A stretch of 64,000 nucleotides of DNA, taken from positions 1 to 64,000 of IMG/VR virus record IMGVR_UViG_3300037461_000428; one strand, 5' to 3'. This document shows positions 1 through 64,000 of the stretch, piece after piece. The notes under the pieces were generated by a model, which was not told where the DNA came from, searched no databases, and worked only from the letters and a program-made list of their open reading frames with translations. The position numbers and the translations under genes were made by a program. How positions within the stretch are numbered: position 1 is the stretch's first letter; each line of letters starts with the position of its first letter. Source of the stretch: a virus.

Positions 1-2
1 CA

Positions 3-230
3 GCAAAAGGTGGATTATTCAAAGAAGACCTAAGAATACTTAAAGGAAAGCTTTGTAATGAAACACATGAAGAAGCTATTCATCCTGATTCAGATCTAGC
101 TTCAATAGATGGAGTTGGAAAAACAGGTCTAGACTCATCTGATCGTACCGACATAAAAGGATATGATTATCGAACCGATGAGTTCTCTAACCTTAATGAA
201 GGGAACGATATATGTCATGGAGAGGAATAA
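3..230 (+). CDS. hypothetical protein, C-terminal fragment (5' end outside window)
   Basis: Frame 3 is open from the window edge to TAA at 228-230. No motif recognised. Confidence 0.4.
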   Translation, partial: AKGGLFKEDLRILKGKLCNETHEEAIHPDSDLASIDGVGKTGLDSSDRTDIKGYDYRTDEFSNLNEGNDICHGEE

Positions 231-679
231 CTGCGATTAGTTGTGGAGAAAAAGCAATTAAGATGTTCCCGAAATTGTACGATCCCAAAGTTCCAACTCT
301 TACCAAGACTACGGTGTTCGACCAAGAAGGGGGGAAAAAGAGTAAGAGGTGGGAGAGGTTGGAAAATGGCGCAACGATCAAGGAGATTATCAAAGAGTAT
401 GGTAATAATCTTAAGCGCACAAAAGTAAGTACAATTAAAATAAACGGAAAGATAGTAAATGTTACTGATCTTTATTCTTTTGTTGGGAGCGTTTATTGCT
501 TGATGGCAGTCGAAAAGAATCGCAACTCAGACGAAAGAAACATAAGGAGTCTGTTAGTAGTCGGATCAAAGACAGCGAAAGAGTTAGAAATAGCAGAGTA
601 TACGAAAAAGAAAGAGTCTTATTTACCTTTATTTATTTGTGTGAATGGTAGTTCTATTACAATGCTAAATAGCTTGTAA
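212..679 (+). CDS. hypothetical protein
   Basis: 155-aa ORF in the track that overlaps the upstream stop. An internal ATG at 263 is an alternative start. No motif recognised. Confidence 0.45.
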   Translation: MSWRGITAISCGEKAIKMFPKLYDPKVPTLTKTTVFDQEGGKKSKRWERLENGATIKEIIKEYGNNLKRTKVSTIKINGKIVNVTDLYSFVGSVYCLMAVEKNRNSDERNIRSLLVVGSKTAKELEIAEYTKKKESYLPLFICVNGSSITMLNSL

Positions 680-716
680 TAGTGTCTTAAATCCATCTAA
701 ACTCTTAGGAGGTAGT

Positions 717-1328
717 ATGCGTATTGTTAAGGGTGTCCGTATAACGGACAACAGAGGTACAGAAGTTACAGTTGATGGCGTCGTAAGCGACGACAACAAG
801 TATGTGGCGGCAGCAGTGGCACGGTCGTTTGTTACTCCGTGGAAAAAGTCCAGTACAGGCTCAGGAAATGATACCCGTGCAATTGGATTCGGAGACATCC
901 ACATTTTTCGTGCAGAAAAGGTCGAAGAGCTTTCTGACGGAACCTGCACAGCAGATCTTGATCAGATTATCGGCCCGCTTCAGATTCGTGTGAACGAGAT
1001 TGACAAAGGTGCTCTCGGAAAGTCAGTTAGTATCAACAGCTTTCTTGATGACAAGTATGGTATGGGAGAAAATGCCAAACCATACTCGAAGCTGATGCAT
1101 AATACTTCACTTAAAAGTGCGATACTCCATGCAATCGCAATTGCTGGAGAGAACATTGATAGCAAGGAATTCGTCAGCAGAAATTCAATTCTTGCAGCAG
1201 CATCCAAGAAATTCTCTGAACAGGCATACAAGCAGGAAAGTAAAGTGACACAGAAGCCTGCAAAAGAGAAAGAAGTACCCAATCAGGGTATTTCTGAAGA
1301 GTCGGCAGATAGTAATATACCATTTTAA
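717..1328 (+). CDS. hypothetical protein with SSB-tail-like acidic C-terminus
   Basis: 203-aa ORF with AGGAGG just upstream of the ATG. Visibly GC-richer than its neighbours. It ends ...EESADSNIPF, which resembles the acidic D-I-P-F tip of bacterial SSB. Confidence 0.7.
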   Translation: MRIVKGVRITDNRGTEVTVDGVVSDDNKYVAAAVARSFVTPWKKSSTGSGNDTRAIGFGDIHIFRAEKVEELSDGTCTADLDQIIGPLQIRVNEIDKGALGKSVSINSFLDDKYGMGENAKPYSKLMHNTSLKSAILHAIAIAGENIDSKEFVSRNSILAAASKKFSEQAYKQESKVTQKPAKEKEVPNQGISEESADSNIPF

Positions 1329-1548
1329 TCCAACGTCTCTCGCGTTGGATCGAACAGTAAGTGACTGAACACCTGCTCGTTTGGTTGCTCACTGTTCATC
1401 GATTTGTCTAGACGAAAAAGGGGCTGATGACAACGACACAATAAAGGCACTGAAAAGTGTAATGTGTCCTTAACTGGCGTAATGGCGTTGACAACCTACT
1501 AGACATTAACTTTGTAAGTATTGGAGTGTGTGAAATTCCACTCGAAAA

Positions 1549-1582
1549 GGGGATGGAACCGAAAGGTTCTGTCCCTTTTTTT
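1549..1582 (+). terminator. intrinsic terminator-like hairpin
   Basis: GGGGATGGAACC gaaa GGTTCTGTCCC followed by TTTTTTT. Confidence 0.7.
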
Positions 1583-1611
1583 ATTTGCTAACATAGCAGA
1601 ATAGAAACAAA

Positions 1612-1800
1612 ATGAAAATTAAAAATATTGAAAAGTGTCTTAATTATTTTCGGAAACATTCAAGACAATGTGATACTTTGCGCGAAGCCGAAAAAGAATT
1701 AAATGCATTAATAACCGCTCTTGTAGCAAAACAAACATGCCCATACTCCTACGTTAATTATATTTGTTGTGTCAATGATGAAGATTTTCCACAAGAATAG
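1612..1800 (+). CDS. hypothetical protein
   Basis: 62-aa ORF in the track, AT-rich like the backbone. No motif recognised. Confidence 0.5.
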   Translation: MKIKNIEKCLNYFRKHSRQCDTLREAEKELNALITALVAKQTCPYSYVNYICCVNDEDFPQE

Positions 1801-1846
1801 TTATTTATTTTTACTTTTTATGATCTATTTAATTTAAGGAGAATAG

Positions 1847-2047
1847 ATGGAAAAAGAAAAATTAATACAAATTGCAATAGAAAGAAAAGAATTCACTTAT
1901 TTAGAAGATGGATTCCTGTATTGGTTTCCATCAAATAAAGGTGGTGTGTCCTCATGGCAGTTAAGAGCCATCGCAGATTATCTTGATGAGAAAAACAAAC
2001 AGTGGGAAAAACAAATAAGTGAATATTTTAGCATTAACAAGATTTAA
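1847..2047 (+). CDS. hypothetical protein
   Basis: 66-aa ORF with AAGGAG 6 nt upstream of the ATG. Confidence 0.6.
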   Translation: MEKEKLIQIAIERKEFTYLEDGFLYWFPSNKGGVSSWQLRAIADYLDEKNKQWEKQISEYFSINKI

Positions 2048-2063
2048 TTTTATATAAACTCTC

Positions 2064-2093
2064 TTGAATCTTCGCGCAGCGCGCTCGATTCAA
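2064..2093 (+). terminator. GC-rich hairpin, possible terminator
   Basis: TTGAATC ... GATTCAA with an inner GCGC/GCGC stem. T-rich tract follows 10-20 nt downstream, not immediately. Confidence 0.4.
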
Positions 2094-2137
2094 ACCGAGT
2101 TTTCGTTTTTATTAAATTAATAAGAAAAGGAAAAAAA

Positions 2138-2239
2138 ATGATAAGTATTATTTCAATGTTAGTAGCAGTAATATCAGCAGTAGCAATAGGTTTTTTATTT
2201 GGCTGGTGGTTTTTCGATAACAATAGATTAAAGGAATAA
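2138..2239 (+). CDS. small hydrophobic (single-TM) peptide, 33 aa
   Basis: ATG preceded by AAAAGGAAAAAAA. Translation MISIISMLVAVISAVAIGFLFGWWFFDNNRLKE. Below the ORF-track size cutoff. Confidence 0.45.
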   Translation: MISIISMLVAVISAVAIGFLFGWWFFDNNRLKE

Positions 2240-2241
2240 AT

Positions 2242-2475
2242 ATGTTTTCAGTTACCCAAAAAAGAGCAATATCAGATGCAGTACAAAAAATCCTAAGAGA
2301 TACATGTCACCCTGAGCTTCCTGAAGGCGAGATTCAATTTCATCTTCATGTGGATGGAGCAGAGTCGTGGTCATGGGCGGACATAAATAATAATGGAACC
2401 GTATTAAATCCAGGAGTAAATCCTTACAACGAAAGAGTTGCTGAAGACATGTTAAAATATCAAAAGAAGGAGTAG
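2242..2475 (+). CDS. hypothetical protein
   Basis: 77-aa ORF in the track, tightly packed with its neighbours. Confidence 0.6.
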   Translation: MFSVTQKRAISDAVQKILRDTCHPELPEGEIQFHLHVDGAESWSWADINNNGTVLNPGVNPYNERVAEDMLKYQKKE

Positions 2476-2478
2476 TAA

Positions 2479-2685
2479 GTGAAAGAGAATATTGATAAGG
2501 TAGTCGAAGGCTCACTTAAGGTGAGGAAAGAAACTCTAGAGAGACTATTTCGTCTTTTAAGCAAATCCGGCAGAGCATTAATATTTATTAGTTTTGCATC
2601 GATTATCGCAATTATAGCATTTTTAATTGGATCCAAAATTAAAGAAAAGGAAGACGATAAAATTCTTCGTCATTTTCATATATGA
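2479..2685 (+). CDS. hypothetical membrane protein
   Basis: 68-aa ORF with a GTG start 6 nt after AAGGAG. Central hydrophobic stretch ALIFISFASIIAIIAFLIG. Confidence 0.5.
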   Translation: MKENIDKVVEGSLKVRKETLERLFRLLSKSGRALIFISFASIIAIIAFLIGSKIKEKEDDKILRHFHI

Positions 2686-3308
2686 GAAAAGAATTTTTAG
2701 AATTTACCTGCACTAAAGAATGCCCATATACTTCTACTTGCTGTCGATTGCCCACTGAAGTAATCAAGCATGAAGGTAGAGAAGGAATAGATATTTTAAT
2801 ATTTGGACAAGGAGCCGGTAAAGACGAAGCAAAAATTGGTCGATGTTTTGTGGGTCGAAGTGGAAAATATATGAGAAGTATAATCAAATCTCTTTGGGAT
2901 AATCCAGAGGTCGGTCCTTTTAATATAGCTTTAACAAATAATGTAAGATTTAGACCAGAAGACGAAAATGGAAAAGACAGAATGCCAACCGCAGAAGAGA
3001 TATCTAGATGCATAACTCATTTACATAGAGATATTGCTCAACTTAATCCAAAGGTTATTGTGCCAGTTGGTAAAAATGCAACTTTATCAATATTAAATAC
3101 GTCGCCAACTTTTTTAAATGTTTCAATAGCTACTATGATTTCTCTGAGAGGAAACGTATTTACTAATACTAACGGAATAAAAAGGACTGTTATTCCTACT
3201 TGGCACCCGTCTTTTTTGTGTCGTCAATATGGGGGGTTTGATCCAACAAAGAATAACAAATACGACAAAGAGTTTATTGCAGATATCCTCAAAGCATTGG
3301 AGTGTTAG
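2682..3308 (+). CDS. uracil-DNA glycosylase, family 4-like
   Basis: GQGAGKDEAKIGRCFVGRSGKYM matches the GEAPG..E...G.PFVG.AG motif. TWHPSFLCR matches the HPS motif. N-terminal Cys cluster CTKECPYTSTCC. Confidence 0.75.
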   Translation: MRKEFLEFTCTKECPYTSTCCRLPTEVIKHEGREGIDILIFGQGAGKDEAKIGRCFVGRSGKYMRSIIKSLWDNPEVGPFNIALTNNVRFRPEDENGKDRMPTAEEISRCITHLHRDIAQLNPKVIVPVGKNATLSILNTSPTFLNVSIATMISLRGNVFTNTNGIKRTVIPTWHPSFLCRQYGGFDPTKNNKYDKEFIADILKALEC

Positions 3309-3623
3309 ATGAATAAAAATCTACGTAAAGCCATATTAAAAAGTATTGAGCATTGGCATCAGAATCTTGATATGTTAATATTGAACAACCTTAGTAATCA
3401 CTATCTTATAGATGATATAAGTATACTTGGAGAAGATTGTGCTTTATGTATATATTTGCATAGTTTGTGTTGTGATTGTCCATTATATGATAATTATAAA
3501 TGGAATTGTTGTAAAGAATATCAATCTGTAATTAATTGGTATTATGGTAATCATCGTACATATACTATTGGTTATAAAGTTATAAGTGTGATGCTTGAGA
3601 AACTTTATAGTTTATTAGATTAA
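3309..3623 (+). CDS. hypothetical Cys-rich protein
   Basis: 104-aa ORF whose ATG abuts the upstream stop. Confidence 0.55.
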   Translation: MNKNLRKAILKSIEHWHQNLDMLILNNLSNHYLIDDISILGEDCALCIYLHSLCCDCPLYDNYKWNCCKEYQSVINWYYGNHRTYTIGYKVISVMLEKLYSLLD

Positions 3624-3788
3624 TATAACTTGGTAGTATGCTTAGAAGTAGCAAGCTTTAATGAGTAGAGTGATACTGCCACTACCCACGGGGGCTATTC
3701 TTAATAATAGAGAATGTGCTAGGGTGGGAGTGGATAAACAGATCAACCTTAATAGGGCTCTTTTGGTGTAATAACACGCCAAGTTATA
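3624..3788 (+). ncRNA. candidate structured RNA (unknown family)
   Basis: No ORF. Closing stem TATAACTTGG/CCAAGTTATA. Inner stems GGTAGTAT/ATACTGCC, GCTT/AAGC and CCACTACCCA/TGGGAGTGG. Confidence 0.3.
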
Positions 3789-3799
3789 TTTAATATCAT

Positions 3800-3847
3800 A
3801 CAACTATCAAAGGTTGCCATTAAAACGGCAACCTTTTGTTTAGTTGT
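3800..3847 (+). repeat. boundary hairpin of cassette array A (attC-like, also terminator-like)
   Basis: ACAACTA-TC-AAAGGTTGCC loop GGCAACCTTTT-GTT-TAGTTGT. Near-identical copies at 10429 and 23251. Confidence 0.8.
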
Positions 3848-3900
3848 AGTCAATGCTGCGCCTCTCTGAATTTATAGGCGCGGCCAAGAAAGGAATAACA

Positions 3901-4158
3901 ATGTCAACATGTCAATCGTGTGGTGGAATTATCGGTCGAGATTGTTTTAATCCTGAAGAGTGTGCTTGGATTACTCAGCAACAGGCCAACCAATGCGAGG
4001 CCGCGCAGTACAACGCGGAAGAGGCACAGCACAGCCTACAACAGCTAAAGGCTGAAATTGCCACTCTTGTCGATAAACTTGAGGCTATTTCGGCGGAGTA
4101 TTTATATCACCATAATTATGTAATTATTAATAAGCTGCGGCAACTATCAGCCGTTTAG
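3901..4158 (+). CDS. small cassette protein (Cys-rich N-terminus, coiled-coil-like)
   Basis: ATG after AAGAAAGGAATAACA. It ends ...LRQLSAV like the paralog at 12184-12528. The track ORF starts at 3853. Confidence 0.6.
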   Translation: MSTCQSCGGIIGRDCFNPEECAWITQQQANQCEAAQYNAEEAQHSLQQLKAEIATLVDKLEAISAEYLYHHNYVIINKLRQLSAV

Positions 4159-4168
4159 CAAACGTTGG
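4038..4168 (+). repeat. attC-like imperfect hairpin (E-element)
   Basis: 5' arm ACAAC-AGC-TAAAG-GCTG. 3' arm CAGCC-GTTTAGC-AAAC-GTTGG. Long loop that contains the ORF end. Confidence 0.6.
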
Positions 4169-4200
4169 TTGCAATGTTTGCACACAAGAAAGGTTAATAT

Positions 4201-4434
4201 ATGGCGGCATTTAACGAGTGGTGGGAAGAGGCGCGTGAAGCATTAGCAGGATTTACCGACAAGGGAGTCGCTCATTTTGCGTGGGATGCCGCCATTAAGA
4301 GCTTGGAAGGTGTGCAAACACAGACAACCAACTGCCAAAGTGCGCCATGTCCTGTCTGCTCAACAGCATTACGGCTTGATGCAAATTTTTGTATGCAATG
4401 CGGCAGACGAGTACAGGACGAGGCGCACGTTTAG
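4201..4434 (+). CDS. small cassette protein, zinc-ribbon-like
   Basis: 77-aa ORF with RBS AGAAAGG. CPVC...CMQC pairs. Confidence 0.65.
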   Translation: MAAFNEWWEEAREALAGFTDKGVAHFAWDAAIKSLEGVQTQTTNCQSAPCPVCSTALRLDANFCMQCGRRVQDEAHV

Positions 4435-4447
4435 CAAACGTTGGTGG
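4324..4447 (+). repeat. attC-like imperfect hairpin (E-element)
   Basis: ACAACCAAC-TGCC-AAAG-TGCGCC ... GGCGCAC-GTTTAGCAAAC-GTTGGTGG. Distal stem GTGCGCC/GGCGCAC. Confidence 0.75.
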
Positions 4448-4482
4448 CAATTACGCCGCCGACAATTTATAGGAGCGCGATA

Positions 4483-4722
4483 ATGAGCACAGACTGGAGT
4501 GCTGCTAAGTATCGAAGAGAAGCCAAGCGGGAACCTGCGCGTCTTAAATTTTGGTTGCAGTATCACGATGACATCGACAGGGCAAGTAGAGATGTTTGCG
4601 ATAACCCGCCTGGCTTTGACGAATACTGGAGGCAGATGTTTCCTAACGCAAAAAGATATCGCGCTCAGCAGATTATTGAGCGGCGGCGCAACAGCCACCA
4701 ACACGCAAAGGGAATGAAATAA
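4483..4722 (+). CDS. small basic cassette protein
   Basis: ATG after TATAGGAGCGCGATA. The track ORF starts further upstream at 4441. Confidence 0.6.
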   Translation: MSTDWSAAKYRREAKREPARLKFWLQYHDDIDRASRDVCDNPPGFDEYWRQMFPNAKRYRAQQIIERRRNSHQHAKGMK

Positions 4723-4854
4723 TGCTTTACACTATTGTAATTTTATCGGTCGTCTGTGCCGTTTTACTCGGCATAGTAATATGGGGCATTTTCTTTTTAT
4801 CGAAGTTTGGTAATTGGAGATAGCGCATTACTTCACCCTTTTGCGGAACGTTGT
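4698..4854 (+). repeat. attC-like imperfect hairpin (E-element) with a mini-ORF in the loop
   Basis: CCAAC-ACGC-AAAGGG ... CCCTTTT-GCG-GAAC-GTTGT. The middle box is CGC/GCG here but TGC/GCA in other copies, which is a compensatory change. Confidence 0.7.
4722..4823 (+). CDS. small hydrophobic peptide, 33 aa
   Basis: The ATG overlaps the upstream TAA. Translation MLYTIVILSVVCAVLLGIVIWGIFFLSKFGNWR. Lies inside the loop of hairpin 4698-4854. Confidence 0.45.
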   Translation: MLYTIVILSVVCAVLLGIVIWGIFFLSKFGNWR

Positions 4855-4886
4855 ACGCAATAATTTGCTTAAGAAAGGTTTGATAT

Positions 4887-5105
4887 ATGGCCGCAAAAAG
4901 AAGCATCACTTGTATTAAACGAGATGTATGTATCTACCACATTGGACATAAATTTCCTGCCTGTAGTGGTTGCGGCCATTACATTAAGGAAACGCAAATT
5001 ACAGCGCACAACTGCCAAAGTACGCCGTGTTGTTCAGAGTGTGGTAGCACTTGTGTTTTAGTAATGTGTAATACTTGTGGTCATCGACATTGTTATTTAA
5101 AATAG
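4887..5105 (+). CDS. small Cys-rich cassette protein
   Basis: 72-aa ORF with RBS AAGAAAGG. Multiple CxxC pairs. Confidence 0.65.
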   Translation: MAAKRSITCIKRDVCIYHIGHKFPACSGCGHYIKETQITAHNCQSTPCCSECGSTCVLVMCNTCGHRHCYLK

Positions 5106-5131
5106 CACGGCGCACGTTTAGCAACCGTTGT
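5004..5131 (+). repeat. attC-like imperfect hairpin (E-element)
   Basis: GCGCACAAC-TGCC-AAAG-TACGCCGTG ... CACGGCGCAC-GTTTAGCAAC-CGTTGT. Confidence 0.75.
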
Positions 5132-5308
5132 AAGAAATAAATTTTGCTCTTTTAAATTATAAAGGCGCGGCGAACATTGCACGATCTAATTAATCGTGCG
5201 GTCAAATGCTGGTTAATTGCACAGGATATTGCCAGAGGTGTGATCGTGAACTGTGTACGAAGATCACCCCGCGCCTAATTTATTGTAGCAAAATTTACAT
5301 CTTACAAC
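5127..5308 (+). repeat. non-coding cassette closed by a long terminal stem (R-type)
   Basis: GTTGTAAGAAATAAATTTTGCT pairs with AGCAAAATTTACATCTTACAAC (20 of 22 positions). Inner stem AAAGGCGCGG/CCGCGCCT. No ORF of 60 aa or more. Confidence 0.7.
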
Positions 5309-5362
5309 AGCTAAAGGAATGCAACGCCAAAATTGGCGTAGCATCCGTTTAGCAAACGTTGG
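5304..5362 (+). repeat. compact attC-like hairpin (E-element)
   Basis: ACAAC-AGC-TAAAG-GAATGC [ACGCC..GGCGT] GCATCC-GTTTAGCAAAC-GTTGG. No coding content. Confidence 0.75.
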
Positions 5363-5418
5363 TTGCAATAAACCACCATGAATATTATAGTTCGGCGCAC
5401 AATAAAGGAGGTTGCCGC

Positions 5419-5634
5419 ATGAAAATAAAACAGATTACCGATCAGCATCGCAGAGATTTTTCAGCTATTTATATTTGCGAACATTGTGGTGTCGAAGAAA
5501 AAGGTAGTGGATATGATGATGATAATTTTCACCGCAATGTTATTCCTAATAAAGTTTGCAAATCATGCGGCAAAAAAGCACCGGAAGATTATTGTCCTAT
5601 CGGCACAAAATATCCTGCATACGCAGTTGTATAA
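5419..5634 (+). CDS. small zinc-ribbon cassette protein
   Basis: ATG after AAAGGAGG. CEHC...CKSC pairs. The gene is bracketed by the inverted repeat TTCGGCGCACAA (5391) / TTGTATAATGCGCCGAA (5627). Confidence 0.65.
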   Translation: MKIKQITDQHRRDFSAIYICEHCGVEEKGSGYDDDNFHRNVIPNKVCKSCGKKAPEDYCPIGTKYPAYAVV

Positions 5635-5670
5635 TGCGCCGAATTAAAATTAAGGATTGGTGGTTTACAT

Positions 5671-5724
5671 CAACCAACACGCAAGTCACGCCATAGAAGC
5701 GGCGTGAACTTGCGGACACGTTGT
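5671..5724 (+). repeat. compact attC-like hairpin (E-element)
   Basis: CAACCAAC-ACGC-AAGTCACGCC loop GGCGTGAACTT-GCG-GACAC-GTTGT. Confidence 0.75.
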
Positions 5725-5772
5725 AGTCAATTCCGGTTTTGAAAACCTTTTATTATAGGAGCGCGCAAGAAA

Positions 5773-6045
5773 ATGAAATTATTAAACGATATCAACATTG
5801 TTGTGTCTAACAATTTTATTGAACTTATGGCATTAAAAGCTGAGTCGGATGGTATGCTTTCTGAAAATTATCAACGGATGGCATTATCACAAAGTATGGC
5901 GTATGCAGAAAAAGATTTTCTTTACGTAGCGGATAGAATGCGCGCTCTGAAATATGATGAAGCAAAACCGGAACAGCCTACAACAACGCAAGGCCAAAAC
6001 GCCCAAAGCGGCGCATCGGCCTTGCGTAAACGTTGTAAGAAATAA
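5773..6045 (+). CDS. small cassette protein
   Basis: 90-aa ORF, ATG after TATAGGAGCGCGCAAGAAA. Translation runs through the whole hairpin 5980-6036. Confidence 0.6.
   Translation: MKLLNDINIVVSNNFIELMALKAESDGMLSENYQRMALSQSMAYAEKDFLYVADRMRALKYDEAKPEQPTTTQGQNAQSGASALRKRCKK
5980..6036 (+). repeat. compact attC-like hairpin (E-element)
   Basis: ACAAC-AACGCAAGGCC loop GGCCTTGCGT-AAAC-GTTGT. Confidence 0.75.
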
Positions 6046-6171
6046 GACTTGCTTTTATGATTATAAGCGGCAAAGTTTCTTTGGGTGTAGATTTTAAAAA
6101 CCTCCGCACGGATGCTACTGAACGTGTGGTTTGCAACTTACATTATGGAGGCAAGTCTTACATCTTACAAC
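6032..6171 (+). repeat. non-coding cassette closed by a long terminal stem (R-type)
   Basis: GTTGTAAGAAATAAGACTTGC pairs with GCAAGTCTTACATCTTACAAC. The variable hexamer covaries relative to 5127 and 10472. Confidence 0.7.
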
Positions 6172-6265
6172 AAATAAAACCTGCAATGCCGCCTGTCCAC
6201 CTATTAGGACTGGATCGCTTTAAATGCGGCGTGCGGCGGCAAAGCAGGTGTTTATCGGACGTTGT
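6167..6265 (+). repeat. attC-like imperfect hairpin (E-element)
   Basis: ACAAC-AAATAAAA-CCTGCAATGCCGCC ... GGCGGCAAAGCAGG-TGTTTATCGGAC-GTTGT. Confidence 0.65.
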
Positions 6266-6307
6266 ACGCAATGCCACTTTAAATTAGATGCGGCGGGAGG
6301 TGTTAAA

Positions 6308-6580
6308 ATGGTTTTCTCATGTCCAAAGTGTCACGGTGCAATATATCCGTCAGATAATGTTGACTATTACGATTGCGAAGATTGTCATCACTTGTATCAT
6401 ATCGAATATTTAAAAGGTTTTGTTGCAGGTAAAATGTCCGCCGCAAAAGCGATGGAACAAAGTGGCACAGCGCACAACACGCAAAGTGACGGCATGTTTA
6501 ACTGTCCACCATTATGCCCTGTCTGTGGTCGATGTCATGTGCCATCAATAGAGTGTTTGCCATTACTGAGTATCAGTTAA
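6308..6580 (+). CDS. small Cys-rich cassette protein (two zinc-ribbon-like units)
   Basis: ATG after GGGAGGTGTTAAA. CPKC..CEDC and CPVCGRC motifs. The track ORF 6224 begins upstream, inside the preceding hairpin. Confidence 0.6.
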   Translation: MVFSCPKCHGAIYPSDNVDYYDCEDCHHLYHIEYLKGFVAGKMSAAKAMEQSGTAHNTQSDGMFNCPPLCPVCGRCHVPSIECLPLLSIS

Positions 6581-6608
6581 ACACGACCGCACGTTTGCGG
6601 AACGTTGT
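6470..6608 (+). repeat. attC-like imperfect hairpin (E-element)
   Basis: GCGCACAAC-ACGC-AAAG-TGACGG ... CCGCAC-GTTT-GCG-GAAC-GTTGT. Confidence 0.7.
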
Positions 6609-6634
6609 TTGCAATTGCAATTGAGGAAAAATAT

Positions 6635-6829
6635 ATGATAGTCGAGCTTGCACAAGAAGCGGCAGAGTTAATCAAAGTGTATCGTGATAAAAATATTGTA
6701 ATTGATAACTGGCAGTATAGGGTGCAAGCTCTATTAATTGCAGTAGCTCAATTGCAACAGACAAACAACTCGCAAAGGAATGCAATGGCGGTCGAGCCGA
6801 GTACGGTAAACGAGCAATCGTTTCATTGA
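6635..6829 (+). CDS. small cassette protein
   Basis: ATG after GAGGAAAAATAT. 64 aa. Confidence 0.55.
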   Translation: MIVELAQEAAELIKVYRDKNIVIDNWQYRVQALLIAVAQLQQTNNSQRNAMAVEPSTVNEQSFH

Positions 6830-6894
6830 GCAAGCTCAGTGGCACACGTAAGATCGTGTGGTGTCCGCCACTGCATCCATTTGCGGGACGTTGT
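6765..6894 (+). repeat. attC-like imperfect hairpin (E-element)
   Basis: ACAAC-TCGC-AAAG-GAATGCAATGGCGG ... CCGCCACTGCATCC-ATTT-GCG-GGAC-GTTGT. Confidence 0.75.
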
Positions 6895-6928
6895 ACGCAA
6901 TGCCACTTTAAATTGAAAGGAGTTTGCC

Positions 6929-7138
6929 ATGTTACAAGAGGTAATTGATTTTCTTGACCATCAATTTTCAATGAAAGACGCAACAATTTTATACCGTGAC
7001 CAATGGCAAACTCTGAAATCTGCGGTACTTGCGGCACAGCCAACCAACTGCCAAAGTGCGCCATGTTCTTTTTGCGGCAGAGCGGTTACGGTTCAATTTC
7101 CGATATGTTTTGAGTGCCGTGGTAAAATTCATGATTAA
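6929..7138 (+). CDS. small zinc-ribbon cassette protein
   Basis: 69-aa ORF, ATG after GAAAGGAGTTTGCC. CSFC...CFEC pairs. Confidence 0.65.
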   Translation: MLQEVIDFLDHQFSMKDATILYRDQWQTLKSAVLAAQPTNCQSAPCSFCGRAVTVQFPICFECRGKIHD

Positions 7139-7164
7139 CAAGGCGCACGTTTAGCGACCGTTGT
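7041..7164 (+). repeat. attC-like imperfect hairpin (E-element)
   Basis: CAACCAAC-TGCC-AAAG-TGCGCC ... GGCGCAC-GTTTAGCGAC-CGTTGT. Paralogous to 4324 and 5004. Confidence 0.75.
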
Positions 7165-7199
7165 ACGCAATTGTAAATTTTAAACAGGAGTATTATAAT

Positions 7200-7430
7200 A
7201 TGCTCGCTCAACCATGCCCTTTTTGTGGTAGCAGTATTAGAATCTTTGACAATGTAGGAGGCCAGTGCGTTACTCATAAACACGATACCTGCTGTTTGAG
7301 TCACATGGTATTTAGATTGCGGTCATGGAATGAGCGAGCAAACGCTGTGGAAGAAAATTTACAACAGCGCACAACACAGCAAGGCACACAAGCCGCAAAA
7401 GAAAAAGACGCGGCCAGCGGCCATTGCTGA
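7200..7430 (+). CDS. small cassette protein (CPFC motif)
   Basis: ATG after CAGGAGTATTATAAT. In this gene the conserved GCGCACAAC arm is read as R-T-T, not as A-H-N. Confidence 0.6.
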   Translation: MLAQPCPFCGSSIRIFDNVGGQCVTHKHDTCCLSHMVFRLRSWNERANAVEENLQQRTTQQGTQAAKEKDAASGHC

Positions 7431-7438
7431 AACGTTGT
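7367..7438 (+). repeat. attC-like imperfect hairpin (E-element)
   Basis: GCGCACAAC-A-CAGCAAGGC ... GGCCATTGCTG-AAAC-GTTGT. Confidence 0.65.
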
Positions 7439-7471
7439 ACGCAACCGGCAATGAAACTATAGGAGCGCAAT

Positions 7472-7597
7472 ATGTCGCAGATCGAAAAGAATACGCAGTC
7501 TATTGAGGCACTTGCAGAAGAAATACGGTTGTTACGTGAACAAGTTATTGCGCTCAAAGAGCAATTGGAATCATTGCCAGCAGCGCACAACAAATAA
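7472..7597 (+). CDS. small coiled-coil-like cassette protein, 41 aa
   Basis: ATG after TATAGGAGCGCAAT. Translation MSQIEKNTQSIEALAEEIRLLREQVIALKEQLESLPAAHNK. Below the track cutoff. Confidence 0.5.
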   Translation: MSQIEKNTQSIEALAEEIRLLREQVIALKEQLESLPAAHNK

Positions 7598-7725
7598 AGG
7601 TTAAAATTGTGGCCGATACCAAAAAACGCAGTTCAAGCTTCTCTGATCTCAAAAGAAGTATGGCGGTTTTACATAAAGTTTCCGCTGCAAAGCGGCCACA
7701 ACTTCAACCATTTATCGCACGTTGT
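7583..7725 (+). repeat. attC-like imperfect hairpin (E-element)
   Basis: GCGCACAAC-AAA-TAAAGGTTAAAATTGTGGCC ... GGCCACAACTTCAACCATTTA-TCGCAC-GTTGT. Confidence 0.7.
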
Positions 7726-7810
7726 ACGCAATGCTGCCCTTAAAACATTATTAGAGTTTGCGGCGGCCAAGAACGCGGCATCGTGCCGCGAAGAGAAAGG
7801 CAAAAACAAA

Positions 7811-8833
7811 ATGCAAATCACAAGAAACCTTATCGTACCAACTGGCAATATACTCGTGGTATCTGGAGCAAAAGGCAATTTGGAAATGCTTTCTCTTGCT
7901 GATTATGGACAGAGCGTAAATCTAAACCAACACAAAGCAGTAGAAAACGGATTGCCGCTTTTGCCACTAACTGAAAAGTGGGTGGTTACAGTTTCAACAC
8001 AATACGGTTGTTCAATGTGCTGTGAATTTTGCGATGTGCCGAAAGTTGGAGCGGGAAAAAACGCTACATTTCACGATCTTTGTGGTCAAATTCTTACGGC
8101 GTTGACATTACCAAATGTTCCACAGCAGACCAAAAGATTAAATATTCATTTTGCGCGAATGGGGGAACCATCTTGGAACCCTGCTGTTCTTGATTGCGGG
8201 AAATGGATAATGGAACATCTTGGCGATACCTACAATCCGCATCCTGTTGTTTCTACAATGATGCCGCGTAAAAACGAATGGTTGAAAACATTTATTCATA
8301 ATTGGATGAGAATGAAAAACAGGGTTTATCGTGGGAATGCAGGCTTGCAGCTTTCAATAAATTCAACAGATGAAGAAGAAAGAAAAAGAATGTTTTCTGG
8401 CAATGCTTGTACGCTTGAGGAAATATCAGAAATCATGCGTGGCATTATCCCTGTCGGAAGAAAAATAACTCTCAATTTTGCAGTAGCGGGATACACTGTA
8501 GATTGTGATAAACTTGCAAGGCTTTTTTCTCCTGAATTGTTTATTGTAAAGCTAACACCGATGCACAAAACTGACAAAGCAATCCAGAACGGAATAAAAA
8601 CGGAAGGTGATTATACAACACCAGAACCGTATTTAGAACTTGAAACAAGATTACAAAAAGCTGGATTTGATACTCTTGTTTTTATAGCAAGCGATGATGA
8701 AGATAAAGGAAGAATAACTTGCGGTAATGCAATTCTTTCTGGAACATTACCAGAATGCAAATATCAAGAGACGCATCCCTGCGCCGAGAGGCCGCCGCAA
8801 GACACTGTAGAAACGGGCAGCACATGCGTATAA
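7811..8833 (+). CDS. radical SAM enzyme, RlmN/Cfr-like
   Basis: VSTQYGCSMCCEFCDV contains CxxxCxxC. MGEPSWNP, LQLSINSTDEEERKRMF and the C-terminal GRITCGNAILSG parallel RlmN/Cfr blocks. The start was moved to ATG 7811 because the track start 7607 runs through a hairpin. Confidence 0.8.
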   Translation: MQITRNLIVPTGNILVVSGAKGNLEMLSLADYGQSVNLNQHKAVENGLPLLPLTEKWVVTVSTQYGCSMCCEFCDVPKVGAGKNATFHDLCGQILTALTLPNVPQQTKRLNIHFARMGEPSWNPAVLDCGKWIMEHLGDTYNPHPVVSTMMPRKNEWLKTFIHNWMRMKNRVYRGNAGLQLSINSTDEEERKRMFSGNACTLEEISEIMRGIIPVGRKITLNFAVAGYTVDCDKLARLFSPELFIVKLTPMHKTDKAIQNGIKTEGDYTTPEPYLELETRLQKAGFDTLVFIASDDEDKGRITCGNAILSGTLPECKYQETHPCAERPPQDTVETGSTCV

Positions 8834-8912
8834 CAGCCGCAGTATGCAAAGCGGATTACACTATGGAGTTTATTAATTAATAGCCGCTCAGCACACATGC
8901 GGCATACGTTGT
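8832..8912 (+). repeat. probable E-element (arms less regular)
   Basis: AAC-AGCCGCAGTATGC-AAAGCGG ... CCGCT..CATGCGGCATAC-GTTGT. The pairing register is ambiguous. Confidence 0.35.
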
Positions 8913-8943
8913 AAGAAATAAATTTTGCTCTTTGTAATTGTAG
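8908..8943 (+). repeat. orphan 5' arm of an R-type cassette
   Basis: GTTGTAAGAAATAAATTTTGCTCTTTGTAATTGTAG is near-identical to 5127-5162, but no matching ...TTACATCTTACAAC partner follows. Confidence 0.5.
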
Positions 8944-9029
8944 TTTGCATACAGCGGGTTCCGGTAGACCAACCTACGGCACTCCAAAAAAGTAACATTA
9001 GTAACGGTCGCTAAGCGGAAACAGCTACC

Positions 9030-9156
9030 GACAGCCAAAAGGATGAAATTTGCCCTAATTGTGGCTGTGTTGCTATCAGTATTGGTAATAACAATTTTCT
9101 GTGCGGTTGTGAGCCTGATCGTTAGGCAAATTATCAGCCATTTAGCGATACGTTGT
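9030..9156 (+). repeat. probable E-element with a mini-ORF in the loop
   Basis: GACAGCC-AAAAGG-ATGAAATTTGCC ... GGCAAATTATCAGCC-ATTTAGC-GATAC-GTTGT. The core on the 5' side is degenerate. Confidence 0.45.
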
Positions 9157-9195
9157 GCGCAATTAAAATTTTTCTGGAGTTATAATGGTAACTAA
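9043..9195 (+). CDS. small hydrophobic peptide, 50 aa
   Basis: ATG after CCAAAAGG. Translation MKFALIVAVLLSVLVITIFCAVVSLIVRQ... It overlaps the next gene's start. Confidence 0.4.
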   Translation: MKFALIVAVLLSVLVITIFCAVVSLIVRQIISHLAIRCAQLKFFWSYNGN

Positions 9196-9373
9196 AAAAG
9201 AAATCGGTGATATGGTTTTTCAGATTATTCGTGAAAAATGTGTCAGCGATATGGCGGCATTTCGTGCATCTGAGGACGTTGCTATTTACATTGTGGATAA
9301 AATTTTACCAGCTGCTCTTTCTGCCAATGAAGATATAATCTTTAATAATTGGAAAGATGCAGAAAACAATTAG
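9185..9373 (+). CDS. small protein at the right edge of array A (KDAENN family)
   Basis: 62-aa ORF, ATG after CTGGAGTTATA. Its 3' end and the downstream 20 nt are repeated at 24480-24575. Confidence 0.65.
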   Translation: MVTKKEIGDMVFQIIREKCVSDMAAFRASEDVAIYIVDKILPAALSANEDIIFNNWKDAENN

Positions 9374-9404
9374 ACAATAAACGAATCGCGGAAGAGGAAT
9401 TAAT

Positions 9405-10118
9405 ATGGTTAAAGTAAATACAGACTTTGAAAAACTACAATTAAAAGCAAGAGATGCTCTCTATTTTATAGATAGTCATCCAGCTATTAATGGTAGCTTT
9501 TTTGGTGTACAAACTAGTTTGTGGTTTAGTATCCAAACAGTTTGTAAAAGAGGCCATAGTGAATATTCTATCAAAGACATGACTATTTATTATAGTAAAG
9601 AAAACTATAAAAAATTTAAAAAAGAATTCGATAAAGAAATAGCAGAAGATCAGGATTATTTCAAAAAGTGTCCAACATTAGTAAGTATACAAATGCCTTA
9701 TCAAAAAGTATTTGGAGAACCTTGGATATTTGACCATATAGAATATTGGGGCGAACTTACATTGCATATTTATAAAGGTAAGAAAGCTAAAGAGAAGTTT
9801 AACTTTCTAGACTGGGATAATTGGGAAGGACCGCACGCAGGAGGAAGAACTTACGAAGAAATGATTATTAACCTCGCTAAGAAAATGAAAAAAGAATGTG
9901 GTAATTTTGATTATTATAGTTTTCTGACTCCAGAAGAAATTAAGAATCATAAAGAGGAAGAGGTATTCTTCTGGAAAAAAGTTCCAGATACAAAAGAACA
10001 TAAAAACTATTCTACTATTATACCTAACAAAAAGTATATTAAAGTAAGCGACGCCGAAAAGAATCTTCGATGGCAAGAGTGGATGAAGATTAAGAAGAAT
10101 ATTTCTTATAATAATTAA
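9405..10118 (+). CDS. hypothetical protein
   Basis: 237-aa AT-rich ORF with GGAAGAGGAATTAAT before the ATG. No motif recognised. Confidence 0.7.
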   Translation: MVKVNTDFEKLQLKARDALYFIDSHPAINGSFFGVQTSLWFSIQTVCKRGHSEYSIKDMTIYYSKENYKKFKKEFDKEIAEDQDYFKKCPTLVSIQMPYQKVFGEPWIFDHIEYWGELTLHIYKGKKAKEKFNFLDWDNWEGPHAGGRTYEEMIINLAKKMKKECGNFDYYSFLTPEEIKNHKEEEVFFWKKVPDTKEHKNYSTIIPNKKYIKVSDAEKNLRWQEWMKIKKNISYNN

Positions 10119-10141
10119 CAGGAGAAATAAATGAAAGAATA

Positions 10142-10402
10142 TTGGATATGTATAGTTGTCCAGTAGAAGGAAGTAAATTACCAGAAGGTTCTGATAGTGC
10201 ACCTAGAAACGGCGCACAAACAGGAATGTACAGATTAGGATTAGACGATAAATATGATATATCGTCTGGGTGGGGACTTACCAAAGACCAAGTAAATAGA
10301 ATTTTAAATATTTGGAGAGAGCCCAGTTGTCAAGGTATATTTAAAAATAGACAAGGCGCAATTAAAAGACCAAAACCTAAAGTTGTAAAGAAAAAGAAAT
10401 AA
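10142..10402 (+). CDS. hypothetical protein
   Basis: 86-aa ORF with a basic C-terminus. The RBS is not convincing. Confidence 0.5.
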   Translation: MDMYSCPVEGSKLPEGSDSAPRNGAQTGMYRLGLDDKYDISSGWGLTKDQVNRILNIWREPSCQGIFKNRQGAIKRPKPKVVKKKK

Positions 10403-10428
10403 TGTTATTATTTAACAATTAACTGCAT

Positions 10429-10476
10429 ACAACTATCAAAGATTGCCATTAAAACGGCAACCTTTTGTTTAGTTGT
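10429..10476 (+). repeat. boundary hairpin of cassette array B
   Basis: ACAACTATCAAAGATTGCC attaaaac GGCAACCTTTTGTTTAGTTGT. A copy of 3800-3847. Confidence 0.8.
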
Positions 10477-10644
10477 AAGAAATAAACTTGGCTTTTGTCT
10501 TATAGAAAATGGTGCGAAAAATGCGCTTAATTAGTTGCTTAAAACAGCCCTCGGATTATTCGCTATTATCATGGAACCCGACCAAGCTGCCGGTTCGAGC
10601 GAGCCATTTTTTACATTATGGAAGCCAAGTTTACATCTTACAAC
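10472..10644 (+). repeat. non-coding cassette closed by a long terminal stem (R-type)
   Basis: GTTGTAAGAAATAAACTTGGC pairs with GCCAAGTTTACATCTTACAAC. The interior is unrelated to the other R copies. Confidence 0.7.
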
Positions 10645-10767
10645 AAATGCGTTATGCAATATCCCGCTCCGGCATGGTTGCCATAGCACTACTAGAAATG
10701 GTTCGCAAGGTGTAAACATGGATTCGAGTCCCATGGGCGGGATATAGCATAACACATCAACCGTTGT
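10640..10767 (+). repeat. attC-like hairpin whose loop holds a tRNA-like element
   Basis: ACAAC-AAA-TGC-GTTATGC ... GCATAAC-ACATCAAC-CGTTGT. Confidence 0.65.
10663..10742 (+). ncRNA. tRNA-like element (acceptor plus T-arm, no canonical anticodon arm)
   Basis: Acceptor CCCGCTC/GGGCGGG. T-arm ATGGA-TTCGAGT-CCCAT. GGCA-tggt-TGCC hairpin. The central arm has a 13-nt loop. Confidence 0.4.
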
Positions 10768-10795
10768 ACAAAATTAAAATTTTTCTGGAGGTTAT

Positions 10796-11029
10796 ATGGC
10801 AAAAACTTATCTGTGCCCATATTCTAAAACGGAGAGCATACGATGTAATTTACAAACACCATGTATAGAGTGTAAGGTATTTTTGCCGGACACTATGGAT
10901 AAAATTTTAACTTCGTACAACAAACAAAGTATGCCATTTTGTGCTTTACCGGATCATTGCGATATGCAAAGCGCAGTTTATTTATGTAATTGCGAATCGA
11001 TTTGTAAGCATAAACGGCATACTTTGTAA
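10796..11029 (+). CDS. small Cys-rich cassette protein
   Basis: 77-aa ORF, ATG after CTGGAGGTTAT. Confidence 0.6.
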   Translation: MAKTYLCPYSKTESIRCNLQTPCIECKVFLPDTMDKILTSYNKQSMPFCALPDHCDMQSAVYLCNCESICKHKRHTL

Positions 11030-11037
11030 AACGTTAG
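10914..11037 (+). repeat. attC-like imperfect hairpin (E-element)
   Basis: TCGTACAAC-AAA-CAAAGTATGCC ... GGCATACTTTG-TAAAAC-GTTAG. The distal stem is 11 perfect bp. Confidence 0.7.
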
Positions 11038-11078
11038 ATGCAATGTTCGCCTTAAAACAGTATAGGAGTTTTTCGCGC

Positions 11079-11327
11079 ATGAAACTATCTCGTTGTATTT
11101 GCGGTCGTGAAGCAAAAATATGGGCTGGGCAGTATGGGGATGAATTGCGTACAATTGAGTGTAATTGCGGCATCTCAACGTTGGCATGGTGGAACGGGAA
11201 TAAATGTGCCGCAAATTGGAATACAATTCAGCGCGAAAAAAGAAAAGTTGAAGCGGCGAACACAGCATCTAACAACAGCGTTACGCAAGCCGCAGAAACA
11301 AAAAGCACGGCCAGCGCAACACTGTAA
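11079..11327 (+). CDS. small cassette protein (CICG...CNCG)
   Basis: ATG after TATAGGAGTTTTTCGCGC. The track ORF 10941 begins inside the previous cassette. Confidence 0.6.
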   Translation: MKLSRCICGREAKIWAGQYGDELRTIECNCGISTLAWWNGNKCAANWNTIQREKRKVEAANTASNNSVTQAAETKSTASATL

Positions 11328-11334
11328 ACGTTGT
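11272..11334 (+). repeat. compact attC-like hairpin (E-element)
   Basis: ACAAC-AGCGTTACGC ... GCGCAACACTG-TAAAC-GTTGT (9 of 11 positions pair). Confidence 0.55.
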
Positions 11335-11374
11335 GCGCAATGGGCGCGGAGAGCGTTTTTATAGGAGCTGCCAA

Positions 11375-11560
11375 ATGAAAGTATCTGCTATTGAGCAAGT
11401 AGTGAAATATTATCAGTCAATCGTTGACTCGTTGCCTATTGGTGGTTTTGGCGTGAAGGTGTTACACGATGCTTTGGTGGAATTGGCCGCTCTGAAGGCA
11501 GCGGAGTCCGCGCCCACAGACGCACAACAAACCAATGGCGGCGCAAAGCCTAAATGCTGA
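11375..11560 (+). CDS. small cassette protein
   Basis: ATG after TATAGGAGCTGCCAA. 61 aa. Confidence 0.55.
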   Translation: MKVSAIEQVVKYYQSIVDSLPIGGFGVKVLHDALVELAALKAAESAPTDAQQTNGGAKPKC

Positions 11561-11591
11561 GTATAGCACTTCGCCATTGGTCTGACGTTGT
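11520..11591 (+). repeat. compact attC-like hairpin (E-element)
   Basis: ACGCACAAC-AAA-CCAATGGCG ... CGCCATTGG-TCTGAC-GTTGT. The distal stem is 9 perfect bp. Confidence 0.75.
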
Positions 11592-11623
11592 ACGCAATAT
11601 TTTGCTTAAGAAAGGTTTGATAT

Positions 11624-11851
11624 ATGGCTGCTAATACAGGAATACGATTGTTGCCAAAAAATCTTTCTGATTCTGATCGTGCTTTATGGCTTGCAGGTTA
11701 CGAAGCGGCCATTAACGCTATGGAAGCGCAAAATACAGTGCACAACATCAGCGTTATGCCATGTGTCGGTTGTCTGAACAAAATCACAACTTGTCGGCTT
11801 GGTTATCAGATCGAAGATCAGCCTTGTAACCAGCGCACGGCACAACACTGA
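11624..11851 (+). CDS. small cassette protein
   Basis: 75-aa ORF. Its 5' UTR (TTGCTTAAGAAAGGTTTGATAT) is the same as that of the gene at 4887. Confidence 0.6.
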   Translation: MAANTGIRLLPKNLSDSDRALWLAGYEAAINAMEAQNTVHNISVMPCVGCLNKITTCRLGYQIEDQPCNQRTAQH

Positions 11852-11860
11852 AAACGTTGT
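11738..11860 (+). repeat. attC-like imperfect hairpin (E-element)
   Basis: GTGCACAAC-ATCAG-CGTTATGCC ... GGCACAACA-CTG-AAAAC-GTTGT. Confidence 0.6.
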
Positions 11861-11887
11861 ATACAATATTTAACAATCGAGGTTAAT

Positions 11888-12136
11888 ATGTCAAATTTGA
11901 AACGATATACAGAGAGTTATTGTTGTGGTAAGTATGATGGCATGGAAGAGGATTCTCTCGCTGGCGAATGGGTCAAATTTGACGACATTAAGGAGTTGTT
12001 AAATACCGTGCACAACCGCCAAAGGGATGAAATATTGCATCTTATTATGGATGATTCGTTTGCTATTTCATTTCAGTCGTTTAGTCAGTATCGGTCGGCA
12101 TTGGTTAAAGAGATCGCAAAACTATCAGCCATTTAG
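11888..12136 (+). CDS. small cassette protein
   Basis: 82-aa ORF, ATG after CGAGGTTAAT. It ends ...KLSAI, encoded by the shared AACTATCAGCCATTTAG module. Confidence 0.6.
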   Translation: MSNLKRYTESYCCGKYDGMEEDSLAGEWVKFDDIKELLNTVHNRQRDEILHLIMDDSFAISFQSFSQYRSALVKEIAKLSAI

Positions 12137-12146
12137 CAAACGTTGT
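12008..12146 (+). repeat. E-element arms present but distal stems do not match
   Basis: 5' arm GTGCACAAC-CGCC-AAAG-GGATG. 3' arm CAGCC-ATTTAGCAAAC-GTTGT. This looks like a recombinant or decayed site. Confidence 0.35.
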
Positions 12147-12183
12147 AGTCCATAATTGTGCAACCATATCATAGGAGGTGCGT

Positions 12184-12528
12184 ATGTATATAGGCGGTAA
12201 TGAAATTTCTAAACAGGTGGATTTCTTCGAGCTAGAAGCTAAGAACCGTGTTACAGCTGGTGATTTTGATACGGCGCAATGGTGCATTCAAGCTGCAAAT
12301 GCCGCGTTTCAGGCGTATGTATGTATTTGTAAACGTGAACGCGCCGAAGAAAAACAGCCTACAACAGCTCAAGCATGTCAGCCGGAGGAAGCGGGCCACA
12401 CAAACAGCCAACAACTAAAATCCGAAATTGCCGCTCTTGTAGCGGAATGTAGTGCTAATGCCATCAATAGTGGTAATAATAAGTATCAGTGGTTAATTGA
12501 TAGACTGCGGCAACTATCAGCCGTTTAG
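12184..12528 (+). CDS. small cassette protein, paralog of 3901-4158
   Basis: ATG after ATAGGAGGTGCGT. It shares QQLK.EIA.LV and the terminal LRQLSAV with 3901-4158. Confidence 0.6.
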   Translation: MYIGGNEISKQVDFFELEAKNRVTAGDFDTAQWCIQAANAAFQAYVCICKRERAEEKQPTTAQACQPEEAGHTNSQQLKSEIAALVAECSANAINSGNNKYQWLIDRLRQLSAV

Positions 12529-12539
12529 CGGTACGTTAT
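12408..12539 (+). repeat. probable E-element
   Basis: CCAACAAC-TAAAA-TCCG ... CAGCC-GTTTAGC-GGTAC-GTTAT. A homolog of 4038-4168. Confidence 0.45.
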
Positions 12540-12566
12540 GCAAAAGTTTTAACGCTGGAGATTTAT

Positions 12567-12821
12567 ATGTCAACGCTCGATGATCTTTGGAACGACACTA
12601 TGTACGCATACCAAAATGGTGAGCTGTCGCGGGAACAGGTCGCGTTGAAATTTGCGGAGGCGTTAAAACCTTCGCACAACAAACCTATGCCAAAATTGCC
12701 GACACTGGCGGAATGTCAAACAGAGATACAGTCGCAGATATGGGGTGGCGGCTTTAAGGGAACATCTTCAAATATAACTGAGATTGTTTACAATTTTATA
12801 TGTCGGCAACTGTCGGCATAG
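12567..12821 (+). CDS. small cassette protein
   Basis: 84-aa ORF, ATG after CTGGAGATTTAT. Confidence 0.6.
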   Translation: MSTLDDLWNDTMYAYQNGELSREQVALKFAEALKPSHNKPMPKLPTLAECQTEIQSQIWGGGFKGTSSNITEIVYNFICRQLSA

Positions 12822-12833
12822 GTCGGACATTGT
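12672..12833 (+). repeat. attC-like imperfect hairpin (last element of array B)
   Basis: TCGCACAAC-AAA-CCTATGCC-AAAA-TTGCCGACA ... TGTCGGCAA-C-TGTC-GGCATAGG-TCGGAC-ATTGT. Confidence 0.7.
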
Positions 12834-12876
12834 AAGCAATTTGTCTAAACTTTTAATGCTATACTATAACAATACT

Positions 12877-12923
12877 GGGGAATAACTCAATTGGTTAGAG
12901 TTCAAGTCTCTCTTCCCTTACCA
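12877..12923 (+). ncRNA. 47-nt tRNA-like minihelix ending in ACCA
   Basis: GGGAA/TTCCC acceptor-like stem, AATTGGTT D-loop-like segment, AGAG-TTCAAGT-CTCT T-arm, then TTACCA. Confidence 0.35.
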
Positions 12924-13361
12924 TTTTATAAGAAGGATCTTATTTCACATTATAATACATTAAAAACTGAGCTTCGTAACAAGAAGAATTTAATTAAGGC
13001 TCTTGTTCGAAGAGGATGGAAAGAAGAGAACATAGAAGTACATGATGAGGCCCAAAATTTAGTTGATTATCAAGGCGATAAAAGAAATCAGAAAGCTGAG
13101 ATAATTATACGCAGAAAATACGTAGGTGGTGCTTCTAATGATATGGGATTTAAGCTCCAATCAGATGGAACTTATCAGGCTATTATATCAGACTTTGACC
13201 GTAATAAATACGGTGATCAGTTCATGAAGAATCTTGAACTAGACTATGGTGTGGAACAGACTAAGGATGCATTCACAATGAACGGCTGGCAGTTTCAGGA
13301 ATCCACTGACGAAAAAGGAAATGTAGTATTGCTTGGTCAGGTTTACGAAGGAAGTTACTAA
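12891..13361 (+). CDS. DUF1257 (Ycf35-like) protein; start uncertain
   Basis: Paralog of 47479-47907. Shared segments are SHxxxxxTELxxKKxLxxAL and Y.A..D..... The best alignment begins at ATT 12942, 4 nt after AAGAAGGA. The track uses TTG 12891, which lies inside the minihelix. Confidence 0.6.
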   Translation: MVRVQVSLPLPFYKKDLISHYNTLKTELRNKKNLIKALVRRGWKEENIEVHDEAQNLVDYQGDKRNQKAEIIIRRKYVGGASNDMGFKLQSDGTYQAIISDFDRNKYGDQFMKNLELDYGVEQTKDAFTMNGWQFQESTDEKGNVVLLGQVYEGSY

Positions 13362-13567
13362 TGGGAACTCGAGAAGTTAAATTAATATTCGATAAGAAGA
13401 CTGGCAAAGTAATAAAGGAAGTAAGTGGTTTTACAAGCACAGAGTGCGTATCAAAGACTAAGTTTATTGATGATGCTATCGGCATAGTTGAAAAAACAGA
13501 GTACAAAACTGAATATCATCTACCAAATCCACAAGGTCTAGATGCGGAAGCAAAAGTATATTTATGA
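13361..13567 (+). CDS. DUF2997-like small protein
   Basis: 68-aa ORF whose ATG overlaps the upstream stop. Paralog of 47907-48104 (G.TG..C...T..I....G). Confidence 0.6.
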   Translation: MGTREVKLIFDKKTGKVIKEVSGFTSTECVSKTKFIDDAIGIVEKTEYKTEYHLPNPQGLDAEAKVYL

Positions 13568-13618
13568 GAATTCCATTACCTAAACAACGTCCTAAAGTTC
13601 ACAAGGATAAGAATAAAT

Positions 13619-14035
13619 ATGACCGTAAAAAAGAAAGAGCAAAAAATAAGGTTAGAGTCAACAAAAATAACTCCGACTGATGGATCTAATAACTTTTTAG
13701 TTGAAGTTATTGTTTCTAAGATTTATGCTTTTCCTATTTTAAAAAGTGGAAGAACATTTGATGGAAGAACTCCAGAAGAATTAGTACAAGAGTTCTTTGT
13801 TGATTTTGATATCAACAGAACACACGCTTCCAGAGATAGTAATGAAGTTGGAAATGGCAAAAAGATTATAGCAATAAAATACAAACTTCCAAGAAAAAAA
13901 GAAAAAGATCATCCAATAGTTAAAACTAAAAGATGTGAACATTGGGATTGTGGTTGGTGTTACAAACCAGCATCAAAGTATGAAAACGGTTGTATTGGTT
14001 TAGATAAATGTAGCTATTTGAAAAAGAAAGTTTGA
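13619..14035 (+). CDS. hypothetical protein
   Basis: 138-aa ORF with a C-terminal Cys cluster (CEHWDCGWC...C...C). Confidence 0.55.
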   Translation: MTVKKKEQKIRLESTKITPTDGSNNFLVEVIVSKIYAFPILKSGRTFDGRTPEELVQEFFVDFDINRTHASRDSNEVGNGKKIIAIKYKLPRKKEKDHPIVKTKRCEHWDCGWCYKPASKYENGCIGLDKCSYLKKKV

Positions 14036-14045
14036 TATATTACTT

Positions 14046-14119
14046 CTCGGGTTAGCGAAGTCTAGTATCGCGCAACATTTGGGATGTTGAGATCGCAGGG
14101 GCAGAGCCTGCACCCGAGA
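14046..14119 (+). tRNA. tRNA-Pro(UGG)-like with non-canonical D- and T-loops
   Basis: Full cloverleaf: acceptor CTCGGGT/ACCCGAG, D stem GCGA/TCGC, anticodon stem CAACA/TGTTG with loop TTTGGGA, T stem GCAGG/CCTGC. The T-loop is GGCAGAG and the D-loop has no GG. Confidence 0.55.
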
Positions 14120-14138
14120 AATAGTATATTAAATCTTC

Positions 14139-14185
14139 ACGTGATATAGTGGATCACTTCTACGTTCGAGTCGTAAGTATCACGT
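14139..14185 (+). ncRNA. 47-nt tRNA-like minihelix
   Basis: ACGTGAT/ATCACGT acceptor-like stem, ATAGTGG segment, and T-arm ACTT(ct)ACG-TTCGAGT-CGTAAGT. Confidence 0.35.
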
Positions 14186-14329
14186 AAATTTACGCAAGGT
14201 TGCTATGTTTGATACTCTCTGTGATAGCATTTGGTTAGTATGATAACTAACTGGTTAGCCAGCACTATTACAATATCAACATAGCAACAGTTATATGCAA
14301 GGAACTATCTCTTAAGATTTGTGTCTGAG

Positions 14330-14342
14330 CACGGGTATAAAT
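14330..14342 (+). promoter_or_regulatory. shared CACGGGTATAAT-type motif (possible -10 region)
   Basis: CACGGGTATAAAT lies 31 nt before ATG 14373. A near-identical CACGGGTATAATT lies 20 nt before ATG 22920. Confidence 0.3.
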
Positions 14343-14372
14343 GTGTGACACTAGAATTGCATAGGACTATTT

Positions 14373-14654
14373 ATGAAGTTGCCGATTAATTATAACAAAA
14401 GTAATTCTACTTTACGCAGAGCTGTAAGAGAAGAGTATATAAGACTTCAAAAAGGAATATGTTCTCATTGTGGAATTCCTTTGAATGAAGACCCACCAGA
14501 AGAAATAACAAGATTAAAAGTTAATAAGAGTTTATTTCCTAAAGACTTTTTTAAATGGTCTGTTCATTTACACCACGATCATAACACTGGAATGACCATA
14601 GGAGCAATACATAATTATTGTAATGCTGTATTATGGCAGTATTACGGAGAATAA
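14373..14654 (+). CDS. endonuclease VII-like (HNH/Endo VII fold) nuclease
   Basis: CSHCG plus HLHHDHNTGMTIGAIHNYCN matches the DHDH.TG..RG..C..CN signature of the T4 endonuclease VII family. Confidence 0.7.
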   Translation: MKLPINYNKSNSTLRRAVREEYIRLQKGICSHCGIPLNEDPPEEITRLKVNKSLFPKDFFKWSVHLHHDHNTGMTIGAIHNYCNAVLWQYYGE

Positions 14655-14656
14655 AT

Positions 14657-14917
14657 ATGTATAAAGTTGCCATTAAAAAGAATGATACAGGAGAGGTTCA
14701 TCTCTGTGAGATGGATCTTAACTGGGAAGATCATAGTGAGTGGTGGTGGACCGAAGGAAATATGGGTTGTGATTGTAATAGAGAATTACAGTGGTTACGA
14801 GCAGCCAATGAAAACCCAAGTCTAGGCGATGTTAAATGTAGTGATAATAGATTTACTGTTTTATACGCGAAGCTACCAGACGGAACTAAGATAGAAATAG
14901 ATGATGAGGAGAAATAA
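14657..14917 (+). CDS. hypothetical protein
   Basis: ATG after ACGGAGAATAAAT. The track start 14633 overlaps the upstream gene. Confidence 0.6.
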   Translation: MYKVAIKKNDTGEVHLCEMDLNWEDHSEWWWTEGNMGCDCNRELQWLRAANENPSLGDVKCSDNRFTVLYAKLPDGTKIEIDDEEK

Positions 14918-14921
14918 TATT

Positions 14922-15320
14922 ATGATTAACTTTGAAGATTATAAAAAAGAAAATGGAGATATAGATTGGAAAGCTTATAAAGCAGCTCAGATTGCTGCTG
15001 GAGAAAGATGTCCTAAGTGTGATTCGCGGATGTCTACTCTGTTTAATAACAAAAAATATGAACATTTATGTAGTGAGTGCGAGTCGCTTGCTGAGAACGA
15101 AGAGCTATCTCATAGTAGTTATATAAGATGCCCTAAATGTAAAGAATCATGGGATCCTTCTGATCGAGAAGACTATGATTGTTATCAGGATGGAGAACAT
15201 TCTGTAACTTGTAGTAGTTGTAATCATGAGTTTGAAGTATCTACAAGTGTATCTTATCTATTTACCTCACCAGAACTTTTAGACCAAGGAGAAAAAAATG
15301 AAACACAAGAACAAAGTTAA
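14922..15320 (+). CDS. hypothetical zinc-ribbon-rich protein
   Basis: ATG after GAGGAGAAATAATATT. Several CxxC pairs (CPKC, CSEC, CPKC, CSSC). Confidence 0.6.
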   Translation: MINFEDYKKENGDIDWKAYKAAQIAAGERCPKCDSRMSTLFNNKKYEHLCSECESLAENEELSHSSYIRCPKCKESWDPSDREDYDCYQDGEHSVTCSSCNHEFEVSTSVSYLFTSPELLDQGEKNETQEQS

Positions 15321-15414
15321 GAAACTCCAAAGCAGAATTAAGGATTACGAACAAACTGTTGCAAAAACAGCTAACCCAAGAGCATTTCACAAACCAGGAT
15401 CATTCAATAAGTAA
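15298..15414 (+). CDS. small basic protein, 38 aa
   Basis: ATG after AGGAGAAAAAA. It overlaps the upstream gene's end by 23 nt. Below the track cutoff. Confidence 0.4.
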   Translation: MKHKNKVKKLQSRIKDYEQTVAKTANPRAFHKPGSFNK

Positions 15415-15445
15415 CTTATACTATTGTAGACCAAAGGAGGTCTAT

Positions 15446-16012
15446 ATGAATATAAGTTCACTTCAAGTTAAGAAAGCCTTAATTAAAAAAGGTTACATCT
15501 GGAATCCAGTAGTAAATATTGTTGGTATCAGAAATCTAGATGTAGGCAGCTCAGTAACAAATTTATTTGATGATACTATTACTTTAAGTTATATATTAAA
15601 TGATAAGCCTATCTTTAGAGATTGGCCATGCACTACAGATCCAGGTAAGAAAACTGTTCTACAATATCAAAATGTTAAGGGAGTAGCTCGCTTAGTAGAA
15701 GGTCAGTATATAAACTCCTATGCATTAGGTCTACACAAAGGTATCTACGAAGCACTTGTTCAAGTTAAACCTGTTAAAGTATGGAGAGATGCAAATAAAG
15801 ATCTAGTTTATGATGAAAATACTGCTGAAGAAGGTCTTTTTGGAATTAATATTCATCATGCTGGAATTAGTAGTATTTATGTTAACGACTGGTCGGCTGG
15901 CTGCCAAGTCTTTAAAAACCAAATAGATTTTAATCAATTCATATTAATTATAAAATCGCTTAAGATAAAAAAATTCACCTATACATTAATATCTTCAAAG
16001 GATATAATATGA
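15446..16012 (+). CDS. hypothetical protein, possible cell-wall-active enzyme
   Basis: ATG after AAAGGAGGTCTAT. GINIHHAG...VNDWSAGCQVF is reminiscent of the YkuD-type H...S.GC motif. This is only a weak inference. Confidence 0.6.
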   Translation: MNISSLQVKKALIKKGYIWNPVVNIVGIRNLDVGSSVTNLFDDTITLSYILNDKPIFRDWPCTTDPGKKTVLQYQNVKGVARLVEGQYINSYALGLHKGIYEALVQVKPVKVWRDANKDLVYDENTAEEGLFGINIHHAGISSIYVNDWSAGCQVFKNQIDFNQFILIIKSLKIKKFTYTLISSKDII

Positions 16013-16347
16013 AAGTCATTAAATGGATATCTTCAGAAGAAGCAGATAAACTAGAAACATCTATTGGTGGTCTAGGTGGATGGTTTAGCGAAGGACATCG
16101 TTGGGGAGACTATTTAGCAATTTTATCAAAAAATCAAATCCAATATGCAGAAGCATTAAGAGAAGATATTATTAAACGCCAAATAAAAGAGTCTGGTAGT
16201 TGGCACCAAAATAGCGATATAGGCACGCCAGTCTTTGAAGATAATACGATAGGTAGTTTCTCATTTAGAGCATGGGGAGACCTACTAGCAGCTATTTGGT
16301 CAACAGAAGAAAATAGAGATTCACATTACATGGAATTTTACTGCTAA
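16009..16347 (+). CDS. hypothetical protein
   Basis: 112-aa ORF whose ATG overlaps the upstream stop (ATGA). Confidence 0.6.
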   Translation: MKVIKWISSEEADKLETSIGGLGGWFSEGHRWGDYLAILSKNQIQYAEALREDIIKRQIKESGSWHQNSDIGTPVFEDNTIGSFSFRAWGDLLAAIWSTEENRDSHYMEFYC

Positions 16348-16357
16348 AGGAGATTTT

Positions 16358-16453
16358 ATGAAAAATGAGGATTTTCATAAACTTACCACAAAAGATGTAA
16401 AATTTATAATTGTTTTATGTATTATTATTTTTATTGTCTACAAATTATTCTAA
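16358..16453 (+). CDS. small hydrophobic peptide, 31 aa
   Basis: ATG after AAGGAGATTTT. Translation ...FIIVLCIIIFIVYKLF. Confidence 0.4.
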   Translation: MKNEDFHKLTTKDVKFIIVLCIIIFIVYKLF

Positions 16454-16492
16454 ATAAAAGTAATTCCTTTTAAAAAAAGACTATAACATTTT

Positions 16493-16654
16493 ATGTTTAA
16501 TAACAGTGTGATAACAAGAATATTAAACATAAATCGTGAATTTTTAAAAACAAAGATTGTTTATATTTGTAGAATATGTAAGAAAAGAATACCTACAACT
16601 TGGACTAAGAATTTTGAACTAGATGGTGAATTTGTGGCTAATGATTTAATGTAG
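16493..16654 (+). CDS. possible small protein, 53 aa
   Basis: Open frame with a CRIC motif. No clear RBS. Confidence 0.25.
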   Translation: MFNNSVITRILNINREFLKTKIVYICRICKKRIPTTWTKNFELDGEFVANDLM

Positions 16655-16747
16655 AGTAAAGTTTTGGATTGCTCAGTATGCAATCCCCAAGAAATAACAT
16701 GCAAAGAATGTTATAATAAAAGAATCTAAAAAATCTGGAATTAAAAA

Positions 16748-17527
16748 ATGAGAAATATAAAAATATCAGGACTATCAGTTGATCAAACTTACGAGATAAT
16801 TCCAGATAGAACTTTGCTTTTGGGGTACGTCGGAAGTATTTCTCATGGAACTCAGATAAAAAAAGATAATCCAGACTGCATTGATGATATCGATATACTT
16901 GGGATTGCGCTTGGACCAGAAAATGTCTATTATGGCTTAGGTAAGTTTGAACAAAAAGAAGTTAAGAAAGACGAATGGGACAGTGTAGTATATGAGATAA
17001 AAAAAGCCTTTAGACTCTTATTAGGACAAAATCCTAATGTAATGGCTTTACTCTGGTTGCAGGAAAAGGACTATATACATATCTCTCCTACAGGGAGAAT
17101 GATCTTGGATAATCGTAACTTGTTCGTTAGTAAGCAGGCCTATCATTCATTCACTGGATACGCTCACGGCCAAGTTCATAGAGCTTTACATTTCGGAGAT
17201 ATGAAACAAGCCTATATGGGGGCTAAGAGATATGAGCTTGTACAAAAATATGGTTATGACACAAAAAACATGAGCCACTGTATCCGTCTTATGAGGATGT
17301 GCATCGAATACCTAGGTGATGGGGTACTAAGAGTCTTCAGAGAAGATGCTTGCGAACTTAAGGATATTAAATCTGGTAAGTGGAGTCTTGAAAAAGTTCA
17401 AAAGGAAACAGATAGATTATTCGTATTAGCACAAGAGGCGTTTGTAAGATCTACGCTTCCTAATCAACCAGACAAACAAAAAGCAGAAGAGTTGTTAATC
17501 TCGATTCTCAAAAAGGAGTTATCATGA
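16748..17527 (+). CDS. Pol-beta-superfamily nucleotidyltransferase (RlaP-like)
   Basis: GYVGSISHGTQ........DDIDILGI fits the GS..hG...D.D..G pattern of the nucleotidyltransferase family found next to RNA-repair ligases. Confidence 0.55.
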   Translation: MRNIKISGLSVDQTYEIIPDRTLLLGYVGSISHGTQIKKDNPDCIDDIDILGIALGPENVYYGLGKFEQKEVKKDEWDSVVYEIKKAFRLLLGQNPNVMALLWLQEKDYIHISPTGRMILDNRNLFVSKQAYHSFTGYAHGQVHRALHFGDMKQAYMGAKRYELVQKYGYDTKNMSHCIRLMRMCIEYLGDGVLRVFREDACELKDIKSGKWSLEKVQKETDRLFVLAQEAFVRSTLPNQPDKQKAEELLISILKKELS

Positions 17528-17943
17528 AAGACACAGTATTTTTTCACGTTCGCAATTCGATATCTCTACCTCATACATATTGTATTAAAAAGGGTCCACA
17601 AGGAGATCTTTATGTTGGTTATTCAATTGTTCATGAGAAGGATCAGTTTTGTCGTAAAGTTGGTTGCCAGCTAGCTGAGAAGAAAGCTAATATTGCAATG
17701 GGAATTAAGGACGATAATTTTACCATATCTAAAGTAGTTACCCTAATGGATACCACAGGAAAAAAAGAACAGACTTTTACTATTTCATACCCTCCTTCTA
17801 TTGAAAATACTCTTCCGGTCGTTATTCAAAGGGCTGGAGAGATTATGAAGTTATCAGGAAAAGTATATGTTAAAACTATAGTGTCTCCTAACAAGAGGCG
17901 TATACCTTTCGCGAAGATATTTGATATTTTACCAGTAGAGTAA
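17524..17943 (+). CDS. hypothetical protein
   Basis: 139-aa ORF whose ATG overlaps the upstream stop. Confidence 0.6.
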   Translation: MKDTVFFHVRNSISLPHTYCIKKGPQGDLYVGYSIVHEKDQFCRKVGCQLAEKKANIAMGIKDDNFTISKVVTLMDTTGKKEQTFTISYPPSIENTLPVVIQRAGEIMKLSGKVYVKTIVSPNKRRIPFAKIFDILPVE

Positions 17944-17953
17944 AGGCATAATT

Positions 17954-18133
17954 ATGACCATATTAGCATCATTTTTAACAGTATTATATTTCAGTCAGAT
18001 TATAGTAAATTTAATTAGATTCTTACTAGAAGATTTTAAAACCAAGAAAGAACTTTTTCATTCTTTAATTCCATTTGTTTATATATTTAAATCATTTAAA
18101 ATAGCCAGAAAAATTTATATGGAGTTAGAATAA
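17954..18133 (+). CDS. small membrane protein, 59 aa
   Basis: Open frame with a hydrophobic N-terminus. Just below the track cutoff. Confidence 0.4.
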   Translation: MTILASFLTVLYFSQIIVNLIRFLLEDFKTKKELFHSLIPFVYIFKSFKIARKIYMELE

Positions 18134-18153
18134 TATAATATCAGAACAATGGG

Positions 18154-18804
18154 ATGGTGATAATGCGTAAGATTCAATGTGTTGGGGACATACATGGTGA
18201 CTTTTATCGTCTAAAAGAAATTATTAAAGAGCATAAAGGAACCACTATTGTATTAGGTGACGTTGGCATAGGATTTATTCATAAATATCATAACCCTACT
18301 TTTATATTTGATCCTACCCAGCCTTTAATGTTAGAAAAGATAACTAACTTTCAATGTAATAGAGAACAGATGCTGTTCCTAAGGGGTAACCATGACAACG
18401 TAGAGATGTGCAGGGCGCACCATAACTATCTAGGAGAATATGGAGTATACAGAGGTATATTTTATGTAAGTGGAGCATTTAGTGTTGATAGGGCTTTTCG
18501 CACTGAAGGAATAGATTGGTGGTCAGAAGAAGAACTATCAATGGAACAGTGCTATAAAGCACTAGAAATGTATAAGACTACTAAGCCAAAAATAGTAATA
18601 TCTCATGACTGCCCTACTAATATTTTATCTTTAATATATAGTCAAATTATACCAACACGAACTGGTCAATTATTGCAGGCTATGTTCGAAGAGCATCAAC
18701 CAGAAAAATGGTATTTTGCTCATCATCATAAAGGATGGCAAGGTGAACTGAAAGGAACTACTTTTAGATGTTTAGACTGTTACGAAATAGCATTGGTTTC
18801 TTAA
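18154..18804 (+). CDS. calcineurin-like metallophosphoesterase
   Basis: Contains GDIHGD, LGDVGIG and RGNHDN. ATG 18163 is an alternative start. Confidence 0.75.
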   Translation: MVIMRKIQCVGDIHGDFYRLKEIIKEHKGTTIVLGDVGIGFIHKYHNPTFIFDPTQPLMLEKITNFQCNREQMLFLRGNHDNVEMCRAHHNYLGEYGVYRGIFYVSGAFSVDRAFRTEGIDWWSEEELSMEQCYKALEMYKTTKPKIVISHDCPTNILSLIYSQIIPTRTGQLLQAMFEEHQPEKWYFAHHHKGWQGELKGTTFRCLDCYEIALVS

Positions 18805-18899
18805 TACTTTTATTTTTTATATATTGCGCTAGTACTAATAATTATAATACAAACTTCGATGAAGTATTTAATACCTATAGTATAGATCAGGAGTTTAAT

Positions 18900-19394
18900 A
18901 TGAAAACAATAGTTAAAATAGACGGTATAAATGCTCAAGAAGAAATTCATTTAAAATATACCATATTAACAGATAGTTGCAGTTCTGAATTTCGAAAAAA
19001 AATTCGAAGTGAAGTTGATGGTGATCTGGAATATGATGATTTATTAAGACTAAATTTTTATGATGAATATGATTATGAAAATGATAACGATGATGAAGAA
19101 GAAGCAAAACGTAAAGAGTTCTATCGTAATGTAGAAAATAAAATTGCAAAGTACCTACAAAGAATAAGCATGAATACATTTCTAGAATATTATTTGAAGT
19201 CTGGAAATATTGAAAGCATATTTGAAATCATTGATGAAGATTCTATGCATAATGCTAAAATAAATATAGAATTTGAAAAAGAAGAAAGAAAGATAGATGA
19301 AGACAAAGACGACGATCAAAATCGATATAATTCAGAAGACTCAACTTCAAATAACTTCTTAGTATTCAAACCAGAATTATTTATTAAAAAATAA
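18900..19394 (+). CDS. acidic hypothetical protein
   Basis: ATG after CAGGAGTTTAAT. D/E-rich. The track start 18768 overlaps the upstream gene. Confidence 0.55.
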   Translation: MKTIVKIDGINAQEEIHLKYTILTDSCSSEFRKKIRSEVDGDLEYDDLLRLNFYDEYDYENDNDDEEEAKRKEFYRNVENKIAKYLQRISMNTFLEYYLKSGNIESIFEIIDEDSMHNAKINIEFEKEERKIDEDKDDDQNRYNSEDSTSNNFLVFKPELFIKK

Positions 19395-19408
19395 GGACGG
19401 ACTAAAAA

Positions 19409-19819
19409 ATGAAAATAAAAAATATATCTCCTATGACTAAAGATCAAGAAATAGTTTTAATTAATATTATTTTATCTAACCTTCTACGAGGAGAATTAAA
19501 CTACTTTTTAAAATCAAATAATATTAAAAATAGAACCAAGATATATAAAGATTATGGTTATATATATGCTTCAAATATTGAGGAAACACAAGCAACCAAA
19601 ACAAGAAGATTAAAGCATGCGGAGTTTATATTAGAATCAAAAAATGTCTACGACATTCTAGAATATTATTTCGAATATCATCGAGTTGAACGTTTAGAAT
19701 GGTTAATAAAAAATATTGGATTTGAACTTAATATATCGTTAGATCTTTCCAATACAAAAAAAGAAAATATAATTCAAGAAGAAAAAAATATTGAAGAGTT
19801 TTTAATTATAAAGGAGTAA
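19409..19819 (+). CDS. hypothetical protein
   Basis: 136-aa ORF in the track. Confidence 0.6.
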   Translation: MKIKNISPMTKDQEIVLINIILSNLLRGELNYFLKSNNIKNRTKIYKDYGYIYASNIEETQATKTRRLKHAEFILESKNVYDILEYYFEYHRVERLEWLIKNIGFELNISLDLSNTKKENIIQEEKNIEEFLIIKE

Positions 19820-19821
19820 TT

Positions 19822-20373
19822 ATGACGCGCAACTTTTTACGAAAAGAATTCGCATATATGTTCGATAATGAAAAAACACCAGTATCAACTTATGGAATCG
19901 AATCCTCAGATGGCTGGAATAATTTACTTTATAACTTGTTATGCATTATATCAATAATAGATGAAGAGAAAAAAATAAGAATAGAACAAGTTAAGTCCAA
20001 GTTTGGCACATTAAGATTTTATTTTAGATGGATTGGTCCCAAAAGAAAAACAATACACGACAGATACATAGATCTGATAAATCTTATACCATATCCGCTT
20101 GGAGGTTTGATAAGAAAATTATTAAAGTATCCTTGTAAAAAATGGGATCCTAATCACGAAAGAATTCGAGATATAGTAAATTTATTTGAAGCAATCACAG
20201 ATCGCATATGTGAAGAGTGTGGAGAACCAGCAGAAGAAAGAAATAATGGACATTGGATATATACTTTATGTGAAAAGTGTTGGATGGAGCAACAAGCATT
20301 AAGAGCAACAGAAGAACAAATACAAAATGAAAATCTTTTAGTAAGCGGACACCTACAGCCTCAGGATTTATAA
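19822..20373 (+). CDS. hypothetical protein with C-terminal zinc ribbon
   Basis: 183-aa ORF, ATG after AAGGAGTAATT. CEECG...CEKC pairs. Confidence 0.65.
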   Translation: MTRNFLRKEFAYMFDNEKTPVSTYGIESSDGWNNLLYNLLCIISIIDEEKKIRIEQVKSKFGTLRFYFRWIGPKRKTIHDRYIDLINLIPYPLGGLIRKLLKYPCKKWDPNHERIRDIVNLFEAITDRICEECGEPAEERNNGHWIYTLCEKCWMEQQALRATEEQIQNENLLVSGHLQPQDL

Positions 20374-20480
20374 TGAAATTAGTAATAGAAAATAAAACAA
20401 TTCCAGGAGATTTTATTGGACGACTGACATTTAGTACACACAAGTTCTTTATCTTTAATAAGATAACGTTTCATAATATC

Positions 20481-20562
20481 TCCCAGTACGACTAACGGAT
20501 CAAGTCAACGCTCTTCTAAAGCGTCGCCAAAAGCTTGAAGGTTCGAATCCTTCCTGGGAGAA
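20481..20562 (+). tRNA. tRNA-Arg(UCU) with an unusually long variable region
   Basis: Acceptor CTCCCAG/CTGGGAG. Anticodon stem ACGCT/AGCGT with loop CTTCTAA. T-arm GAAGG-TTCGAAT-CCTTC. 12-nt variable segment CGCCAAAAGCTT. Confidence 0.6.
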
Positions 20563-20665
20563 TATTTCTCCCTATACTTAATAGTATAGGACTCAAACAT
20601 ATATTTAGTAATTTATTTTTACTAAAAGGTTGAAATCCTTTCAAGGTTATTAATTAAGGAAAAAA

Positions 20666-20845
20666 TGAAAAGACTAGTAGTATTTCATAATGGTAAAACA
20701 AAATATAGTGGTAAATTCTATGTAGATCAAAACAATATTCTTTGGATAGATGGTGATCCTGATGGAGTAGATATGAGTGGAAAAAGAATTATATACCATG
20801 CTCCTAAAGAATATACTTATTTGTGGGAGTGTGAAGACGAATAAT
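20666..20845 (+). CDS. small hypothetical protein, 59 aa
   Basis: ATG after TAAGGAAAAA. Just below the track cutoff. Confidence 0.5.
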
Positions 20846-20994
20846 TAAAATTTCTCAATAGACTAAGTAGTTATCAAATAAGCACTTAATGTGGGCGATG
20901 AGATAACGAAAAGCTATTGGGGTTTTTATTCATCTTTACTTTTTATGGTAGACTTATACTATTTCGGAACAGTTATATTCCGAAGGAGTAAAAT

Positions 20995-21204
20995 ATGTTA
21001 ACAAATAATGAAATAAGCGGATTTTTAGAAGAAGAAATTCATCAAATGGAAATTCATAAATGGATTGAATCAGAGAAAGCTTGTATGGATCTTGGAGAAG
21101 CTGCTCTTCATGATTGGATAATTAAATACGCAGTAAATTTTAGAAAAGAATGGAATGAAAAACATGGAAAGCGTAGTACAAGTTGTTCGGGGATCGCAGC
21201 TTAA
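20995..21204 (+). CDS. hypothetical protein
   Basis: 69-aa ORF, ATG after GAAGGAGTAAAAT. Confidence 0.6.
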   Translation: MLTNNEISGFLEEEIHQMEIHKWIESEKACMDLGEAALHDWIIKYAVNFRKEWNEKHGKRSTSCSGIAA

Positions 21205-21427
21205 TATAGATACTCATTTTTGCATTTTTTGTGGATCGCCAGCTACGTCAATTTTCTCCATTACTCAAGAAAAGAAATATGATGGAATTCTATTAAAATG
21301 CTTTCCAATATGTAAAGAACATCAAGATAGAATAAATGCACTTCTATCGGGAGAATTCGACATAGATGAAATATTTCTAGATAAATACCGAACTAAACAT
21401 GCAAAAAAGGTACAATTAAGACAATGA
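21155..21427 (+). CDS. hypothetical protein (Cys-containing)
   Basis: 90-aa ORF that overlaps the upstream gene by 50 nt. The start is uncertain. Confidence 0.5.
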   Translation: MKNMESVVQVVRGSQLNIDTHFCIFCGSPATSIFSITQEKKYDGILLKCFPICKEHQDRINALLSGEFDIDEIFLDKYRTKHAKKVQLRQ

Positions 21428-21810
21428 ATCTAGCAAAGACTAAAAATAAGAGAACTTTAAAACAATGTGCATTTTTAGGTTGTACTAATAAGTTTATTGG
21501 AATAGCAAACAAAGACTATTGTGACGATGAAAGATGCAAAGAATTAAGAAATGCGTATTTTAAAACAATTAAAAGAACAAGGTTTAAAGATCCCGATGCA
21601 GTTAATCTTTTAATTGGACCAAAGCATAAGAGAAAGCTTAAGACAGGACAATCTTTAACTTTAAGATGTCGTGCTCGTAACTCTTTGAATATACGATGCT
21701 CAAATAAATTTTTAATAACATTCGACAGACAGCAAGGAGTTTATCCTTGTTTCTGCGAGGACCATCGCTCTGCTTTTAGAAGACAGAGATATAGCACACA
21801 GAAAGGATAG
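21424..21810 (+). CDS. hypothetical basic Cys-rich protein
   Basis: 128-aa ORF whose ATG overlaps the upstream stop. Confidence 0.6.
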   Translation: MNLAKTKNKRTLKQCAFLGCTNKFIGIANKDYCDDERCKELRNAYFKTIKRTRFKDPDAVNLLIGPKHKRKLKTGQSLTLRCRARNSLNIRCSNKFLITFDRQQGVYPCFCEDHRSAFRRQRYSTQKG

Positions 21811-21812
21811 TT

Positions 21813-21953
21813 ATGCCGAAAGTATCGGTATCAGAATTGGAAGAACTTACCAACGAAGATGATATTCCACAAGTAATTCTTAAACGAAGACTAAGAAAAG
21901 AAAAAAAAGAAAATAGATTGAAACCCACTATGGGACGAATTGAAGAAGAGTAA
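21813..21953 (+). CDS. small charged protein, 46 aa
   Basis: ATG after AAAGGATAGTT. Below the track cutoff. Confidence 0.4.
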   Translation: MPKVSVSELEELTNEDDIPQVILKRRLRKEKKENRLKPTMGRIEEE

Positions 21954-21977
21954 CCCTACCTTAGCAGGAAAAATTTT

Positions 21978-22397
21978 ATGGCAAAATGGAAGCAAGGGGA
22001 TATTTTAATACTTCCTGATAATGATTTAATTAAAGGAATTAAAATATTAGATGTTAGTGCAAATCAATATCTGACATCATCTCTTATTGTAGTTCTAAGA
22101 AAAATAGTATCAATTAAAGAAATAGATTCACTACCTTATACTTTATACAAAGGATTAAAAAATGGCAACAAAAAGAACCCCATTACAGACAACCAAAAAG
22201 GTACCACGCAAACGAGGAGGTCTAAAACAAATCGCCATATACCAAAAGAAAACTCTTCTCAATATAACAGGAGAACCATCGGAGATTCAAAAGCTAATGG
22301 CGGACGTACACCACTTCATAGGAAGCCACGAACTAGTCGTTGGTGGAAAAACAAAAAAAAAGGTAAGTGTGACCCACCAATCAACGGAACCCATTAA
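21978..22397 (+). CDS. hypothetical protein (C-terminal half low-complexity)
   Basis: 139-aa ORF. From about 22160 it overlaps 22162-22419 in another frame. Confidence 0.4.
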   Translation: MAKWKQGDILILPDNDLIKGIKILDVSANQYLTSSLIVVLRKIVSIKEIDSLPYTLYKGLKNGNKKNPITDNQKGTTQTRRSKTNRHIPKENSSQYNRRTIGDSKANGGRTPLHRKPRTSRWWKNKKKGKCDPPINGTH

Positions 22398-22419
22398 AAT
22401 ATTTGATGGGATTGCATAA
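22162..22419 (+). CDS. hypothetical basic protein
   Basis: 85-aa ORF, ATG after AAAGGATTAAAAA. Overlaps 21978-22397. Confidence 0.45.
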   Translation: MATKRTPLQTTKKVPRKRGGLKQIAIYQKKTLLNITGEPSEIQKLMADVHHFIGSHELVVGGKTKKKVSVTHQSTEPIKIFDGIA

Positions 22420-22439
22420 TACATAAGATTATATTAGAT

Positions 22440-22887
22440 GAAGAAATAAATAAAATAGGAAGCACGCCCTCATGAGGAGAAAGCGAGATTGGACACACTG
22501 AAGCAGTGCCCAGTCTGGATAAGATTGAGTTACTCTATCCTTCCTTAATTTTTTGTGTACGTCCTGTCATAACTATCGGTAACCTTGTGGCGAAAAAGAA
22601 GCCGAGTATACATTTAACTCTAGCAGCTGGGTTTGGTTATACCTAACTAACCAGTTAATAAAAACTGCTAATTCTTGATTAAGACAGCTAATATCAAGAC
22701 GTAGTCGCATACGTAGCCGTTCCCTAACCTAGGACAAGGTTGCGAAGTAGGTGACATTCTGGAGAGACAGAAACTAAATATTGACTACATACGCCTCTCA
22801 ACGATGCGCACCAATGTATGAAAGGAAAGCTAGCTAGTACCTTCAGGGATATTTTCCGTGTTTTGTATCTACGGTCTTTTAGAAAAA
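22440..22887 (+). other. long non-coding, GC-richer, hairpin-rich spacer
   Basis: No + strand ORF of 60 aa or more. Local stems such as TGGTTA..TAACCA. Shares CAAGGTTGC and TAACTAAC strings with the 14195-14300 spacer. Confidence 0.35.
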
Positions 22888-22900
22888 CACGGGTATAATT
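22888..22900 (+). promoter_or_regulatory. shared CACGGGTATAAT-type motif (possible -10 region)
   Basis: CACGGGTATAATT lies 20 nt upstream of ATG 22920. See 14330. Confidence 0.3.
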
Positions 22901-22919
22901 TCTTTTAGAATATAAATAT

Positions 22920-23231
22920 ATGAACAATAAAATATTATTGATAGCAAAAAACAAAGCAAGTCAATCTATAAGTAGATATAGAGTATCAGCTTTAGGGTTT
23001 AATAAAAAAGGCGAATTAGTATGCACCTCTTTTAATAAACCAAGATTTGAGCGCAAAGGTGGTGGAACTCACGCAGAAATGCAAGTAATGCGTATGCATC
23101 CTAAAAGCGTAAAAGTAATAATCATATGCAGAACCGGTGGTAAAGGCGACCTTCTCCCAATTCATGCATGTGCAACATGTCAGTCTAAAGCTAATGACTT
23201 AGGTATAAAGATAAAAACGATATCAAATTAA
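22920..23231 (+). CDS. cytidine/deoxycytidylate deaminase-fold protein
   Basis: THAEMQV (the H-A-E zinc/catalytic motif) and HACATCQ (CxxC) lie at the expected spacing. Confidence 0.65.
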   Translation: MNNKILLIAKNKASQSISRYRVSALGFNKKGELVCTSFNKPRFERKGGGTHAEMQVMRMHPKSVKVIIICRTGGKGDLLPIHACATCQSKANDLGIKIKTISN

Positions 23232-23250
23232 TATATAATTTTATTAACGT

Positions 23251-23357
23251 ACAACTATCAAAGGTTGCTATGCCGATAACATCCTGTGCGCGGGGTTGTT
23301 GATGACTGGCGCACCACCGACGCGACAACGCGGCACGGTAACCTTTTATTTAGTTGG
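23251..23357 (+). repeat. boundary hairpin of cassette array C with an insertion in its loop
   Basis: ACAACTATCAAAGGTTGC [about 60-nt GC-rich insert] GTAACCTTTTATTTAGTTGG. The arms match 3800 and 10429. Confidence 0.7.
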
Positions 23358-23389
23358 TTGCAATGCCGCAAGAATGAAAGGAATTTGCC

Positions 23390-23683
23390 ATGAAAAAAGT
23401 TATTAGCTCAGAGGAGCTAATAGCCGCCAACCCTTACTTTAAAGGTGGAGCGAAACACGTTCCACCAACTCACAAAGGGATGCAATGCGGGGGGTATGCG
23501 TTAGCGAGCGGTATGTGGCGTAACGTAACTATATCGCTTAGCGAAGCGAGCATTCATCGTCAAGATGAGCCTCCCACACAGCACCCATTTACGGACACGT
23601 TGTACGCAAGCTGGCCCTTAAAACAGCAGTATAGGAGCGCATTATGGGATTTGCATATAGATGTGATAAGTGTCACCAGTTAA
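23390..23683 (+). CDS. cassette protein
   Basis: 97-aa ORF, ATG after GAAAGGAATTTGCC. It reads through hairpin 23462-23603 and overlaps the next start. Confidence 0.5.
   Translation: MKKVISSEELIAANPYFKGGAKHVPPTHKGMQCGGYALASGMWRNVTISLSEASIHRQDEPPTQHPFTDTLYASWPLKQQYRSALWDLHIDVISVTS
23462..23603 (+). repeat. attC-like imperfect hairpin (E-element)
   Basis: CCACCAAC-TCAC-AAAGGG ... CCC-ATTT-ACG-GACAC-GTTGT. Confidence 0.55.
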
Positions 23684-23850
23684 CAGAGAGCCAAATTGTG
23701 CTTTGTCCATCGTGCGCTCCGAACATTAAGGAAGCGAGCCAACCAGTGCACAATTGCCAAAATGATGCAATTACTCGTGTTGAAAATAAATGTAATGAAA
23801 TATTGGAACGATTACCGCATCGGAATAGTGGTGAACTAGGCCCAGGTTAA
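23644..23850 (+). CDS. small zinc-ribbon cassette protein
   Basis: 68-aa ORF, ATG after TATAGGAGCGCATT. CDKC...CPSC pairs. Confidence 0.6.
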   Translation: MGFAYRCDKCHQLTESQIVLCPSCAPNIKEASQPVHNCQNDAITRVENKCNEILERLPHRNSGELGPG

Positions 23851-23867
23851 GCAATAGCACACGTTTA
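23746..23867 (+). repeat. E-element with a truncated 3' arm
   Basis: 5' arm GTGCACAAT-TGCC-AAAA. The 3' arm AGCACACGTTTA stops abruptly at an AT-rich palindrome. Confidence 0.4.
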
Positions 23868-23940
23868 TTAATAGTATTTATACTAGTTAATTAATAGCAC
23901 CTTATCCCAACTGGCCGAGGAAAAGGTGCTTAAAAACCTT

Positions 23941-24030
23941 CGCACAACAAACAAAGTACTCCATTATGTCCCACATAACGGGTTAGCAAAAATAGTAAGC
24001 GTACCGTATCCAGCGTGCGGTAAACGTTAT
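23941..24030 (+). repeat. probable E-element
   Basis: CGCACAAC-AAAC-AAAG-TACTCC ... GCGTGCGG-TAAAC-GTTAT. The distal stems do not match well. Confidence 0.4.
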
Positions 24031-24230
24031 ACAAAAATGCTGTGCTTTTAGAATTATGGGCACGGCTGGAGGTAACATGGAGTTTATCATTCTTCGAGGT
24101 AGATTTTCGGGACGCTTTTTTGGTGTCCAGTTGGTTTGTGGTAAGTATACGCTTCAGTATGCTTTTCGCAAATTTGGAGTATACAACTCTTGTACTCACA
24201 CATGGTGGCCGTGCTAAATTTTAGTTACAG
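24026..24230 (+). repeat. R-type non-coding cassette, divergent copy
   Basis: GTTATACAAAAATGCTGTGCTTTTAGAATTATGGGCACGGC ... GGCCGTGCTAAATTTTAGTTACAG. The GCTTTTAnnATTAT block is shared with the other R copies. Confidence 0.5.
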
Positions 24231-24396
24231 TACCATATTATTGGAGTCAATGATATGGTATATCGAACTGTCAAAAAAAATAGGACAGTTCACAATTACT
24301 AATTTTAGTAGATATTAGTAGATATTAGTAATATCACAAATTTTATAGACGCGCATTGTACTAAATTTACGGGATATTTAAAAATAGGAGAATACT

Positions 24397-24558
24397 ATGT
24401 CATCCTTTACATTTGAAGAATGGTGGGAAATAGGCAAGAAACTTGGCGGCAAAAAAATTACTGCACAGGCCGCATGGGAGGCCGCTCTTTCTGCCAATGA
24501 GGATAAAATTTTTGAAGAAGGATATAATTTGGGTTTTAAAGATGCAGAAAACAATTAG
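24397..24558 (+). CDS. small protein at the right edge of array C (KDAENN family)
   Basis: ATG after AATAGGAGAATACT. 53 aa. The segment ...ALSANEDKIF...KDAENN and the downstream sequence match 9185-9373. Confidence 0.6.
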   Translation: MSSFTFEEWWEIGKKLGGKKITAQAAWEAALSANEDKIFEEGYNLGFKDAENN

Positions 24559-24635
24559 ACAATAAACAAATCACAAAATACAAAAGAATAATTATCATAG
24601 AGGAATACACTCAAATATTCATATTCCAAATTAAT

Positions 24636-24710
24636 GGTATCTTATCTCAATTGGTTGAGGAAATTGTTTTAGAGACAATTTAGTGTAGGTTCGAATCCTA
24701 TCTGTAGAGG
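24636..24710 (+). pseudogene. tRNA-derived fragment (Leu-UAG-like anticodon arm, T-arm, no acceptor pairing)
   Basis: D-arm TCTC-AATTGGTT-GAGG, ATTGT-TTTAGAG-ACAAT and GTAGG-TTCGAAT-CCTAT are present. The 5' and 3' ends cannot pair. A related D-arm string lies at 23903-23922. Confidence 0.3.
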
Positions 24711-24958
24711 CACTTTTCAATACTCTTTTTATGTGGTGCGATGTGCTAATATAGTTAGGTGTAATAAATGTAAAGCTGAATTTCCGCTAATAAGTATGTG
24801 TTGACACAGCACACGTTTAGTGGCACGTTTTATGTAATACGGGGGAGTGCAAATAGTTATCGACATCGCGATTTAGTTCGGTAGCTTCAACGAGTAATGT
24901 CGTTGCTCTCCCGCGTATAGCATACAATGTCGCCATTTAAGTGTACATATTTTTCATT

Positions 24959-25043
24959 GGTCGGTTGATGGAATTGGGATACATTCGAAACTTAAAATTT
25001 CGCGGGTCTTGTACCCATGGGAGTTCAAGTCTCCCACCGACCA
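24959..25043 (+). tRNA. tRNA-Leu(UAA)
   Basis: Acceptor GGTCGGT/ACCGACC. Anticodon stem CGAAA/TTTCG with loop CTTAAAA. Long variable arm GGGT-cttgt-ACCC. T-arm GGGAG-TTCAAGT-CTCCC. Confidence 0.9.
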
Positions 25044-25083
25044 TTTAATACTTTAGGAGCACAATAATAATAAAGGAGTTGAT

Positions 25084-25254
25084 ATGCTTCGATTTTCTTT
25101 TGAGTCTTTTTTTAAAGATAAAAAAGAGTTAAGAGAAGAGATTGCTCATCTTCTTTGGCATATAGATTATTTATGGCCTTCGAGTTTTCATGATTTAGAT
25201 TGGGTAAAAGAAAAATCAGATAAAGCTTTTATAAAATTAAATGGTGGTGCATAA
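25084..25254 (+). CDS. small hypothetical protein, 56 aa
   Basis: ATG after AAAGGAGTTGAT. Confidence 0.5.
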   Translation: MLRFSFESFFKDKKELREEIAHLLWHIDYLWPSSFHDLDWVKEKSDKAFIKLNGGA

Positions 25255-25328
25255 AGGCAGAGTTTAGAAAGTGGAAAACATATATACGACCACAAAAAAG
25301 AATATTGATTTTATAAATTGAGGAAACA

Positions 25329-25568
25329 ATGATAACAATAGAATTATACGACGGTTCTGTATTAAAATTTAATTTTCCTAAGGATAGGGAACAGAAGTTT
25401 ATTGATATGTGGGTCGATCATAAAAATAAAGCTGTTAAACTAAATGGAGAAGAGATTAAACTATCTGATATACTAGACTGCTACTTAGGCGCGAAGGAAA
25501 AAGTTAGTAATACACCACATATAGATTTAGACTCAATCAAAAATTTATTTGGAGATATTCTTAAATGA
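25329..25568 (+). CDS. hypothetical protein
   Basis: 79-aa ORF, ATG after TGAGGAAACA. Confidence 0.6.
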   Translation: MITIELYDGSVLKFNFPKDREQKFIDMWVDHKNKAVKLNGEEIKLSDILDCYLGAKEKVSNTPHIDLDSIKNLFGDILK

Positions 25569-25903
25569 AAACATATAAAGTATACCAGATACAAAACTCT
25601 AAAGGCGAAAATATTGGTAATAAAGAATACTATTCTTCATTACGAAGCGCAAAAGCTGCATGCCGTCATTGTACTTGGAGAATGGACGAAAAAACAAAGA
25701 TAATTGAAATGGAATGGATAAGTGAATCTCAAATAACAGAAATACCTGTTATTACAAGTACTCAAGAAAGAAAAAGGTGGGATGGAACAACATATAATAT
25801 AGTATCATTAGAAGGTTTCGGAGATAATAAAAAGCAAAAGAAAGAAATAACAATAGAACCGGAAAAAGAAAAAGAATTAATAATATTTAGTAAGGATCTT
25901 TGA
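25565..25903 (+). CDS. hypothetical protein
   Basis: 112-aa ORF whose ATG overlaps the upstream stop. Confidence 0.6.
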   Translation: MKTYKVYQIQNSKGENIGNKEYYSSLRSAKAACRHCTWRMDEKTKIIEMEWISESQITEIPVITSTQERKRWDGTTYNIVSLEGFGDNKKQKKEITIEPEKEKELIIFSKDL

Positions 25904-25905
25904 TA

Positions 25906-26079
25906 ATGAATAAAAAACAATTATTAATTAAATCTTTACAAAAATTTAAGAACGATTTAGCAAAAATAAGAGATGAAATGGTAGAATTTTTAAGTGAGTT
26001 TGAAGATATTCTTGAAACTAACAAACAAGTAATAGAAGATATCGAAAGTGCTATAGATTCTCTTTCACAACATGTCTAG
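25906..26079 (+). CDS. small coiled-coil-like protein, 57 aa
   Basis: The ATG lies 3 nt after the upstream stop. Confidence 0.45.
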   Translation: MNKKQLLIKSLQKFKNDLAKIRDEMVEFLSEFEDILETNKQVIEDIESAIDSLSQHV

Positions 26080-26087
26080 GATTATAG

Positions 26088-26396
26088 ATGAACCTAAGAA
26101 CAGATAAACCAGAATATATAAAGCCAACTGAATATACTTCTAGACCATTGGGCAAAATTGAATTATATGCGGGTTTAGTAGGAGATCTTGGTATAGAACA
26201 AATATACAAAAGTACTGATAAGTTTAATGCCTTTGCTATGAATTTAAGAGCAAGAATGAATCCGCATAGAAACCTAAGAGTTTTTACGTGCGCAATTAAG
26301 AAAAAATATGTAGAAGACTTTAGTAAAATAGACCCAATTAAGTTATATAAACTTTTGAGGAAAATATCAATCAAATTTCTAGAGGATAAAATATGA
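26088..26396 (+). CDS. hypothetical protein
   Basis: 102-aa ORF in the track. Confidence 0.55.
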   Translation: MNLRTDKPEYIKPTEYTSRPLGKIELYAGLVGDLGIEQIYKSTDKFNAFAMNLRARMNPHRNLRVFTCAIKKKYVEDFSKIDPIKLYKLLRKISIKFLEDKI

Positions 26397-27103
26397 ATTT
26401 AAGAAAAGATAAAAAGGTTGTACACGTTGGTATAGCTTTAGATGAAAGTGGTAGTATGAGCGGAGTAAAACGAGAAACTCTAAGTGGTCTCAATGAGCAA
26501 ATTCAGGAACTTAAGAAACATTCAGATATAGATAGTACAATTACTCTTGTGACTTTTGCTGGAGATAAAGACGTCAAGGTTAAATATTCAGCTGTTCCTA
26601 TTAGCGAAATTGATACCATTAAGGAAGAAGATTATAATCCTAATGGCAGTACAGCTATGTATGATGGAGTAGCAAGATTGCTTAATGAACTCCAACAAAA
26701 GGTAGTAGATAATGATGAAACTACTTATTTGGTATTAATAGTAAGCGATGGAGAAGAAAATGCATCTAAAGAATATAATTCTTCAAAAATCGCTGAAATG
26801 ATTAAAACTCGCCAAGAAACAAAGAAATGGACAGTAAGTTATCTAGGAGCTAATCAAGATTTAACAATAGTCCAACAGACACTTGGTTTAAGTGCTGGTA
26901 ATTATTTCAAATATACTGGAGATGTTGCAGGAACACAGTTAATGTGGACTACTTCTTCTAATTCAATTGGTAATTATATGAAAGCCAGAGCAAGTTACAC
27001 GACTGGAGAGGCTATAAAGTGCGGAACATTAACAAGTAATTTTATTGCACCTGTTAATACAGTGTCCGATACTACAACTGATATTCCACCATTAAGTAAT
27101 TAA
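26393..27103 (+). CDS. von Willebrand factor A (vWA) domain protein
   Basis: VGIALDESGSM is a DxSxS MIDAS motif. LVLIVSDGEEN is the later conserved strand. Confidence 0.75.
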   Translation: MNLRKDKKVVHVGIALDESGSMSGVKRETLSGLNEQIQELKKHSDIDSTITLVTFAGDKDVKVKYSAVPISEIDTIKEEDYNPNGSTAMYDGVARLLNELQQKVVDNDETTYLVLIVSDGEENASKEYNSSKIAEMIKTRQETKKWTVSYLGANQDLTIVQQTLGLSAGNYFKYTGDVAGTQLMWTTSSNSIGNYMKARASYTTGEAIKCGTLTSNFIAPVNTVSDTTTDIPPLSN

Positions 27104-27109
27104 TTTACT

Positions 27110-27180
27110 GCGGGAGGCTAGGCCCAGTGGTCTGAAAAGTCTCATAAACTTTTAACCTTCGTGCAACTCGAAGTCCCGCT
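27110..27180 (+). tRNA. possible tRNA-Met/Ile2(CAU), irregular
   Basis: GCGGGA/TCCCGC acceptor (6 bp). Weak D-arm. Anticodon stem AAAGT/ACTTT with loop CTCATAA. T-arm CTTCG-TGCAACT-CGAAG. Confidence 0.4.
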
Positions 27181-27231
27181 TTACAAATGAGAAGAAATAA
27201 TATCTTTAATTTTTAGTAGAACGTAAAGGTC

Positions 27232-27259
27232 AGAAGTTCAACTCTTCTAGGGCCTACCA
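27232..27259 (+). ncRNA. stand-alone T-arm plus acceptor-3' strand plus CCA element
   Basis: AGAAG-TTCAACT-CTTCT-AGGGCCT-ACCA. The complementary AGGCCC sits inside the preceding tRNA-like gene at 27120. Confidence 0.35.
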
Positions 27260-27279
27260 TTTTTAACAAAGGATCAATA

Positions 27280-27510
27280 ATGGAAAAGATTTATCTATCA
27301 AGAAGAAACCTTTTAACTTTACTATCTAAATTAGATAGAAAGAAAAATGAAGAATCTACGGCTTGCACTTTAATTAAAAATAAGAATGACATAGATCCTT
27401 TTGTTCAAACAATAGATCAAATAGCAGTAACAGCAGTAGAAGATTCAGAGTATTATATAGCCCGAGAAGCAGGACAAGTACATCCAGCAGATGATCCAAC
27501 AATGATTTAA
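27280..27510 (+). CDS. hypothetical protein
   Basis: 76-aa ORF, ATG after AAAGGATCAATA. Confidence 0.6.
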   Translation: MEKIYLSRRNLLTLLSKLDRKKNEESTACTLIKNKNDIDPFVQTIDQIAVTAVEDSEYYIAREAGQVHPADDPTMI

Positions 27511-27531
27511 CTTTATCTAATTGGAGATATC

Positions 27532-28227
27532 ATGAAGGTTTTTACAGAGTTTGGTAAGTATCAAATAATTAATGACTCTTGTTTAAAAACTTTAAAATCA
27601 ATTAAAGACAGTTCTATTACTACAGTAGTAGCAGATTGGCCTTTTAAATTACATAATAAACTACTTCCAGAAGTTATTAAAGAATCTAAAAGAGTATTAA
27701 TAGATGGTGGAACTTTAATTTCTGTTATTTATCCTGATCTAAATTATTTAACTAGAAAACTTGCTGAAGAGGCCGGATTTATATTTGCCGAAGAGATAAT
27801 TTTACCAATGAAGGTTTCTTATTCAATGGGTATAACTACTCTTCCAAATAGAACAATGGGAATAATGTCTTTAGTTAAAGGGTCGTTAAATGAAAGAAAA
27901 TGGCAGCCACCTCTTGCTAAAAATGTAGCAAGAATTTTAGAAGCCAATTCAAAGTCTCATTATATTCCTACTAATTTCTGGTTCGAAAAATATTTTAAAA
28001 ATGGTTATAAAAATAAATGGGTAGGAAAACATTCTGAAGCTATGCCAAGATGGGTAGTTGAAAAAATGTTTAAGACTATTATTCCAAAAGAAGGAACTAT
28101 ATTAGACCTATTTGGCGGAGCAGGAACAATATTTGCTAATGCTTGGTTCAATAAGATTCCATGCATAACAAGTGAAATAGACGAAAATAATTGTAAAATA
28201 ATTTATAAAAGATTATATAACTATTAA
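27532..28227 (+). CDS. DNA N6-adenine/N4-cytosine methyltransferase (beta-class order)
   Basis: VVADWPF is a DPPY-like motif IV near the N-terminus. ILDLFGGAGT is the FxGxG motif I near the C-terminus. Confidence 0.7.
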   Translation: MKVFTEFGKYQIINDSCLKTLKSIKDSSITTVVADWPFKLHNKLLPEVIKESKRVLIDGGTLISVIYPDLNYLTRKLAEEAGFIFAEEIILPMKVSYSMGITTLPNRTMGIMSLVKGSLNERKWQPPLAKNVARILEANSKSHYIPTNFWFEKYFKNGYKNKWVGKHSEAMPRWVVEKMFKTIIPKEGTILDLFGGAGTIFANAWFNKIPCITSEIDENNCKIIYKRLYNY

Positions 28228-28239
28228 TAAAGGAATAGT

Positions 28240-29367
28240 ATGCAAAAAAAAGAATATGGTCCGTTATATTCATTGGCTTCAAATGGTAAGACGAAAGAAT
28301 GGTCTTGCAAAGTAGTTGAAGAAAACGGAGTAGTTAATATATATTACATACATGGTTATACAGATGGTAAGAAGATAACTGATACAAAATCAATTATAGG
28401 AAAAAATATTGGCAAATCTAATGAGAGCTCCCCATGGGAGCAGGCTAATTCTGATGCTCAGTCCAAAATGAAAAAGAAAATGGATGAAGGTTATCAGGAA
28501 ACAATAATAACTAATATAGCAGAAGTAACTATTGAATTGCCTATGTTAGCCCAAAAATATACTGAACGTAAAAAATATTTAAAATTCCCTTGCCAAGTAC
28601 AGCCTAAACTTAATGGCGTAAGATGTATAGCAAAAGGTGGAAAGTACATATCTAGAAAAGGTAAGGATTTTACTACTCTGTCGCATTTGGATAAAGAAAT
28701 AAAATTATTTCATAAAGAAGTTAAAGCAAATCCTGATGGTGAAATTTTTAATCCTGAGTGGGGCTTCCAAGAGATTATAAGGGCACTAAAGAAACAAAGA
28801 GATCACTCTAATGAATTAGAATATTGGATATATGATCTTGTAGATACAACCTCTAAGTTTTCCGAAAGAGAAGCAAAGATAAATAAATTCTTTGATGTGA
28901 ATTCGACTTCAAAAAATGAATTAGGTTTTAGAAAGGTTGGAAATTTAGTAGAAGTTCCAACTCATATAGTTACTAATGAAAAAGACATAAAGAGACTACA
29001 TAAAGAATTCACCAAAGCTGGTTTTGAAGGTAGTATACTAAGAAACAGTGATGGTCTCTATCTACTTAATCATAGAAGTAATGATCTATTAAAGTTTAAA
29101 GATTTTCTAGATTCTGACTATACCATTATTGGTGGGCATGAAGGTACAGGAAACGATATAGGAACAATCGTTTTTGAATGTGAAACTGAAGATGGTAAAC
29201 CATTTTCTGTAAGACCAAAAGGAAGTCGAGAACAGAGACGTGAGTGGCTAGAACAATTAGATGAAATAGTAAAACAAAAAATAAAACTCATAACTCGCTA
29301 TCAGAATCTTTCAGAAGACGGAATACCAATTTTTCCGGTTGGAATCGCTTTGAGGGATTTTGAGTGA
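28240..29367 (+). CDS. ATP-dependent DNA ligase
   Basis: QPKLNGVRC is the KxDG-type adenylation motif I. The size and the downstream EGSILR and LLKFK blocks fit phage ATP ligases. Confidence 0.75.
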   Translation: MQKKEYGPLYSLASNGKTKEWSCKVVEENGVVNIYYIHGYTDGKKITDTKSIIGKNIGKSNESSPWEQANSDAQSKMKKKMDEGYQETIITNIAEVTIELPMLAQKYTERKKYLKFPCQVQPKLNGVRCIAKGGKYISRKGKDFTTLSHLDKEIKLFHKEVKANPDGEIFNPEWGFQEIIRALKKQRDHSNELEYWIYDLVDTTSKFSEREAKINKFFDVNSTSKNELGFRKVGNLVEVPTHIVTNEKDIKRLHKEFTKAGFEGSILRNSDGLYLLNHRSNDLLKFKDFLDSDYTIIGGHEGTGNDIGTIVFECETEDGKPFSVRPKGSREQRREWLEQLDEIVKQKIKLITRYQNLSEDGIPIFPVGIALRDFE

Positions 29368-29404
29368 TCTATAGTTTATTATTTTTAAATATAAGGAATT
29401 AATT

Positions 29405-29656
29405 ATGTCAAAAGATATTAGAAAATATTGGCAAAAAGCTATAGATGTTCCAGCAGAATGGACGCCTATAAGAGTTAATCCTCTAGGTATCATTGTAAAA
29501 TGGCATGAAAAATATGGAGAAAATAGAGAAGAAAAATGTATTGGTCTATGGGAAAATAAAAACACTTACAGGCTTACTTATAAAGACAGCAAATTTATAG
29601 AATTACAAAAATCAAACATAAATTCAATTGAAGCTTTAGACGAAATAGTATGTTAA
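29405..29656 (+). CDS. hypothetical protein
   Basis: 83-aa ORF, ATG after TAAGGAATTAATT. Confidence 0.6.
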   Translation: MSKDIRKYWQKAIDVPAEWTPIRVNPLGIIVKWHEKYGENREEKCIGLWENKNTYRLTYKDSKFIELQKSNINSIEALDEIVC

Positions 29657-29751
29657 GAAACGGATGAAAAATTTAATGTTATACTTAATTTTAACAATAA
29701 TATTTATTCAGCTACATAAGTCTGAATGCGAAAATGCAATAAGGAGCATTT

Positions 29752-29886
29752 ATGCCTACATGTATATGTTGCGGCGAAGTAATAGAAGATACAGATCCAA
29801 CATCTGATGAATTATGCGAACAGTGTTATAATATGTATAACAATGAAAATAATTTATTAGATGATCTTGAAGAATTAGAAGAATAA
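29752..29886 (+). CDS. small zinc-ribbon acidic protein, 44 aa
   Basis: ATG after TAAGGAGCATTT. CICCG...CEQC pairs. Confidence 0.5.
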   Translation: MPTCICCGEVIEDTDPTSDELCEQCYNMYNNENNLLDDLEELEE

Positions 29887-29912
29887 GAGTTCAATTCTCT
29901 TTAGCTCTACCA
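29886..29912 (+). ncRNA. stand-alone T-arm plus ACCA element
   Basis: AGAG-TTCAATT-CTCT-TTAGCTCT-ACCA, located 15 nt before the next ATG. Confidence 0.3.
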
Positions 29913-29926
29913 AATTTTGGAGGAAT

Positions 29927-30259
29927 ATGATTATTAATCCAACTCATTTTTATGAGTTTTATAAAACACATTGCGAAAAGTATGAACTTCCAGTTGATAC
30001 ATTTGAAGATGTTTTAATTGGTCTTTGTTTGTTTTTAGGAAAATGTCTTGATTCTAATTTTATAGAACGTGGAAGTTTTTTATATCAAGGGCAATTATGT
30101 AAAGGACCATATATGGTTGCTATTCCATCAGAGGAAGGTGGATATAAATTTATGTTCGCGAATGATGCAGAGTGTTGCGCTAACCTAACAAAAGATTTAA
30201 TGGAAAATTATTTAATAAAAGATGTTAATACCAATGATGGAACTGAATTTTTTAATTAA
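29927..30259 (+). CDS. hypothetical protein
   Basis: 110-aa ORF, ATG after TGGAGGAAT. Confidence 0.65.
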   Translation: MIINPTHFYEFYKTHCEKYELPVDTFEDVLIGLCLFLGKCLDSNFIERGSFLYQGQLCKGPYMVAIPSEEGGYKFMFANDAECCANLTKDLMENYLIKDVNTNDGTEFFN

Positions 30260-30269
30260 AGGATAAAAA

Positions 30270-30431
30270 ATGAATAAACCAAAATTTAAAAAAGTCGTAA
30301 TTGATCTAACAGATAACGAATTTTTAGTCATAGCAAAAAAGGCTCATGAAGAAGATATCACTTTTAATCAAATGGCTGGAAAGATTATTGAAGAAGAGAT
30401 AAAAAAATTAGAGAAATTAAAAAGGAATTAA
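30270..30431 (+). CDS. small protein, 53 aa (possible ribbon-helix-helix)
   Basis: ATG after AAAGGATAAAAA. The segment VVIDLTDNEFLVIAKKA resembles an RHH strand-helix. Confidence 0.45.
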   Translation: MNKPKFKKVVIDLTDNEFLVIAKKAHEEDITFNQMAGKIIEEEIKKLEKLKRN

Positions 30432-30432
30432 A

Positions 30433-30576
30433 ATGAATGATACAGTAATTAATGATAACGAAAAAGAAATACTTTTAAATCTATTTTATTTTTATATAAA
30501 TATGTTAGGAATTAAACTAGATGAAGGTTATGATAAAGAATTTATTGAGCTTTATTATAAATTGGGTGGTAATTAA
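30433..30576 (+). CDS. small protein, 47 aa
   Basis: The ATG lies 1 nt after the upstream stop. Confidence 0.4.
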   Translation: MNDTVINDNEKEILLNLFYFYINMLGIKLDEGYDKEFIELYYKLGGN

Positions 30577-30628
30577 TTTGCTGTTTTTATAATAAATATA
30601 AACCTAAGAAAAAACAAAGAGAAACCAA

Positions 30629-30820
30629 ATGGAAAACAAACAAAAGACAACTGAAAAGAATGGTACTCTTACTATTTGTGGATTTGTACATGTCTGTGAA
30701 ATTCCTTTAAAGATATGTATTCATAAGGAACCTCATTTATTCACAGATGCTTGTAAAGGTATGTGTAAATATATGGGATACGCTGAGTGCAGAAAAATTA
30801 AAAGTAATGTGGGAATATAA
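30629..30820 (+). CDS. small Cys-rich protein
   Basis: 63-aa ORF. Its stop abuts the tRNA-Gly 5' end. Confidence 0.55.
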   Translation: MENKQKTTEKNGTLTICGFVHVCEIPLKICIHKEPHLFTDACKGMCKYMGYAECRKIKSNVGI

Positions 30821-30891
30821 GTGGGATTACGTTAATGGTAAACCTCTAGCCTTCCAAGCTAGTTTTGTGAGTTCAAGTCTCGCATCCCACA
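30821..30891 (+). tRNA. tRNA-Gly(UCC)
   Basis: Acceptor GTGGGAT/ATCCCAC. Anticodon stem CTAGC/GCTAG with loop CTTCCAA. T-arm GTGAG-TTCAAGT-CTCGC. Confidence 0.85.
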
Positions 30892-30930
30892 ATTTTTTGT
30901 AATATCAAATTAAAACAAAAGGATATTCAA

Positions 30931-31128
30931 ATGAATATTAATATTACTAATTTTTCTGGAGATACAGATGAATTTGAATGTAAAGATATGATATTTGAAA
31001 ATGGTTTTATAGTACTTAAACTCGAAGATGATAAAGATCTTTTTATAAGTCCAACAAAAGTAGCAATTATGGAAGTAATTGATAGACCAAAGAAAAAAGA
31101 AGTAAAACCTAAAAAGGAAAAATTATGA
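30931..31128 (+). CDS. hypothetical protein
   Basis: 65-aa ORF, ATG after AAAGGATATTCAA. Confidence 0.6.
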   Translation: MNINITNFSGDTDEFECKDMIFENGFIVLKLEDDKDLFISPTKVAIMEVIDRPKKKEVKPKKEKL

Positions 31129-31280
31129 ATAAAAATAAAAAGAAAAGAAAAATTGTTTTAACCTTTTTAGCACAACAATATGGCTTAACTATTAATGATC
31201 TTTTAAAAAGATATAATGATATTAAAAAAGAAGATATTTTAGTTGAAACATATGAAGGTCAATACTGGGATTTTACCTAA
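31125..31280 (+). CDS. small basic protein, 51 aa
   Basis: The ATG overlaps the upstream stop (ATGA). Confidence 0.45.
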   Translation: MNKNKKKRKIVLTFLAQQYGLTINDLLKRYNDIKKEDILVETYEGQYWDFT

Positions 31281-31289
31281 GGAGAAAAA

Positions 31290-31520
31290 ATGGGAACTAT
31301 AAAGTTTGATGGAAAAACTACAACGTTCTTTTATGATAATGATACCGGAATGGTATTAATCCAAGGAGGATTTGAACCAGAAATACAAGTAGATGTTCAA
31401 GATTTAATCTCTTTTATTTCTGAAGTTATTGTTAGACCAAAACTAATAGAAGTTATTAAAAACGCTGAACCAATAGATTTGTTACTTGGACAGTTTAATC
31501 CTTTACCATTAATAGAATAA
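31290..31520 (+). CDS. hypothetical protein
   Basis: 76-aa ORF, ATG after AAGGAGAAAAA. Confidence 0.65.
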   Translation: MGTIKFDGKTTTFFYDNDTGMVLIQGGFEPEIQVDVQDLISFISEVIVRPKLIEVIKNAEPIDLLLGQFNPLPLIE

Positions 31521-31521
31521 T

Positions 31522-31878
31522 ATGAAAATTTTAATATTAGAAGACAGCGGCGAAAGAATTTTTGAATTCAAGAAAAGATTAGGTGCTCACGATGTAACTT
31601 TTACAATGGATACTAAAGAATGTATACATTTATTAGCTACTCAAGATTGGGACTATATTTGTCTCGATCATGATATGGGGACTACTTTTGATAAACCAGG
31701 AGAAGGTACTGGATATGAAGTAGCCAAATGGATATCTGAAAATCCTGAACGTAAACCAAGACATATATTATTACACACAATGAATAATGTCGGGGCGTCA
31801 GCTATGATGTTAGTTCTAGGTAGAGTAGGAATAAGAGCAAGTTATATACCTTGTCTATGGACGAAGATAGAAGTTTAA
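31522..31878 (+). CDS. stand-alone receiver (CheY-fold)-like protein
   Basis: MKILILEDSGERI... and ...YICLDHDMG fit a REC-fold acidic pocket. It resembles the receiver-like domains reported next to RNA-repair genes, which is an inference only. Confidence 0.5.
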   Translation: MKILILEDSGERIFEFKKRLGAHDVTFTMDTKECIHLLATQDWDYICLDHDMGTTFDKPGEGTGYEVAKWISENPERKPRHILLHTMNNVGASAMMLVLGRVGIRASYIPCLWTKIEV

Positions 31879-31883
31879 TACAC

Positions 31884-31960
31884 GGTGACGTTAGCTCAGT
31901 TGAAAGAGCGTTGGGATGTGGCCCCAAAGGTCAAGAGTTTGAATCTCTTACGTCACACCA
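31884..31960 (+). tRNA. tRNA-His(GUG) with encoded G-1 and CCA
   Basis: G-1, then acceptor GTGACGT/ACGTCAC. D stem GCTC/GAGC. Anticodon stem TTGGG/CCCAA with loop ATGTGGC. T-arm AAGAG-TTTGAAT-CTCTT. ACCA end. Confidence 0.85.
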
Positions 31961-31976
31961 TTTTAAGGAGAGAATT

Positions 31977-33119
31977 TTGTCAGAAAGAAAATTAGCTCAT
32001 ATTGAATTAATAGAAAAACTGGAACCAATTCCAAATAGTGACTTTCTTGAAAAGGCTACTATACTTGGTTGGGAATGTGTAGTAAAAAAAGATCAGTTTA
32101 AAGTCGGAGAACGAGTTTGTTATATAGAAACCGATAGTATTGTTCCTACTATACCATTCTTTTTCTTTATGGAACCAAGACGTTACCGCGTGAAAATCAT
32201 ACGGTTACGTAAGCAAATTTCACAAGGCCTCGCCATTTCCTTTAGTGACATAGATAAAATATGTAGTGAATTATATAACAATACAATGGGTATTGTTACC
32301 TCTTCCCTAAATATTGGAGAAGATATATCAAAAACGTTACATATTATTAAACATGATCCTCAAGCTAAAGAGGAATTTCTAATAGAAGATAGTAAAAAAG
32401 CTAATCCTATCCATAAGTATTTATTAAAATACAAATGGTATAGAGCTATTCAGCCAAAGAAACAGGGACGATGGCCGAAGTGGATACAAAAAACAGACGA
32501 AGAAAGAATACAAAATATTCCATCTATTCTTATTCATCATGCTGATACCAAAGTTTATTGGTCAGAAAAATTAGATGGAAAAAGTATATCTATCTCATAT
32601 AAGAAGTTAAAAGTATTTGGTATATTTTCAAATTGGATATTTACTGTGTGCTCTAGAAACATCTGGTTGAAGCGGCCTAGCACACAAGACTATTGGAGAA
32701 TAGTTCGACAATTAGATCTTCAAAATAAATTAAAGAACTATAATAGAGAACTAGTTCTTCAAGGAGAACTTTGTGGACCGAGAATACAAAAGAATAAATA
32801 TAATCTTAAAGATATAGATTTATTTATCTTTACTGTTTATGATATAAAACTTGATACCTATTTAGGAATCGAAGGAATTAGAAAAGTTTGTGAAGACCTT
32901 AATTTAAAAATGGTACCAATACTTGGTACAGGAATATTAAAAGAAAACTTTCCCGATGTTCCAAAATGTGTAGAAAAATCAAAAGGAACTTCAATTCTAG
33001 CTAGTGTAAAAAGAGAAGGAATTGTGGTGCGCCAATATAATAACTCAAAAGGAACTAAAGGGCTTTCTTTTAAAGTAATTTCGCCAGAGTTCTTACTTGG
33101 ACTAAGCGAAGATGAATAA
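31977..33119 (+). CDS. RNA ligase (KxDG nucleotidyltransferase, DRB0094/Rnl-like)
   Basis: WSEKLDGKS is adenylation motif I. The N-terminal AHIELIEKLEPIPNSDFLEKATILGWECVVKK resembles the RNA-ligase N-domain. A TTG start after AAGGAGAGAA is assumed because the track ORF 31851 runs through tRNA-His. Confidence 0.65.
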   Translation: MSERKLAHIELIEKLEPIPNSDFLEKATILGWECVVKKDQFKVGERVCYIETDSIVPTIPFFFFMEPRRYRVKIIRLRKQISQGLAISFSDIDKICSELYNNTMGIVTSSLNIGEDISKTLHIIKHDPQAKEEFLIEDSKKANPIHKYLLKYKWYRAIQPKKQGRWPKWIQKTDEERIQNIPSILIHHADTKVYWSEKLDGKSISISYKKLKVFGIFSNWIFTVCSRNIWLKRPSTQDYWRIVRQLDLQNKLKNYNRELVLQGELCGPRIQKNKYNLKDIDLFIFTVYDIKLDTYLGIEGIRKVCEDLNLKMVPILGTGILKENFPDVPKCVEKSKGTSILASVKREGIVVRQYNNSKGTKGLSFKVISPEFLLGLSEDE

Positions 33120-33190
33120 ATTAGTATATATTTATCTTTATTTTTATATGATAGAATTGATTATTTAGTTAATAATATTTTATAGAATTA

Positions 33191-33311
33191 CCTAGGTGTA
33201 AGGGTTCAATTCCCTAAATTGAAAGTCGCGACTTTTCAATTACATTTGATCCGATTCTATAAACGATAGGATCTAAAATTCATCTGGCAGCGTAAGCTTG
33301 ATGGCACCTAG
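33191..33311 (+). ncRNA. tRNA-like structured RNA upstream of the Y-RNA-like array
   Basis: Closing stem CCTAGGTG/CACCTAG. T-arm-like GGG-TTCAATT-CCC. Hairpins TTGAAAGTCGCGACTTTTCAA and GATCC..GGATC. Confidence 0.35.
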
Positions 33312-33323
33312 ATTTAATTTTTT

Positions 33324-33436
33324 GAGTGGGTGTAGATAACAGTTACTTCACTTGAAAATCTGCCTTAGGCAGACCCGTGTAAGTCAAACTAGCACACGTT
33401 ATAGTCGTGGCATACCTGTTGTCGTTTTTATCACTC
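33324..33436 (+). ncRNA. Y-RNA-like (Yrl) RNA, copy 1
   Basis: 5' GAGTG-GGTGTAG-ATAACA-GTTACTTC. 3' CTGTTGTC-GTTTTTATC-ACTC. The 5' and 3' ends pair. The motif pair is repeated in the copies below. Confidence 0.6.
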
Positions 33437-33548
33437 AAATTTTATTATTGATCTGAAGGAAAATTGGGGTCGCTTTTCCTGTTCATCTCCAATTTAACCG
33501 CCTTCAGAACTAAATGATCCTTAATAATATAAGGATCATGTTTTAAAT

Positions 33549-33653
33549 GGTCGGGTGTAGTAAACGGTTACTTCTACATTTTATGTAATGCAAGTGAAAT
33601 TCAAGGCCTGTTGCACGTATAGTCGTGCGGATCCGTTTACGTTTTTATCGACC
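33549..33653 (+). ncRNA. Y-RNA-like RNA, copy 2
   Basis: GGTCG-GGTGTAG-TAAACG-GTTACTTC ... CCGTTTAC-GTTTTTATC-GACC. The spacer covaries (TAAACGG/CCGTTTA). Confidence 0.6.
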
Positions 33654-33674
33654 TTTATTTTTATTGATATAATT

Positions 33675-33761
33675 AAATTCAAGGGTGTAGTAGAGAGTTA
33701 CTTCTAATCGCATATAGATAGGCCGTAAGGCCATTTCTCTCTACGTTTTAATCTTGAATTT
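33675..33761 (+). ncRNA. Y-RNA-like RNA, copy 3 (short)
   Basis: AAATTCAAG-GGTGTAG-TAGAGA-GTTACTTC ... TCTCTCTAC-GTTTTAATC-TTGAATTT. Confidence 0.55.
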
Positions 33762-33779
33762 AATTAAATTAATAAACAA

Positions 33780-33942
33780 GATCGGGTGTAGATTACAGTT
33801 ACTTCTATCGAACTTACGATCGGTGGTTCGAATCCATCTCTATAAGGAAACTTGTAGATGGCCTAGTGGTAAGGCAAAAGTATGTGAAATTCAGAGCTGA
33901 CACGTTATAGCCGTGACATTCCTGTAGTCGTTTTTATCGATC
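33780..33942 (+). ncRNA. Y-RNA-like RNA, copy 4, with a tRNA-like module (YrlA-type)
   Basis: GATCG-GGTGTAG-ATTACA-GTTACTTC ... CCTGTAGTC-GTTTTTATC-GATC. The interior has GGTGG-TTCGAAT-CCATC and GCCTAGTGGTAAGGC. Confidence 0.6.
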
Positions 33943-33957
33943 TTTAAATAATCCATA

Positions 33958-34075
33958 AGTGGTGTAGACCTACGAAAGTATAGCTGACAAGGCTCTAGAC
34001 ATGGTCGAGGGGTTACCTACCGAAACTAGTAAGGTATGTGGCGGTAATGAAGGGGATTATTTATTATTTTTGCTT
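33958..34075 (+). ncRNA. possible divergent Y-RNA-like copy
   Basis: It has GGTGTAGACCTAC and GGTTACCTAC, but the two are separated by about 45 nt and the GTTTTTATC partner is missing. Confidence 0.25.
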
Positions 34076-34179
34076 TAGTTGACGACGAAACAAGATCCAG
34101 CCAGACACCAGAGCCTCTTAACAATGCTACAAATATTGGTCAACTGGTGTTGAATGTGGACTTACTAAAGCATTATTAA

Positions 34180-34306
34180 TAACGGGTGTAGACAAGAGTT
34201 ACTTCACTGATAATGAAAAGATATGGGTTCGAGTCCCATACCCTTCGTAAGAAGGGACTAGCTCAATGGCTAGAGCGTTAAAATACTCTTATCGTTTTTA
34301 TCGTTA
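34180..34306 (+). ncRNA. Y-RNA-like RNA, copy 5, with a tRNA-like module (YrlA-type)
   Basis: TAACG-GGTGTAG-ACAAGA-GTTACTTC ... ACTCTTATC-GTTTTTATC-GTTA. The interior has ATGGG-TTCGAGT-CCCAT and GCTCAATGGCTAGAGC. Confidence 0.6.
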
Positions 34307-34337
34307 TTATTTTCTCTCACACAAATAGGAGGGTGTT

Positions 34338-35888
34338 ATGAAACAAAATACAAAAGCAACTGGAAATGGAAAAACTGTTCTTACTATTGGTAAAACTTTA
34401 AATAAGGCCGGCGAAGAAGCCTTTGAGCTTAAGGATCGCGAGAAGCTTGTAACAGGCATTTTAACATGCCTAGTCAATGAGCCTACGTATTATGGAGATA
34501 CTACTCCAGATGTCATTAAAGTAGCCCGTAAGCTTATTCAGACAGATCCTGAGTTTGTCGCAAAGGCCGCGTGCTATGCAAGAAACGTTTTTCATATGAG
34601 AAGCATATCTCATGTACTTGCTGCAGAAGTAGCAAAAGGAGCTAAGGGAAGCAATGTTGTCCGTAAGATGACTCGTAAAATAATTGAGCGTGCCGATGAT
34701 ATTACCAATATCCTTTCCTACCACTTTAAGACTTGGGGAAAGAGAAAAAAGGATCCTGCTCTTACTGTAACCCAGTCAGACAATCCTGTATCAAGAGCTC
34801 TCCGTAGAGGAATAGCTGATGTATTCCCAAGATTCGACGAGTATTCTCTTGCTAAGTATAAAGGCGACGACAACGACGTCAAGCTTCGTGACGCCCTATT
34901 ACTTTCCAGACCTAAGCCTACTAATGAAGCACAAACCCAGCTTTGGAAGAAATTAATCGAAGGTAAGCTGGCTACGCCAGAGACCAGAGAAACTATTCTT
35001 TCCGAGAAAGGTCAGTCTAAGGAAACTTGGGAGAAGATCATTGATGGTAAAGCAGGATATATGATGCTTCTAAGAAACCTTAAGAATATTCTGGAAAATA
35101 AGGTTAGTCAGTCTCATCTTGATAAGGTATGTACTATTATTAGTGACACTGATCAGGTAAAGAAGTCAAAACAGTTCCCATTTAGATTCTTCTCTGCTTA
35201 TCGTGAAGTTGAAAATTTGGGATCTTTGAGATCTCAGCAAGTTTTAGATGCTCTTGAAAATGCGCTTAATACGTCATTTGAAAATCTTCCAAAGTTGGCC
35301 GGAACCACTGCAATTATTGTGGATCAATCTGGTAGTATGGATAGTCCTCTTAGCGAAAAAAGTAAAATCAATCTAAGGGACGTTGGCAATCTTCTTGCCG
35401 CAGCGGCATTAAAGTTCTGCGATAGAGCAGTTACTATTCCATTTGGATATACTGCAAAAGTTATATCTTTATCTTCTCGTAATAATATCTTTGCGAATAT
35501 GACAAAGATGGAGAATTCAGGAGTTGGTCATTCGACTTATCTTATTTCAGCATTTGAAGAAATTGATAAGCTGGATGAGAAAATTGATCGCATCCTTATT
35601 TTCTCTGATATGCAGGCATATGGAGAAGTAGCGACCATATTTGGATATTTCAGACGTCCATCGACTCCGTTATATAATAGCTGTCAGGCTTGGTTTGAAG
35701 CCTATAAACAAAAAGTGCCAGCGTTATGGTTACATTCATTTGATTTAGCTGGCCATAGTACTACTAAAGTAGCCGGAAAAGGTGTAAATCTTATCTCTGG
35801 TTGGTCAGAAAAAGTATTTGATTATGTTTCTCAGGTAGAAGAAGGCAGAGCCGGTCTAATCAAAGCAATTGAAGAATACGTAATTTAA
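34338..35888 (+). CDS. rsr: Ro60/TROVE-domain protein with C-terminal vWA domain (Rsr-like)
   Basis: 516 aa, ATG after ATAGGAGGGTGTT. The N-terminal part resembles TROVE (LVNEPTYYGD...FVAKAACYARN..HMR). IIVDQSGSM is the MIDAS motif. It sits immediately after the Y-RNA-like array. Confidence 0.75.
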   Translation: MKQNTKATGNGKTVLTIGKTLNKAGEEAFELKDREKLVTGILTCLVNEPTYYGDTTPDVIKVARKLIQTDPEFVAKAACYARNVFHMRSISHVLAAEVAKGAKGSNVVRKMTRKIIERADDITNILSYHFKTWGKRKKDPALTVTQSDNPVSRALRRGIADVFPRFDEYSLAKYKGDDNDVKLRDALLLSRPKPTNEAQTQLWKKLIEGKLATPETRETILSEKGQSKETWEKIIDGKAGYMMLLRNLKNILENKVSQSHLDKVCTIISDTDQVKKSKQFPFRFFSAYREVENLGSLRSQQVLDALENALNTSFENLPKLAGTTAIIVDQSGSMDSPLSEKSKINLRDVGNLLAAAALKFCDRAVTIPFGYTAKVISLSSRNNIFANMTKMENSGVGHSTYLISAFEEIDKLDEKIDRILIFSDMQAYGEVATIFGYFRRPSTPLYNSCQAWFEAYKQKVPALWLHSFDLAGHSTTKVAGKGVNLISGWSEKVFDYVSQVEEGRAGLIKAIEEYVI

Positions 35889-35892
35889 ATTT

Positions 35893-36039
35893 AAACAGTT
35901 GGTGGCGAAAAGTTGTTATATAATTAGAATAATAAAAATGGATAAAGTAAATGAAAATGTAGTAATGGGTGATTTCTTCAGATGACGCACTACAGCAACT
36001 TCTAAGAAAAATCCATCAAAGCCAACTGTTTATTTTTTT
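35893..36039 (+). ncRNA. candidate structured RNA downstream of the Ro60 gene
   Basis: A 10-bp closing stem AAACAGTTGG/CCAACTGTTT is followed by ATTTTTTT. No credible ORF. Confidence 0.3.
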
Positions 36040-36050
36040 AAGGAATTAAA

Positions 36051-36470
36051 ATGATAGAGATTAGTATTAAGGATAAGAATAGACTAATTATTTTAAACGT
36101 AGTAGGAAAGACTCCTATACGTGGAAGAATATCTTCTAATAATTACTTTCATACTCCTCTAGAACTTCTTCTGTCTGCTCTTGGTTTGTGTATAGGTGGG
36201 AAAATAAACGACTACTGTCGATTAAACGAATTAAATCCGGCTATTTTTGAACAAATTGCCGTTGGTCTTGAAGAGAATAAATTTATTGTATTTATTAAGC
36301 GACCAGAAGATTTTAATCCAGAACACATAGAAAGAATAAGTACCGAAATTTCTTATTGTACCATTGCTCAGGAATTAAAAAAAGAAGTAACAGTAAGATG
36401 GGAACTAAATAATACGCCTACTAAAGAATTACTAAAACCAGTAGAACAACCTTGTTGTGGAGCAAAATAA
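36051..36470 (+). CDS. OsmC/Ohr-like protein
   Basis: PLELLLSALGLCIGGKI resembles the OsmC-family P.ELL..AL..C motif. Confidence 0.5.
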   Translation: MIEISIKDKNRLIILNVVGKTPIRGRISSNNYFHTPLELLLSALGLCIGGKINDYCRLNELNPAIFEQIAVGLEENKFIVFIKRPEDFNPEHIERISTEISYCTIAQELKKEVTVRWELNNTPTKELLKPVEQPCCGAK

Positions 36471-36801
36471 AATAGGATTAAATTTAAGAACAGGTTTAAC
36501 ACCAGATAGTAAAAAAGAACATCATCAAGAAATGCAAAAACTCTCCAATAAAGAAGATAAGACTGGAAAATCTCTTGATCTTAATAATAAAACTGTTTGT
36601 ATAACAGGAACAACTATTGGATATACCCGCAAAGAAGCACAATCTCAACTTATAAAGAAGTTTCCTAAAATTACATTTTCCCATATAATAACTTCTTATG
36701 TAGACTACCTAATAATTGGACACGGAATAGGCCAAACAAAAATTAAAGCCGCACAAAAACATGCAATACAAATTATAGAATCTTCACTATTTTTCTCCTA
36801 A
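36457..36801 (+). CDS. BRCT-domain protein; start uncertain
   Basis: KTVCITGTTIGYTRKEAQSQLIKKF...VDYLIIGHGIGQTKIKAAQKHAIQII parallels the BRCT domain of NAD-dependent ligases. The track start is a GTG. Confidence 0.5.
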   Translation: MEQNKIGLNLRTGLTPDSKKEHHQEMQKLSNKEDKTGKSLDLNNKTVCITGTTIGYTRKEAQSQLIKKFPKITFSHIITSYVDYLIIGHGIGQTKIKAAQKHAIQIIESSLFFS

Positions 36802-36810
36802 GGAGGAAAT

Positions 36811-37074
36811 ATGCCTACAACTGAAGGTCGTTGGCCAGTAACTCATCTTACCGAACATAAGGTGATGTTTAATAATTTAATTATACTTTTAGCAGACATC
36901 GATCACGCATTAAATGAAGATGGAACACCTATAGTCTTGCCAAGAACAGAAGCAGGAGTTATAATCTGGAATGAAGTTTCAGTTGCCTTTATTATTCAAT
37001 GGTATATGATGAATGCTCAGAGATTAACACATAATCATAAAGAGAAATTAAATAATAATGTTACACCCAGTTGA
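36811..37074 (+). CDS. hypothetical protein
   Basis: 87-aa ORF, ATG after TAAGGAGGAAAT. Confidence 0.65.
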   Translation: MPTTEGRWPVTHLTEHKVMFNNLIILLADIDHALNEDGTPIVLPRTEAGVIIWNEVSVAFIIQWYMMNAQRLTHNHKEKLNNNVTPS

Positions 37075-37573
37075 ACCAATTAAGATTTATTTGTGCGGAT
37101 ACATAGGCGGACCAGCAGTTATAGATAAATGTATCGAGTGGAGACAGAGAATTGTTGAGAAGTATAATGACTATAAAGGAGACGGTCAACGATATCCTAT
37201 CGTATGGCTAGATCCAATCAATGGTAAAGACTGTAAGTTCATGGATAAACACGGACTAAAGTCTAACGTACCTTCGCATGCTATTATGCATCGAGATTAT
37301 CAGTGTGTAATGCGTGCCGATCTTATCGTAGCTAACATGGATACCTTTGGTCAGGAACGCCCACTCATTGGAAGTGTCTTTGAACTAGCATGGGCATGGG
37401 AACACCATAAGCCTATCATTTTGATCACAGACAATCCAATGTATACAGAACATCCCTTCTTGAGTTATGCTGCGTCACACGTAGTATCCTCAGTAGATGA
37501 TCTTCTAGAGAAGAAAGTAATTAACTATTACTTTAAAGGTTGGAACGATGCAATTTATTATGAGGAGAAATAA
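37058..37573 (+). CDS. nucleoside 2-deoxyribosyltransferase-like protein
   Basis: IYLCGYIGG near the N-terminus and VFELAWAWEHHKPIILI fit the NDT-like family pattern. Confidence 0.45.
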   Translation: MLHPVEPIKIYLCGYIGGPAVIDKCIEWRQRIVEKYNDYKGDGQRYPIVWLDPINGKDCKFMDKHGLKSNVPSHAIMHRDYQCVMRADLIVANMDTFGQERPLIGSVFELAWAWEHHKPIILITDNPMYTEHPFLSYAASHVVSSVDDLLEKKVINYYFKGWNDAIYYEEK

Positions 37574-37743
37574 TGGCTAAATTTTTAGTAGATCTATGGA
37601 TGGATGGATATAAAAGCGAAAAGGAAATGATAGAAGCATGTGAAGAATTTATTAAAGAACAATTAGATTTTAGTGCTTCTTCTGTAGACGTAAGTCTATT
37701 AACTGATAAAGAAATCAAAGCATTAGAAAGAGAAAAAGAATAA
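37573..37743 (+). CDS. small acidic protein, 56 aa
   Basis: ATG after TGAGGAGAAATA. It overlaps the upstream stop. Confidence 0.55.
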   Translation: MAKFLVDLWMDGYKSEKEMIEACEEFIKEQLDFSASSVDVSLLTDKEIKALEREKE

Positions 37744-37881
37744 TGCCTTAGTTACGATGTTAACAGTAATTAAAGAACAAGGACACATATTATATAACTT
37801 TAAATAAAGGAGTAAATTATCCCTTATATAACTAGAGAAAAAAGAGCAAAATATAATGAAATCTTACGCCACCTTCCAGAT

Positions 37882-38082
37882 ATGGAATCGAAAGGTGATT
37901 TAGAATATTGTATATTCTATCTCATGAGGAGATTTATATATAGACTTAAGAAAAATTATACCAACTTACATGATGTAACATATGCATGTCATCATGCATC
38001 AGATGAATTTAGAAGACGTTATCTAGACGAAAGGGAGAATGACGCTCTTTCGGAAAACGGGGATATAACAGGAGTTGAATAA
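37882..38082 (+). CDS. hypothetical protein; may start upstream at a non-AUG codon
   Basis: 66-aa ORF. The frame is open from 37816 (ATT) just after AAAGGAG. Confidence 0.5.
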   Translation: MESKGDLEYCIFYLMRRFIYRLKKNYTNLHDVTYACHHASDEFRRRYLDERENDALSENGDITGVE

Positions 38083-38270
38083 TGAGTGCAAAAAGTCGCA
38101 GTAATTTTCCAATAGGTATGTATGTTTCACAAGAAGATTGGAACAAGTGGTTCCCAAAGGAGAAGAAAGATGGGATTAAATCTGAGAAACAATGCGGAAA
38201 CCCCATTTCAGAATCTAGTAGCTCTATTCAAACTCCGAGTAGAGAAAGTACAGATCAGAACCACTCTTGA
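38082..38270 (+). CDS. hypothetical protein
   Basis: 62-aa ORF whose ATG overlaps the upstream stop. It overlaps 38170-38637 in another frame. Confidence 0.4.
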   Translation: MSAKSRSNFPIGMYVSQEDWNKWFPKEKKDGIKSEKQCGNPISESSSSIQTPSRESTDQNHS

Positions 38271-38637
38271 ATCAGAAATTACAATATTTAATGGAAAATT
38301 AGTACAGCAACTATCAGAAATATTTAAAGATATAGCTGTTAAAACTTCTATTGGTTTTCATATTAAATTAATGGATGAAAAGATTGAAGTATCAACAGAT
38401 GTAACTTTTATTAATAAAAAGAAATCAAGAGTTCAACAACTTCGTATATGTATAATAACAGCCTCAATTTATGAATGGCTTAGAAGTCCAGAAAGCATCT
38501 GTCATTATCATAAAGAGATCGAAAAGAATATACGCCTACTAGCTATGTCTTATCGAACTCAAAGAAAAGAAGGAACAGTAGAACTCTCAAGACCAAATAT
38601 AATAGTAAGTATCGACACAAGGAATAGGTATTTCTAA
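38170..38637 (+). CDS. hypothetical protein
   Basis: ATG after AAGGAGAAGAAAG. The track start is 38122. Confidence 0.55.
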   Translation: MGLNLRNNAETPFQNLVALFKLRVEKVQIRTTLESEITIFNGKLVQQLSEIFKDIAVKTSIGFHIKLMDEKIEVSTDVTFINKKKSRVQQLRICIITASIYEWLRSPESICHYHKEIEKNIRLLAMSYRTQRKEGTVELSRPNIIVSIDTRNRYF

Positions 38638-39107
38638 TGAATCCAGTGACAAATTATAAACCTTATGAAGCTACAAAAATAGAACCAATATACAAAACAA
38701 AAGAATCTAAAAATGATCTCCAAAAAAATAATGATGGAGACACGGTTGAAATAAATAATAAAGAATATAAGCCAAGTCCTCAACCAATTGGACCTTCTTT
38801 ATTCCCAGATAAACCAAAAAGTATTTTTGAACGAAGTCAAAATAAAGCAACAGATACACAAATTGGCGGAGATCACTATAAAAAATTTAAGATACAGCCT
38901 GTTGAGTTCTGTATTCTTAATGGTATCGGTTTTGGCGAAGGAAATGTAATAAAATATGTATGCAGGCATCAGTTTAAGAACGGGATTGAAGATTTGAAAA
39001 AAGCAAGACACTATATAGATCTTTTAATTCAACTGGAGTATGGCAATGAAAATCAAAGGTTACAAGCCAAGCAAGAAATGTGCAACTTACCTCAAGAAGA
39101 TGATTAG
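38637..39107 (+). CDS. DUF3310-family protein
   Basis: QIGGDHYKK..IQPVEF.......GFGEGNVIKYVCRH..KNG.EDLKKARHYIDLLI matches the DUF3310 signature. Confidence 0.65.
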   Translation: MNPVTNYKPYEATKIEPIYKTKESKNDLQKNNDGDTVEINNKEYKPSPQPIGPSLFPDKPKSIFERSQNKATDTQIGGDHYKKFKIQPVEFCILNGIGFGEGNVIKYVCRHQFKNGIEDLKKARHYIDLLIQLEYGNENQRLQAKQEMCNLPQEDD

Positions 39108-39624
39108 TAGAGGATTTTGGGAAATCAACGGGCCGATTTCATCAATTAATACTATCTCGCGTAAACTAGACATTTCAATGGCAACTGTTAGAAATGTTTT
39201 AAAACAGTTTGAACGGGATGGAATTTTAGAGTGTTGGGGAAGACTAGGATTCTATCTAGTATCTGATAGTACAAGAAGAAGTCAAAGTCGAAATCATAAA
39301 TTCCTAACTCTAATACAAACTAATCTTAAGGCTTTTGATATTTTACATAACAAAGGAATTAAGAAGCGTAATTGGCTAGTTAGATTTGATTCTAATTCTA
39401 ACAAAGTATTTGGACTAAATGAAGTATCAGGTCTTTCGATAGAAGCATCACTAGAAGAACTAACTACGATGCAGAAAGAGCTCCTATCTCTTTCTACTGT
39501 TTTAGCTATAGTTGACGTTAATGAATTTAAAGAAACAAAAAAGAAGTTTGATCGTCAAAGAGAAATATTACCATTAGCGCGAATTGTTCTCAACAACAAA
39601 AAAGAACTAGGAATAAATGAATAA
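39040..39624 (+). CDS. winged-helix (GntR-like) DNA-binding protein; start uncertain
   Basis: ISRKLDISMATVRNVLKQFERDGILE is HTH-like. Candidate starts are 39046 (after CTGGAG) and 39100. Confidence 0.5.
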   Translation: MAMKIKGYKPSKKCATYLKKMISRGFWEINGPISSINTISRKLDISMATVRNVLKQFERDGILECWGRLGFYLVSDSTRRSQSRNHKFLTLIQTNLKAFDILHNKGIKKRNWLVRFDSNSNKVFGLNEVSGLSIEASLEELTTMQKELLSLSTVLAIVDVNEFKETKKKFDRQREILPLARIVLNNKKELGINE

Positions 39625-39973
39625 CATAATCTATACTGATATTTGTCTTCCAGAGTTGAAGATAAAGATCAAAGAAAAATTAAAAATGGATATTATGTTA
39701 GGACTAGATCCATCTTTATGGGCTTTATCAGATGCTCTTGGATTAGTAATGGCACCAAGTATAAAACTTGCTGTAGTCAATATTATCAATGAGATAACTG
39801 TTATTGAAATGGGATTATTACACTTTATGTGTAAACCCATTCTAGTAACGGCTCCTAATATAAAAGATTATCCAATTTTAGCAAAAAGAATAATAGATTT
39901 TGCTGTTCCCGAATGTGATCTAAGAAATCCAAGTTCAAATTTTATCGATTGGTATAAGTCATGGGAGAAGTAA
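39617..39973 (+). CDS. hypothetical protein
   Basis: 118-aa ORF in the track. Confidence 0.55.
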   Translation: MNNIIYTDICLPELKIKIKEKLKMDIMLGLDPSLWALSDALGLVMAPSIKLAVVNIINEITVIEMGLLHFMCKPILVTAPNIKDYPILAKRIIDFAVPECDLRNPSSNFIDWYKSWEK

Positions 39974-42033
39974 TGAAAAAAATCTCGCCTGAAGTAAAGT
40001 CCTTCCTCGAATGGTTATCTGCCAACAAAGTAGAGAACCTTTTTTCCGAAGAAACTGTTACTCTAATAAGAAGTAAGACTTCAAAAGCAATAACATTGGA
40101 CAAAGAAGCGCAAATTAGAGCCGACAGATTATTCGCACAACTTCCCACAGGAATTTATGTCTCACCTAAGGAAGTAATAGATTTAATACAATCCTCTGTA
40201 AAGTCTATAATGACGGATTCGTTAAATTATTCTCCCATGACTCTTAATTTTAAAGAGTTTAGTTCATGTAAAGTAATGAAATACTTTCAGGGAAATATAA
40301 TAACTGGAAGAGAAAAAGAAATAGATACTATACTTCTTACTCTTAGTAAGAAAAGTAAACGTGGCTCGATTCTAATTGGAGACCCAGGTACAGGTAAAAC
40401 AGCTATAGTTCAAGCAATTAATGCGAGACTAATTGAGAGAACAGTACCAAAACAGTTAATTGGCTGTTATATTCTTAACATGGATATACCATATATCCTA
40501 AGTAAACATAAAGACGATCCAGTTGGAACTATAATTAATATTCTAGAAAAAGCCAGCGAGTATGATAAGGCTATTCTGTTTATTGATGAAATTCATCAGC
40601 TGCTTGGCCACAGAATGAATGATATTCTTAAACCATATCTTACTGAAAAGATTAGGTTTATTGGTAGTACAACTATTAACGAGTATCATACAATTATAAC
40701 AGAAGACACAGCACTTGAACGAAGATTTACCATTGTTCATGTCCAAGAACCAAATGTTGAAGAATCAACAAAAATGATAATTGGAACCAAGGCTGTGTAT
40801 GAAGAACATCATAAGTGTTCTATTCCAGATGATATATGTAAATATCTTGTAGAAATTGGAAGTAGATTTCTTGGCCATAGAAGAAATCCAGATAAGTCTT
40901 TGGATATTCTAGACATTGCCTGCTCCATTATGTATGAGTCTGAAATTAAAGACATACATGATAAAGAGAATAAGAATGGAGAACATCTACATGATATTGA
41001 CATTAAAAGAAAAGAGTTATCTACTCTAAGAGCGCATCCAGGAAAGAGAGTTCTAACTAACAAATATGTTAATTTGGCAATCGCTTCATTAACTGGAGTT
41101 AGCTATGATGAAATTAGCATGAGTACTAATTATGAAGGAGTTCTTAAAGCTATTAAGGAAGAAGTATTTGGTCAAGATAAGCAACTGACTCAACTTTCAA
41201 ATGTTGTTAATATTTTCAAGTCGACTAAATATGATCGTGTTAGACCAATATCAGTATTGTTAATGGTTGGGCCACCAGGATCAGGAAAAAGAACTTCAGC
41301 GCAGTTAATTGCAAAAAGATTATTCGGAAGTAAAAATTATTTTATTGATTATGATATGAGTGGATTTAAAGATGCATTTGCCATTACAGAACTTAAAGGA
41401 GCTCCACCAGGATACGTAGGATATGCAAAGTCCGGAGGATTGATAAAAGCCGTTCGTAATAATCCTTTATCTGTTGTGTTCTTTAGAGGTATTAATAATG
41501 CTCATGAGACAATTAGAAAGTATCTAGTAGATGGTTGCCGTACTGGTAAGATGACTGACTCCGCTGAAAGAGAAGCGAAGTTAAATAATACCATTATAAT
41601 TTTTTCAATAACTCTTGATACTGATTCTTTTAATAAGCTTATTAAAGGATCAGGAAAATCAATGGGATTTGGAAAAGTTAATGAAGAAGAAGAAAAACTT
41701 CCAAAGAAAGCCTTAACAGATATTGTTGGGCAGGATATTATAAGTATCTGTGATGATATATTGATTTACAATGAACTTAAAGCCGAAGATCTCGAAAAGA
41801 TATATAAGGCAAATTTAGAATCCTATTTAGGAATGTACAACGTGGATGTTGATCGTACAGAGTTACATAAGCTCGTCATGGAGAATTCGAAGAACGGCCA
41901 TGACGTAGTATCAAAATTATCTTCAGAAGTACCAAGACTAGTTTTTAAACAACTTTCATATAAGGAGAAAGAAAATGACAAAGTCAAAGTTCCCAAGATC
42001 AATCGTAAGAATGATCGAAGCAGCACGCAGTAG
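39973..42033 (+). CDS. ClpA/ClpB/ClpC-like double AAA+ ATPase
   Basis: GDPGTGKTAIV with LFIDEIH forms the first module. GPPGSGKRT forms the second. ELKGAPPGYVGY is a Clp signature. ATG after GGGAGAAGTA. Confidence 0.75.
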   Translation: MKKISPEVKSFLEWLSANKVENLFSEETVTLIRSKTSKAITLDKEAQIRADRLFAQLPTGIYVSPKEVIDLIQSSVKSIMTDSLNYSPMTLNFKEFSSCKVMKYFQGNIITGREKEIDTILLTLSKKSKRGSILIGDPGTGKTAIVQAINARLIERTVPKQLIGCYILNMDIPYILSKHKDDPVGTIINILEKASEYDKAILFIDEIHQLLGHRMNDILKPYLTEKIRFIGSTTINEYHTIITEDTALERRFTIVHVQEPNVEESTKMIIGTKAVYEEHHKCSIPDDICKYLVEIGSRFLGHRRNPDKSLDILDIACSIMYESEIKDIHDKENKNGEHLHDIDIKRKELSTLRAHPGKRVLTNKYVNLAIASLTGVSYDEISMSTNYEGVLKAIKEEVFGQDKQLTQLSNVVNIFKSTKYDRVRPISVLLMVGPPGSGKRTSAQLIAKRLFGSKNYFIDYDMSGFKDAFAITELKGAPPGYVGYAKSGGLIKAVRNNPLSVVFFRGINNAHETIRKYLVDGCRTGKMTDSAEREAKLNNTIIIFSITLDTDSFNKLIKGSGKSMGFGKVNEEEEKLPKKALTDIVGQDIISICDDILIYNELKAEDLEKIYKANLESYLGMYNVDVDRTELHKLVMENSKNGHDVVSKLSSEVPRLVFKQLSYKEKENDKVKVPKINRKNDRSSTQ

Positions 42034-42151
42034 AGGTTGGAATTCAAAAGAGATTGCAACCCATATTAATAGTTCTAAACTTGCTAAGAACCTGAAAGTT
42101 CATTATAGCACAAGAACTATTGCTGCTAAGCTAGCTAATTATAATAGGTAG
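41975..42151 (+). CDS. small HTH-like protein, 58 aa
   Basis: ATG after TAAGGAGAAAGAAA. It overlaps the Clp-like gene's 3' end by 59 nt. Confidence 0.45.
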   Translation: MTKSKFPRSIVRMIEAARSRGWNSKEIATHINSSKLAKNLKVHYSTRTIAAKLANYNR

Positions 42152-42206
42152 TATTTAAGTTAATCAACATCCACAATTTTTTTTATTTTATTAAACAAGG
42201 AGAAGT

Positions 42207-42590
42207 ATGAAAAAAGTAGAATTAACCCATGCAGAGGTTATACCTCTTTATGGAACAAAAGATGTTTTAAAAGAGACCGCAATAAAAGATAAAGGAACAA
42301 TCATTAATTTTAGTGTCAAAACTAAAATAAATGATAGAGTATCAAATAGTCCAGTTATTTTTGAAAAGTGCAGCTATTTTGCAAATTCGGCCGAACAAAT
42401 CGAAAGAATTAAACAGATAGTTAAACTCGGAAACGTACTAGACATTAAGGGTAAGCAAACTCGTAGCAGTTATAAGGATAAGACTACTGGCGCACAGAAA
42501 TATTCTGACTCAGTTGATGTCCGAGAAATTACACCTGTTCAAGCAGGTGCTGCTGTAGATCAACAACCAGAAGAAGATCTTCCTTTCTAA
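42207..42590 (+). CDS. ssb: single-stranded DNA-binding protein
   Basis: 127 aa, ATG after AAGGAGAAGT. OB-fold-sized body. Gln/Ala-rich linker and the acidic tip EEDLPF, typical of SSB. Confidence 0.7.
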   Translation: MKKVELTHAEVIPLYGTKDVLKETAIKDKGTIINFSVKTKINDRVSNSPVIFEKCSYFANSAEQIERIKQIVKLGNVLDIKGKQTRSSYKDKTTGAQKYSDSVDVREITPVQAGAAVDQQPEEDLPF

Positions 42591-42603
42591 GAAGGAGAAA
42601 GAA

Positions 42604-43029
42604 ATGATAATTAGCAAGGATACTAAAGAATTTAAATGGATATGGTCTGATGGAAAAATGCATAAAGTTAATATTGATCTTGACGGTGAAAAGATTGATA
42701 TTGAGGAACTTTATAAGACAGCATCAAATCTTCTTAGTGAAAAAGAAGATTTATGTAAATCCATTTATTTTCTAGGGGTCTGTTTAACCGGAAACCCAGA
42801 CAGTGCTTGGGGTTTCCTATTTGGCTATTTGATTCGTAGCATAAAGAAAGATAAGGCATGGATAATCAATCATGAAGAAGAAGATATTCCAGCAGATGAA
42901 AGAAACGAATATATGGCCGAGGCATTTGAGAGTGTGGCAAAGATGATTCGTGAAGGTAAAATGAACGAAAAGGTTAGCACTCCAAATGTTGGAGGAGACG
43001 ATGGCACCGACTTCTTTACCAAAAACTAA
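42604..43029 (+). CDS. hypothetical protein
   Basis: 141-aa ORF, ATG after GAAGGAGAAAGAA. Confidence 0.65.
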   Translation: MIISKDTKEFKWIWSDGKMHKVNIDLDGEKIDIEELYKTASNLLSEKEDLCKSIYFLGVCLTGNPDSAWGFLFGYLIRSIKKDKAWIINHEEEDIPADERNEYMAEAFESVAKMIREGKMNEKVSTPNVGGDDGTDFFTKN

Positions 43030-43858
43030 AGTAGTATCCTTGCATTTACAGTCGTGTTCGGGTTATTGCCCGAATGCGACTGTTTGTTATCATACTGCAA
43101 AAAATAAGACTACTGGTCAAATTGAATCTACAACATCATTAAGATTCGATGCCATATTAAATCATAAAGTTCATGAATCTATATGTGCAACAAACGAAGT
43201 TCATATAGATTTTATTAAAAGTTTATTAATAAATCATTCAAATTTTAATATAACTTTATCATCATTAATTGCTGATGTTTTTTGTAAAGATGAAGAGTTT
43301 AAAGAACAGATTCAAGTTTCTGTTTATAATGACGAACAAATTAAAAAATACAAAAATTATCAGAAGTTATTTTTAGTAAAAGATCATAAAACTCTTTTAG
43401 AATTTTATACATTACTATTTGGATCTAAGTCAGAAGAAACAGGAAGATTACACTTCTTATTTGATCAAGAATTTATTAAAAATAGATCATTTCCAATATT
43501 AATACAAAAATTTCAGGAATCAAAAAATAAGTTAATAACACTTGATACTTGTTTTTCAAGTTGGATAATAAATGGACATTGTCCTTATGATGATAATAGT
43601 TACATTGATATTTCAATAGATGAAACTATAAGAAAATGCCCATATGAACAAAATGGTACTTGGTTTGAAAATCTTTCATCTAAAGACTTAGACAAAGCAT
43701 TTGATTTAAAATTTGAACCAAGATGTGTTTACCAAAAAATATTTAAGGGAGATAAAGATGGAAAGTTCAGGAAAGATTCCTGTAATAAAAGTGAGGATGC
43801 CGATAACGAGCCACGAAGCGGTTCTGGACGTGTGCGGAGACTTTCATTACGGAGCTAG
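43001..43858 (+). CDS. hypothetical Cys-containing protein
   Basis: ATG after GGAGGAGACG. It overlaps the next gene by about 100 nt. Confidence 0.5.
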   Translation: MAPTSLPKTKVVSLHLQSCSGYCPNATVCYHTAKNKTTGQIESTTSLRFDAILNHKVHESICATNEVHIDFIKSLLINHSNFNITLSSLIADVFCKDEEFKEQIQVSVYNDEQIKKYKNYQKLFLVKDHKTLLEFYTLLFGSKSEETGRLHFLFDQEFIKNRSFPILIQKFQESKNKLITLDTCFSSWIINGHCPYDDNSYIDISIDETIRKCPYEQNGTWFENLSSKDLDKAFDLKFEPRCVYQKIFKGDKDGKFRKDSCNKSEDADNEPRSGSGRVRRLSLRS

Positions 43859-44618
43859 TAAGCAGGTAAGCAAAAATGATATCATTAATGCTTTAAATAG
43901 ATCTGCTGATGCATATCGTGGAAGAATATTTAGAATTTTTACAGGGGATCTAGTAGAGAATCAACTTAAAACATCAGTTGGACATAACTACGACGTTGCA
44001 ATTGCAGATCCGGCCATACAAAAAGCAGATATGATAGACATACTCAAAGATACTAATGAGTATCTCTATGGTACAAAAAAGTATAATAGTCTAAAGATCG
44101 ATAAGAAGGCAACTTCTTTTAAAGATCTATTATCTGTTGGAGTAGAAGGAAATCACGAATATAGAACTAGAAAAATGGTTGGCCAGTGGCTTTCAAAAGA
44201 AATGCATGAGGCTGCAAAGATAATAGATCTTAAGTTTGGTGGAATTGTCGAATTAACAATATTTAATACCAAATTAAAGATGGAAAAGACATATAAGATT
44301 TATGTAGCACATCGACCATCAAAAACAGATGCAACATCCATGGAAGCAATTATAAGAGCTTTCAAGAGAAAACAAAGTATCTTACCAGGAATAGATATAA
44401 TTATATTCGGGCATTTTCATCGTCGCTTTATTTCTTCTGATGGATATTTTGATTCTACAGCAGATGATTTTAAGAAAATACTTTACATAGTAAATCCTTC
44501 TCCGTTAAAAGATATGGAGTACGCCGATGAAGCAGGATATCCACCATTGAAGGTTGGGTATAACGTAAACTTATTTTTACCATTAGATCCATTGGCGCAA
44601 TGTTATGGGGTAATATGA
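43758..44618 (+). CDS. calcineurin-like metallophosphoesterase (SbcD/Mre11-like motifs)
   Basis: Contains GDFHYG, TGDLVEN, EGNHEY and FGHFH. ATG after AAGGGAGATAAAG. Confidence 0.7.
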   Translation: MESSGKIPVIKVRMPITSHEAVLDVCGDFHYGASKQVSKNDIINALNRSADAYRGRIFRIFTGDLVENQLKTSVGHNYDVAIADPAIQKADMIDILKDTNEYLYGTKKYNSLKIDKKATSFKDLLSVGVEGNHEYRTRKMVGQWLSKEMHEAAKIIDLKFGGIVELTIFNTKLKMEKTYKIYVAHRPSKTDATSMEAIIRAFKRKQSILPGIDIIIFGHFHRRFISSDGYFDSTADDFKKILYIVNPSPLKDMEYADEAGYPPLKVGYNVNLFLPLDPLAQCYGVI

Positions 44619-44646
44619 CTGAAATATTTAATAGAAAGGAAATTTC

Positions 44647-47466
44647 ATGAGCATTACAAAGGCCGAAGAATCAAGGCTTGCCACCTTTAAACCAGTATTT
44701 GATAGAATCGAATGCGATGCTGGAATTATTTTTGTTGATACTCCAGAAGAAACAAGATTAATTAGAGAAATTTATCGCACATATAAAAGCGACTCTGTCC
44801 AATTCTGGTCAATCGGGCAAGGTTTACATGAAGTAGAACAGAAAAAGCTTTCTGTAAATAAGTTCTATCCTCATAAATTTCCAGCAGTATCTGCTAGAAT
44901 GGGGAAGAATGGCAATTTTGATACAAGAGTCTCTCCATTAAATCTATTCAGTCTTATTGAAGAAGATTGTCGTGACAAGGCTAAGCCTAACGAAGTGCCA
45001 GATAAAAAGCATATTTATGTTTTACGAGATCTTGATAAATTTCTTAAAGATCCTGTATGTCTGCGCAGACTTAAAGATCTAGTATATCTTTGTGCTACTA
45101 CTTGTTCATGTATTATAGTTACCGGTTACGGAATAACAGTTCCTATTGAATTGGAGAAAGATGCTCAGTTTGTTAAACTTAAGTATCCAACTAGAGAAGA
45201 AATAATTGAAGGTATTCTTAAGAATACTAGGGAGCAAATCACAGAGCATAATAAAGTTGTTGCTCCAAAAGATAGAATTGATAACGTGTGGGATGACGTA
45301 GAAGTAGCAAGAGCATGTGGCGGACTAACTGAGGATCAGATCCTCAATACGCTACAATATTCAATGACTGTTCATAATAAGATTGATATCACAAGTATCA
45401 TTGAAGAGAAAAGATCCATCATTAATAAGTCAGATATTTTAGAGTACTGGACATGTACTCAGGGACTTGATGAAGTTGGCGGATTCAAGGCTATTAAAGA
45501 ATGGATCGCTATTCAAAAAACAGTTATGGATCATATCGACAATGCTGCAAAGTTTAAGACCACACCTCCAAAAGCAATCATGCTTCTCGGGGTTCAAGGA
45601 AGTGGTAAAGCACAACCATTATATACTCCCGTTTTAATGGCTGATAAATCATGGAAAAAAATGGAAGATATTGAAGTTGGAGATAAGATATTAACTCCTA
45701 AAGGAAAGGCTTCTACAGTAAAACAAATCTTTAACCATTATGATAAAGATAATTTTATTATAACTTTTAAAGATGGTCGTTCTACAGAATGTTGTAATGA
45801 ACATCTCTGGAAAGTATATAATAAAAACTGGAAAACCCAAAAAGAAGCCAAAGACGGATGGAAAATAATTACTCTAAATAAACTTATTAAATATTCAAAG
45901 TATACATCTGATACAAGAAGATTTTATATTCCATTACCGTCTTTTGAATTTGATACTCAAGAAATAGATCTTCCTTTTGATCCTTACATTATGGGTGTTC
46001 TATTAGGAGATGGTTGTTTTAGAGGTAATGGTGTAATTTTTACTTCTAACGATGAAGAAATTGTTAAAAATGTTGAAAAAAGATTGCTTCCTGGATATAA
46101 AATAACTAAAATAGAATGTGAAGAAAGAACACCAGACTATAGAATATCTCTTATTAATAATGATGGTCATACAAGAAATTTTTACAAAGTTAAATTAGAA
46201 GAACTTGGATATTGGGGTAAATTATCTTGGGAAAAGAATATACCAGAGATTTATCTTAATGGTTCACTAAACCAGAGATTAGAACTATTACGAGGTCTTC
46301 TAGATACAGATGGATATGCTGGAAATAGTATTAGTTATTCTACTACTAGTCCCAACTTAATGCATTCCATGATAAAACTTATTAGATCTGTAGGAGGACA
46401 AGCATTTTCTACAACTAAAATTTCAAAAGTTTCAAAAGAAAGTACACGAGAATTTTTATCTTTTAATATAAACATAAGATATCATAATCCAAAAGATTTA
46501 TTTAATCTAACAAGAAAAAAAGATAAATTATCTGATAATTACCAATATAATGATTTAAAGTTAGAAATAACAGAAATAAGACAAGTTAAGTCAGAAGACA
46601 TGAGATGTTTATTACTAGATGACGAAGAACACCTTTATATAACAAACGACTATATAGTTACTCATAACACTTTTTGTGCTCAAGCACTTGCCCAACATCT
46701 TAAGGTAAGTCTACTTAAGTTTGAAATCGGAAAAGTATTTGCAGGATTGGTTGGAGAATCAGAAAAGAGAATGAGACAGGCTCTAACACTCGCTGACGCC
46801 GTGGGTGGAATCATTGTAATCGATGAATTGGATAAGGGACTATCAGGAGCAGGTTCTTCTGATAAGACTGATGGTGGAACTACAAACAGGGTAATTGGAT
46901 CTCTATTAACTTGGTTAAATGAAGATCATCCTGGATTGTTATTGGTTGCAACAGCAAACGACATCACATCTCTTCGTAATAATCATCCTGAGCTTTTACG
47001 TAAAGGAAGATTCGACGAAATCTGGTTCTCTGACGTTCCAAACGCAGAAGAAAGAGAAGAGATTTATGGAATTCACATTAAGAAGTCTGGAAGAGATCCA
47101 AAGAAGTTTGATCTCAAAAAGCTTGCTGAATATGAGTACATTGATAATGACCACCAGAAGTTTACAGTAACTGGCGCCGAGATCAAAAGTTCCATCGAAG
47201 ATGCAAAAAGAAATAAGTTTGCAAAAGGTGGTGGAAAAGAAATCGAAATTGGCGGGAAAGACGATATTACTACTGAGGACATTTTAGAGTGTCTTAAGAA
47301 GATTAAGCCAATTACGAAAATTGGAAAAGAAAAGATTAATGCAATGCGTAAATGGTCAGAAGACAATGCAACAAATGTTTCAGCAGGAATTCCTAAAGCT
47401 GAAAAGAAAAAAGGAACAAAATCAAAAGTAAATCTTCGTGAAGCTAATGAAGAAATCGAACTTTAA
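44647..47466 (+). CDS. Ycf46-like AAA+ ATPase interrupted by an intein
   Basis: The Walker A motif is split, GVQGSGK | intein | TFCAQALA. Walker B is IVIDELDK. ATAN...ELLRKGRFDE is the second region of homology. Confidence 0.8.
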   Translation: MSITKAEESRLATFKPVFDRIECDAGIIFVDTPEETRLIREIYRTYKSDSVQFWSIGQGLHEVEQKKLSVNKFYPHKFPAVSARMGKNGNFDTRVSPLNLFSLIEEDCRDKAKPNEVPDKKHIYVLRDLDKFLKDPVCLRRLKDLVYLCATTCSCIIVTGYGITVPIELEKDAQFVKLKYPTREEIIEGILKNTREQITEHNKVVAPKDRIDNVWDDVEVARACGGLTEDQILNTLQYSMTVHNKIDITSIIEEKRSIINKSDILEYWTCTQGLDEVGGFKAIKEWIAIQKTVMDHIDNAAKFKTTPPKAIMLLGVQGSGKAQPLYTPVLMADKSWKKMEDIEVGDKILTPKGKASTVKQIFNHYDKDNFIITFKDGRSTECCNEHLWKVYNKNWKTQKEAKDGWKIITLNKLIKYSKYTSDTRRFYIPLPSFEFDTQEIDLPFDPYIMGVLLGDGCFRGNGVIFTSNDEEIVKNVEKRLLPGYKITKIECEERTPDYRISLINNDGHTRNFYKVKLEELGYWGKLSWEKNIPEIYLNGSLNQRLELLRGLLDTDGYAGNSISYSTTSPNLMHSMIKLIRSVGGQAFSTTKISKVSKESTREFLSFNINIRYHNPKDLFNLTRKKDKLSDNYQYNDLKLEITEIRQVKSEDMRCLLLDDEEHLYITNDYIVTHNTFCAQALAQHLKVSLLKFEIGKVFAGLVGESEKRMRQALTLADAVGGIIVIDELDKGLSGAGSSDKTDGGTTNRVIGSLLTWLNEDHPGLLLVATANDITSLRNNHPELLRKGRFDEIWFSDVPNAEEREEIYGIHIKKSGRDPKKFDLKKLAEYEYIDNDHQKFTVTGAEIKSSIEDAKRNKFAKGGGKEIEIGGKDDITTEDILECLKKIKPITKIGKEKINAMRKWSEDNATNVSAGIPKAEKKKGTKSKVNLREANEEIEL
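45610..46668 (+). mobile_element. intein (353 aa) with a LAGLIDADG homing-endonuclease domain, Ala1 type
   Basis: It starts AQPLYTPVLMADK (Ala1, T6, V8, D12) and ends IVTHN followed by Thr+1. LAGLIDADG motifs GVLLGDGC and LLRGLLDTDGY. Removing it restores GSGKT. Confidence 0.75.
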
Positions 47467-47478
47467 AAAGGAGTAGTA

Positions 47479-47907
47479 ATGTCACATAAGACAAGTATTC
47501 AAACAGAATTAAAGCACAAGAAGTATTTGACTCAAGCGTTAACTGATCTTGGATTTCAGTTTACTGAAGCCCAAGAAGGTCAGACACTAACAACAGTTGG
47601 TCGTTATGGAGTGCATGAAAAAGTCGATATTCTAATTGAGGGAAATGGCAACCACAATTATAATAAGTCGGTTGGATTCAAGAAAGAAGCAGACGGAACG
47701 TATTCTGCAGTCGGAGACTTTTATGGTCTAAGAACATCAGATGGTCGTTCGGTCACGGAGTCTATGCTCAAGTGTGAAGTTACTGCGCATGCCAAAGAAT
47801 GCGAAGTAAATGAAAGACTTAGCTCTTTAATGTTTTCAATGGACAAGTCGACTAGAAAAGAAAACAACAACGAAATCAGCTTTGAGCTGAAAAGGTGGGT
47901 GGACTAA
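47479..47907 (+). CDS. DUF1257 (Ycf35-like) protein
   Basis: 142 aa, ATG after AAAGGAGTAGTA. Paralog of 12891-13361. Adjacent to the AAA+ gene. Confidence 0.65.
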   Translation: MSHKTSIQTELKHKKYLTQALTDLGFQFTEAQEGQTLTTVGRYGVHEKVDILIEGNGNHNYNKSVGFKKEADGTYSAVGDFYGLRTSDGRSVTESMLKCEVTAHAKECEVNERLSSLMFSMDKSTRKENNNEISFELKRWVD

Positions 47908-48104
47908 TGGCTTATCAAACAGTTAAGGTTAATATTAATAAAAAAACCGGTAAGATGACCATGGAGGCCGAAGGATTTATTGGAACCCAATGTGATGCAA
48001 TTTCAGACATTGAAGCTCAACTTGGAACCATTACTAATTCCGAGGACAAACCAGAAAGATATCAGTATCTCCAACCTGACTATGTTCCACAAGGACAATA
48101 CTAG
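47907..48104 (+). CDS. DUF2997-like small protein
   Basis: The ATG overlaps the upstream TAA. Paralog of 13361-13567. Confidence 0.6.
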   Translation: MAYQTVKVNINKKTGKMTMEAEGFIGTQCDAISDIEAQLGTITNSEDKPERYQYLQPDYVPQGQY

Positions 48105-48232
48105 GAGATAACATAAAGGACAGGGACGTCCAATATGTTTTTTAACCATGTTCGAAATGACAAAAATCATGGATTATTACATGCTATTTACCAGATCATT
48201 CTGTTGTTAAATGTACTACTAATGAATATCTT

Positions 48233-48583
48233 ATGTGGGTTTCTTCTGTAGGATATAAAGACGATTCAAGAATAGTTAAAAGTACTAAATTAGAAGATAT
48301 TTTAGTATCAACAGTATTTTTGAGTGTGGATCATAAGTATGATAAATATGGTCCACCAATGGTATTTGAAACAATGGTATTTGGAGGAAAAATGAACGAA
48401 CATCAGGAAAGATATAGTACCTGGAATGAAGCAATAACTGGTCACGAGATGATTGTTAAAATGGTTAAAGAAACAGAAGAATTTGATTTTGTAGTTAGTA
48501 ATGCACTAGGAATTAAACTAGAAAATGAGGTAGAGTCAAAAAATGATCAAAGATATCGTAAAAGAATTTGTCTTAGATCATAA
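48233..48583 (+). CDS. hypothetical protein
   Basis: 116-aa ORF in the track. Confidence 0.55.
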   Translation: MWVSSVGYKDDSRIVKSTKLEDILVSTVFLSVDHKYDKYGPPMVFETMVFGGKMNEHQERYSTWNEAITGHEMIVKMVKETEEFDFVVSNALGIKLENEVESKNDQRYRKRICLRS

Positions 48584-49148
48584 TATAATAGTAACTGCTC
48601 CAACAGGAAATGGAACAACTACCTTAACTCTCCAAATTGCAAGCACACTTGCTGACTTAGATAAGAGAGTTTTATTCTATAATCCACTTGGCGATATTGA
48701 CAGAGAATTTGTCAAATCTACCTATCCAAACGCCTTCTCAAACATATTCTTTTTTAATGATTCTCTAGCACAATTATTGAGTTTTTTAGACTATATTAAT
48801 TATAATATAGATTTTTTAGTTCTAGACCCAGGCGACTCACTGATGATGAATAAGGGCATTTATCCTCTTCTAAATATTAGACTTAAGAATAAAGGGATTA
48901 TAGCCACTTCGCAGATAAGACAAGATCCAAATAAAGGCGGACAAATTTATAGTCCCGTCGAAGAATTAAATAAGAAAAATAATTTATCTATCTTTAATTT
49001 CAGTATATGGATACGTAATGTGACTGAGATGGAACAACTCTTTAAGTCAAGATACTTAGACATATACGATCACGCAAGAATAGGAAACGAATTCTTAAAA
49101 AGGTACATTGTAAGGTTCGATTCAAAAACGGGAGTTTTAATAGAATGA
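48543..49148 (+). CDS. P-loop ATPase (RecA/KaiC-like core)
   Basis: VTAPTGNGTTTL is a Walker A motif. DFLVLDPGD is Walker B-like. Confidence 0.5.
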   Translation: MIKDIVKEFVLDHNIIVTAPTGNGTTTLTLQIASTLADLDKRVLFYNPLGDIDREFVKSTYPNAFSNIFFFNDSLAQLLSFLDYINYNIDFLVLDPGDSLMMNKGIYPLLNIRLKNKGIIATSQIRQDPNKGGQIYSPVEELNKKNNLSIFNFSIWIRNVTEMEQLFKSRYLDIYDHARIGNEFLKRYIVRFDSKTGVLIE

Positions 49149-49522
49149 AAAAAATTTATAATAAGGGAAATTTACCCTCCCACGTCAACGCGTTCGCTCA
49201 ACAGTTAACTGGTATATTTTCAGGACAAAAAGAAACAGAGTTCTGGGAAGCATCAAGTATTACAGAATTTGAGAAAAATGCAAGTGAAGTTGGTTATGAA
49301 ATAGTTCCAGCAATGGATATGGCTACTAATAGAGCATACCTAGTTGGATTCGAAGTAACAGATTCCGAAATAGTAAGCGTTGGAGAAAGTTATTCTCAAC
49401 TTAAAATGTATTTTATTGAAGTAACCACAGCTGAGTTTAAAGCATGGGTAAAGAAAATAAAAACACATAGAGAAGAACAACAACTAGATGCTGAATTAAG
49501 AAGAGAACAAAAGCTTCCATAA
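49145..49522 (+). CDS. hypothetical protein
   Basis: 125-aa ORF whose ATG overlaps the upstream stop. Confidence 0.6.
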   Translation: MKKIYNKGNLPSHVNAFAQQLTGIFSGQKETEFWEASSITEFEKNASEVGYEIVPAMDMATNRAYLVGFEVTDSEIVSVGESYSQLKMYFIEVTTAEFKAWVKKIKTHREEQQLDAELRREQKLP

Positions 49523-49547
49523 AAAAGAAAATATTAAAGGAGGAAAA

Positions 49548-50138
49548 ATGATTAACTTAGGTTATGCATTATCTATATCTGAGGCCGAAGAGATGAAGAA
49601 ATTTAAAGAAAGTTCGGCGTATGGAACGTATTTAAAATCTATCTCTACTTCTCCTGCTTTCCAATTAATTATGAAAGAACATATTACAAATGTAGATGTA
49701 ACAGAGGATATTAAATCTCTAAAAAATCAAGGAAAGCTACCTGATACAATTAATCCAAAGGTTATAAGCGATCTTTTTAAACAATCGCTTTCAAAAATGG
49801 CTATTTGTATAGTTGCTGATTCTGTTCTATTAAAAGAGCTCGAAGATGTAAAAATGCAAGAAGCATCTAACGATCTATCAAAAGAATCAGAAGCAATATA
49901 TCTTCTAGGAAAAGCAGATAAGAAATTTTATGAACAAGCTGCTAAATTAGTAGAAGAGAATAAACTTAATGAAACAAGTATTGGATATAGAGGACTATTA
50001 ACGTATCTAAAACAAAATGGAAACAAGATGGGTGATTTAAAGAAAGTTGTACCAAAAATTCAATCCAAGCCAATAGCCTCAAAAGTACAACCAAAAGAGA
50101 AAACGACTTCTTCTTTTGACGAAGAGATAACTTTATAA
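49548..50138 (+). CDS. hypothetical protein
   Basis: 196-aa ORF, ATG after AAAGGAGGAAAA. Confidence 0.65.
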   Translation: MINLGYALSISEAEEMKKFKESSAYGTYLKSISTSPAFQLIMKEHITNVDVTEDIKSLKNQGKLPDTINPKVISDLFKQSLSKMAICIVADSVLLKELEDVKMQEASNDLSKESEAIYLLGKADKKFYEQAAKLVEENKLNETSIGYRGLLTYLKQNGNKMGDLKKVVPKIQSKPIASKVQPKEKTTSSFDEEITL

Positions 50139-50149
50139 GTGGCGGTAAT

Positions 50150-50401
50150 ATGAATATTAAAATAAAGGAAGATTCTCTTGGGGAATGCATTGTAAATTCT
50201 TACGTAGATGTAAGTAAGGATTCGCAATACTTAATTAAAGCAATGTCTGCCATAATTATCTTATGCATGAACGCCCAAGAAGATCCTAAGAAACACGAAC
50301 AACTTGCAGTTATATTAAAAGAGGCTTCTAATAAAGCCAATGAATTATTTAATGAAGATTTAAAAGAGGTAAATTTCAATGCAACAGAATTCTTCGGTTA
50401 A
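50150..50401 (+). CDS. hypothetical protein
   Basis: 83-aa ORF in the track. Confidence 0.55.
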   Translation: MNIKIKEDSLGECIVNSYVDVSKDSQYLIKAMSAIIILCMNAQEDPKKHEQLAVILKEASNKANELFNEDLKEVNFNATEFFG

Positions 50402-50675
50402 TATAAATTCAAAGCATTTCATTGATCGCATAGAGAACGATATTGTCCAACTAGCTAAGACCTTATCTATTGAGCATGCTACTGATATAGAGAATGCTAA
50501 ATTAATGGCTAGGCAAATCACCCAGCGTAGAATTAATCAACTTCTTACTAAAGAAGAACAATCTGGCGTAAAAGCAATACTTGATAATATTAAGCGTTCT
50601 ATAAAAAATGGTATGACCACAGTAGAGGACCCAAAAGCTATTTATGAACTATTAAAGACATTCGAGCTATTATAA
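50379..50675 (+). CDS. hypothetical protein
   Basis: 98-aa ORF that overlaps the upstream gene by 23 nt. Confidence 0.5.
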   Translation: MQQNSSVNINSKHFIDRIENDIVQLAKTLSIEHATDIENAKLMARQITQRRINQLLTKEEQSGVKAILDNIKRSIKNGMTTVEDPKAIYELLKTFELL

Positions 50676-50758
50676 GGGTCTTATGCGCGTAGAAAAGTGT
50701 AAAATTTTTCCAGCGATTTTGAAATTACAACAAAAAGTCAAAAAATTGGAGAATTTAG

Positions 50759-51301
50759 ATGATTTCATCTTGGCAAGATCTGGAAGATTATACGGAGGAA
50801 CTATTATCCAAAGATAATTCAGTAAAACCAAAAGGTAGTGGTAACGCAAAAAAAGAAGAGGATGTAGTTGGAAATACTATAATTGCCCAGTGTAAATATA
50901 CCGAAGATAAGAACATGTCCATTCTTTCTAAAGATTTAGAAAGATTATTAGAGGCGTGTTCTTTACAAGATAAGTTCCCATTATTTATTACCTCAAATGG
51001 AATTAATACCACTCTTTCTATTCCGATTAATAAAGATACAGAAAAAACAGTATCGAAATTATTAGAATTACTTATTATTTTAACTAATACAATTAAAATG
51101 TATGATTTAATTGGTTCTATTAAGACTATAAACCAATTAGATATAATTAATAGACAATTTAGTAAACTAAATAGACAAGTTGGATGTTTGAATATAGACA
51201 TTGGGCTTCATATTAAAAACTTAGAAATAATGATCCAATCTAAGTATGATGATCTAACAATATGTGATTTATTTGAAGGAGAAAAAGATGGCATTAAGTA
51301 A
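50759..51301 (+). CDS. hypothetical protein, possible PD-(D/E)xK-like nuclease
   Basis: GSGNAKKEEDVVGNTIIAQCKYT resembles a D..(E/Q).K core. This is weak. Confidence 0.5.
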   Translation: MISSWQDLEDYTEELLSKDNSVKPKGSGNAKKEEDVVGNTIIAQCKYTEDKNMSILSKDLERLLEACSLQDKFPLFITSNGINTTLSIPINKDTEKTVSKLLELLIILTNTIKMYDLIGSIKTINQLDIINRQFSKLNRQVGCLNIDIGLHIKNLEIMIQSKYDDLTICDLFEGEKDGIK

Positions 51302-52418
51302 AGATAAGAAAAAGGCACTACAAAAACTAAGAGATAGTTTCATTAAAGATAATAAACTCGATCCAGAAACAACCAAGATGGGTTTTCTAGATGAAAATGA
51401 GAATATAGGTAAGATTGAAAGGCTTCCTACTGGTATCATAGGATTCGACGTACTTACTGGTGGTGGTTGGGTCAAGAACAAGATAAATCAGCTAGTTGGT
51501 GGCGAGTCTGTTGGTAAGACTACAAAGCTATTGAGATCTATAGCAAGTTGGCAGGCCACTATTAAAGACTTCATGGCTGCATATATTCCTGCTGAGAAGT
51601 CATTTGATAGAGAATGGGCAATTAAGCAAGGTTGTACAGAAGATGCCACTTGGGTATATGAGCCCAGGACAGCAGAAGAGAACCTTGACTTCGTAATGAA
51701 GTGCGCAGCTGACGATAGTGGAGTAGACTGTTTGATCATAGACACGCTACAGGCTCTTGCAAGCTCGAAAGAAGTCTATAAGGGTAAGAAGAAGGATGGT
51801 AGTCCAAGTGACACTGAGAGGTCTGTAAACGATGATACGATGGCATTGCTGCCGAGGTTGTACTCGCAGTTCCTAAGAATGTATACTTCCAAGGCACAAG
51901 ATACTCTTACTTTGATCCTTGCGTCACAGGTTAGAACCGACATCACATCGATGGCTCGTGATAAAGAGAAGGAGACTGGTGGTAATGCTCTTCGTCATTA
52001 TAACATGCTTAATGTTAAAATGGCCCGTAAAGGCGATAGTGCATTCCCAATTAAAGACGGAGACTATGCTCCAGCTAATTCATATGCGGTGCAGTTAACG
52101 ATCTTAAAGTCGAAAGTGCGAAATAGATATAAAGGAAATAAATTATTGATATATTTCTACCACGGAAGCTTTGATCATAGATTTAATGTAATATGTATCT
52201 CTAAGGATCTTGGTCTTTGGGATGGTAAATCTCTAGAGTATGTGGCGAACGGAGAGACCAAAGAGTTTAAGGCTCGCGGTCTAAAAGAAGCTATTGAGAA
52301 AATGCCAGATGAAGCAGTGGCGTACTTAGAACCAAAACTTACAGAGGCATACACAAAGATAGTAATGAACTATATTCCTGAGGCCGATGTAGATGAAGAT
52401 GAGGATGGAGCACTATAA
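51288..52418 (+). CDS. RecA/UvsX-like recombinase
   Basis: GFDVLTGGGWVKNKINQLVGGESVGKTT parallels the RecA LD.ALG.GG.P.GRI.EI.GPESSGKTT block. LIIDTLQAL is the Walker B strand. ATG after GAAGGAGAAAAAG. Confidence 0.8.
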   Translation: MALSKDKKKALQKLRDSFIKDNKLDPETTKMGFLDENENIGKIERLPTGIIGFDVLTGGGWVKNKINQLVGGESVGKTTKLLRSIASWQATIKDFMAAYIPAEKSFDREWAIKQGCTEDATWVYEPRTAEENLDFVMKCAADDSGVDCLIIDTLQALASSKEVYKGKKKDGSPSDTERSVNDDTMALLPRLYSQFLRMYTSKAQDTLTLILASQVRTDITSMARDKEKETGGNALRHYNMLNVKMARKGDSAFPIKDGDYAPANSYAVQLTILKSKVRNRYKGNKLLIYFYHGSFDHRFNVICISKDLGLWDGKSLEYVANGETKEFKARGLKEAIEKMPDEAVAYLEPKLTEAYTKIVMNYIPEADVDEDEDGAL

Positions 52419-52603
52419 TGACACAAATTAGGCCAAATTTTTTAAGACAATATGATAAATCAGTTGGACCTTGCAAATATTGTGGTAAAAAGACTCACTG
52501 GTATAACGATGTGCCACTCCGTGCGTTTTGCTGGGGAACTATAAAGAAACCTTATAAAGAGTGGAGAAAATTAGTTCCATTACCACTACAACCATATAAA
52601 TAA
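52418..52603 (+). CDS. small Cys-containing protein
   Basis: 61-aa ORF whose ATG overlaps the upstream stop. Confidence 0.55.
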   Translation: MTQIRPNFLRQYDKSVGPCKYCGKKTHWYNDVPLRAFCWGTIKKPYKEWRKLVPLPLQPYK

Positions 52604-52619
52604 GAAATAAAAGATAAAT

Positions 52620-52796
52620 ATGTTACATAAAGTTAAAAAAGCCGAACGTCTTGAAAGAACCATTGATGGAATTATGTCTCAATATGAAGACTTCTATGAT
52701 CTTTTTTTAGAACTTTTAAAAGAAAGATTTAAAGATAGTAGCGAGCAAGAATTAATGGAGTGGTGGAACCTACCAGAAGATATGGACTATTTATGA
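52620..52796 (+). CDS. small protein, 58 aa
   Basis: Open frame below the track cutoff. Its stop overlaps the next ATG (ATGA). Confidence 0.45.
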   Translation: MLHKVKKAERLERTIDGIMSQYEDFYDLFLELLKERFKDSSEQELMEWWNLPEDMDYL

Positions 52797-52999
52797 AAGA
52801 TAAATTTGGAAGAGAGCTTCAAGTAGGAGATATATGTTTCAGAATAGGATATACTGGTGGTAGATTTGGGCGACCAAAATTAAATGTAGTTAAAATACAA
52901 GAGTTTACTGTATCTAAAGTAAAAATAGCAGAACGTTGCTTTGTAGACTCTACTAATTTAGCAAAAGCAAGTGTTGAAGATCTTGAAAGGTTTATTTAA
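52793..52999 (+). CDS. hypothetical protein
   Basis: The ATG is coupled to the upstream stop. The track start is 52760. Confidence 0.55.
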   Translation: MKDKFGRELQVGDICFRIGYTGGRFGRPKLNVVKIQEFTVSKVKIAERCFVDSTNLAKASVEDLERFI

Positions 53000-54679
53000 T
53001 TGGATTCTAAAAATATACAACTTACTGAAGAACAACAGACAATATTAGATAATTGTGACCAGAACTTATTTTTAAATGCGGGTCCTGGTAGTGGTAAGTC
53101 TTCTCTGTTATCAGTAATAGCAGAAAAATTATTAAAAGATTTAAATAATAAGGTCTTATTAGTTACATTTTCTAATAAGGCTAGTAAATCTATTATAGCA
53201 AAATGTTCTGGAATAGATCAAAAGAGAATTTTAGGCGGAACATTTCATGGATTAGCAAACTTATTTATTAGACAAAATAAATTACACTGGAATATTTGCG
53301 ATGAAGGAAAAAAAAGATTAATAATTAAAAAATTATTCGATTGTAAAAAAGACAAGAATAAGCTAATGGAAATATTAGACGAACTTAGTTTAGCAAAATG
53401 TGAATGGCCACTTAAATTAACTAATAATATAATTAAATATAATACTGAGCTAGTTAAATATGATTTAACTGACTTTGATGATATGATATATAAAATTATT
53501 GATCTTTTACCTTCATTGACTCTTTCTAAAATAAGCCATATTTTAGTTGACGAACTACAGGATACTAACTCTCCACAATTAGAGATGCTTAAGGTATTAT
53601 ATTCTAAACTTAATTGTAAAATTATTGGATGTGGAGATTTAGATCAGGAGATATATAGTTTTAGAGGAGCATGTTTTGAAAATATTGAAAGATTTATAAG
53701 TTATTTTAATTGTAAAATATATAATATGGGAATAAATTTCAGATCAAGTACTAAGATTGTTGAGTGTTCGCGTAATTTAATTGAACACAATAAGAAACGC
53801 ATTAATAAAACAATCAGAGCTTTTAAAACTGATATGGGTGTAGTATCAGATTATCAGTGTAAGAACCCACTCAATGAAATCGCATACGTAATAGCTAAAT
53901 GCAAACAAAATCCTAAAAGCGAAATAGCAATACTATATCGTAATAGAAGCTTTAAAAATCACCTAGAGTTCGAACTTAAGAAAGCTAACTTAAAATATTG
54001 TGTTAATGACTCTCTAGAAATAAGTGATAGAAGTTCTATTAAAGTAATGATTGCATGTATGAAATTGGCTGCTAAGATTGGTGACATTTTCGACTTAGAA
54101 ATTGCTTCTAAAGGTTTAAAAGGAATTGGTAAAGCATTTATAACTAATATTAAGAAAGAAATTAGTTCTGATAAATCTTTATCTGATGTGTTAATAGATA
54201 AATTTCATGATCCAAAGAATCATAAAAAATTAAATAGCTTGATAAGCATAGTTTCGTATTTCAATAATCACGAAGGACTATGTCTGACTCTATTAGCAGG
54301 ATTTATAGAGAAGTTTTTTATAAAGTCATTTGATTATCAAGAAGATATGAAAAATTTTATAAACGATATAACAAAAGATTATCGGATAAAAGCCTCGGAA
54401 ATAAGAGACATAAGTAACGACCTAGGATTAGATGGCAAGGAAGAGAACCAGGATAAAGATGCATTAATTGAGTTATCGACCGTGCACGGTTGGAAGGGAA
54501 TGCAGGCACCAATAGTAATATTACCGTGGTGTCAAATGTTTGAGCCTCAAGCTAGTAAAGAGTATAACATAGAGGATGAACGTAGGTTGTTCTATGTTGG
54601 AATAACTAGACCTGAGTTTAAATTATTTTTATCTTATAGCGGTTTACTTCCTCGTTTTATAAGGGAGATGGACATATAA
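53000..54679 (+). CDS. UvrD/Rep/PcrA-like SF1 helicase
   Basis: LNAGPGSGKSS is a Walker A motif. ILVDELQDTN is motif II. The segments ...TVHGWKGMQA... and RRLFYVGITR are late helicase motifs. TTG start as in the track. Confidence 0.8.
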   Translation: MDSKNIQLTEEQQTILDNCDQNLFLNAGPGSGKSSLLSVIAEKLLKDLNNKVLLVTFSNKASKSIIAKCSGIDQKRILGGTFHGLANLFIRQNKLHWNICDEGKKRLIIKKLFDCKKDKNKLMEILDELSLAKCEWPLKLTNNIIKYNTELVKYDLTDFDDMIYKIIDLLPSLTLSKISHILVDELQDTNSPQLEMLKVLYSKLNCKIIGCGDLDQEIYSFRGACFENIERFISYFNCKIYNMGINFRSSTKIVECSRNLIEHNKKRINKTIRAFKTDMGVVSDYQCKNPLNEIAYVIAKCKQNPKSEIAILYRNRSFKNHLEFELKKANLKYCVNDSLEISDRSSIKVMIACMKLAAKIGDIFDLEIASKGLKGIGKAFITNIKKEISSDKSLSDVLIDKFHDPKNHKKLNSLISIVSYFNNHEGLCLTLLAGFIEKFFIKSFDYQEDMKNFINDITKDYRIKASEIRDISNDLGLDGKEENQDKDALIELSTVHGWKGMQAPIVILPWCQMFEPQASKEYNIEDERRLFYVGITRPEFKLFLSYSGLLPRFIREMDI

Positions 54680-55267
54680 ATGCTTGATATGTTTTCGATA
54701 GATTTAAATACAGAACAGAGGTTAGATGCTTTAAGAGATGAGTTGGCCAGATATAATAGAAATTCTAAAGTAGATACAAAGAAGGCAAAAATAAAATTAT
54801 TCTACGGAGACGTAAATAATTTTAATGATGGCGTGCTGACCGTTTCGAGCCCACCTAAAGCAAAGTTCTTTGAATCCCCTGATGATAAATTCTTATCCAG
54901 CATTCTAGAATCCATCGAGATAAAGAAGTTCTTTCTTACATATGACTATTTATTTTTTGGCGACAGACCAACTACTCAAACTGTAAAAGATTTTGGATAC
55001 TTTATTCGAAGATTAGTTGATATTATAAACCCAAAACTAATAGTATGTCTAGGAGAAGAACCTCAGTTCTCTTTTTTTAAAAGAAAGTTTTTACTAAGTG
55101 ATTTTCATGGAAAACAAATTGGCGATTACGAAGGTAGACCAATTTATACAACGTATCCAATTAGCTATTACGAAGAAAGATCTCAGTTCGAAGATCATTC
55201 ATATAAAGAAGCAATTAAAAATAAGGATTGGAACGCTATAAGAGATAAATACAAGGAGTTAAAATGA
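54680..55267 (+). CDS. UDG-superfamily-like protein with degenerate catalytic motifs
   Basis: KLIVCLGEEPQ ... FHGKQIGDYEGRPIYTTYPISYY parallels the second half of family-4 UDG. The GEAPG motif and the His of HPS are absent. Confidence 0.35.
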   Translation: MLDMFSIDLNTEQRLDALRDELARYNRNSKVDTKKAKIKLFYGDVNNFNDGVLTVSSPPKAKFFESPDDKFLSSILESIEIKKFFLTYDYLFFGDRPTTQTVKDFGYFIRRLVDIINPKLIVCLGEEPQFSFFKRKFLLSDFHGKQIGDYEGRPIYTTYPISYYEERSQFEDHSYKEAIKNKDWNAIRDKYKELK

Positions 55268-55476
55268 TATCTGATTATAACTGTAAACACTGCGGTAATT
55301 CAGAAAACGACGTATTAATTAAAAACTCAGAAGAAGTTGTGCTATGCAAGATATGCAACGAGCCAATGGAAAGGACATACAGTGTCACAAAATTTACTCC
55401 ATTACGAAAAGGAACTCCTTATCCGACCCACCTTATTGGAGGAGGAAACAGAGCTAGTTTTGGAATCCTTGACTAA
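55264..55476 (+). CDS. small zinc-ribbon protein
   Basis: 70-aa ORF with CKHCG...CKIC pairs. Its ATG overlaps the upstream stop. Confidence 0.55.
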   Translation: MISDYNCKHCGNSENDVLIKNSEEVVLCKICNEPMERTYSVTKFTPLRKGTPYPTHLIGGGNRASFGILD

Positions 55477-55930
55477 AGTCCATTCATTTATAAAAACTAT
55501 TGCAGAATCTACTACTATTATATCTATAACTATTGAACATAGATCTAAAACTATTAAAAATTTAAGAACTAAATTAAATTTAAGAGAATCAAAAGAACCA
55601 GAAAAAAATTATTGGTTAAGAGAAACTTTTACCAATAAAGAGCCATTTACGTCAACAGAAAAATTAGGAACACACGAGGTAAGAGAAGTATCTTTAATTC
55701 TTCCACTTGGGGTATTGATAGATAGAGAAGAACTAGGAAAAATGTCCAATAAAAATTGTTGGATATTTAATAGATACATAGAGATCTTTTCTGTTAGTAA
55801 CATAACTGCAAAAGAAAATATGCTAGAGTATGTGGTATTAAATTCTTCCGGATTAACAAAATACTCTAATAATAATACTCCACTTTTAATTGAGGTATCA
55901 GATGGAATCAGAGGAATTATATCAGTATAA
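55337..55930 (+). CDS. hypothetical protein; start unresolved
   Basis: It is the only open frame across 55480-55930. Its 5' 140 nt overlap 55264-55476 in another frame. Confidence 0.4.
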   Translation: MCYARYATSQWKGHTVSQNLLHYEKELLIRPTLLEEETELVLESLTKVHSFIKTIAESTTIISITIEHRSKTIKNLRTKLNLRESKEPEKNYWLRETFTNKEPFTSTEKLGTHEVREVSLILPLGVLIDREELGKMSNKNCWIFNRYIEIFSVSNITAKENMLEYVVLNSSGLTKYSNNNTPLLIEVSDGIRGIISV

Positions 55931-56555
55931 ACCGATTTATCAATCAGAATATGCTGAGGGAACAAAACAAATAGTATTTTCTGGACACCGCGAAATTCAT
56001 TCAGGTGACGAAGAAACGCAATTTGCAACATGTGTAATATTAGATCACAACGAATATAGAATCCATAATTTTGAATTTAAAGATCCAAAACTACAAGTAA
56101 CTTATAATTTATTCTATGCATTTGGATTAACTATAAATCTATTTCATACAAAAATGTTAGCTGTAGATTTTGATAATAAAGATATTAATAAAGATATAAT
56201 TCCAATTTATGAAAAATTAAAGAAATGCAAAGAGGTCAAAGCTATAGACCTATTAGAATCTAGTAGAATTAATGGTAATTATCATATGATACTAGGATTC
56301 GATAGGTTTTATGATGTAAGAGGACTACCAGGATTTATTCCCAAATCTTGTATAGGGCATGCAATCTTTTGTACAAATAGAAGAGAACAGACTATAAGAG
56401 TATCACAAAAGTTTATGCTAAACCAATACCAAGATACTAGTATTATTCCTTTAATTAGTTGGAATCAAGATCTTAATCAAGAATTAAGAAATTTTCCGAG
56501 TAGACCAAAAAAAATAATAAATACGCCAAGAAAATTAAACTTAAGGACATCATGA
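55890..56555 (+). CDS. hypothetical protein, possible AEP-type primase-polymerase core
   Basis: LAVDFDNKD is a DxD motif and INGNYHMILGF is an sG.YH-type motif, at AEP-like spacing. Weak inference. Confidence 0.5.
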   Translation: MRYQMESEELYQYKPIYQSEYAEGTKQIVFSGHREIHSGDEETQFATCVILDHNEYRIHNFEFKDPKLQVTYNLFYAFGLTINLFHTKMLAVDFDNKDINKDIIPIYEKLKKCKEVKAIDLLESSRINGNYHMILGFDRFYDVRGLPGFIPKSCIGHAIFCTNRREQTIRVSQKFMLNQYQDTSIIPLISWNQDLNQELRNFPSRPKKIINTPRKLNLRTS

Positions 56556-56558
56556 AAC

Positions 56559-56957
56559 ATGGCAACAACATGTGCTTCAAGAAAACAAAAAGGTAGAAGA
56601 CTTGCCCAGAGAGTAGCTGGATTTATTAGACAAGTATTTAATTTAAGTGAAGACGATGTATATAATACACCTGGAGGTGTTCCTGGTGAAGATATTAAAC
56701 TATCAGAAAAAGCAAGAAAGCTTTTCGGTTTTTCAATAGAATGCAAAAATGTAGAGAAACTTAATATTTGGGAGGCACTTGAACAAGCAGAGAGTTCGAA
56801 TAGAAAATATAAACCATTAGTAATATTTTCTCGTAATAGATCAGAAGATTTTTGTGCCCTTAAATTTTCTGATTTTATGCTTCTTATGGAACAAATTAAA
56901 CTATTAACTGATGAAGTAAATTTTTTACATGAAGAAAAAGCAGGAATAAGTATATGA
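56559..56957 (+). CDS. PD-(D/E)xK-type nuclease (resolvase-like)
   Basis: GVPGEDIKL....FGFSIECKN gives a D...E.K core. The size (132 aa) fits small phage nucleases. Confidence 0.5.
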   Translation: MATTCASRKQKGRRLAQRVAGFIRQVFNLSEDDVYNTPGGVPGEDIKLSEKARKLFGFSIECKNVEKLNIWEALEQAESSNRKYKPLVIFSRNRSEDFCALKFSDFMLLMEQIKLLTDEVNFLHEEKAGISI

Positions 56958-57292
56958 AAGACGCTGTTAGCAGATCAATAAGAGTTGGAGACTATTGTGT
57001 TGGATCTTGGAAGTCTGCTTTAGTATATTGTTATGTAGTAAGACTTACAAAAAAAAGAATATTTACAACAAAAGGACGATGGGATCCAAAGCAAATATTG
57101 GTTATTAATGATGTACCAATAGAACGCAGAAAACATTTTACTGTATGGCAAGAAGAAAAATATGGAAATTTACCAGTAAATACTGACCAACTACTAATGG
57201 AATGGGAAGTTAAAGAGGAGATTAAAAATGATAAAGACGAAAATAATAGGAAATGGGGGAATTGGCAGTTACTTAGCCCACCACCTAGATAA
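56954..57292 (+). CDS. hypothetical protein
   Basis: 112-aa ORF that overlaps the next gene by 65 nt. Confidence 0.5.
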   Translation: MKDAVSRSIRVGDYCVGSWKSALVYCYVVRLTKKRIFTTKGRWDPKQILVINDVPIERRKHFTVWQEEKYGNLPVNTDQLLMEWEVKEEIKNDKDENNRKWGNWQLLSPPPR

Positions 57293-57800
57293 ACTTATCG
57301 AACTAAAGCAAATTAAAGATATGGATTTTACATTCTATGACGACGATAAAGTAGAATTAAAAAATATTTTATATCAGAATTTTGAAACATCTGATATAGA
57401 TTCTTATAAAACACAAGCTCTATCTTTAAAATATTTCAATTTAAATTTTGAATGCAAAAGATTATCATTAGAAGATCTAGCAGACTGCGAGTTAGTTGTA
57501 TTATGCGCAGATAATAATCTTATTAGAGAACAGGCATTAGAAAATTGGAACACTAATAAGATCCCATTTATAGATAGTAGAGCAAATGGTCGAGCGATTG
57601 GTATATTTTCAAGCGACACAGTAAATTATGATAAAACTTTATCAAAAGATACTAAGTCGTCTTCTTGTCAGAATCCATTTCAAATTGCTAAGAAAGAAAT
57701 TGAGTATGGTAATGTAGTGATAGCCGCGATATTAGCTCAGGTAATTTTAAACTATAGCAGATACAAAAAACTTCCAATAGATTTTACTACGATGCTATGA
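57228..57800 (+). CDS. minimal ThiF/MoeB/E1-like adenylyltransferase
   Basis: KIIGNGGIGSYLAHHL is a GxGxxG motif. FYDDDKVELKNILYQNF parallels D.D.V..SNL.RQ. ELVVLCADNNLIR and IPFIDSRANGRAIGIF continue the ThiF-fold pattern. ATG after AAAGAGGAGATTAAAA. Confidence 0.7.
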   Translation: MIKTKIIGNGGIGSYLAHHLDKLIELKQIKDMDFTFYDDDKVELKNILYQNFETSDIDSYKTQALSLKYFNLNFECKRLSLEDLADCELVVLCADNNLIREQALENWNTNKIPFIDSRANGRAIGIFSSDTVNYDKTLSKDTKSSSCQNPFQIAKKEIEYGNVVIAAILAQVILNYSRYKKLPIDFTTML

Positions 57801-58042
57801 AACCAATTAAGTTAGACGATAATGTACAAGTACCTAGTTTATGCAAACATTGCCAACATCTAGAGTATTGTTCAAATAATATAGATTCAAAACAATGTAA
57901 TAATCTTATAGGAAAATCATATAGAAGGTACCTATCTCAAAAAGATATACAAGAAATACTATCCGATACAAGTAATGGAAGATTAGAATTAGATATGGAT
58001 CCAATTCGTAAAAAATATAATATAAATTTAAGGAGAGATTAA
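57797..58042 (+). CDS. small Cys-containing protein
   Basis: 81-aa ORF whose ATG overlaps the upstream stop. CKHCQHLEYC...C cluster. Confidence 0.55.
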   Translation: MKPIKLDDNVQVPSLCKHCQHLEYCSNNIDSKQCNNLIGKSYRRYLSQKDIQEILSDTSNGRLELDMDPIRKKYNINLRRD

Positions 58043-60456
58043 TGAAGACAAAATCAGAACATCAACAAATACATGGCGTAATTAATGTAATTGATTCGCT
58101 ATTAGACTTTAAATTAAACTCTCAAGAGTTTATGTCTAATGAAAAAATTGTATTACAAATTGGAGAAACAATTGATAGACTCAACGCAGTTGAGTATGGA
58201 CATAGTCTTCTATCAATTACAAAAGGAAAGACTAGGAATCTACTTTTAATAACAAAAAATAATAATTGGTTTCATATTTATAAATGGATAATAGAAGAAT
58301 CAATTGAGAAGGTAGTTGGAGTAGAAATCCACGAAGAAAATCACTCAGCAGATCTTCATACTTTTCTTGAAAAACTCGAGGCAAGTAATCAAATTAGAAC
58401 AGATGAACTAATGTCTGCACTTGTTGTTCCTACTATAAATGGATTTAATACAAACAAAAAGGCAGCAACTGATTTTGTTAATTTAAAAAATAAAGACGAA
58501 AGAAAAGGTCCTTCACCAAAAGAAGAGGCAATTGCATATAGAAAAGAAAACGAAGGTCTAATATCTTTTGGAAGAAAAGTCTTATCAAAAATAGCTCATA
58601 TTAAAAGCGAACTTAAAAAGACAATTGAAACAGCAGTACAAAAATTTGAAATAAAAGAATTGGAACTGACTCAAGAGTTTAATAATTTAAAGAAAGATAA
58701 GATATTCTTAGGAGAGATAACCGATGTAAAAGAAATTGGTGGCCGCCGACACTTTGAAATTAAATGGGTATCAGTAGCGCAGTCTAATAATAATTTAAGA
58801 TACGGAAGATTAACACACGCATGCTCATCAGGAGTAGAATCAGTATCAATAATTAATTCAAATGATCTTTATATATATATAAAAAGAGATTACGATTATG
58901 ATAATGCTGAATTTAATGTAGAAAACTTAGAATATATTCCATATAATCTAGTAGATAAAGGAAGATTAATAGCTGCTATTAAGGATACAGATAGTGAATG
59001 GAAAATTTTAATTAGCCAAGATCCAAGAGTAGATGCAGAATTTTCTAAAAAGTTTGAAAAAGGAATTATTGAATATATTAATGAAAGAATCGAATTAGGA
59101 CATTCGATTCTTGGAACAGAAATTAAAGTACCATCTTTAAAAGCAGTTATTCCATACGATGCATATGAACATAATCAGAGAAAATTAAACGAAAATCTTT
59201 CTGGAATTCGATTAAAACTTAAATCTTTAAAGGTAATGGTTGATGAACATAACTACATAGTAAAGAAAAATAGTTCTATCGGAGAAGACGTTACAGTAAC
59301 CGATAGTATTAAGTTTAATCATCAAGAAGGTAAGATAGCTTATAATGATTTTAGTATAGCAATACCAGATGAATATGTTAAAGCAAAGCTATATAATTTA
59401 TTTAATAGTTACTTAATGAAATATTATCGTTCTGAAGCCACTGAGCAAGATATTCTAGACAGTCTTATAACAGATGTATTTACTGCAATATCTGAGAGAT
59501 TAAATAATAGTACAAAAACAGATCTTGAACTCCCAATTAGAATTAATGATAATATTAATATAATTGTAACCGGTAAGATATCAAAAAGATATGCTAAGAA
59601 TAAAGAAGGAGAGAAGACCGATACCGTAGCATCAACCGGTCAGCTCTTTTATATAAACGATCAAAGGTTTAATAAGAACGAAGTCCTAATGGTACTTAGA
59701 GAGATGACTTGTTATAGAAGTCAAGAGGAAGCTGATGCATTTATTAATAATATTGGTCGACTTAGTCTATCTTCATATATTGGAATTACGACTGGTTATG
59801 AAATCAATTTCAATACAGATAGCAGAAGTAGTTCTAAAGGAGAACCACAGAATAGATTGTTTAGATTTAAAAAGATAAAGGGAGGAAGATCAAACTTCCA
59901 ACTAATATTAGACGATACAAGTATTCCTATAAAGGGAAAGAAACTAATCAATATTCTTTATGAAAATTTTATTGGCGAAAGAGTTCCAGATTTCTTAGGA
60001 AAGATACCAAACTTTATATATGAGTGTAGTGGTTCATCACTTCAGTATTTAAAATATAGAGTATTAATAGACGAATCTTATAAAGCATTTAAAGATAAGT
60101 CTATTGAGTATCTTAATAAGAAAGTTAAAGAGCTGGGCGCTTCACACGCTAAATATTTTAATAAGAAGGCTAGAAAAATTATGGATGCTATTCTATTAAA
60201 AGGTGCGTCTGGAAAGACATATATAATTGCTTATGATTCAAAAGATTCATTTGTATTTATGGATCCACAGTTAAATGAAACAGAAGAACCTTCTGAAATA
60301 AAACAATATAAAGAAGGCAAGTACATATGCATGATTGATCAGAGCAATATTAAATCTAATATTAGTCATGATACTATTGTATCAAAATTAATGGCATTAA
60401 AGAACGATAGCAGTATTGCACATACAATTTACAATTTACAAGAGGAGCTAGAATAA
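58042..60456 (+). CDS. large hypothetical protein (804 aa)
   Basis: The ATG overlaps the upstream stop. No motif recognised by eye. Confidence 0.7.
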   Translation: MKTKSEHQQIHGVINVIDSLLDFKLNSQEFMSNEKIVLQIGETIDRLNAVEYGHSLLSITKGKTRNLLLITKNNNWFHIYKWIIEESIEKVVGVEIHEENHSADLHTFLEKLEASNQIRTDELMSALVVPTINGFNTNKKAATDFVNLKNKDERKGPSPKEEAIAYRKENEGLISFGRKVLSKIAHIKSELKKTIETAVQKFEIKELELTQEFNNLKKDKIFLGEITDVKEIGGRRHFEIKWVSVAQSNNNLRYGRLTHACSSGVESVSIINSNDLYIYIKRDYDYDNAEFNVENLEYIPYNLVDKGRLIAAIKDTDSEWKILISQDPRVDAEFSKKFEKGIIEYINERIELGHSILGTEIKVPSLKAVIPYDAYEHNQRKLNENLSGIRLKLKSLKVMVDEHNYIVKKNSSIGEDVTVTDSIKFNHQEGKIAYNDFSIAIPDEYVKAKLYNLFNSYLMKYYRSEATEQDILDSLITDVFTAISERLNNSTKTDLELPIRINDNINIIVTGKISKRYAKNKEGEKTDTVASTGQLFYINDQRFNKNEVLMVLREMTCYRSQEEADAFINNIGRLSLSSYIGITTGYEINFNTDSRSSSKGEPQNRLFRFKKIKGGRSNFQLILDDTSIPIKGKKLINILYENFIGERVPDFLGKIPNFIYECSGSSLQYLKYRVLIDESYKAFKDKSIEYLNKKVKELGASHAKYFNKKARKIMDAILLKGASGKTYIIAYDSKDSFVFMDPQLNETEEPSEIKQYKEGKYICMIDQSNIKSNISHDTIVSKLMALKNDSSIAHTIYNLQEELE

Positions 60457-60668
60457 TGGCTAACGTTGCAATTGAAAGAACATTAGACAGCGGGTACGAA
60501 GATAAAGAGTATCCACTAGAAGAGGCACTTCCTATTCTCAATAACGAATTGGAAAATGGAAGATCAATTTGGATTGATAATAAACTATTCTCTGATGGAA
60601 TAGTACAAGAAACAGATTTAGTAAAATGCAAAAAGGTTTGTGTAACCAATAGACTGATAGGTGGATAA
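60456..60668 (+). CDS. ThiS/MoaD-like ubiquitin-fold protein ending in Gly-Gly
   Basis: 70 aa. The C-terminal segment ...SIWIDNKLFSDGIVQETDLVKCKKVCVTNRLIGG-stop parallels the ThiS/MoaD pattern (.vNg......L.dgD.v.i....GG). Translationally coupled on both sides. Confidence 0.6.
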   Translation: MANVAIERTLDSGYEDKEYPLEEALPILNNELENGRSIWIDNKLFSDGIVQETDLVKCKKVCVTNRLIGG

Positions 60669-61228
60669 TGAATACAGCCATAAATACCTCAATTAATAAT
60701 CTTGCTAATCCAAGATTAGCAAGAAGTACATTCAAATCACAAGTTGAAAACTCTGCGATAATAAAAGAATTGTATGATGGTATTGTAAATGGTGAATCCG
60801 AAGACTATAAAACACTAAACCTTCTTTGCAAACAAACAGTGGATAATGGATATCGAATTATTCTATCTGATTTATTACCTATACCCTTTGTATTTAAATT
60901 CAAAGGAAAAAGTATTAAATCTCTTTATGAATATGAAGACGTCCATATCCAATCTTCTATTATTAAAACTTTGCTTTTAGATGGCGATGGAGACCTAGAC
61001 TCCAGAGTTAATAGAGCAATATACATATTATATAACTATTGGTTCTTTCATAAGAATAATATTAGTGATATTACTCTTAACGTTTGCGTCGATATAGAGA
61101 ATATCATATCGATTATAATAGATAAAAGTCTTACTATCTATAGAGAATATACAATAACAGGTGAGATAGTAGATAAACTAAGAGAAAAGTTAGTTAACGA
61201 AAAGCTTTTGAACATGGGAGACGTATGA
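60668..61228 (+). CDS. hypothetical protein
   Basis: 186-aa ORF whose ATG overlaps the upstream stop. Confidence 0.6.
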   Translation: MNTAINTSINNLANPRLARSTFKSQVENSAIIKELYDGIVNGESEDYKTLNLLCKQTVDNGYRIILSDLLPIPFVFKFKGKSIKSLYEYEDVHIQSSIIKTLLLDGDGDLDSRVNRAIYILYNYWFFHKNNISDITLNVCVDIENIISIIIDKSLTIYREYTITGEIVDKLREKLVNEKLLNMGDV

Positions 61229-61548
61229 TATTATTTGTTAGTAATGGAAAATTAACTAACGAGCTTTGTAAATTAACTTGGCACGACTTTGAATTCTTAA
61301 CAGGAGTAAAAGTTAATTTAACAAAACGAATCGCACGACAAGTAAGAGTTCTAAGAATTAAAGGACATACTTTTTTATCTGAGGCAACCTTCCTACAAGG
61401 ATGTAAATACGCTAAGTTAGATAGGCCTTCAAATATTTTAGAGTGCGTATATGTGTCTAATGAAGAAGTTATATTAAAAGATATAAAAGAAGATATGCGT
61501 ATTTTACACGTTACAAATAATGCAACAGATTATAGGATAATAGAATGA
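61225..61548 (+). CDS. hypothetical protein
   Basis: 107-aa ORF whose ATG overlaps the upstream stop. Confidence 0.6.
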   Translation: MILFVSNGKLTNELCKLTWHDFEFLTGVKVNLTKRIARQVRVLRIKGHTFLSEATFLQGCKYAKLDRPSNILECVYVSNEEVILKDIKEDMRILHVTNNATDYRIIE

Positions 61549-64000
61549 AAATACCACTATCAATGTACGCAGTAGATGATGGAATATTAATTTACAGAAA
61601 CGGACAGATTGATAAAGCCGCGTTTCCATTCAAGCCTTTTGCATTAGTTGAAAAAGGAAAAATACCAAACGTATTTGGAACAGAAGAAGTTTGGAGAAAA
61701 GTTCCGGAAGACGAAGATAGAACCTACCTAAAAATGGAATTTAATACTCCAAAAGATCTAATGGAATTTAAAAAAAGATTTGCTAAAAATTCAAATCATA
61801 TTTTTATAAATTCTTTTATAGAACAGATTTATATATCTGAACCAGATTTCTTTTTAAAATATCCCCACACAAATGTATTAAAGATTATGTTCTTTGATAT
61901 TGAGGTGGCCTCAAAAGGCGACGGTCTATTTCCTAAACCAACAACCAATGAGATTTTATGTGTTGGATACAGCGTTTGGGAATATTATAACGATGGAAGC
62001 AAAAAGAAAATTACACATAAAATATGCAAAGGATTCGATCCGGTTAAGCTAAACGATAAGCCCGTAATAGACGACTTCTTTAATGACATACAGAAGTATG
62101 ATCCAGATATCTTAGCAGGATATTACAGCGACGACTTTGATCTACCATATTTAATTGAACGCGGAAAGATTGTCGGATCTAACGTAGCAAAGTTGTGTCG
62201 TGGTGGAAGAGAGCCAGTAATAGGAACTGGAAAAGAAAATAAGATAAGACTACCAGGAAGAATTCACTTCGATATCTTTAGCTCAAACTCTGGTGTATTA
62301 AAAGACCAGACTCTATTTGGAATCAAATCCAAAACACTAAAAGACTTAGGCAGATGGTATAAGATTAAAAGAACTAGATTAGTAGATGGAGTCTGGGTAG
62401 AAGATAAGATGGACGACATTGAAATTAAAGAAAACATGGAAGATCTATTAAAGTTATTTAAAGAGAATCCAGATTTACTTTATGCCTATCAGGACGATGA
62501 CGTATATAGAACCGAAGGAGTTGGAAACGTTTATCTTAGGAACTGCATAACTCTAGCAGAGATGATGCACGTATCTCTAGACAGTGTTATAACTATGTAT
62601 TCAAGTCTCATACCAAAGCTATTAGTTGGCCGAGCTATGAATAAGTTAAAAATGATTAATACAGAGACTAACTTCCAAAGATATAATATCCAGACTGGAA
62701 CAGTAGCTAAGGTTAGCCCTAAGTTAAAGTATGAAGGAGCGCTTACCGGACTATATAGAGATGGATATATTCCGTCTACTTGGAAGATAGACTTTGCCTG
62801 TGTTGATAATAAAACAGAAATATTAACAGATGAAGGTTGGAAATTAGTTCCAAATATTAAAGGTAACGAAAAAATACTAACTTACCATTCAAGTGGTTCT
62901 TTAACTTTTCAAAAAATAAATAAATGGAATATATTTGATTACAAAGGAAAATTAATACATATAAAAAATAGATATATAGATCAAATGATTACTCCAAATC
63001 ATAGATGTCTATATAAAAATATAAGAAAAAAAGATCAAGACTGGAAATTTATAGATGCAGAAAAATTACCTACTTATATAAAAATGCCGGTCAGTGGATT
63101 TTCTACTAGTCATAAAATAATTAATAGATTAGTTAGGAAATATGCCGAATTAATCCCTTGGATTATAACAGAAGGAAATATAACTAATAATAATATAACA
63201 ATATCTCAAAGATATACTATAAATAAAGAAAATTGTAAAATATTAAAAGACCTATTTAATACCCTTTTTGATAAAAAAGACATATATATAAGAAACAGAA
63301 AAGATAGACCAGATACTGAATATACAGTAAGAAGAAATTCTTTCAAAAAAATATGTAAAGTATTTGATTTAGGTTTTAGAAGAATACCAACTTGGATATA
63401 TCATCTACCTATTATTGAACGCAGAATATTTATAGACAACCTTATTAAAGGAGACGGACATAAATATACTGAAAATAATCCAGGAGTATATATTTCTAAA
63501 GAAGAAAAATTAATAGACGATATCCAATTATTATGCCACATAACAGGAATGAGAGCTATTAAAAGTAATCAATATACTGATAAAAGAAATGGCTGTAAAT
63601 GGTATTATTTACATATTACTAATACTAACGAAACGCATCTAGGATTAAATACTAGTATAAAATCTAAAGCAGAATTGTACAAAAAAATAGATTATATTGG
63701 AAAAGTATATTGTCCTTCTATAGATAATGGCACTTTTATAATTAAAAGAAATGGTAAAATTTCCATAACTGGAAATTCGATGTATCCAAGTTCAATTCAA
63801 ACTTGGAATCTAGGACCAGATACAACTAAATTAGTAAGCATAGAAGAATATACAGGAAAGTATAACTGTAAAGTAGAAGGGATTTATAACTGGTATAGAA
63901 TTCCTACCAAGTTTGACGATAATAAATATGCATATGATTTTATAGTAAGAGTAAGAAATGATAAAGAAGGATTTTTAAAACAAGAAATCGCCAGATTAAA
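61545..64000 (+). CDS. family-B DNA polymerase, N-terminal part (3' end outside window), intein-containing
   Basis: The frame is open from ATG 61545 to the window end. MFFDIEV is the ExoI motif. Motif A is split, KIDFA | intein | SMYPSSI (DxxSLYPS). Confidence 0.8.
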   Translation, partial: MKIPLSMYAVDDGILIYRNGQIDKAAFPFKPFALVEKGKIPNVFGTEEVWRKVPEDEDRTYLKMEFNTPKDLMEFKKRFAKNSNHIFINSFIEQIYISEPDFFLKYPHTNVLKIMFFDIEVASKGDGLFPKPTTNEILCVGYSVWEYYNDGSKKKITHKICKGFDPVKLNDKPVIDDFFNDIQKYDPDILAGYYSDDFDLPYLIERGKIVGSNVAKLCRGGREPVIGTGKENKIRLPGRIHFDIFSSNSGVLKDQTLFGIKSKTLKDLGRWYKIKRTRLVDGVWVEDKMDDIEIKENMEDLLKLFKENPDLLYAYQDDDVYRTEGVGNVYLRNCITLAEMMHVSLDSVITMYSSLIPKLLVGRAMNKLKMINTETNFQRYNIQTGTVAKVSPKLKYEGALTGLYRDGYIPSTWKIDFACVDNKTEILTDEGWKLVPNIKGNEKILTYHSSGSLTFQKINKWNIFDYKGKLIHIKNRYIDQMITPNHRCLYKNIRKKDQDWKFIDAEKLPTYIKMPVSGFSTSHKIINRLVRKYAELIPWIITEGNITNNNITISQRYTINKENCKILKDLFNTLFDKKDIYIRNRKDRPDTEYTVRRNSFKKICKVFDLGFRRIPTWIYHLPIIERRIFIDNLIKGDGHKYTENNPGVYISKEEKLIDDIQLLCHITGMRAIKSNQYTDKRNGCKWYYLHITNTNETHLGLNTSIKSKAELYKKIDYIGKVYCPSIDNGTFIIKRNGKISITGNSMYPSSIQTWNLGPDTTKLVSIEEYTGKYNCKVEGIYNWYRIPTKFDDNKYAYDFIVRVRNDKEGFLKQEIARL
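62799..63776 (+). mobile_element. intein (326 aa) in DNA polymerase motif A
   Basis: It starts CVDNKTEILTDEGW and ends KISITGN followed by Ser+1. The internal NLIKGDGH is LAGLIDADG-like. Removing it restores DFASMYPS. Confidence 0.7.

What the first reader, a model, noticed from the sequence alone, without database searches (positions are those of the whole stretch)
31522..35888. Phage-borne Ro60/Y-RNA module linked to an RNA ligase, a receiver-like protein and tRNA-His
**Gene order.** Receiver-fold protein, tRNA-His, KxDG RNA ligase, about 1.2 kb of Y-RNA-like genes, then a TROVE+vWA (Rsr-like) protein.

**Background.** Bacterial Rsr/Y-RNA loci and their association with RNA-repair enzymes are established.

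**Other nearby components:**
- a Pol-beta-type nucleotidyltransferase (16748)
- two metallophosphoesterases
- a second vWA protein (26393)
- many tRNA mimics

**Interpretation.** Together these look like an RNA damage-response or anti-anticodon-nuclease toolkit.
Basis: partly seen in the sequence, partly recalled or inferred. Interest (0 to 1): 0.65.

Follow-up and report, generated by a model that had tools for sequence, protein, structure and literature searches.

The report
Phage Ro60 with five Y RNAs
A large phage carries a Ro60-type RNA-binding ring protein, five small "Y RNA" genes just upstream of it, and an RNA ligase with a helper enzyme; this is a known kind of RNA-surveillance and repair kit, but with a Y RNA type that the standard RNA library misses.

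Summary
The genes, all on the + strand, are:
- a cREC receiver-like protein (31522-31878)
- tRNA-His (31885-31960)
- an Rnl5-type RNA ligase (31977-33119)
- a 1.2-kb spacer
- a Ro60/Rsr protein with TROVE and vWA domains (34338-35888)

The spacer holds exactly five Y-RNA-like genes, which together cover about 610 nt. They share a covarying two-helix base with an internal loop (5' GGGUGUAG, 3' CGUUUUU[A/C]) followed by UUACUUC, and they carry four kinds of variable module. Two units (Y4, Y5) have YrlA-type tRNA-like domains. None reaches the Rfam YrlA threshold, and ARAGORN miscalls Y5 as tRNA-Ile.

Related metagenomic phage contigs (up to 144-230 kb) keep the same gene order and carry 3-9 such units. 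Clostridia and Bacteroidota Rsr loci carry 1-4.

Phage Ro60/Y RNAs and the cREC-ligase link are already published, so this is a variant of a known kind, not a new system.

The "anti-anticodon-nuclease toolkit" reading is plausible but only partly supported:
- no polynucleotide kinase or RtcB was found
- the ligase and tRNA-His are dispensable in relatives
- no extra tRNA mimics occur outside the array

Most likely function: the Y RNAs act as interchangeable adaptors that couple the Ro60 ring to partner enzymes for RNA surveillance and repair during infection.

The parts
31522..31878 (+). cREC (cyclic-phosphate-processing receiver-like) protein, 118 aa
   Evidence: Pfam PF20274, E 5e-17, 62.8 bits against a cutoff of 27. 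Acidic residues sit at receiver-type positions (LILEDSG, ICLDHDMG). Orthologues occupy the same position in L001, L003, L004 and L005, with a weaker match in L054.
31885..31960 (+). tRNA-His(GTG), with G-1 encoded at 31884, A73 discriminator and encoded CCA
   Evidence: ARAGORN; Rfam tRNA 62 bits; sequence read directly. It lies next to cREC also in L003, L005 and L054, but not in L001, L004 or L053.
31977..33119 (+). Rnl5-type ATP-dependent RNA ligase, 380 aa, TTG start (N-terminal OB domain plus nucleotidyltransferase domain, motif I KLDG)
   Evidence: Pfam PHA02142 OB domain 3e-22 and RNA_ligase 2e-23. PDB 5COT Naegleria RNA ligase E 5e-31 over both domains; DNA ligase only E 0.64. Ribosome-binding site and start codon read.
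33322..33438 (+). Y RNA-like gene Y1 (117 nt): shared base plus a hairpin, a GUGUAAGUCAAACU stretch and a CACG-UUAUAGU-CGUG hairpin
   Evidence: 5'-arm profile E 1.1e-6; fold z -3.1; pairing beats 300 of 300 shuffles; 91% identical orthologue at L051 895-1012; class alignment.
33547..33655 (+). Y RNA-like gene Y2 (109 nt), same class as Y1 (GUGAAAUUCAAGGC plus UAUAGU-loop hairpin)
   Evidence: 5'-arm profile E 1.6e-5; fold z -2.4; orthologue at L051 1562-1671.
33677..33759 (+). Y RNA-like gene Y3 (83 nt), minimal class: shared base plus two small hairpins
   Evidence: 5'-arm profile E 3e-5; fold z -4.2 with 0 of 200 shuffles as stable; covariance model R1 32 bits, E 5e-7; orthologue at L051 2430-2515.
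33778..33944 (+). Y RNA-like gene Y4 (167 nt). The shared base carries a tRNA-like T arm, acceptor-like hairpin and D arm, all closed by their own helix. A GUGAAAUUCAGAGC stretch and a UUAUAGC-loop hairpin follow.
   Evidence: 5'-arm profile E 2.8e-6; fold; six-phage RNAalifold gives 20 of 38 pairs with compensatory changes, including the closing helix.
34178..34308 (+). Y RNA-like gene Y5 (131 nt), YrlA-like: shared base, a V hairpin of 5 bp with the 7-nt loop CUGAUAA, a T arm, an acceptor-like hairpin and a D arm
   Evidence: Rfam YrlA 25.6 bits, E 0.032, below the threshold of 69; fold z -3.8; 10-sequence RNAalifold gives 18 of 26 pairs compensatory. Its 5' half is miscalled tRNA-Ile by ARAGORN and scores 31 bits against Rfam tRNA.
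34338..35888 (+). Ro60/Rsr homologue, 516 aa (TROVE HEAT-repeat ring plus vWA domain with MIDAS motif DQSGS)
   Evidence: Pfam TROVE 2e-33; phiLo Ro60 9KOP E 4e-25; AlphaFold pLDDT 83.5; Foldseek matches Ro60/Rsr structures at TM 0.54-0.70 and the C-terminal part matches vWA domains; D329-S331-S333 invariant in 35 homologues.
36051..36470 (+). OsmC-like small protein, conserved immediately downstream of Rsr in the clade (membership in the module is uncertain)
   Evidence: Pfam OsmC E 1e-4, below cutoff; orthologues directly after Rsr in L001, L003, L004, L005, L052 and L054.
36457..36801 (+). BRCT-like small protein, conserved after the OsmC-like gene (membership uncertain)
   Evidence: Weak BRCT Pfam marks on orthologues; tblastn orthologues in L001, L003, L004 and L052.
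16748..17527 (+). RlaP (RNA-ligase-associated Pol-beta) nucleotidyltransferase, 14 kb upstream; a candidate distant partner
   Evidence: Pfam PF10127 E 1.2e-12; PHROG nucleotidyltransferase 2e-46.
18154..18804 (+). Calcineurin-like metallophosphoesterase, a candidate 3'-end-healing enzyme (inference only)
   Evidence: Pfam Metallophos E 9e-11.

Best explanation
This is the Ro60 (Rsr)/Y RNA ribonucleoprotein module of a roughly 213-kb phage. It lies downstream of a cREC protein, tRNA-His and an Rnl5 RNA ligase.

**Shown here**
- The 516-aa protein has the Ro60 ring plus vWA fold.
- Five small RNA genes lie directly upstream on the same strand.
- Each RNA pairs its 5' and 3' ends into two covarying helices separated by a conserved asymmetric internal loop (5' GGGUGUAG, 3' CGUUUUU[A/C]). 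This loop sits in the same place and register as the Ro60-binding GNCGAA(N)G loop of YrlA.
- Above this common base, each RNA carries a different module. Y4 and Y5 have a tRNA-like domain. Y1, Y2 and Y4 have a conserved GUGAAAUUCAGAGC stretch with a UAUAG-loop hairpin. Y3 is minimal.

**Inferred from Deinococcus, Salmonella and phage phiLo work**
- The common base docks each Y RNA on the Ro60 ring.
- The variable modules recruit or block different partners, such as host PNPase or tRNA-handling enzymes.
- One ring protein would thus be redirected by five interchangeable adaptors to survey, trim or protect structured RNAs during infection.

**Inferred from family properties and published gene-neighbourhood statistics**
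- cREC would open 2',3'-cyclic phosphate ends.
- Rnl5 would seal 3'-OH/5'-phosphate nicks in structured RNA.
- RlaP, 14 kb away, would restore lost 3' nucleotides.
- Together with the Rsr/Y RNPs these would form an RNA damage-response set.
For: - **Protein identities:**
- **Five units and only five in 64 kb, all on the Rsr strand:**
- **Common fold in every unit:** MFE z-scores from -2.4 to -4.2.
- **Covariation in 30 units from 8 phage contigs:** 88.8% of cells paired against 61.9% in shuffles. Fifteen of 17 pairs show double changes. The covariation score is 0.71 against 0.22 (0 of 500 shuffles reach it) and against 0.08-0.16 for slid registers.
- **Selection bias excluded:** 0-2 of 300 shuffles reach the observed pairing for each unit.
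- **Class-level compensatory pairs:**
- **YrlA-like register:** cmscan aligns Y5 to YrlA end to end, at 25.6 bits. UUAC corresponds to the YUAY element and GGUGUAG resembles GNCGAA(N)G (PMC4201824).
- **Synteny:** cREC, ligase, array, Rsr and the OsmC-like gene keep the same order in related contigs of up to 144-230 kb, with 3-9 units each.
- **Literature:**
  - PMC4201824: Y RNAs near Ro60 in 22 phages.
  - PMC12135203: phiLo Ro60 binds two phage Y-like RNAs and host PNPase.
  - PMC7824862: the cREC-ligase and RlaP-ligase links, and TROVE proteins in jumbo phages.
  - PMC12776372: RlaP adds 1-2 nucleotides to damaged RNA 3' ends.
Against: - No expression, binding or activity data exist for this phage.
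- The 5' motif differs from the defining YrlA motif at two positions, and no unit reaches the Rfam YrlA threshold.
- The 3' partners used in the covariation test were chosen by pairing score. This is partly controlled by the independent GUUUUU motif and by shuffles.
- The ligase is absent from L005 and L054, and cREC from L053. More distant phage Rsr loci with arrays have neither. The ligase and cREC adjacency may therefore reflect shared descent within one phage clade.
- No polynucleotide kinase or RtcB was seen.
- The partners of the variable modules are unknown.
Confidence: 0.6

Rival explanations
1. **Decoy or shield model.** The tRNA-like modules (T, D and acceptor-like arms, plus a V hairpin with anticodon-arm dimensions) mainly act as competitive inhibitors or sponges. 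Their targets would be host tRNA-targeting defence nucleases or other tRNA-binding sensors. Ro60 would serve to stabilise them, rather than being tethered by them to a nuclease.
For: - Y4 and Y5 and their orthologues keep tRNA-like arms with compensatory changes.
- The V hairpin is a 5-bp stem with a 7-nt CUNNUAA-type loop, and its stem covaries.
- tRNA finders read these units as tRNAs with varying anticodons.
- One relative embeds a near-complete tRNA-Lys-like body in a Y base.
- Hughes et al. proposed that the YrlA tRNA-like domain could competitively inhibit an anticodon nuclease (PMC7790460).
- A Ro60-like protein of phage Bas63 was reported to counter a defence system (PMC11482910).
Against: - Three of the five window units (Y1-Y3) have no tRNA-like domain, yet they are conserved in relatives.
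- The loop sequences vary and are AU-rich, so the resemblance to an anticodon loop may be compositional.
- No host or defence system is known for this phage.
Confidence: 0.25
2. **Offensive degradation model.** The Rsr/Y RNPs hijack host PNPase, as in the RYPER complex, to destroy host structured RNAs. Targets could be rRNA, tRNA or CRISPR RNA precursors. The cREC, ligase and tRNA-His neighbours would be unrelated genes that sit nearby only through inherited gene order.
For: - Deinococcus Rsr with Y RNA and PNPase degrades structured RNA. PhiLo Ro60 with its Y-like RNAs assembles with host PNPase in vitro (PMC12135203).
- The ligase, cREC and tRNA-His are each missing in some clade members, while the array and Rsr are always kept.
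Against: - cREC-ligase and ligase-RlaP associations recur across unrelated genomes (PMC7824862).
- Rsr is linked to the RtcB ligase in many bacteria (PMC7790460).
- No PNPase-binding element can be recognised in these RNAs by sequence.
Confidence: 0.3
3. The repeats are not Ro60 ligands at all. They would be decayed tRNA genes, or a repeated DNA element such as protein-binding sites or a mobile repeat, that happens to lie upstream of rsr.
For: - ARAGORN and Rfam tRNA give marginal tRNA calls inside one unit.
- The region lies next to real tRNA genes.
Against: - Both basal helices show compensatory changes across 30 units.
- All 56 profile hits in the phage loci and 77 in bacterial Rsr loci are on the Rsr strand and close to rsr.
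- Three units lack any tRNA-like part.
- The alignment to YrlA is end to end in the correct register.
Confidence: 0.03

Closest known systems
YrlA-type bacterial and phage Y RNAs with Rsr (Chen et al. 2014, PMC4201824; Rfam RF02553)
   Same: - The genes lie less than 1.1 kb upstream of the Ro60 gene, on the same strand.
- The 5' and 3' ends pair into two helices around an asymmetric internal loop, in the same register.
- A YUAY element (here UUAC) follows the inner helix.
- Y4 and Y5 have T arm, acceptor-like hairpin and D arm in the YrlA order.
   Different: - The 5' motif is GGUGUAG rather than GNCGAA(N)G.
- The best Rfam score is 25.6 bits against a threshold of 69.
- There are five genes per locus (3-9 in related phage contigs) of four or more module types, against about 1.3 reported YrlAs per genome on average in the 2014 survey.
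- Three of the five units lack a tRNA-like domain.
Thermus phage phiLo Ro60 with Yrl1/Yrl2 (PMC12135203; PDB 9KOP, 9L5Y)
   Same: - It is the closest solved protein (E 4e-25, full length; TM about 0.66-0.73).
- It is phage-encoded, with Y-like RNA genes directly upstream of the Ro60 gene.
   Different: - About 23% identity.
- PhiLo has two Y-like RNAs with a CGAA-bearing bulge; this phage has five with GUGUAG.
- No RNA ligase or cREC neighbour is described for phiLo.
Salmonella rsr-yrlBA-rtcBA RNA repair operon (PMC7790460)
   Same: Ro60, Y RNAs and an RNA ligase are encoded together, and the theme is a response to damaged tRNA.
   Different: - The ligase here is an ATP-dependent Rnl5 (3'-OH/5'-phosphate sealing), not RtcB (3'-phosphate/5'-OH).
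- cREC takes the place of the RtcA cyclase.
- There is no RtcR regulator.
- The context is a phage, not a chromosome.
Jumbo-phage RNA repair gene sets (Iyer et al. 2021, PMC7824862)
   Same: cREC next to an RNA ligase, an RlaP nucleotidyltransferase, a TROVE protein and many tRNA genes in a phage of about 200 kb.
   Different: That survey names RtcB, Rnl1 and Rnl2 as the phage ligases and mentions only 'a tRNA-like partner' for TROVE. The Rnl5 ligase and the multi-gene Y array are not described there.
Rnl5 ligases (Naegleria gruberi NgrRnl 5COT; Deinococcus DraRnl/DRB0094)
   Same: N-terminal OB domain plus C-terminal nucleotidyltransferase domain. The KxDG lysine motif and the downstream motifs align.
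   Different: About 30% identity, with a roughly 40-residue longer linker between the domains. Activity is untested.

Membership tests
Ro60/Rsr (TROVE + vWA ring protein) | TROVE HEAT-repeat domain forming the ring | tested here: met
   Pfam TROVE E 2e-33. The AlphaFold model matches 1YVP, 2I91, 2NVO, 9KOP and 9NEP over about 500-560 aligned columns at TM 0.63-0.70.
Ro60/Rsr (TROVE + vWA ring protein) | C-terminal vWA domain with MIDAS motif (DxSxS) | tested here: met
   D329-Q-S331-G-S333 is invariant in 35 homologues. Foldseek vWA-domain hits cover the C-terminal part. Pfam DUF7788 is below cutoff.
Ro60/Rsr (TROVE + vWA ring protein) | Binds Y RNA on the outer ring surface and misfolded RNA ends in the cavity | not testable with these tools
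   Needs binding assays or immunoprecipitation.
YrlA Y RNA (Rfam RF02553; Chen et al. 2014) | GNCGAA(N0-1)G motif near the 5' end | tested here: not met
   All five units have GGUGUAG at that position. Relatives have GGUGCAG, GGUGUAA or GGAUGUAG. Two defined positions differ (C to U, A to U).
YrlA Y RNA (Rfam RF02553; Chen et al. 2014) | Score at or above the Rfam gathering threshold (69 bits) | tested here: not met
   The best is Y5 at 25.6 bits. There is no YrlA hit at threshold in the window or in 23 related phage and bacterial loci.
YrlA Y RNA (Rfam RF02553; Chen et al. 2014) | YUAY element after the Ro-binding stem; T arm, acceptor-like stem-loop and D arm in that order | tested here: met
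   UUAC is present in all five units. The T, acceptor-like and D arms are present in Y4 and Y5 only, with compensatory pairs in orthologues. Y1-Y3 lack the tRNA-like domain.
YrlA Y RNA (Rfam RF02553; Chen et al. 2014) | Encoded within 4 kb of the Ro60 gene on the same strand | tested here: met
   The units lie 30-1016 nt upstream of the rsr start, on the + strand.
Y RNA in the broad sense | An 80-170 nt RNA whose 5' and 3' ends form a long stem with a conserved internal loop or bulge, plus a variable module | tested here: met
   Folds. Covariation of both helices in 30 units. Shuffle control.
Rnl5 RNA ligase | N-terminal OB domain plus C-terminal adenylyltransferase domain with a KxDG lysine; closer to RNA ligases than to DNA ligases or capping enzymes | tested here: met
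   Pfam PHA02142 OB domain and RNA_ligase. 5COT E 5e-31 over residues 2-104 and 163-369. KLDG aligns with the NgrRnl KLDG. DNA ligase E 0.64.
Rnl5 RNA ligase | Seals 3'-OH/5'-phosphate nicks when the 3'-OH strand is RNA | not testable with these tools
   Biochemical property of NgrRnl and DraRnl (from my own knowledge of the family); not assayed here.
cREC | Match to the cREC_REC model above cutoff, with receiver-type acidic residues kept | tested here: met
   62.8 bits against a cutoff of 27; the generic Response_reg model scores only 18 bits. The motifs LILEDSG and CLDHDMG are present.
cREC | Operonic association with an RNA ligase | tested here: met
   cREC, tRNA-His and the ligase lie within 100 nt of each other here. 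The same order occurs in L001 and L003 and on the P0003 contig by gene calls only. In L004 only a truncated 183-aa ligase is called. The ligase is absent in L005 and L054.
Rtc-type repair operon (rsr-yrlBA-rtcBA) | RtcB ligase, RtcA cyclase and RtcR regulator next to rsr | tested here: not met
   No RtcB, RtcA or RtcR domains were found in any of the 37 window ORFs scanned with Pfam, including all those of 375 aa or more.
T4-type anticodon-nuclease countermeasure (Pnkp + Rnl) | Polynucleotide 5'-kinase/3'-phosphatase partner for the ligase | tested here: inconclusive
   No Walker-A motif was found in 17 ORFs around 15-22 kb and 31-37 kb. One Metallophos protein at 18154 could supply 3' healing. 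The remaining roughly 150 kb of the phage genome was not available.

The most novel reading that the evidence does not exclude
A clade of phages of about 200 kb has turned the Ro60/Y RNA system into a diversifying adaptor library.
- One ring protein is served by 3-9 Y RNAs that share a docking stem.
- The Y RNAs shuffle, permute and even nest tRNA-like, anticodon-arm-like and other modules.
- This is a pattern expected of an arms race with host tRNA-targeting or RNA-targeting defences.
- Each Y RNA would neutralise or redirect a different host factor.
- The shared GUGAAAUUCAGAGC/UAUAG-hairpin module would be a new effector-binding element.
Probability: 0.25. Interest if true: 0.75.

Novelty: new variant of a known kind. 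Interest (0 to 1): 0.5.

Why it matters
- **The open question.** Ro60 and Y RNAs are conserved from bacteria to humans, and Ro60 is a major lupus and Sjogren autoantigen. What the variable part of a Y RNA does is still largely open.
- **A natural experiment.** A phage clade with one Ro60 and 3-9 Y RNAs offers this. The docking stem is identical, but the modules are distinct and conserved between phages. Each module can be pulled down to find its partner.
- **An annotation gap.** This Y RNA type, also present in Clostridia and Bacteroidota Rsr loci, escapes the Rfam YrlA model, and its tRNA-like units are miscalled as tRNA genes with arbitrary anticodons.
- **A different enzymology.** The pairing with an Rnl5 ligase and cREC, instead of RtcB and RtcA, shows the Ro60-ligase partnership rebuilt with different end chemistry. 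This supports a real functional link between Ro60 RNPs and RNA end-joining.

Tried and rejected
- **INPHARED DNA search.** blastn of 31500-36000 found no match. The clade is not among deposited phages. The best phage TROVE protein hit is 35% identical.
- **IMG/VR protein-pattern scan** for Rsr relatives found none.
- **IMG/VR DNA pattern** GGGTGTAG-N6-9-GTTACTTC gave 45 loci, about the number expected by chance by my rough estimate. tblastn showed only one, the same contig as L004, to be real.
- **My first motif search** used the wrong spacer length and found nothing.
- **Covariance model R1,** built from joined 5' and 3' arms, could not bridge the long variable inserts. Only the 83-nt Y3 scored well.
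I replaced it with nhmmer arm profiles.
- **PADLOC:** no defence-system match for 8 proteins of the region.
- **Thg1.** This tRNA-His guanylyltransferase lies near Rsr in L059. tblastn found no homologue in the window.
- **The idea that the window's tRNA-His lacks G-1 was rejected.** G-1 is encoded at 31884; only the discriminator differs (A73).
- **The weak abiF-motif hit** at 34108-34140 (E 1.1) was treated as chance.
- **'Many tRNA mimics' outside the array** were not found.
- **Two reviews (PMC10870794, PMC6047535) and Burroughs & Aravind 2016** are not held in the library. Their content is cited only through papers that summarise them.

Full report

Yes. All genes in 31522-35888 lie on the + strand.
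- 31522-31878 encodes a 118-aa protein that matches Pfam cREC_REC (E 5e-17, 62.8 bits against a cutoff of 27). It scores only 18 bits against the generic receiver model.
- 31885-31960 is tRNA-His(GTG).
- 31977-33119 starts at TTG, 6 nt after an AAGGAG ribosome-binding site. It has an N-terminal PHA02142 OB domain and a C-terminal RNA_ligase domain.
- This protein aligns over both domains with the Naegleria gruberi Rnl5 ligase (5COT, E 5e-31), including the KLDG adenylylation motif. T4 Rnl2 scores E 0.04 and an ATP-dependent DNA ligase E 0.64.
- 34338-35888 encodes a 516-aa TROVE protein (E 2e-33). It aligns end to end with the crystal structure of the Thermus phage phiLo Ro60 (9KOP, E 4e-25).
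- An AlphaFold model built on 35 homologues (pLDDT 83.5, pTM 0.79) matches every solved Ro60/Rsr structure over its full length, at TM 0.63-0.70 for all but human Ro60 9NEN (0.54). Its C-terminal part matches vWA domains. The MIDAS triad D329/S331/S333 is invariant.

**2. What is in the 1.2-kb spacer (33120-34337)?**

There are five units with a common base:

| Unit | Coordinates |
|---|---|
| Y1 | 33322-33438 |
| Y2 | 33547-33655 |
| Y3 | 33677-33759 |
| Y4 | 33778-33944 |
| Y5 | 34178-34308 |

The common base reads, in order:
- an outer helix of 6-9 bp formed by the two ends
- an asymmetric internal loop (5' side GGGUGUAG, of which the first two or three G close the outer helix; 3' side CGUUUUU followed by A or C)
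- an inner helix of 8 bp
- the invariant UUACUUC

Evidence that these are real:
- Each unit folds to this base on its own, with z-scores from -2.4 to -4.2.
- A profile of the 5' arm finds exactly these five sites in the 64-kb window, all on the + strand (E 1e-6 to 3e-5).
- The 3' motif CGTTTTWATC occurs 6 times against 0.54 expected by chance, and 5 of the 6 are here.
- For each unit, the best pairing of its 5' arm with downstream sequence is reached by 0-2 of 300 shuffles.

Above the base the units differ:
- **Y5** has a V hairpin, a T arm (AUGGGUUCGAGUCCCAU), a closed acceptor-like hairpin and a D arm (UAGCUCAAUGGCUAGAGC). This is the YrlA arrangement.
- **Y4** has T arm, acceptor-like hairpin and D arm closed by their own 6-7 bp helix. 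A GUGAAAUUCAGAGC stretch and a hairpin with a UUAUAGC loop follow.
- **Y1 and Y2** have a small hairpin plus the same stretch-and-hairpin module.
- **Y3** is a minimal 83-nt form.

The five units cover about 610 of the 1218 nt. The rest holds window-specific structured stretches that have no counterpart in relatives.

**3. Comparative evidence**

Relatives and gene order:
- The Rsr protein sits on a 213,094-bp contig. It has relatives of 50-82% identity on metagenomic contigs of up to 144-230 kb.
- Eight such loci were read: L001, L003, L004, L005 and L051-L054.
- They share the gene order tRNAs, cREC, (tRNA-His), Rnl5, array, Rsr, OsmC-like, BRCT-like and onward to a ClpB-like ATPase.
- They carry 3 to 9 units by the 5'-arm profile and motif census. 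The closest relative, L051 (82% identity), has 8.
- The window's Y1-Y5 each have an orthologue in L051 at 75-91% identity. The order of the Y3 and Y4 equivalents is swapped there.

Covariation in a sequence-only alignment of the two arms of 30 units:

| Measure | Observed | Column shuffles | Slid registers |
|---|---|---|---|
| Cells forming standard pairs | 88.8% | 61.9% | 40-55% |
| Pairs with changes on both sides | 15 of 17 | 11.9 | 5-10 |
| Covariation score | 0.71 | 0.22 (0 of 500 reach it) | 0.08-0.16 |

Class-wise RNAalifold gives 20 of 38, 18 of 26 and 11 of 21 pairs with compensatory changes. This includes the closing helix of the Y4-type cloverleaf.

More distant loci:
- More distant phage-like Rsr loci (42-43% identity; L058, L059) also have arrays of at least 4-6 units with variant motifs. 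One array follows a TTGACA-17-TGTATAAT promoter.
- In 80 Clostridia and Bacteroidota genome loci encoding Rsr relatives, the 5'-arm profile hits 41 loci, 1-4 times each. Every hit is on the Rsr strand and within about 3 kb of the gene.
- None of the 15 such loci tested, and none of the phage loci, gives an Rfam YrlA hit at threshold.

**4. Which links are conserved?**

- The array next to Rsr is kept in every locus whose DNA was read.
- The ligase is absent from L005 and L054, and none is called on the P0007 contig (gene calls only). It is truncated in L004.
- cREC is absent from L053.
- tRNA-His lies beside cREC in the window, L003, L005 and L054. It is not there in L001, L004 or L053, and it is one of several scattered tRNA genes.
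- L058 and L059 have neither cREC nor Rnl5.

Within this data set the cREC, ligase and Rsr adjacency could therefore be inherited gene order. The functional link rests mainly on published, independent neighbourhood statistics:
- cREC with RNA ligases, and RlaP with RNA ligases (PMC7824862)
- Rsr and Y RNAs with RtcB in bacteria (PMC7790460)

Elsewhere in the window:
- the RlaP nucleotidyltransferase at 16748 and a Metallophos protein at 18154 are confirmed
- no polynucleotide kinase motif and no RtcB were found
- no further Y-like or tRNA-like elements appear beyond ordinary tRNAs and one partial hit

**5. How it most likely works**

Shown here: a Ro60-fold protein, and five adjacent same-strand RNAs with a covarying common base and distinct conserved modules.

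Inferred from Xenopus, Deinococcus, Salmonella and phiLo work (PMC4201824, PMC12135203):
- The base, and chiefly its 5' strand, docks on the Ro60 ring.
- The module engages a second factor.
- One ring protein can thus be coupled to several partners, with PNPase as the documented example.

The tRNA-like modules should be recognised by tRNA-handling enzymes. [quoted passage not shown]

Inferred from family properties:
- cREC resolves 2',3'-cyclic phosphates. This is a prediction from PMC7824862.
- Rnl5 seals 3'-OH/5'-phosphate nicks in structured RNA.
- RlaP restores 1-2 lost 3' nucleotides (PMC12776372).

I rate the identity at about 0.9 and the adaptor-plus-repair mechanism at about 0.5.

Rivals:
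- a decoy role for the tRNA-like parts (suggested for YrlA in PMC7790460)
- a purely degradative, PNPase-hijacking role with unrelated neighbours (suggested for phiLo)
- a non-RNA repeat, which the covariation and strand bias make very unlikely

**6. Comparison with what is known**

It works like a YrlA/Rsr module and matches its architecture. The register of helices and loops is the same, the YUAY element is present, and Y4 and Y5 have the T, acceptor-like and D arms.

It fails two defining tests of YrlA membership. The GNCGAA(N)G motif is replaced by GGUGUAG, and the best Rfam score is 25.6 bits against a threshold of 69. I therefore file the RNAs as a divergent Y RNA subfamily rather than as YrlA proper.

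What is already published:
- Phage Ro60/Y RNA loci: 22 phages in 2014, then phiLo, CcrColossus and others.
- In my own check, CcrColossus shows three sub-threshold YrlA hits upstream of its TROVE gene.
- 98 deposited phage records encode a TROVE homologue.

What is new:
- the motif variant and its invisibility to Rfam
- the size and modular diversity of the arrays
- the recurring GUGAAAUUCAGAGC/UAUAG-hairpin module
- the use of Rnl5 and cREC instead of RtcB and RtcA

**7. Verdict**

This is a new variant of a known kind. I give it moderate interest (0.5), for two reasons. The system itself is established, but the expanded and modular Y RNA arrays give a tractable handle on the old question of what Y RNA modules do.

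Noticed in passing
window 34180-34248 (also L051 2685-2753, L052 2694-2762, L003 4753-4824): ARAGORN calls a tRNA-Ile(GAT) inside Y5, and Rfam tRNA scores it 31 bits. Y-like units in relatives are called Ile, Asn or Cys. These are parts of Y RNAs, not tRNA genes, and would be mis-annotated by standard pipelines.
   Followed up: yes
window 33176-33266: A 91-nt stretch closed by a 10-bp stem (UUUAUAGAAU/AUUCUAUAAA) contains a T-arm-like hairpin (AGGGUUCAAUUCCCU) and a second hairpin (z -3.1). It has no Y-type internal loop and no counterpart in relatives. It may be a sixth, aberrant small RNA.
   Followed up: partly
window 33452-33539: A strong hairpin (33452-33508) is followed by a terminator-like hairpin and U run (33514-33539), between Y1 and Y2 (z -4.7). 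This suggests Y1 and Y2-Y5 may be separate transcription units. It is not conserved in relatives.
   Followed up: partly
window 33945-34184: Two window-specific stretches lie between Y4 and Y5. 33945-34064 contains GGTGTAG, a UAUAGC and a GGTTACC but folds poorly (z -1), and looks like a decayed Y unit. 34058-34184 is a long stem-loop (z -4.5) with a chance-level match to the abiF motif (E 1.1).
   Followed up: partly
window 36051-36801: An OsmC-like protein with two cysteines (LGLC, SYCT) follows rsr directly in the six relatives whose downstream DNA was read. A BRCT-like protein follows it in most of them. They may belong to the module.
   Followed up: partly
window 44647-47466: A 939-aa AAA ATPase carries Hint and LAGLIDADG domains, so it contains an intein with a homing endonuclease. 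The ClpB-like orthologue in L005 also shows a LAGLIDADG mark.
   Followed up: no
L054 5378-5517 and 5617-5904: One Y unit encloses a near-complete tRNA-Lys(CUU)-like body with D arm, anticodon arm and T arm in native order (Rfam tRNA 57.8 bits). Another Y unit has a complete second Y unit (5699-5818) nested in its acceptor-like loop. The arrays evolve by module permutation and nested insertion.
   Followed up: partly
window 34199-34222 and class II units in L001, L003, L005, L051, L052, L054 and L059: The hairpin that starts in the conserved UUACUUC has anticodon-arm dimensions: a stem of about 5 bp and a 7-nt loop of the CUNNUAA type. The stem covaries (A/U, UU/AA, GA/UC, UC/GA, GC/GC, UUU/AAA). 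Whether it mimics an anticodon arm or a variable arm is unresolved.
   Followed up: partly
L109 3502-3557: A type III hammerhead ribozyme (56.9 bits, above threshold) lies just upstream of Y-like 5' arms (3585, 3784) and an Rsr gene in a Clostridiales contig. It may process the Y RNA transcript.
   Followed up: no
L001 5033-5425, L051 1858-2229, L052 2147-2545: A NUDIX hydrolase gene sits inside the Y array in three relatives but is absent from the window's array. Small ORFs also interrupt the arrays of L003 and L054.
   Followed up: no
window 31884-31960: The phage tRNA-His encodes G-1 and CCA but has an A73 discriminator. The orthologous tRNA-His genes in L003, L005 and L054 have the bacterial G-1:C73 pair.
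   Followed up: partly
L059 3845-3875 and 8369-9226: In a more distant phage-like Rsr locus, a near-consensus sigma-70 promoter (TTGACA-17-TGTATAAT) precedes a six-unit Y array. A Thg1 (tRNA-His guanylyltransferase) gene lies 2 kb downstream of rsr.
   Followed up: no
L005 / L060 (CAYVGZ010000001.1, 196,613 bp): This contig is deposited as a 'Candidatus Bathyarchaeia' MAG contig. It shares the cREC, array, Rsr, OsmC-like and ClpB-like gene order of this phage clade, so it is probably a mis-binned phage genome.
   Followed up: no
window 24643-24701 and 24958-25044: A partial tRNA-like element lacks the acceptor stem (Rfam tRNA 30 bits, model positions 8-63). An ARAGORN-only tRNA-Leu(TAA) nearby is not supported by Rfam at E 0.5 or below.
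   Followed up: no

Follow-up and report, generated by a model that had tools for sequence, protein, structure and literature searches.

An uncultivated phage genome of about 213 kb carries, just 5′ of its DNA polymerase gene, a trio of genes encoding a small E1-like enzyme (mini-E1), a large partner protein (BIG) and a ubiquitin-like protein ending in Gly-Gly (Ubl). We analyzed a 64,000-nucleotide stretch of this genome, here called the window. Sequence comparisons and structure models suggest that the trio may form a virus-encoded ubiquitin-like conjugation cascade, in which the Ubl would pass through Cys147 of the mini-E1 to Cys763 of BIG. We put this reading forward tentatively, at somewhat short of an even chance. 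The arrangement is conserved over about 65 loci, in two different gene orders.

Gene arrangement next to the DNA polymerase gene

The open reading frames of the region were all found as the original prediction had placed them, on the + strand. From 56954 to the polymerase start at 61545 the genes are translationally coupled, as had been noted, with overlaps of 1 or 4 nt at the junctions. The only exception is the 3′ end of p112 (56954..57292), whose last 65 nt overlap the start of the mini-E1 gene. The neighbor taken for a DNA polymerase is one of family B (PolB; 61545..64000, running past the window end): its open frame and a Pfam DNA_pol_B_exo1 match (E 1.5e-16) start at 61545, and it is coupled translationally to the preceding gene, p107. 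PolB has the identical position in three other loci (L001, L002 and L003). A nucleoside deoxyribosyltransferase-like gene is also encoded in the window.

Not every gene of the run belongs to the conserved unit. The 81-aa Cys-cluster protein that had been counted in the run, p81 (57797..58042, + strand), is present as an open reading frame between the mini-E1 and BIG genes, but it lies outside that unit: jackhmmer found no homologue among 67 related loci, and there was no match in Pfam, PHROG, PADLOC or NCBIfam. The E1 and BIG genes of L001 are separated by 12 nt with no intervening gene. On this sequence evidence, p81 is an accessory insertion unique to the present genome. By its distribution, p112 is also outside the conserved module: L049 alone among the related loci has a homologue, and L001 has none.

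The two further proteins reported downstream without a function are both co-conserved across the window's clade. p186 (186 aa; 60668..61228, + strand) was present in 21 loci, always 3′ of the Ubl gene, and its alignment showed invariant Ser97, Tyr122, Tyr158 and Glu178 and a nearly invariant His93. p107 (107 aa; 61225..61548, + strand) was present in 18 loci, always between p186 and PolB, with Tyr62 and Cys74 (61444-61446) invariant. Neither protein matched PDB or Pfam. In hhalign comparisons, p186 had no relationship to JAB, E2 or the neighbors in the sister clade (clade B), and p107 was negative against E2, JAB and the C-terminal domain of BIG.

A minimal E1-family enzyme

The 190-aa product of 57228..57800 (+ strand) is a ThiF/MoeB/E1-family adenylation domain. 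The motifs GNGGIGS, DDDKVELKNILYQ and CADNNLIR, reported from the letters alone, were all found in its translation, and it scored 36.9 bits against Pfam ThiF (PF00899; gathering cutoff 28.1, E 2.8e-9). A 36-sequence profile of the mini-E1 matched ThiF, MccB, UBA5 and Cap2 in PDB at E about 1e-3; the single-sequence PDB match was weak (E 0.7). The length, remarked on as small, recurs in the family: the 120 homologues among the matches listed were mostly of 188-196 aa, with a few shorter or longer, and started at the Gly loop. In an alternative call of 159 aa for this protein (P0001), the loop is left out.

Membership in the ThiF family was borne out by the conservation of the Gly loop, Lys61 and Asp95-x4-Arg100 in 41 diverse sequences. 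The complete invariant set in these distinct sequences from three clades was G8, G10, G11, D38, D40, N46, K61, D95, R100, D116, R118 and C147. The codons, which were checked on the + strand, lie at 57249 onward for the Gly loop (G8/G10/G11), 57510-57512 for Asp95 and 57666-57668 for Cys147. Cys147 aligns with the residue that we take to be Cys184 of E. coli ThiF, whose sequence was partly verified against the PDB match. Three features are missing from the mini-E1: an Arg finger at the N-terminus, CxxC zinc motifs, and a Ubl-clamp domain at the C-terminus. In its N-L-x-R-Q motif, the place of the Arg is taken by Tyr49 in the window and by Tyr or His across the family. As the N-L-x-R-Q Arg, the Arg finger and the Ubl-binding domain are all missing, catalytic competence is not assured.

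The best NCBIfam match was the PRTRC (ParB-related, ThiF-related cassette) ThiF model TIGR03736 (E 2.2e-8); the score of 33.7 bits is below the model's cutoff of 144.75, which excludes the window's E1 from that family. PRTRC ThiF is likewise an E1-like protein of mobile elements with no assigned role, but no ParB or other PRTRC gene was found near the module. ThiS adenylyltransferase ThiF models were also among the best NCBIfam matches; the ThiF and MoeB equivalog models gave scores 5-20 times below their cutoffs. Among defense libraries, the only PADLOC matches were Cap2 'E1-E2' models (E 1e-5).

A ubiquitin-like protein with a free Gly-Gly end

The 70-aa protein encoded at 60456..60668 (+ strand) terminates in TNRLIGG followed by TAA, with Gly69-Gly70 at 60660-60665, so that the RLIGG-stop pattern is present and the Gly-Gly end is free. 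The LIGG ending was seen in 13 of 14 close homologues. Across all loci, GG was kept in 46 of 46 distinct sequences of the family, 41 of which end exactly there while five carry a further 1-3 residues.

The beta-grasp fold suspected for this protein was recovered in its AlphaFold2 (AF2) model (pLDDT 87.6), with the order beta-beta-alpha-beta-beta-(short helix)-beta. Each of the best 50 Foldseek matches listed from PDB was to ubiquitin, ISG15, SUMO or another domain of the ubiquitin-like type; probability reached 1.00, with E 2.5e-3 and TM about 0.45-0.5. There was no Pfam match. The Ubls of the window's clade and of clade B are homologous (hhalign probability 94.9%, E 4e-8).

BIG and its conserved C-terminal domain

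BIG (804 aa; 58042..60456, + strand) is the third core component of the module and not a bystander. It had been described as lacking any recognizable motif, and no match was found in Pfam, PHROG, PADLOC or NCBIfam. Sequence and profile searches of PDB were also without a match, as was a Foldseek search of the BIG model against PDB and BFVD.

Close homologues of BIG number 12. Through its C-terminal domain, the family extends to 141 clusters in a representative library of 1.84 billion proteins; about 90 of these share this domain only, and distant matches cover only profile positions about 510-790. The N-terminal ~500 residues are clade-specific, the N-terminal halves being unrelated between clades. 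The conserved C-terminal part, of ~270-300 residues (BIG-C; 59539..60453, + strand), has invariant Cys763 (60328-60330) and Asp789 (60406-60408) in 115 of 115 sequences, accompanied in the same 115-sequence table by an invariant Asn, and Cys557 (59710-59712) in 112 of 115. Its secondary structure in the AF2 model is in the order helix, four strands, Cys segment and two helices, with pLDDT <50 around Cys763. We propose that BIG-C is a Ubl-accepting or ligase domain.

BIG was compared with E2 and HECT proteins, and no homology to either was found. No E2-like motif had been seen by eye, and none appeared in Pfam or PADLOC; in hhalign, alignment of BIG with seven eukaryotic E2s was collinear and statistically worthless (probability 0.15%, E 0.39). 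The layout is like that of HECT and bacterial HECT-like (SopA/NleL) E3s: in both, the N-terminal region is variable and is followed by a conserved domain of some 270-350 aa. Both also have an invariant Cys about 30-40 residues from the C-terminus; in BIG, this is Cys763, about 40 residues from it. PDB profile and Foldseek searches detected no sequence or fold similarity to HECT-type ligases, and the apparent resemblance is one of architecture only.

Co-conservation, JAB peptidases and related loci

The E1 and Ubl genes, whose co-conservation had been proposed as a test, are strictly co-conserved across related loci. Among loci of the window's clade, 18 reach far enough upstream, 17 of them having E1 immediately 5′ of BIG, and Ubl followed BIG wherever the locus sequence included the BIG 3′ end. 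In every one of the 38 distant viral loci retrieved through the BIG C-terminal motif alone, a mini-E1 was recognized at E 1e-23 to 1e-45, no further than about 0.2-2 kb from BIG, and a GG-ending Ubl adjoins BIG. The BIG-type partner, 620-1400 aa across the module, is obligatory. BIG was found in no cellular genome or cultured phage. A search of 185,579 species genomes gave two MAG contigs only, both phage-like, of 135-197 kb.

A JAB/JAMM peptidase (Pfam Prok-JAB) was encoded in 36 of the 38 distant loci. The gene order differs between the clades, and in clade B the JAB gene lies between the Ubl and E1 genes. In the window's clade there was none within 64 kb, in line with the absence of a JAB-like motif reported for the window. 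Ubls with residues after GG were confined to JAB-bearing loci (5/20 versus 0/26 distinct sequences, Fisher p = 0.011). Retention of JAB extends to loci whose Ubl already terminates at GG, which argues for a deconjugating role. Both clades have the module within the replication gene block: in the window's clade PolB follows it directly, and in clade B, where the neighbors include RNR and dUTPase, PolA follows a few genes later.

The bacterial antiphage operons Bil (ISG15-like) and Bub, which are ubiquitination-like, and CBASS Cap2/Cap3 likewise encode an E1-like protein and a GG-terminated beta-grasp Ubl in one operon, with a JAB/JAMM peptidase, which in the present module is found only in clade B and not within 64 kb in the window's clade. 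Cap2 was among the E1 matches in both PDB profile and PADLOC searches. Those systems sit in bacterial defense islands, whereas the present module is virus-encoded; it has no recognizable E2, its E1 has only about 190 aa, and its obligatory partner, of 620-1400 aa, carries a novel Cys domain at the C-terminus.

The crAss-like Bacteroides phage crAss001 has a related pair. The C-terminal 190 aa of its gp76 ('thiamine biosynthesis protein ThiF') matched the mini-E1 profile (E 1e-19), conserved Cys included, and gp77 ('metalloprotease') has a JAMM motif, HSHx7SGTD (Prok-JAB E 5e-4). Both are in the replication module beside primase, UDG, Holliday-junction resolvase and RNR. Unlike the mini-E1, gp76 has a 170-aa N-terminal extension, and no BIG-C or Ubl profile match was found at this locus. 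No functional study of the pair was found in the literature library searched.

Alternative explanations

The roles first listed for the pair without a choice among them (sulfur transfer, adenylation, tagging, counter-defense and thiolation) still cover the live hypotheses. One that we consider unlikely is a sulfur-carrier pathway. After adenylation by the E1, the Ubl would become a C-terminal thiocarboxylate via an acyl-disulfide on Cys147, as in ThiF/ThiS, with a host persulfide donor; Cys557 and Cys763 of BIG would insert sulfur into a nucleotide, DNA base, tRNA or cofactor; and JAB would process the carrier or release the adduct, like QbsD and Mec+. ThiF/ThiS, MoeB/MoaD, CysO-MoeZ-Mec+ and QbsC/D/E have in common with the module an adenylation core of the ThiF family that contains Gly loop, Lys and Asp-x4-Arg, a Cys where ThiF has Cys184, and a GG-ending beta-grasp carrier. 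CysO/Mec+ and QbsCDE are sulfur pathways with trios of E1, JAB and Ubl. This reading gains from the alignment of Cys147 with the acyl-disulfide cysteine in an approximate ThiF sequence and from the ThiF models among the best NCBIfam matches, and DNA or nucleotide modification would fit the RNR and dUTPase genes of clade B and the nucleoside deoxyribosyltransferase-like gene of the window. Trios of this kind are known in sulfur pathways (PMC1779556), where QbsD trims the residues after GG of QbsE by JAB-type processing (Iyer et al. 2006, PMC1779556). Against it, scanned neighbors included no rhodanese, cysteine desulfurase, PP-loop ATPase, radical-SAM, thiazole or molybdopterin synthase or known sulfur-insertion enzyme. 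The mini-E1 differs from the E1s of these pathways in its lack of CxxC motifs and in the Tyr or His at the N-L-x-R-Q Arg. BIG resembles no sulfur-pathway enzyme, with no similarity to sulfur-insertion-type enzymes in Pfam or PDB profile searches; its variable N-terminal half is not what a biosynthetic enzyme acting on one fixed small molecule would usually have; and JAB is kept even where the Ubl needs no trimming.

It is similarly doubtful that the mini-E1 alone puts the Ubl on lysines, in an E2-independent reaction resembling that of archaeal SAMP/UbaA, with BIG a non-enzymatic protein whose cysteines are structural. BIG would then be the main substrate, or an E1-Ubl scaffold supplying, for example, a Ubl-binding domain in trans. 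SAMP systems operate with E1, Ubl and JAMM only, and archaeal SAMP/UbaA/HvJAMM1 and Urm1/Uba4 have no E2 or E3. BIG gave no E2 fold or sequence signal, the mini-E1 has no Ubl-clamp domain, and the most conserved part of BIG was modeled with very low confidence, as expected if it folds on a partner. UbaA differs in having about 270 aa with zinc-binding and C-terminal domains, and its NCBIfam model was far below cutoff for the mini-E1; SAMP systems have no BIG-like partner, and the present module is viral and lies in a replication gene cluster. A Cys kept in 115 of 115 sequences, together with an Asp and an Asn that are also invariant, would be more usual in a catalytic site than in a scaffold, and a mere substrate is unlikely to co-occur with E1 over such divergent viruses, in 38/38 distant loci and in 17/18 window's-clade loci of sufficient length. 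SAMP and Urm1 systems can do both conjugation and sulfur transfer, and therefore the same ambiguity applies to the present module.

A non-ubiquitin chemistry of the MccB/PaaA type, with the E1 adenylating the Ubl C-terminus, appears improbable. A peptidyl-nucleotide would be formed, or the GG carboxylate joined to a small-molecule or DNA amine, with BIG as a tailoring or transfer enzyme. MccB was among the best PDB profile matches (E 1e-3) and the module is embedded among DNA-metabolism genes; the match is limited to the generic Rossmann N-terminus, MccB-type substrates are short peptides ending in Asn and not a folded GG beta-grasp, and the association with JAB points toward Ubl processing. 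A chance pairing or annotation artifact, a generic Rossmann-fold protein beside an unrelated small ORF ending in GG, might account for the weak single-sequence E1 match and the lack of a Pfam match for the Ubl, but was excluded by the E1 score above the Pfam ThiF gathering cutoff, the confident beta-grasp model, the trio kept in about 65 loci with two gene orders, and GG in 46 of 46 Ubl sequences.

Proposed conjugation cascade

In the conjugation cascade that we propose, the mini-E1, by its family membership, would bind ATP and adenylate the free Gly-Gly carboxylate of the Ubl; its catalytic residues are present in the sequence. The activated Ubl would be captured as a thioester on the invariant Cys147, which occupies the crossover-loop site of Cys184 in ThiF, and then handed to the invariant Cys763 of BIG-C. 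The clade-specific N-terminal half of BIG may pick the target, which would make BIG a combined E2/E3. In clade B, JAB would trim Ubl precursors carrying residues after GG and would probably reverse conjugation. The window's clade may have lost the neighboring JAB, its Ubl being made ready to use.

The module is in the replication gene block of both clades, which makes simultaneously expressed proteins of replication, recombination or host takeover the most likely targets. Because the trio is found again in many uncultivated viruses, it has the look of a protein-tagging system owned by viruses, in which the partner enzyme, BIG, would be of a new kind.

A conserved gene run upstream of the DNA polymerase

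The 190-aa ThiF-family protein (mini-E1), the 804-aa protein (BIG) and the 70-aa protein ending in Gly-Gly (Ubl) form a three-gene module that is conserved and restricted to viruses, with BIG as a novel cysteine-bearing partner. The original prediction of an E1-like/Ubl pair accompanied by a large protein beside the DNA polymerase is confirmed, and what it described is larger than first reported.

From 56.5 to 64 kb, the window carries a single run of plus-strand genes. These include a PDDEXK/RusA-like resolvase (56559-56957; Pfam PDDEXK_15, PHROG 244), an ORF for p112 (56954-57292; this and similar names give the length in amino acids), mini-E1 (57228-57800; Pfam ThiF), and ORFs for the Cys-cluster protein p81 (57797-58042), BIG (58042-60456), Ubl (60456-60668), p186 (60668-61228) and p107 (61225-61548). 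A family B DNA polymerase (PolB; Pfam DNA_pol_B_exo1) starts at 61545 on the same strand. Start and stop codons overlap by 1 or 4 nt along the run, which bears out the predicted translational coupling, and the mini-E1 ORF, with its start codon at 57228, shares its first 65 nt with the end of the p112 ORF. RecA, a UvrD-type helicase and a UDG-like gene are found upstream of the run. The window has a G+C content of about 30%, with every large ORF on one strand. In a scan for promoters and terminators, no terminator-like site was found on the plus strand of the run, and the number of promoter-like sites equaled the shuffled expectation and did not inform operon boundaries.

An identical BIG protein is also encoded on a metagenomic contig of 213,094 bp, which identifies the source as a jumbo phage. 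Genes for a bacterial-type RecA and a ClpC-like protein suggest a bacterial host.

Two of the small genes in the run are poorly conserved. The Cys-cluster protein p81, which had been counted among the components, has no counterpart in related loci and is unique to the window; we rejected it as a module component because it was found in this genome alone. For p112, a homologue was found in only one other locus (L049), which makes it an accessory or recently acquired gene. Upstream, p221 (55890-56555, plus strand) had no Pfam hit and contains DFD and GNYH motifs that recall archaeo-eukaryotic primases; in 15 loci it is conserved along with the module, on its upstream side.

Co-conservation of E1, BIG and Ubl

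Related viral loci fell into clade A, to which the window belongs, and two distant clades, B and C. In the clade A loci L001, L002 and L003/L004 the gene order is E1-BIG-Ubl-p186-p107-PolB, and L044, L045 and L049, read up to p107, have the order E1-BIG-Ubl-p186-p107. Loci L052-L058 and the MAG contigs L068 and L069 carry E1-BIG-Ubl, followed by p186 and p107 if the contig is long enough. Of the 18 clade A loci reaching that far, 17 have mini-E1 as the gene right before BIG; in the exception, L061, the BIG ORF is cut off by the contig end. Ubl follows BIG wherever the 3′ end of BIG is present. We found p186 in 21 loci and p107 in 18.

The conserved C-terminal ~270-300 residues of BIG (BIG-C) contain the motif [VI][NSA]R[LIM][FYL]ALxND, which alone retrieved the 38 clade B loci in IMG/VR. 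Every one of these loci has a mini-E1 homologue (E = 1e-23 to 1e-45) about 0.2-2 kb downstream of BIG, and a small ORF ending in (T/A)N-x-L-x-GG adjoins BIG. In clade B, the module and its neighbors are RecU, dUTPase, class II RNR, a 121-144-aa protein, BIG, Ubl, a JAB peptidase, E1, a sigma-70 factor and PolA. In clade C (L046 and L047), a BIG of 391-422 aa with the same end motif is found with a TFIIB-type zinc-ribbon protein and mini-E1. These two loci (L046, 5593-8519; L047, 1526-3927) adjoin an RNR, have small ORFs ending in GGV or GGI in their vicinity, and are probably from archaeal viruses.

The common core is E1, BIG and Ubl. A search for the E1/Ubl neighborhood in other phages showed that the trio recurs in clades A and B, and the Ubl-E1 linkage is conserved in every locus of either clade that is long enough to show it. 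The module always forms part of the replication gene block: in clade A it immediately precedes PolB, and in clade B a few genes separate it from PolA downstream. Inteins were seen in two genes of these neighborhoods: the PolB gene of a 437-kb relative (L003, 12026-15445; LAGLIDADG/Hom_end, 1139 aa) and the class II RNR gene of a clade B phage (L010, 1221-4118; Intein_splicing and LAGLIDADG).

All carriers were viral or phage-like MAG contigs, and none was a bacterial genome locus. Among 185,579 species genomes, BIG was found on two contigs only, both phage-like MAG contigs of 135-197 kb. In 50,697 GenBank phage records, blastn with the window locus found nothing relevant, and tblastn with BIG, the window E1 or a clade B BIG gave no relevant match; BIG was not found in cultured phages. 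Only the E1 queries from clades B and C reached crAss-like and some jumbo phages, at loci without BIG and Ubl.

The mini-E1 enzyme

Mini-E1 matched Pfam PF00899 with 36.9 bits (gathering score 28.1) over residues 5-176. A profile of 36 sequences matched ThiF, MccB, UBA5, a 'THIF-type' protein and Cap2 in the PDB (E = 7e-4 to 5e-3). The 120 homologues listed are mostly 188-196 aa long, with a few shorter or longer, and start just before the Gly loop; the short length is genuine. We know of no smaller E1-like enzyme of this kind.

Twelve residues are invariant in all 41 distinct E1s from the three clades: G8, G10, G11, D38, D40, N46, K61, D95, R100, D116, R118 and C147. This set spans the nucleotide loop, the ribose-binding acidic residue, the conserved Lys and the D-N-x3-R catalytic motif. 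Absent is the Arg of the phosphate-binding motif N-L-x-R-Q, its place being taken by Tyr49 in the window and by Tyr or His in the other clades. Because mini-E1 begins 7 residues before the Gly loop, it also lacks the N-terminal helix that carries the Arg finger. No CxxC zinc motif and no C-terminal Ubl-binding domain of the bacterial ThiF/MoeB type was present.

In a MAFFT --add alignment, Cys147 aligned with Cys184 in the crossover loop of E. coli ThiF (a sequence checked over residues 55-153). Cys147 is therefore the predicted crossover-loop cysteine, at the position of ThiF Cys184 and of the E1 catalytic Cys, with a correspondingly predicted chemistry. Mini-E1 ends about 43 residues past this cysteine, while E. 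coli ThiF runs about 67 further.

The top NCBIfam matches, PRTRC-ThiF and ThiF/MoeB equivalogs, were all far under their cutoffs, so mini-E1 belongs to no named subfamily. Assignment as the ThiF of a PRTRC system was rejected on the score against TIGR03736 (33.7 bits, cutoff 144.75) and because no ParB-like neighbor was found among the window genes.

The Ubl protein and its Gly-Gly tail

The window Ubl ends in RLIGG followed by TAA, and TN(R/K)LIGG is the end of 13 of 14 close homologues. AlphaFold2 modeled it with a pLDDT of 87.6 and a pTM of 0.74, with strands at residues 3-10 and 13-20, a helix at 21-33, strands at 37-40 and 43-45, a short helix at 52-55 and a strand at 60-64, followed by a free tail. 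This order, b-b-a-b-b-(short helix)-b, is that of ubiquitin. In a Foldseek search of the PDB, the best 50 matches were all ubiquitin, ISG15, SUMO or other Ubl domains, with probability up to 1.00, E about 2.5e-3 and TM of 0.4-0.5. The model thus predicts a beta-grasp fold. No match to curated Ubl, ThiS or MoaD families was found in Pfam, PHROG, PADLOC, NCBIfam or the PDB profiles. By hhalign, clade A and clade B Ubls are homologues (probability 94.9%, E = 4e-8). The Pfam ThiF score, the beta-grasp model, the GG tail and the conserved linkage support the E1/Ubl pair of the original prediction.

A 70-aa zinc-ribbon protein (55264-55476, plus strand) has a conserved PTHL(I/L)GGG near its C-terminus and a counterpart in L001 (5660-5884); the gene at this position in L002 matches Pfam Zn_ribbon_8. 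The likeness of this motif to the RLIGG tail of Ubl is probably a coincidence.

A JAB peptidase in clade B

In 36 of the 38 clade B loci, a protein with a JAMM motif is encoded between the Ubl and E1 genes. Five representatives matched Pfam Prok-JAB (E = 1e-12 to 3e-4), and three of the five exceeded the gathering score. An HMM built from 21 clade B proteins found no JAB in the 64 kb of the window, in agreement with the first inspection by eye, or in any clade A locus; hhalign was also negative for p186 and p107.

Among 46 distinct Ubls of the family, 41 stop right after GG and 5 carry 1-3 further residues (GGQ, GGC, GGN, GGNAN and GGTH). All the extended tails are from loci with JAB: 5 of 20 distinct Ubls with JAB have post-GG residues against 0 of 26 without (Fisher p = 0.011, a value that ignores relatedness and short contigs). 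The extended tails fit trimming of precursors by JAB to expose GG. JAB is also kept where trimming is unneeded, suggesting a second, deconjugating role.

BIG and its conserved cysteine

For BIG and 10 distant relatives, no match was found in Pfam, PHROG, PADLOC or NCBIfam, and profile searches of the PDB with two alignments (A1 and A4) gave none. A profile search of 1.84 billion representative proteins yielded 141 clusters. About 48 of these are full-length relatives, and about 90 more, 620-1400 aa in length, match positions ~510-790 alone. The N-terminal halves are unrelated across clades.

In an alignment of 115 C-terminal domains, Cys763, Ala785 and Asp789 never vary, and Gly721, Asn539, Tyr727, Gly585, Cys557 and Asn788 are nearly invariant. 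A second invariant cysteine is Cys74 of p107 (16 of 16 sequences); like Cys763 (115 of 115), it has a putative catalytic role.

The AlphaFold2 model of BIG has a mean pLDDT of 72. Residues 666-803 form a long helix, four strands, a short strand with Cys763 and two helices. This order is compatible with a UBC fold, but segments of low confidence (pLDDT <50 at 762-775 and 790-804) include the Cys763 region. A Foldseek search with the 804-aa model against the PDB and BFVD gave no usable match, with no E2 among the best 50. When BIG-C (131 sequences) was compared with seven eukaryotic E2s by hhalign, the alignment was collinear and placed Cys on Cys, and was statistically unsupported (probability 0.15%, E = 0.39). 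We did not file BIG-C as an E2, as neither hhalign nor Pfam, PADLOC, PDB profiles or Foldseek lent support. For p186 and p107, we likewise rejected an identity as a disguised JAB or E2 and any kinship with the clade B neighbors, since hhalign, PDB and Pfam results were all negative.

Relation to known systems

The Bil, Bub and CBASS Cap2/Cap3 systems carry out antiphage Ubl conjugation in prokaryotes (PMC11601596). The module shares with them, and with archaeal SAMP/UbaA, the logic of an E1 and a Ubl with GG, in some loci with JAB. It differs in being viral, in having no recognizable E2, in the 190-aa size of its E1 and in its need for BIG. Classification as a Bil, Bub or CBASS-Cap2 system was rejected: a full set of E1, E2, Ubl and DUB was not present, and in PADLOC the E1 gave partial N-terminal matches to Cap2 models alone (E = 1e-5 or weaker).

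The nearest relative in a cultured phage is the gp76/gp77 pair in the replication module of Bacteroides phage crAss001 (L070; NC_049977.1, 81394-83792). The C-terminal half of gp76, annotated as 'thiamine biosynthesis protein', falls in the mini-E1 family (profile E = 1e-19), and gp77, annotated as 'metalloprotease', has the JAMM motif HSHx7SGTD. No BIG or Ubl signal was found at this locus. The literature searched described and characterized no phage-encoded E1/Ubl/JAB conjugation machinery, and we found no paper on the module or on gp76/gp77, with coverage of the crAss-like phage literature perhaps incomplete.

Other genes in the window

Several further genes, all on the plus strand where a strand is given here, were seen in the window. 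A 939-aa AAA+ ATPase (44647-47466, +) has VAT, Cdc48 and p97 as its best PDB matches (E = 1e-20) and carries an intein (Hint and LAGLIDADG) inside its Walker A loop. In eukaryotes and archaea, unfoldases of the Cdc48 type cooperate with ubiquitin-like tags. The window also encodes a two-ring Hsp100 unfoldase of 690 aa that resembles ClpC and ClpB (39961-42033, +; E = 8e-67); Hsp100 unfoldases are unusual phage cargo.

Just ahead of the gene for a Ro60/TROVE protein (34338-35888, +; Pfam E = 2e-33) is a weak tRNA-like element (34180-34248, +; Rfam tRNA 31.1 bits, ARAGORN tRNA-Ile), which could be a Y RNA of the YrlA type. An RNA ligase gene (31851-33119) lies nearby, and the three may form an RNA-repair module. 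Five tRNA genes are spread over 20.4-34.3 kb. Other genes encode a vWA-domain protein (26393-27103), an N6/N4 DNA methyltransferase (27532-28227), an ATP-dependent DNA ligase (28240-29367) and a nucleoside 2-deoxyribosyltransferase-like protein (37058-37573).

Possible mechanisms

A conjugation cascade is the likeliest mechanism, with a chance that we put somewhat short of even. Mini-E1 would adenylate Gly70 of Ubl, Ubl would move onto Cys147 of E1 and then pass to Cys763 of BIG, and the variable N-terminal half of BIG would pick the target. The analysis shows the family and catalytic residues of E1, the modeled fold and GG tail of Ubl, the strict linkage of all three genes, an invariant Cys in BIG and the association with JAB in clade B, whereas every chemical step and the nature of the target are inferred. 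The cascade is least secure where it makes BIG a ligase. As Pfam, PADLOC, PDB profiles and Foldseek gave no E2 or HECT signal, we describe BIG as possibly working like an E2/E3 hybrid and place it in neither family.

The resemblance of Cys147 to ThiF Cys184, and the known E1/JAB/Ubl trios of the CysO and Qbs pathways (PMC1779556), would also fit a relay in which Ubl is a sulfur carrier. This explanation is rather unlikely. Against it, no sulfur-donor or insertion enzyme was found nearby: the Pfam-scanned genes of the window and the clade B neighbors included no rhodanese, cysteine desulfurase, PP-loop ATPase or ThiG/MoaE/CysM-type synthase. A donor could come from the host. The variable N-terminus of BIG also argues against a relay.

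Similarly unlikely is conjugation without an E2, as in SAMP, with BIG as the substrate or a scaffold. It would agree with a mini-E1 that has no Ubl-clamp domain, and with the low confidence at which the most conserved segment of BIG was modeled. MccB-like chemistry is improbable, and a chance association is excluded by the conservation data.

For the conjugation cascade, a bolder version is possible, if doubtful. BIG-C may represent a new class of Cys-dependent Ubl transferase, unrelated in sequence to E2, HECT and RBR. With mini-E1 and Ubl, it might then make up a viral ubiquitination system complete in itself and conserved across large bacteriophages and viruses that are probably archaeal, tagging replication or host proteins during infection as a viral counterpart of Bil, Bub and CBASS.

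The module is compact and strictly co-inherited, and the conserved Cys domain of its obligatory partner has no detectable kin among known ligases. It is known from viruses only, in at least 141 protein clusters, and whether the virus uses PolA or PolB, the module lies a short way upstream of the polymerase gene. A sulfur relay would imply some thio-modification of phage nucleic acid that has so far gone unrecognized. A module for protein conjugation would serve as a minimal model for transfer from E1 to ligase, possibly with a new ligase fold, and would raise the question of what phages tag during infection: the replisome, host defenses or their own proteins.
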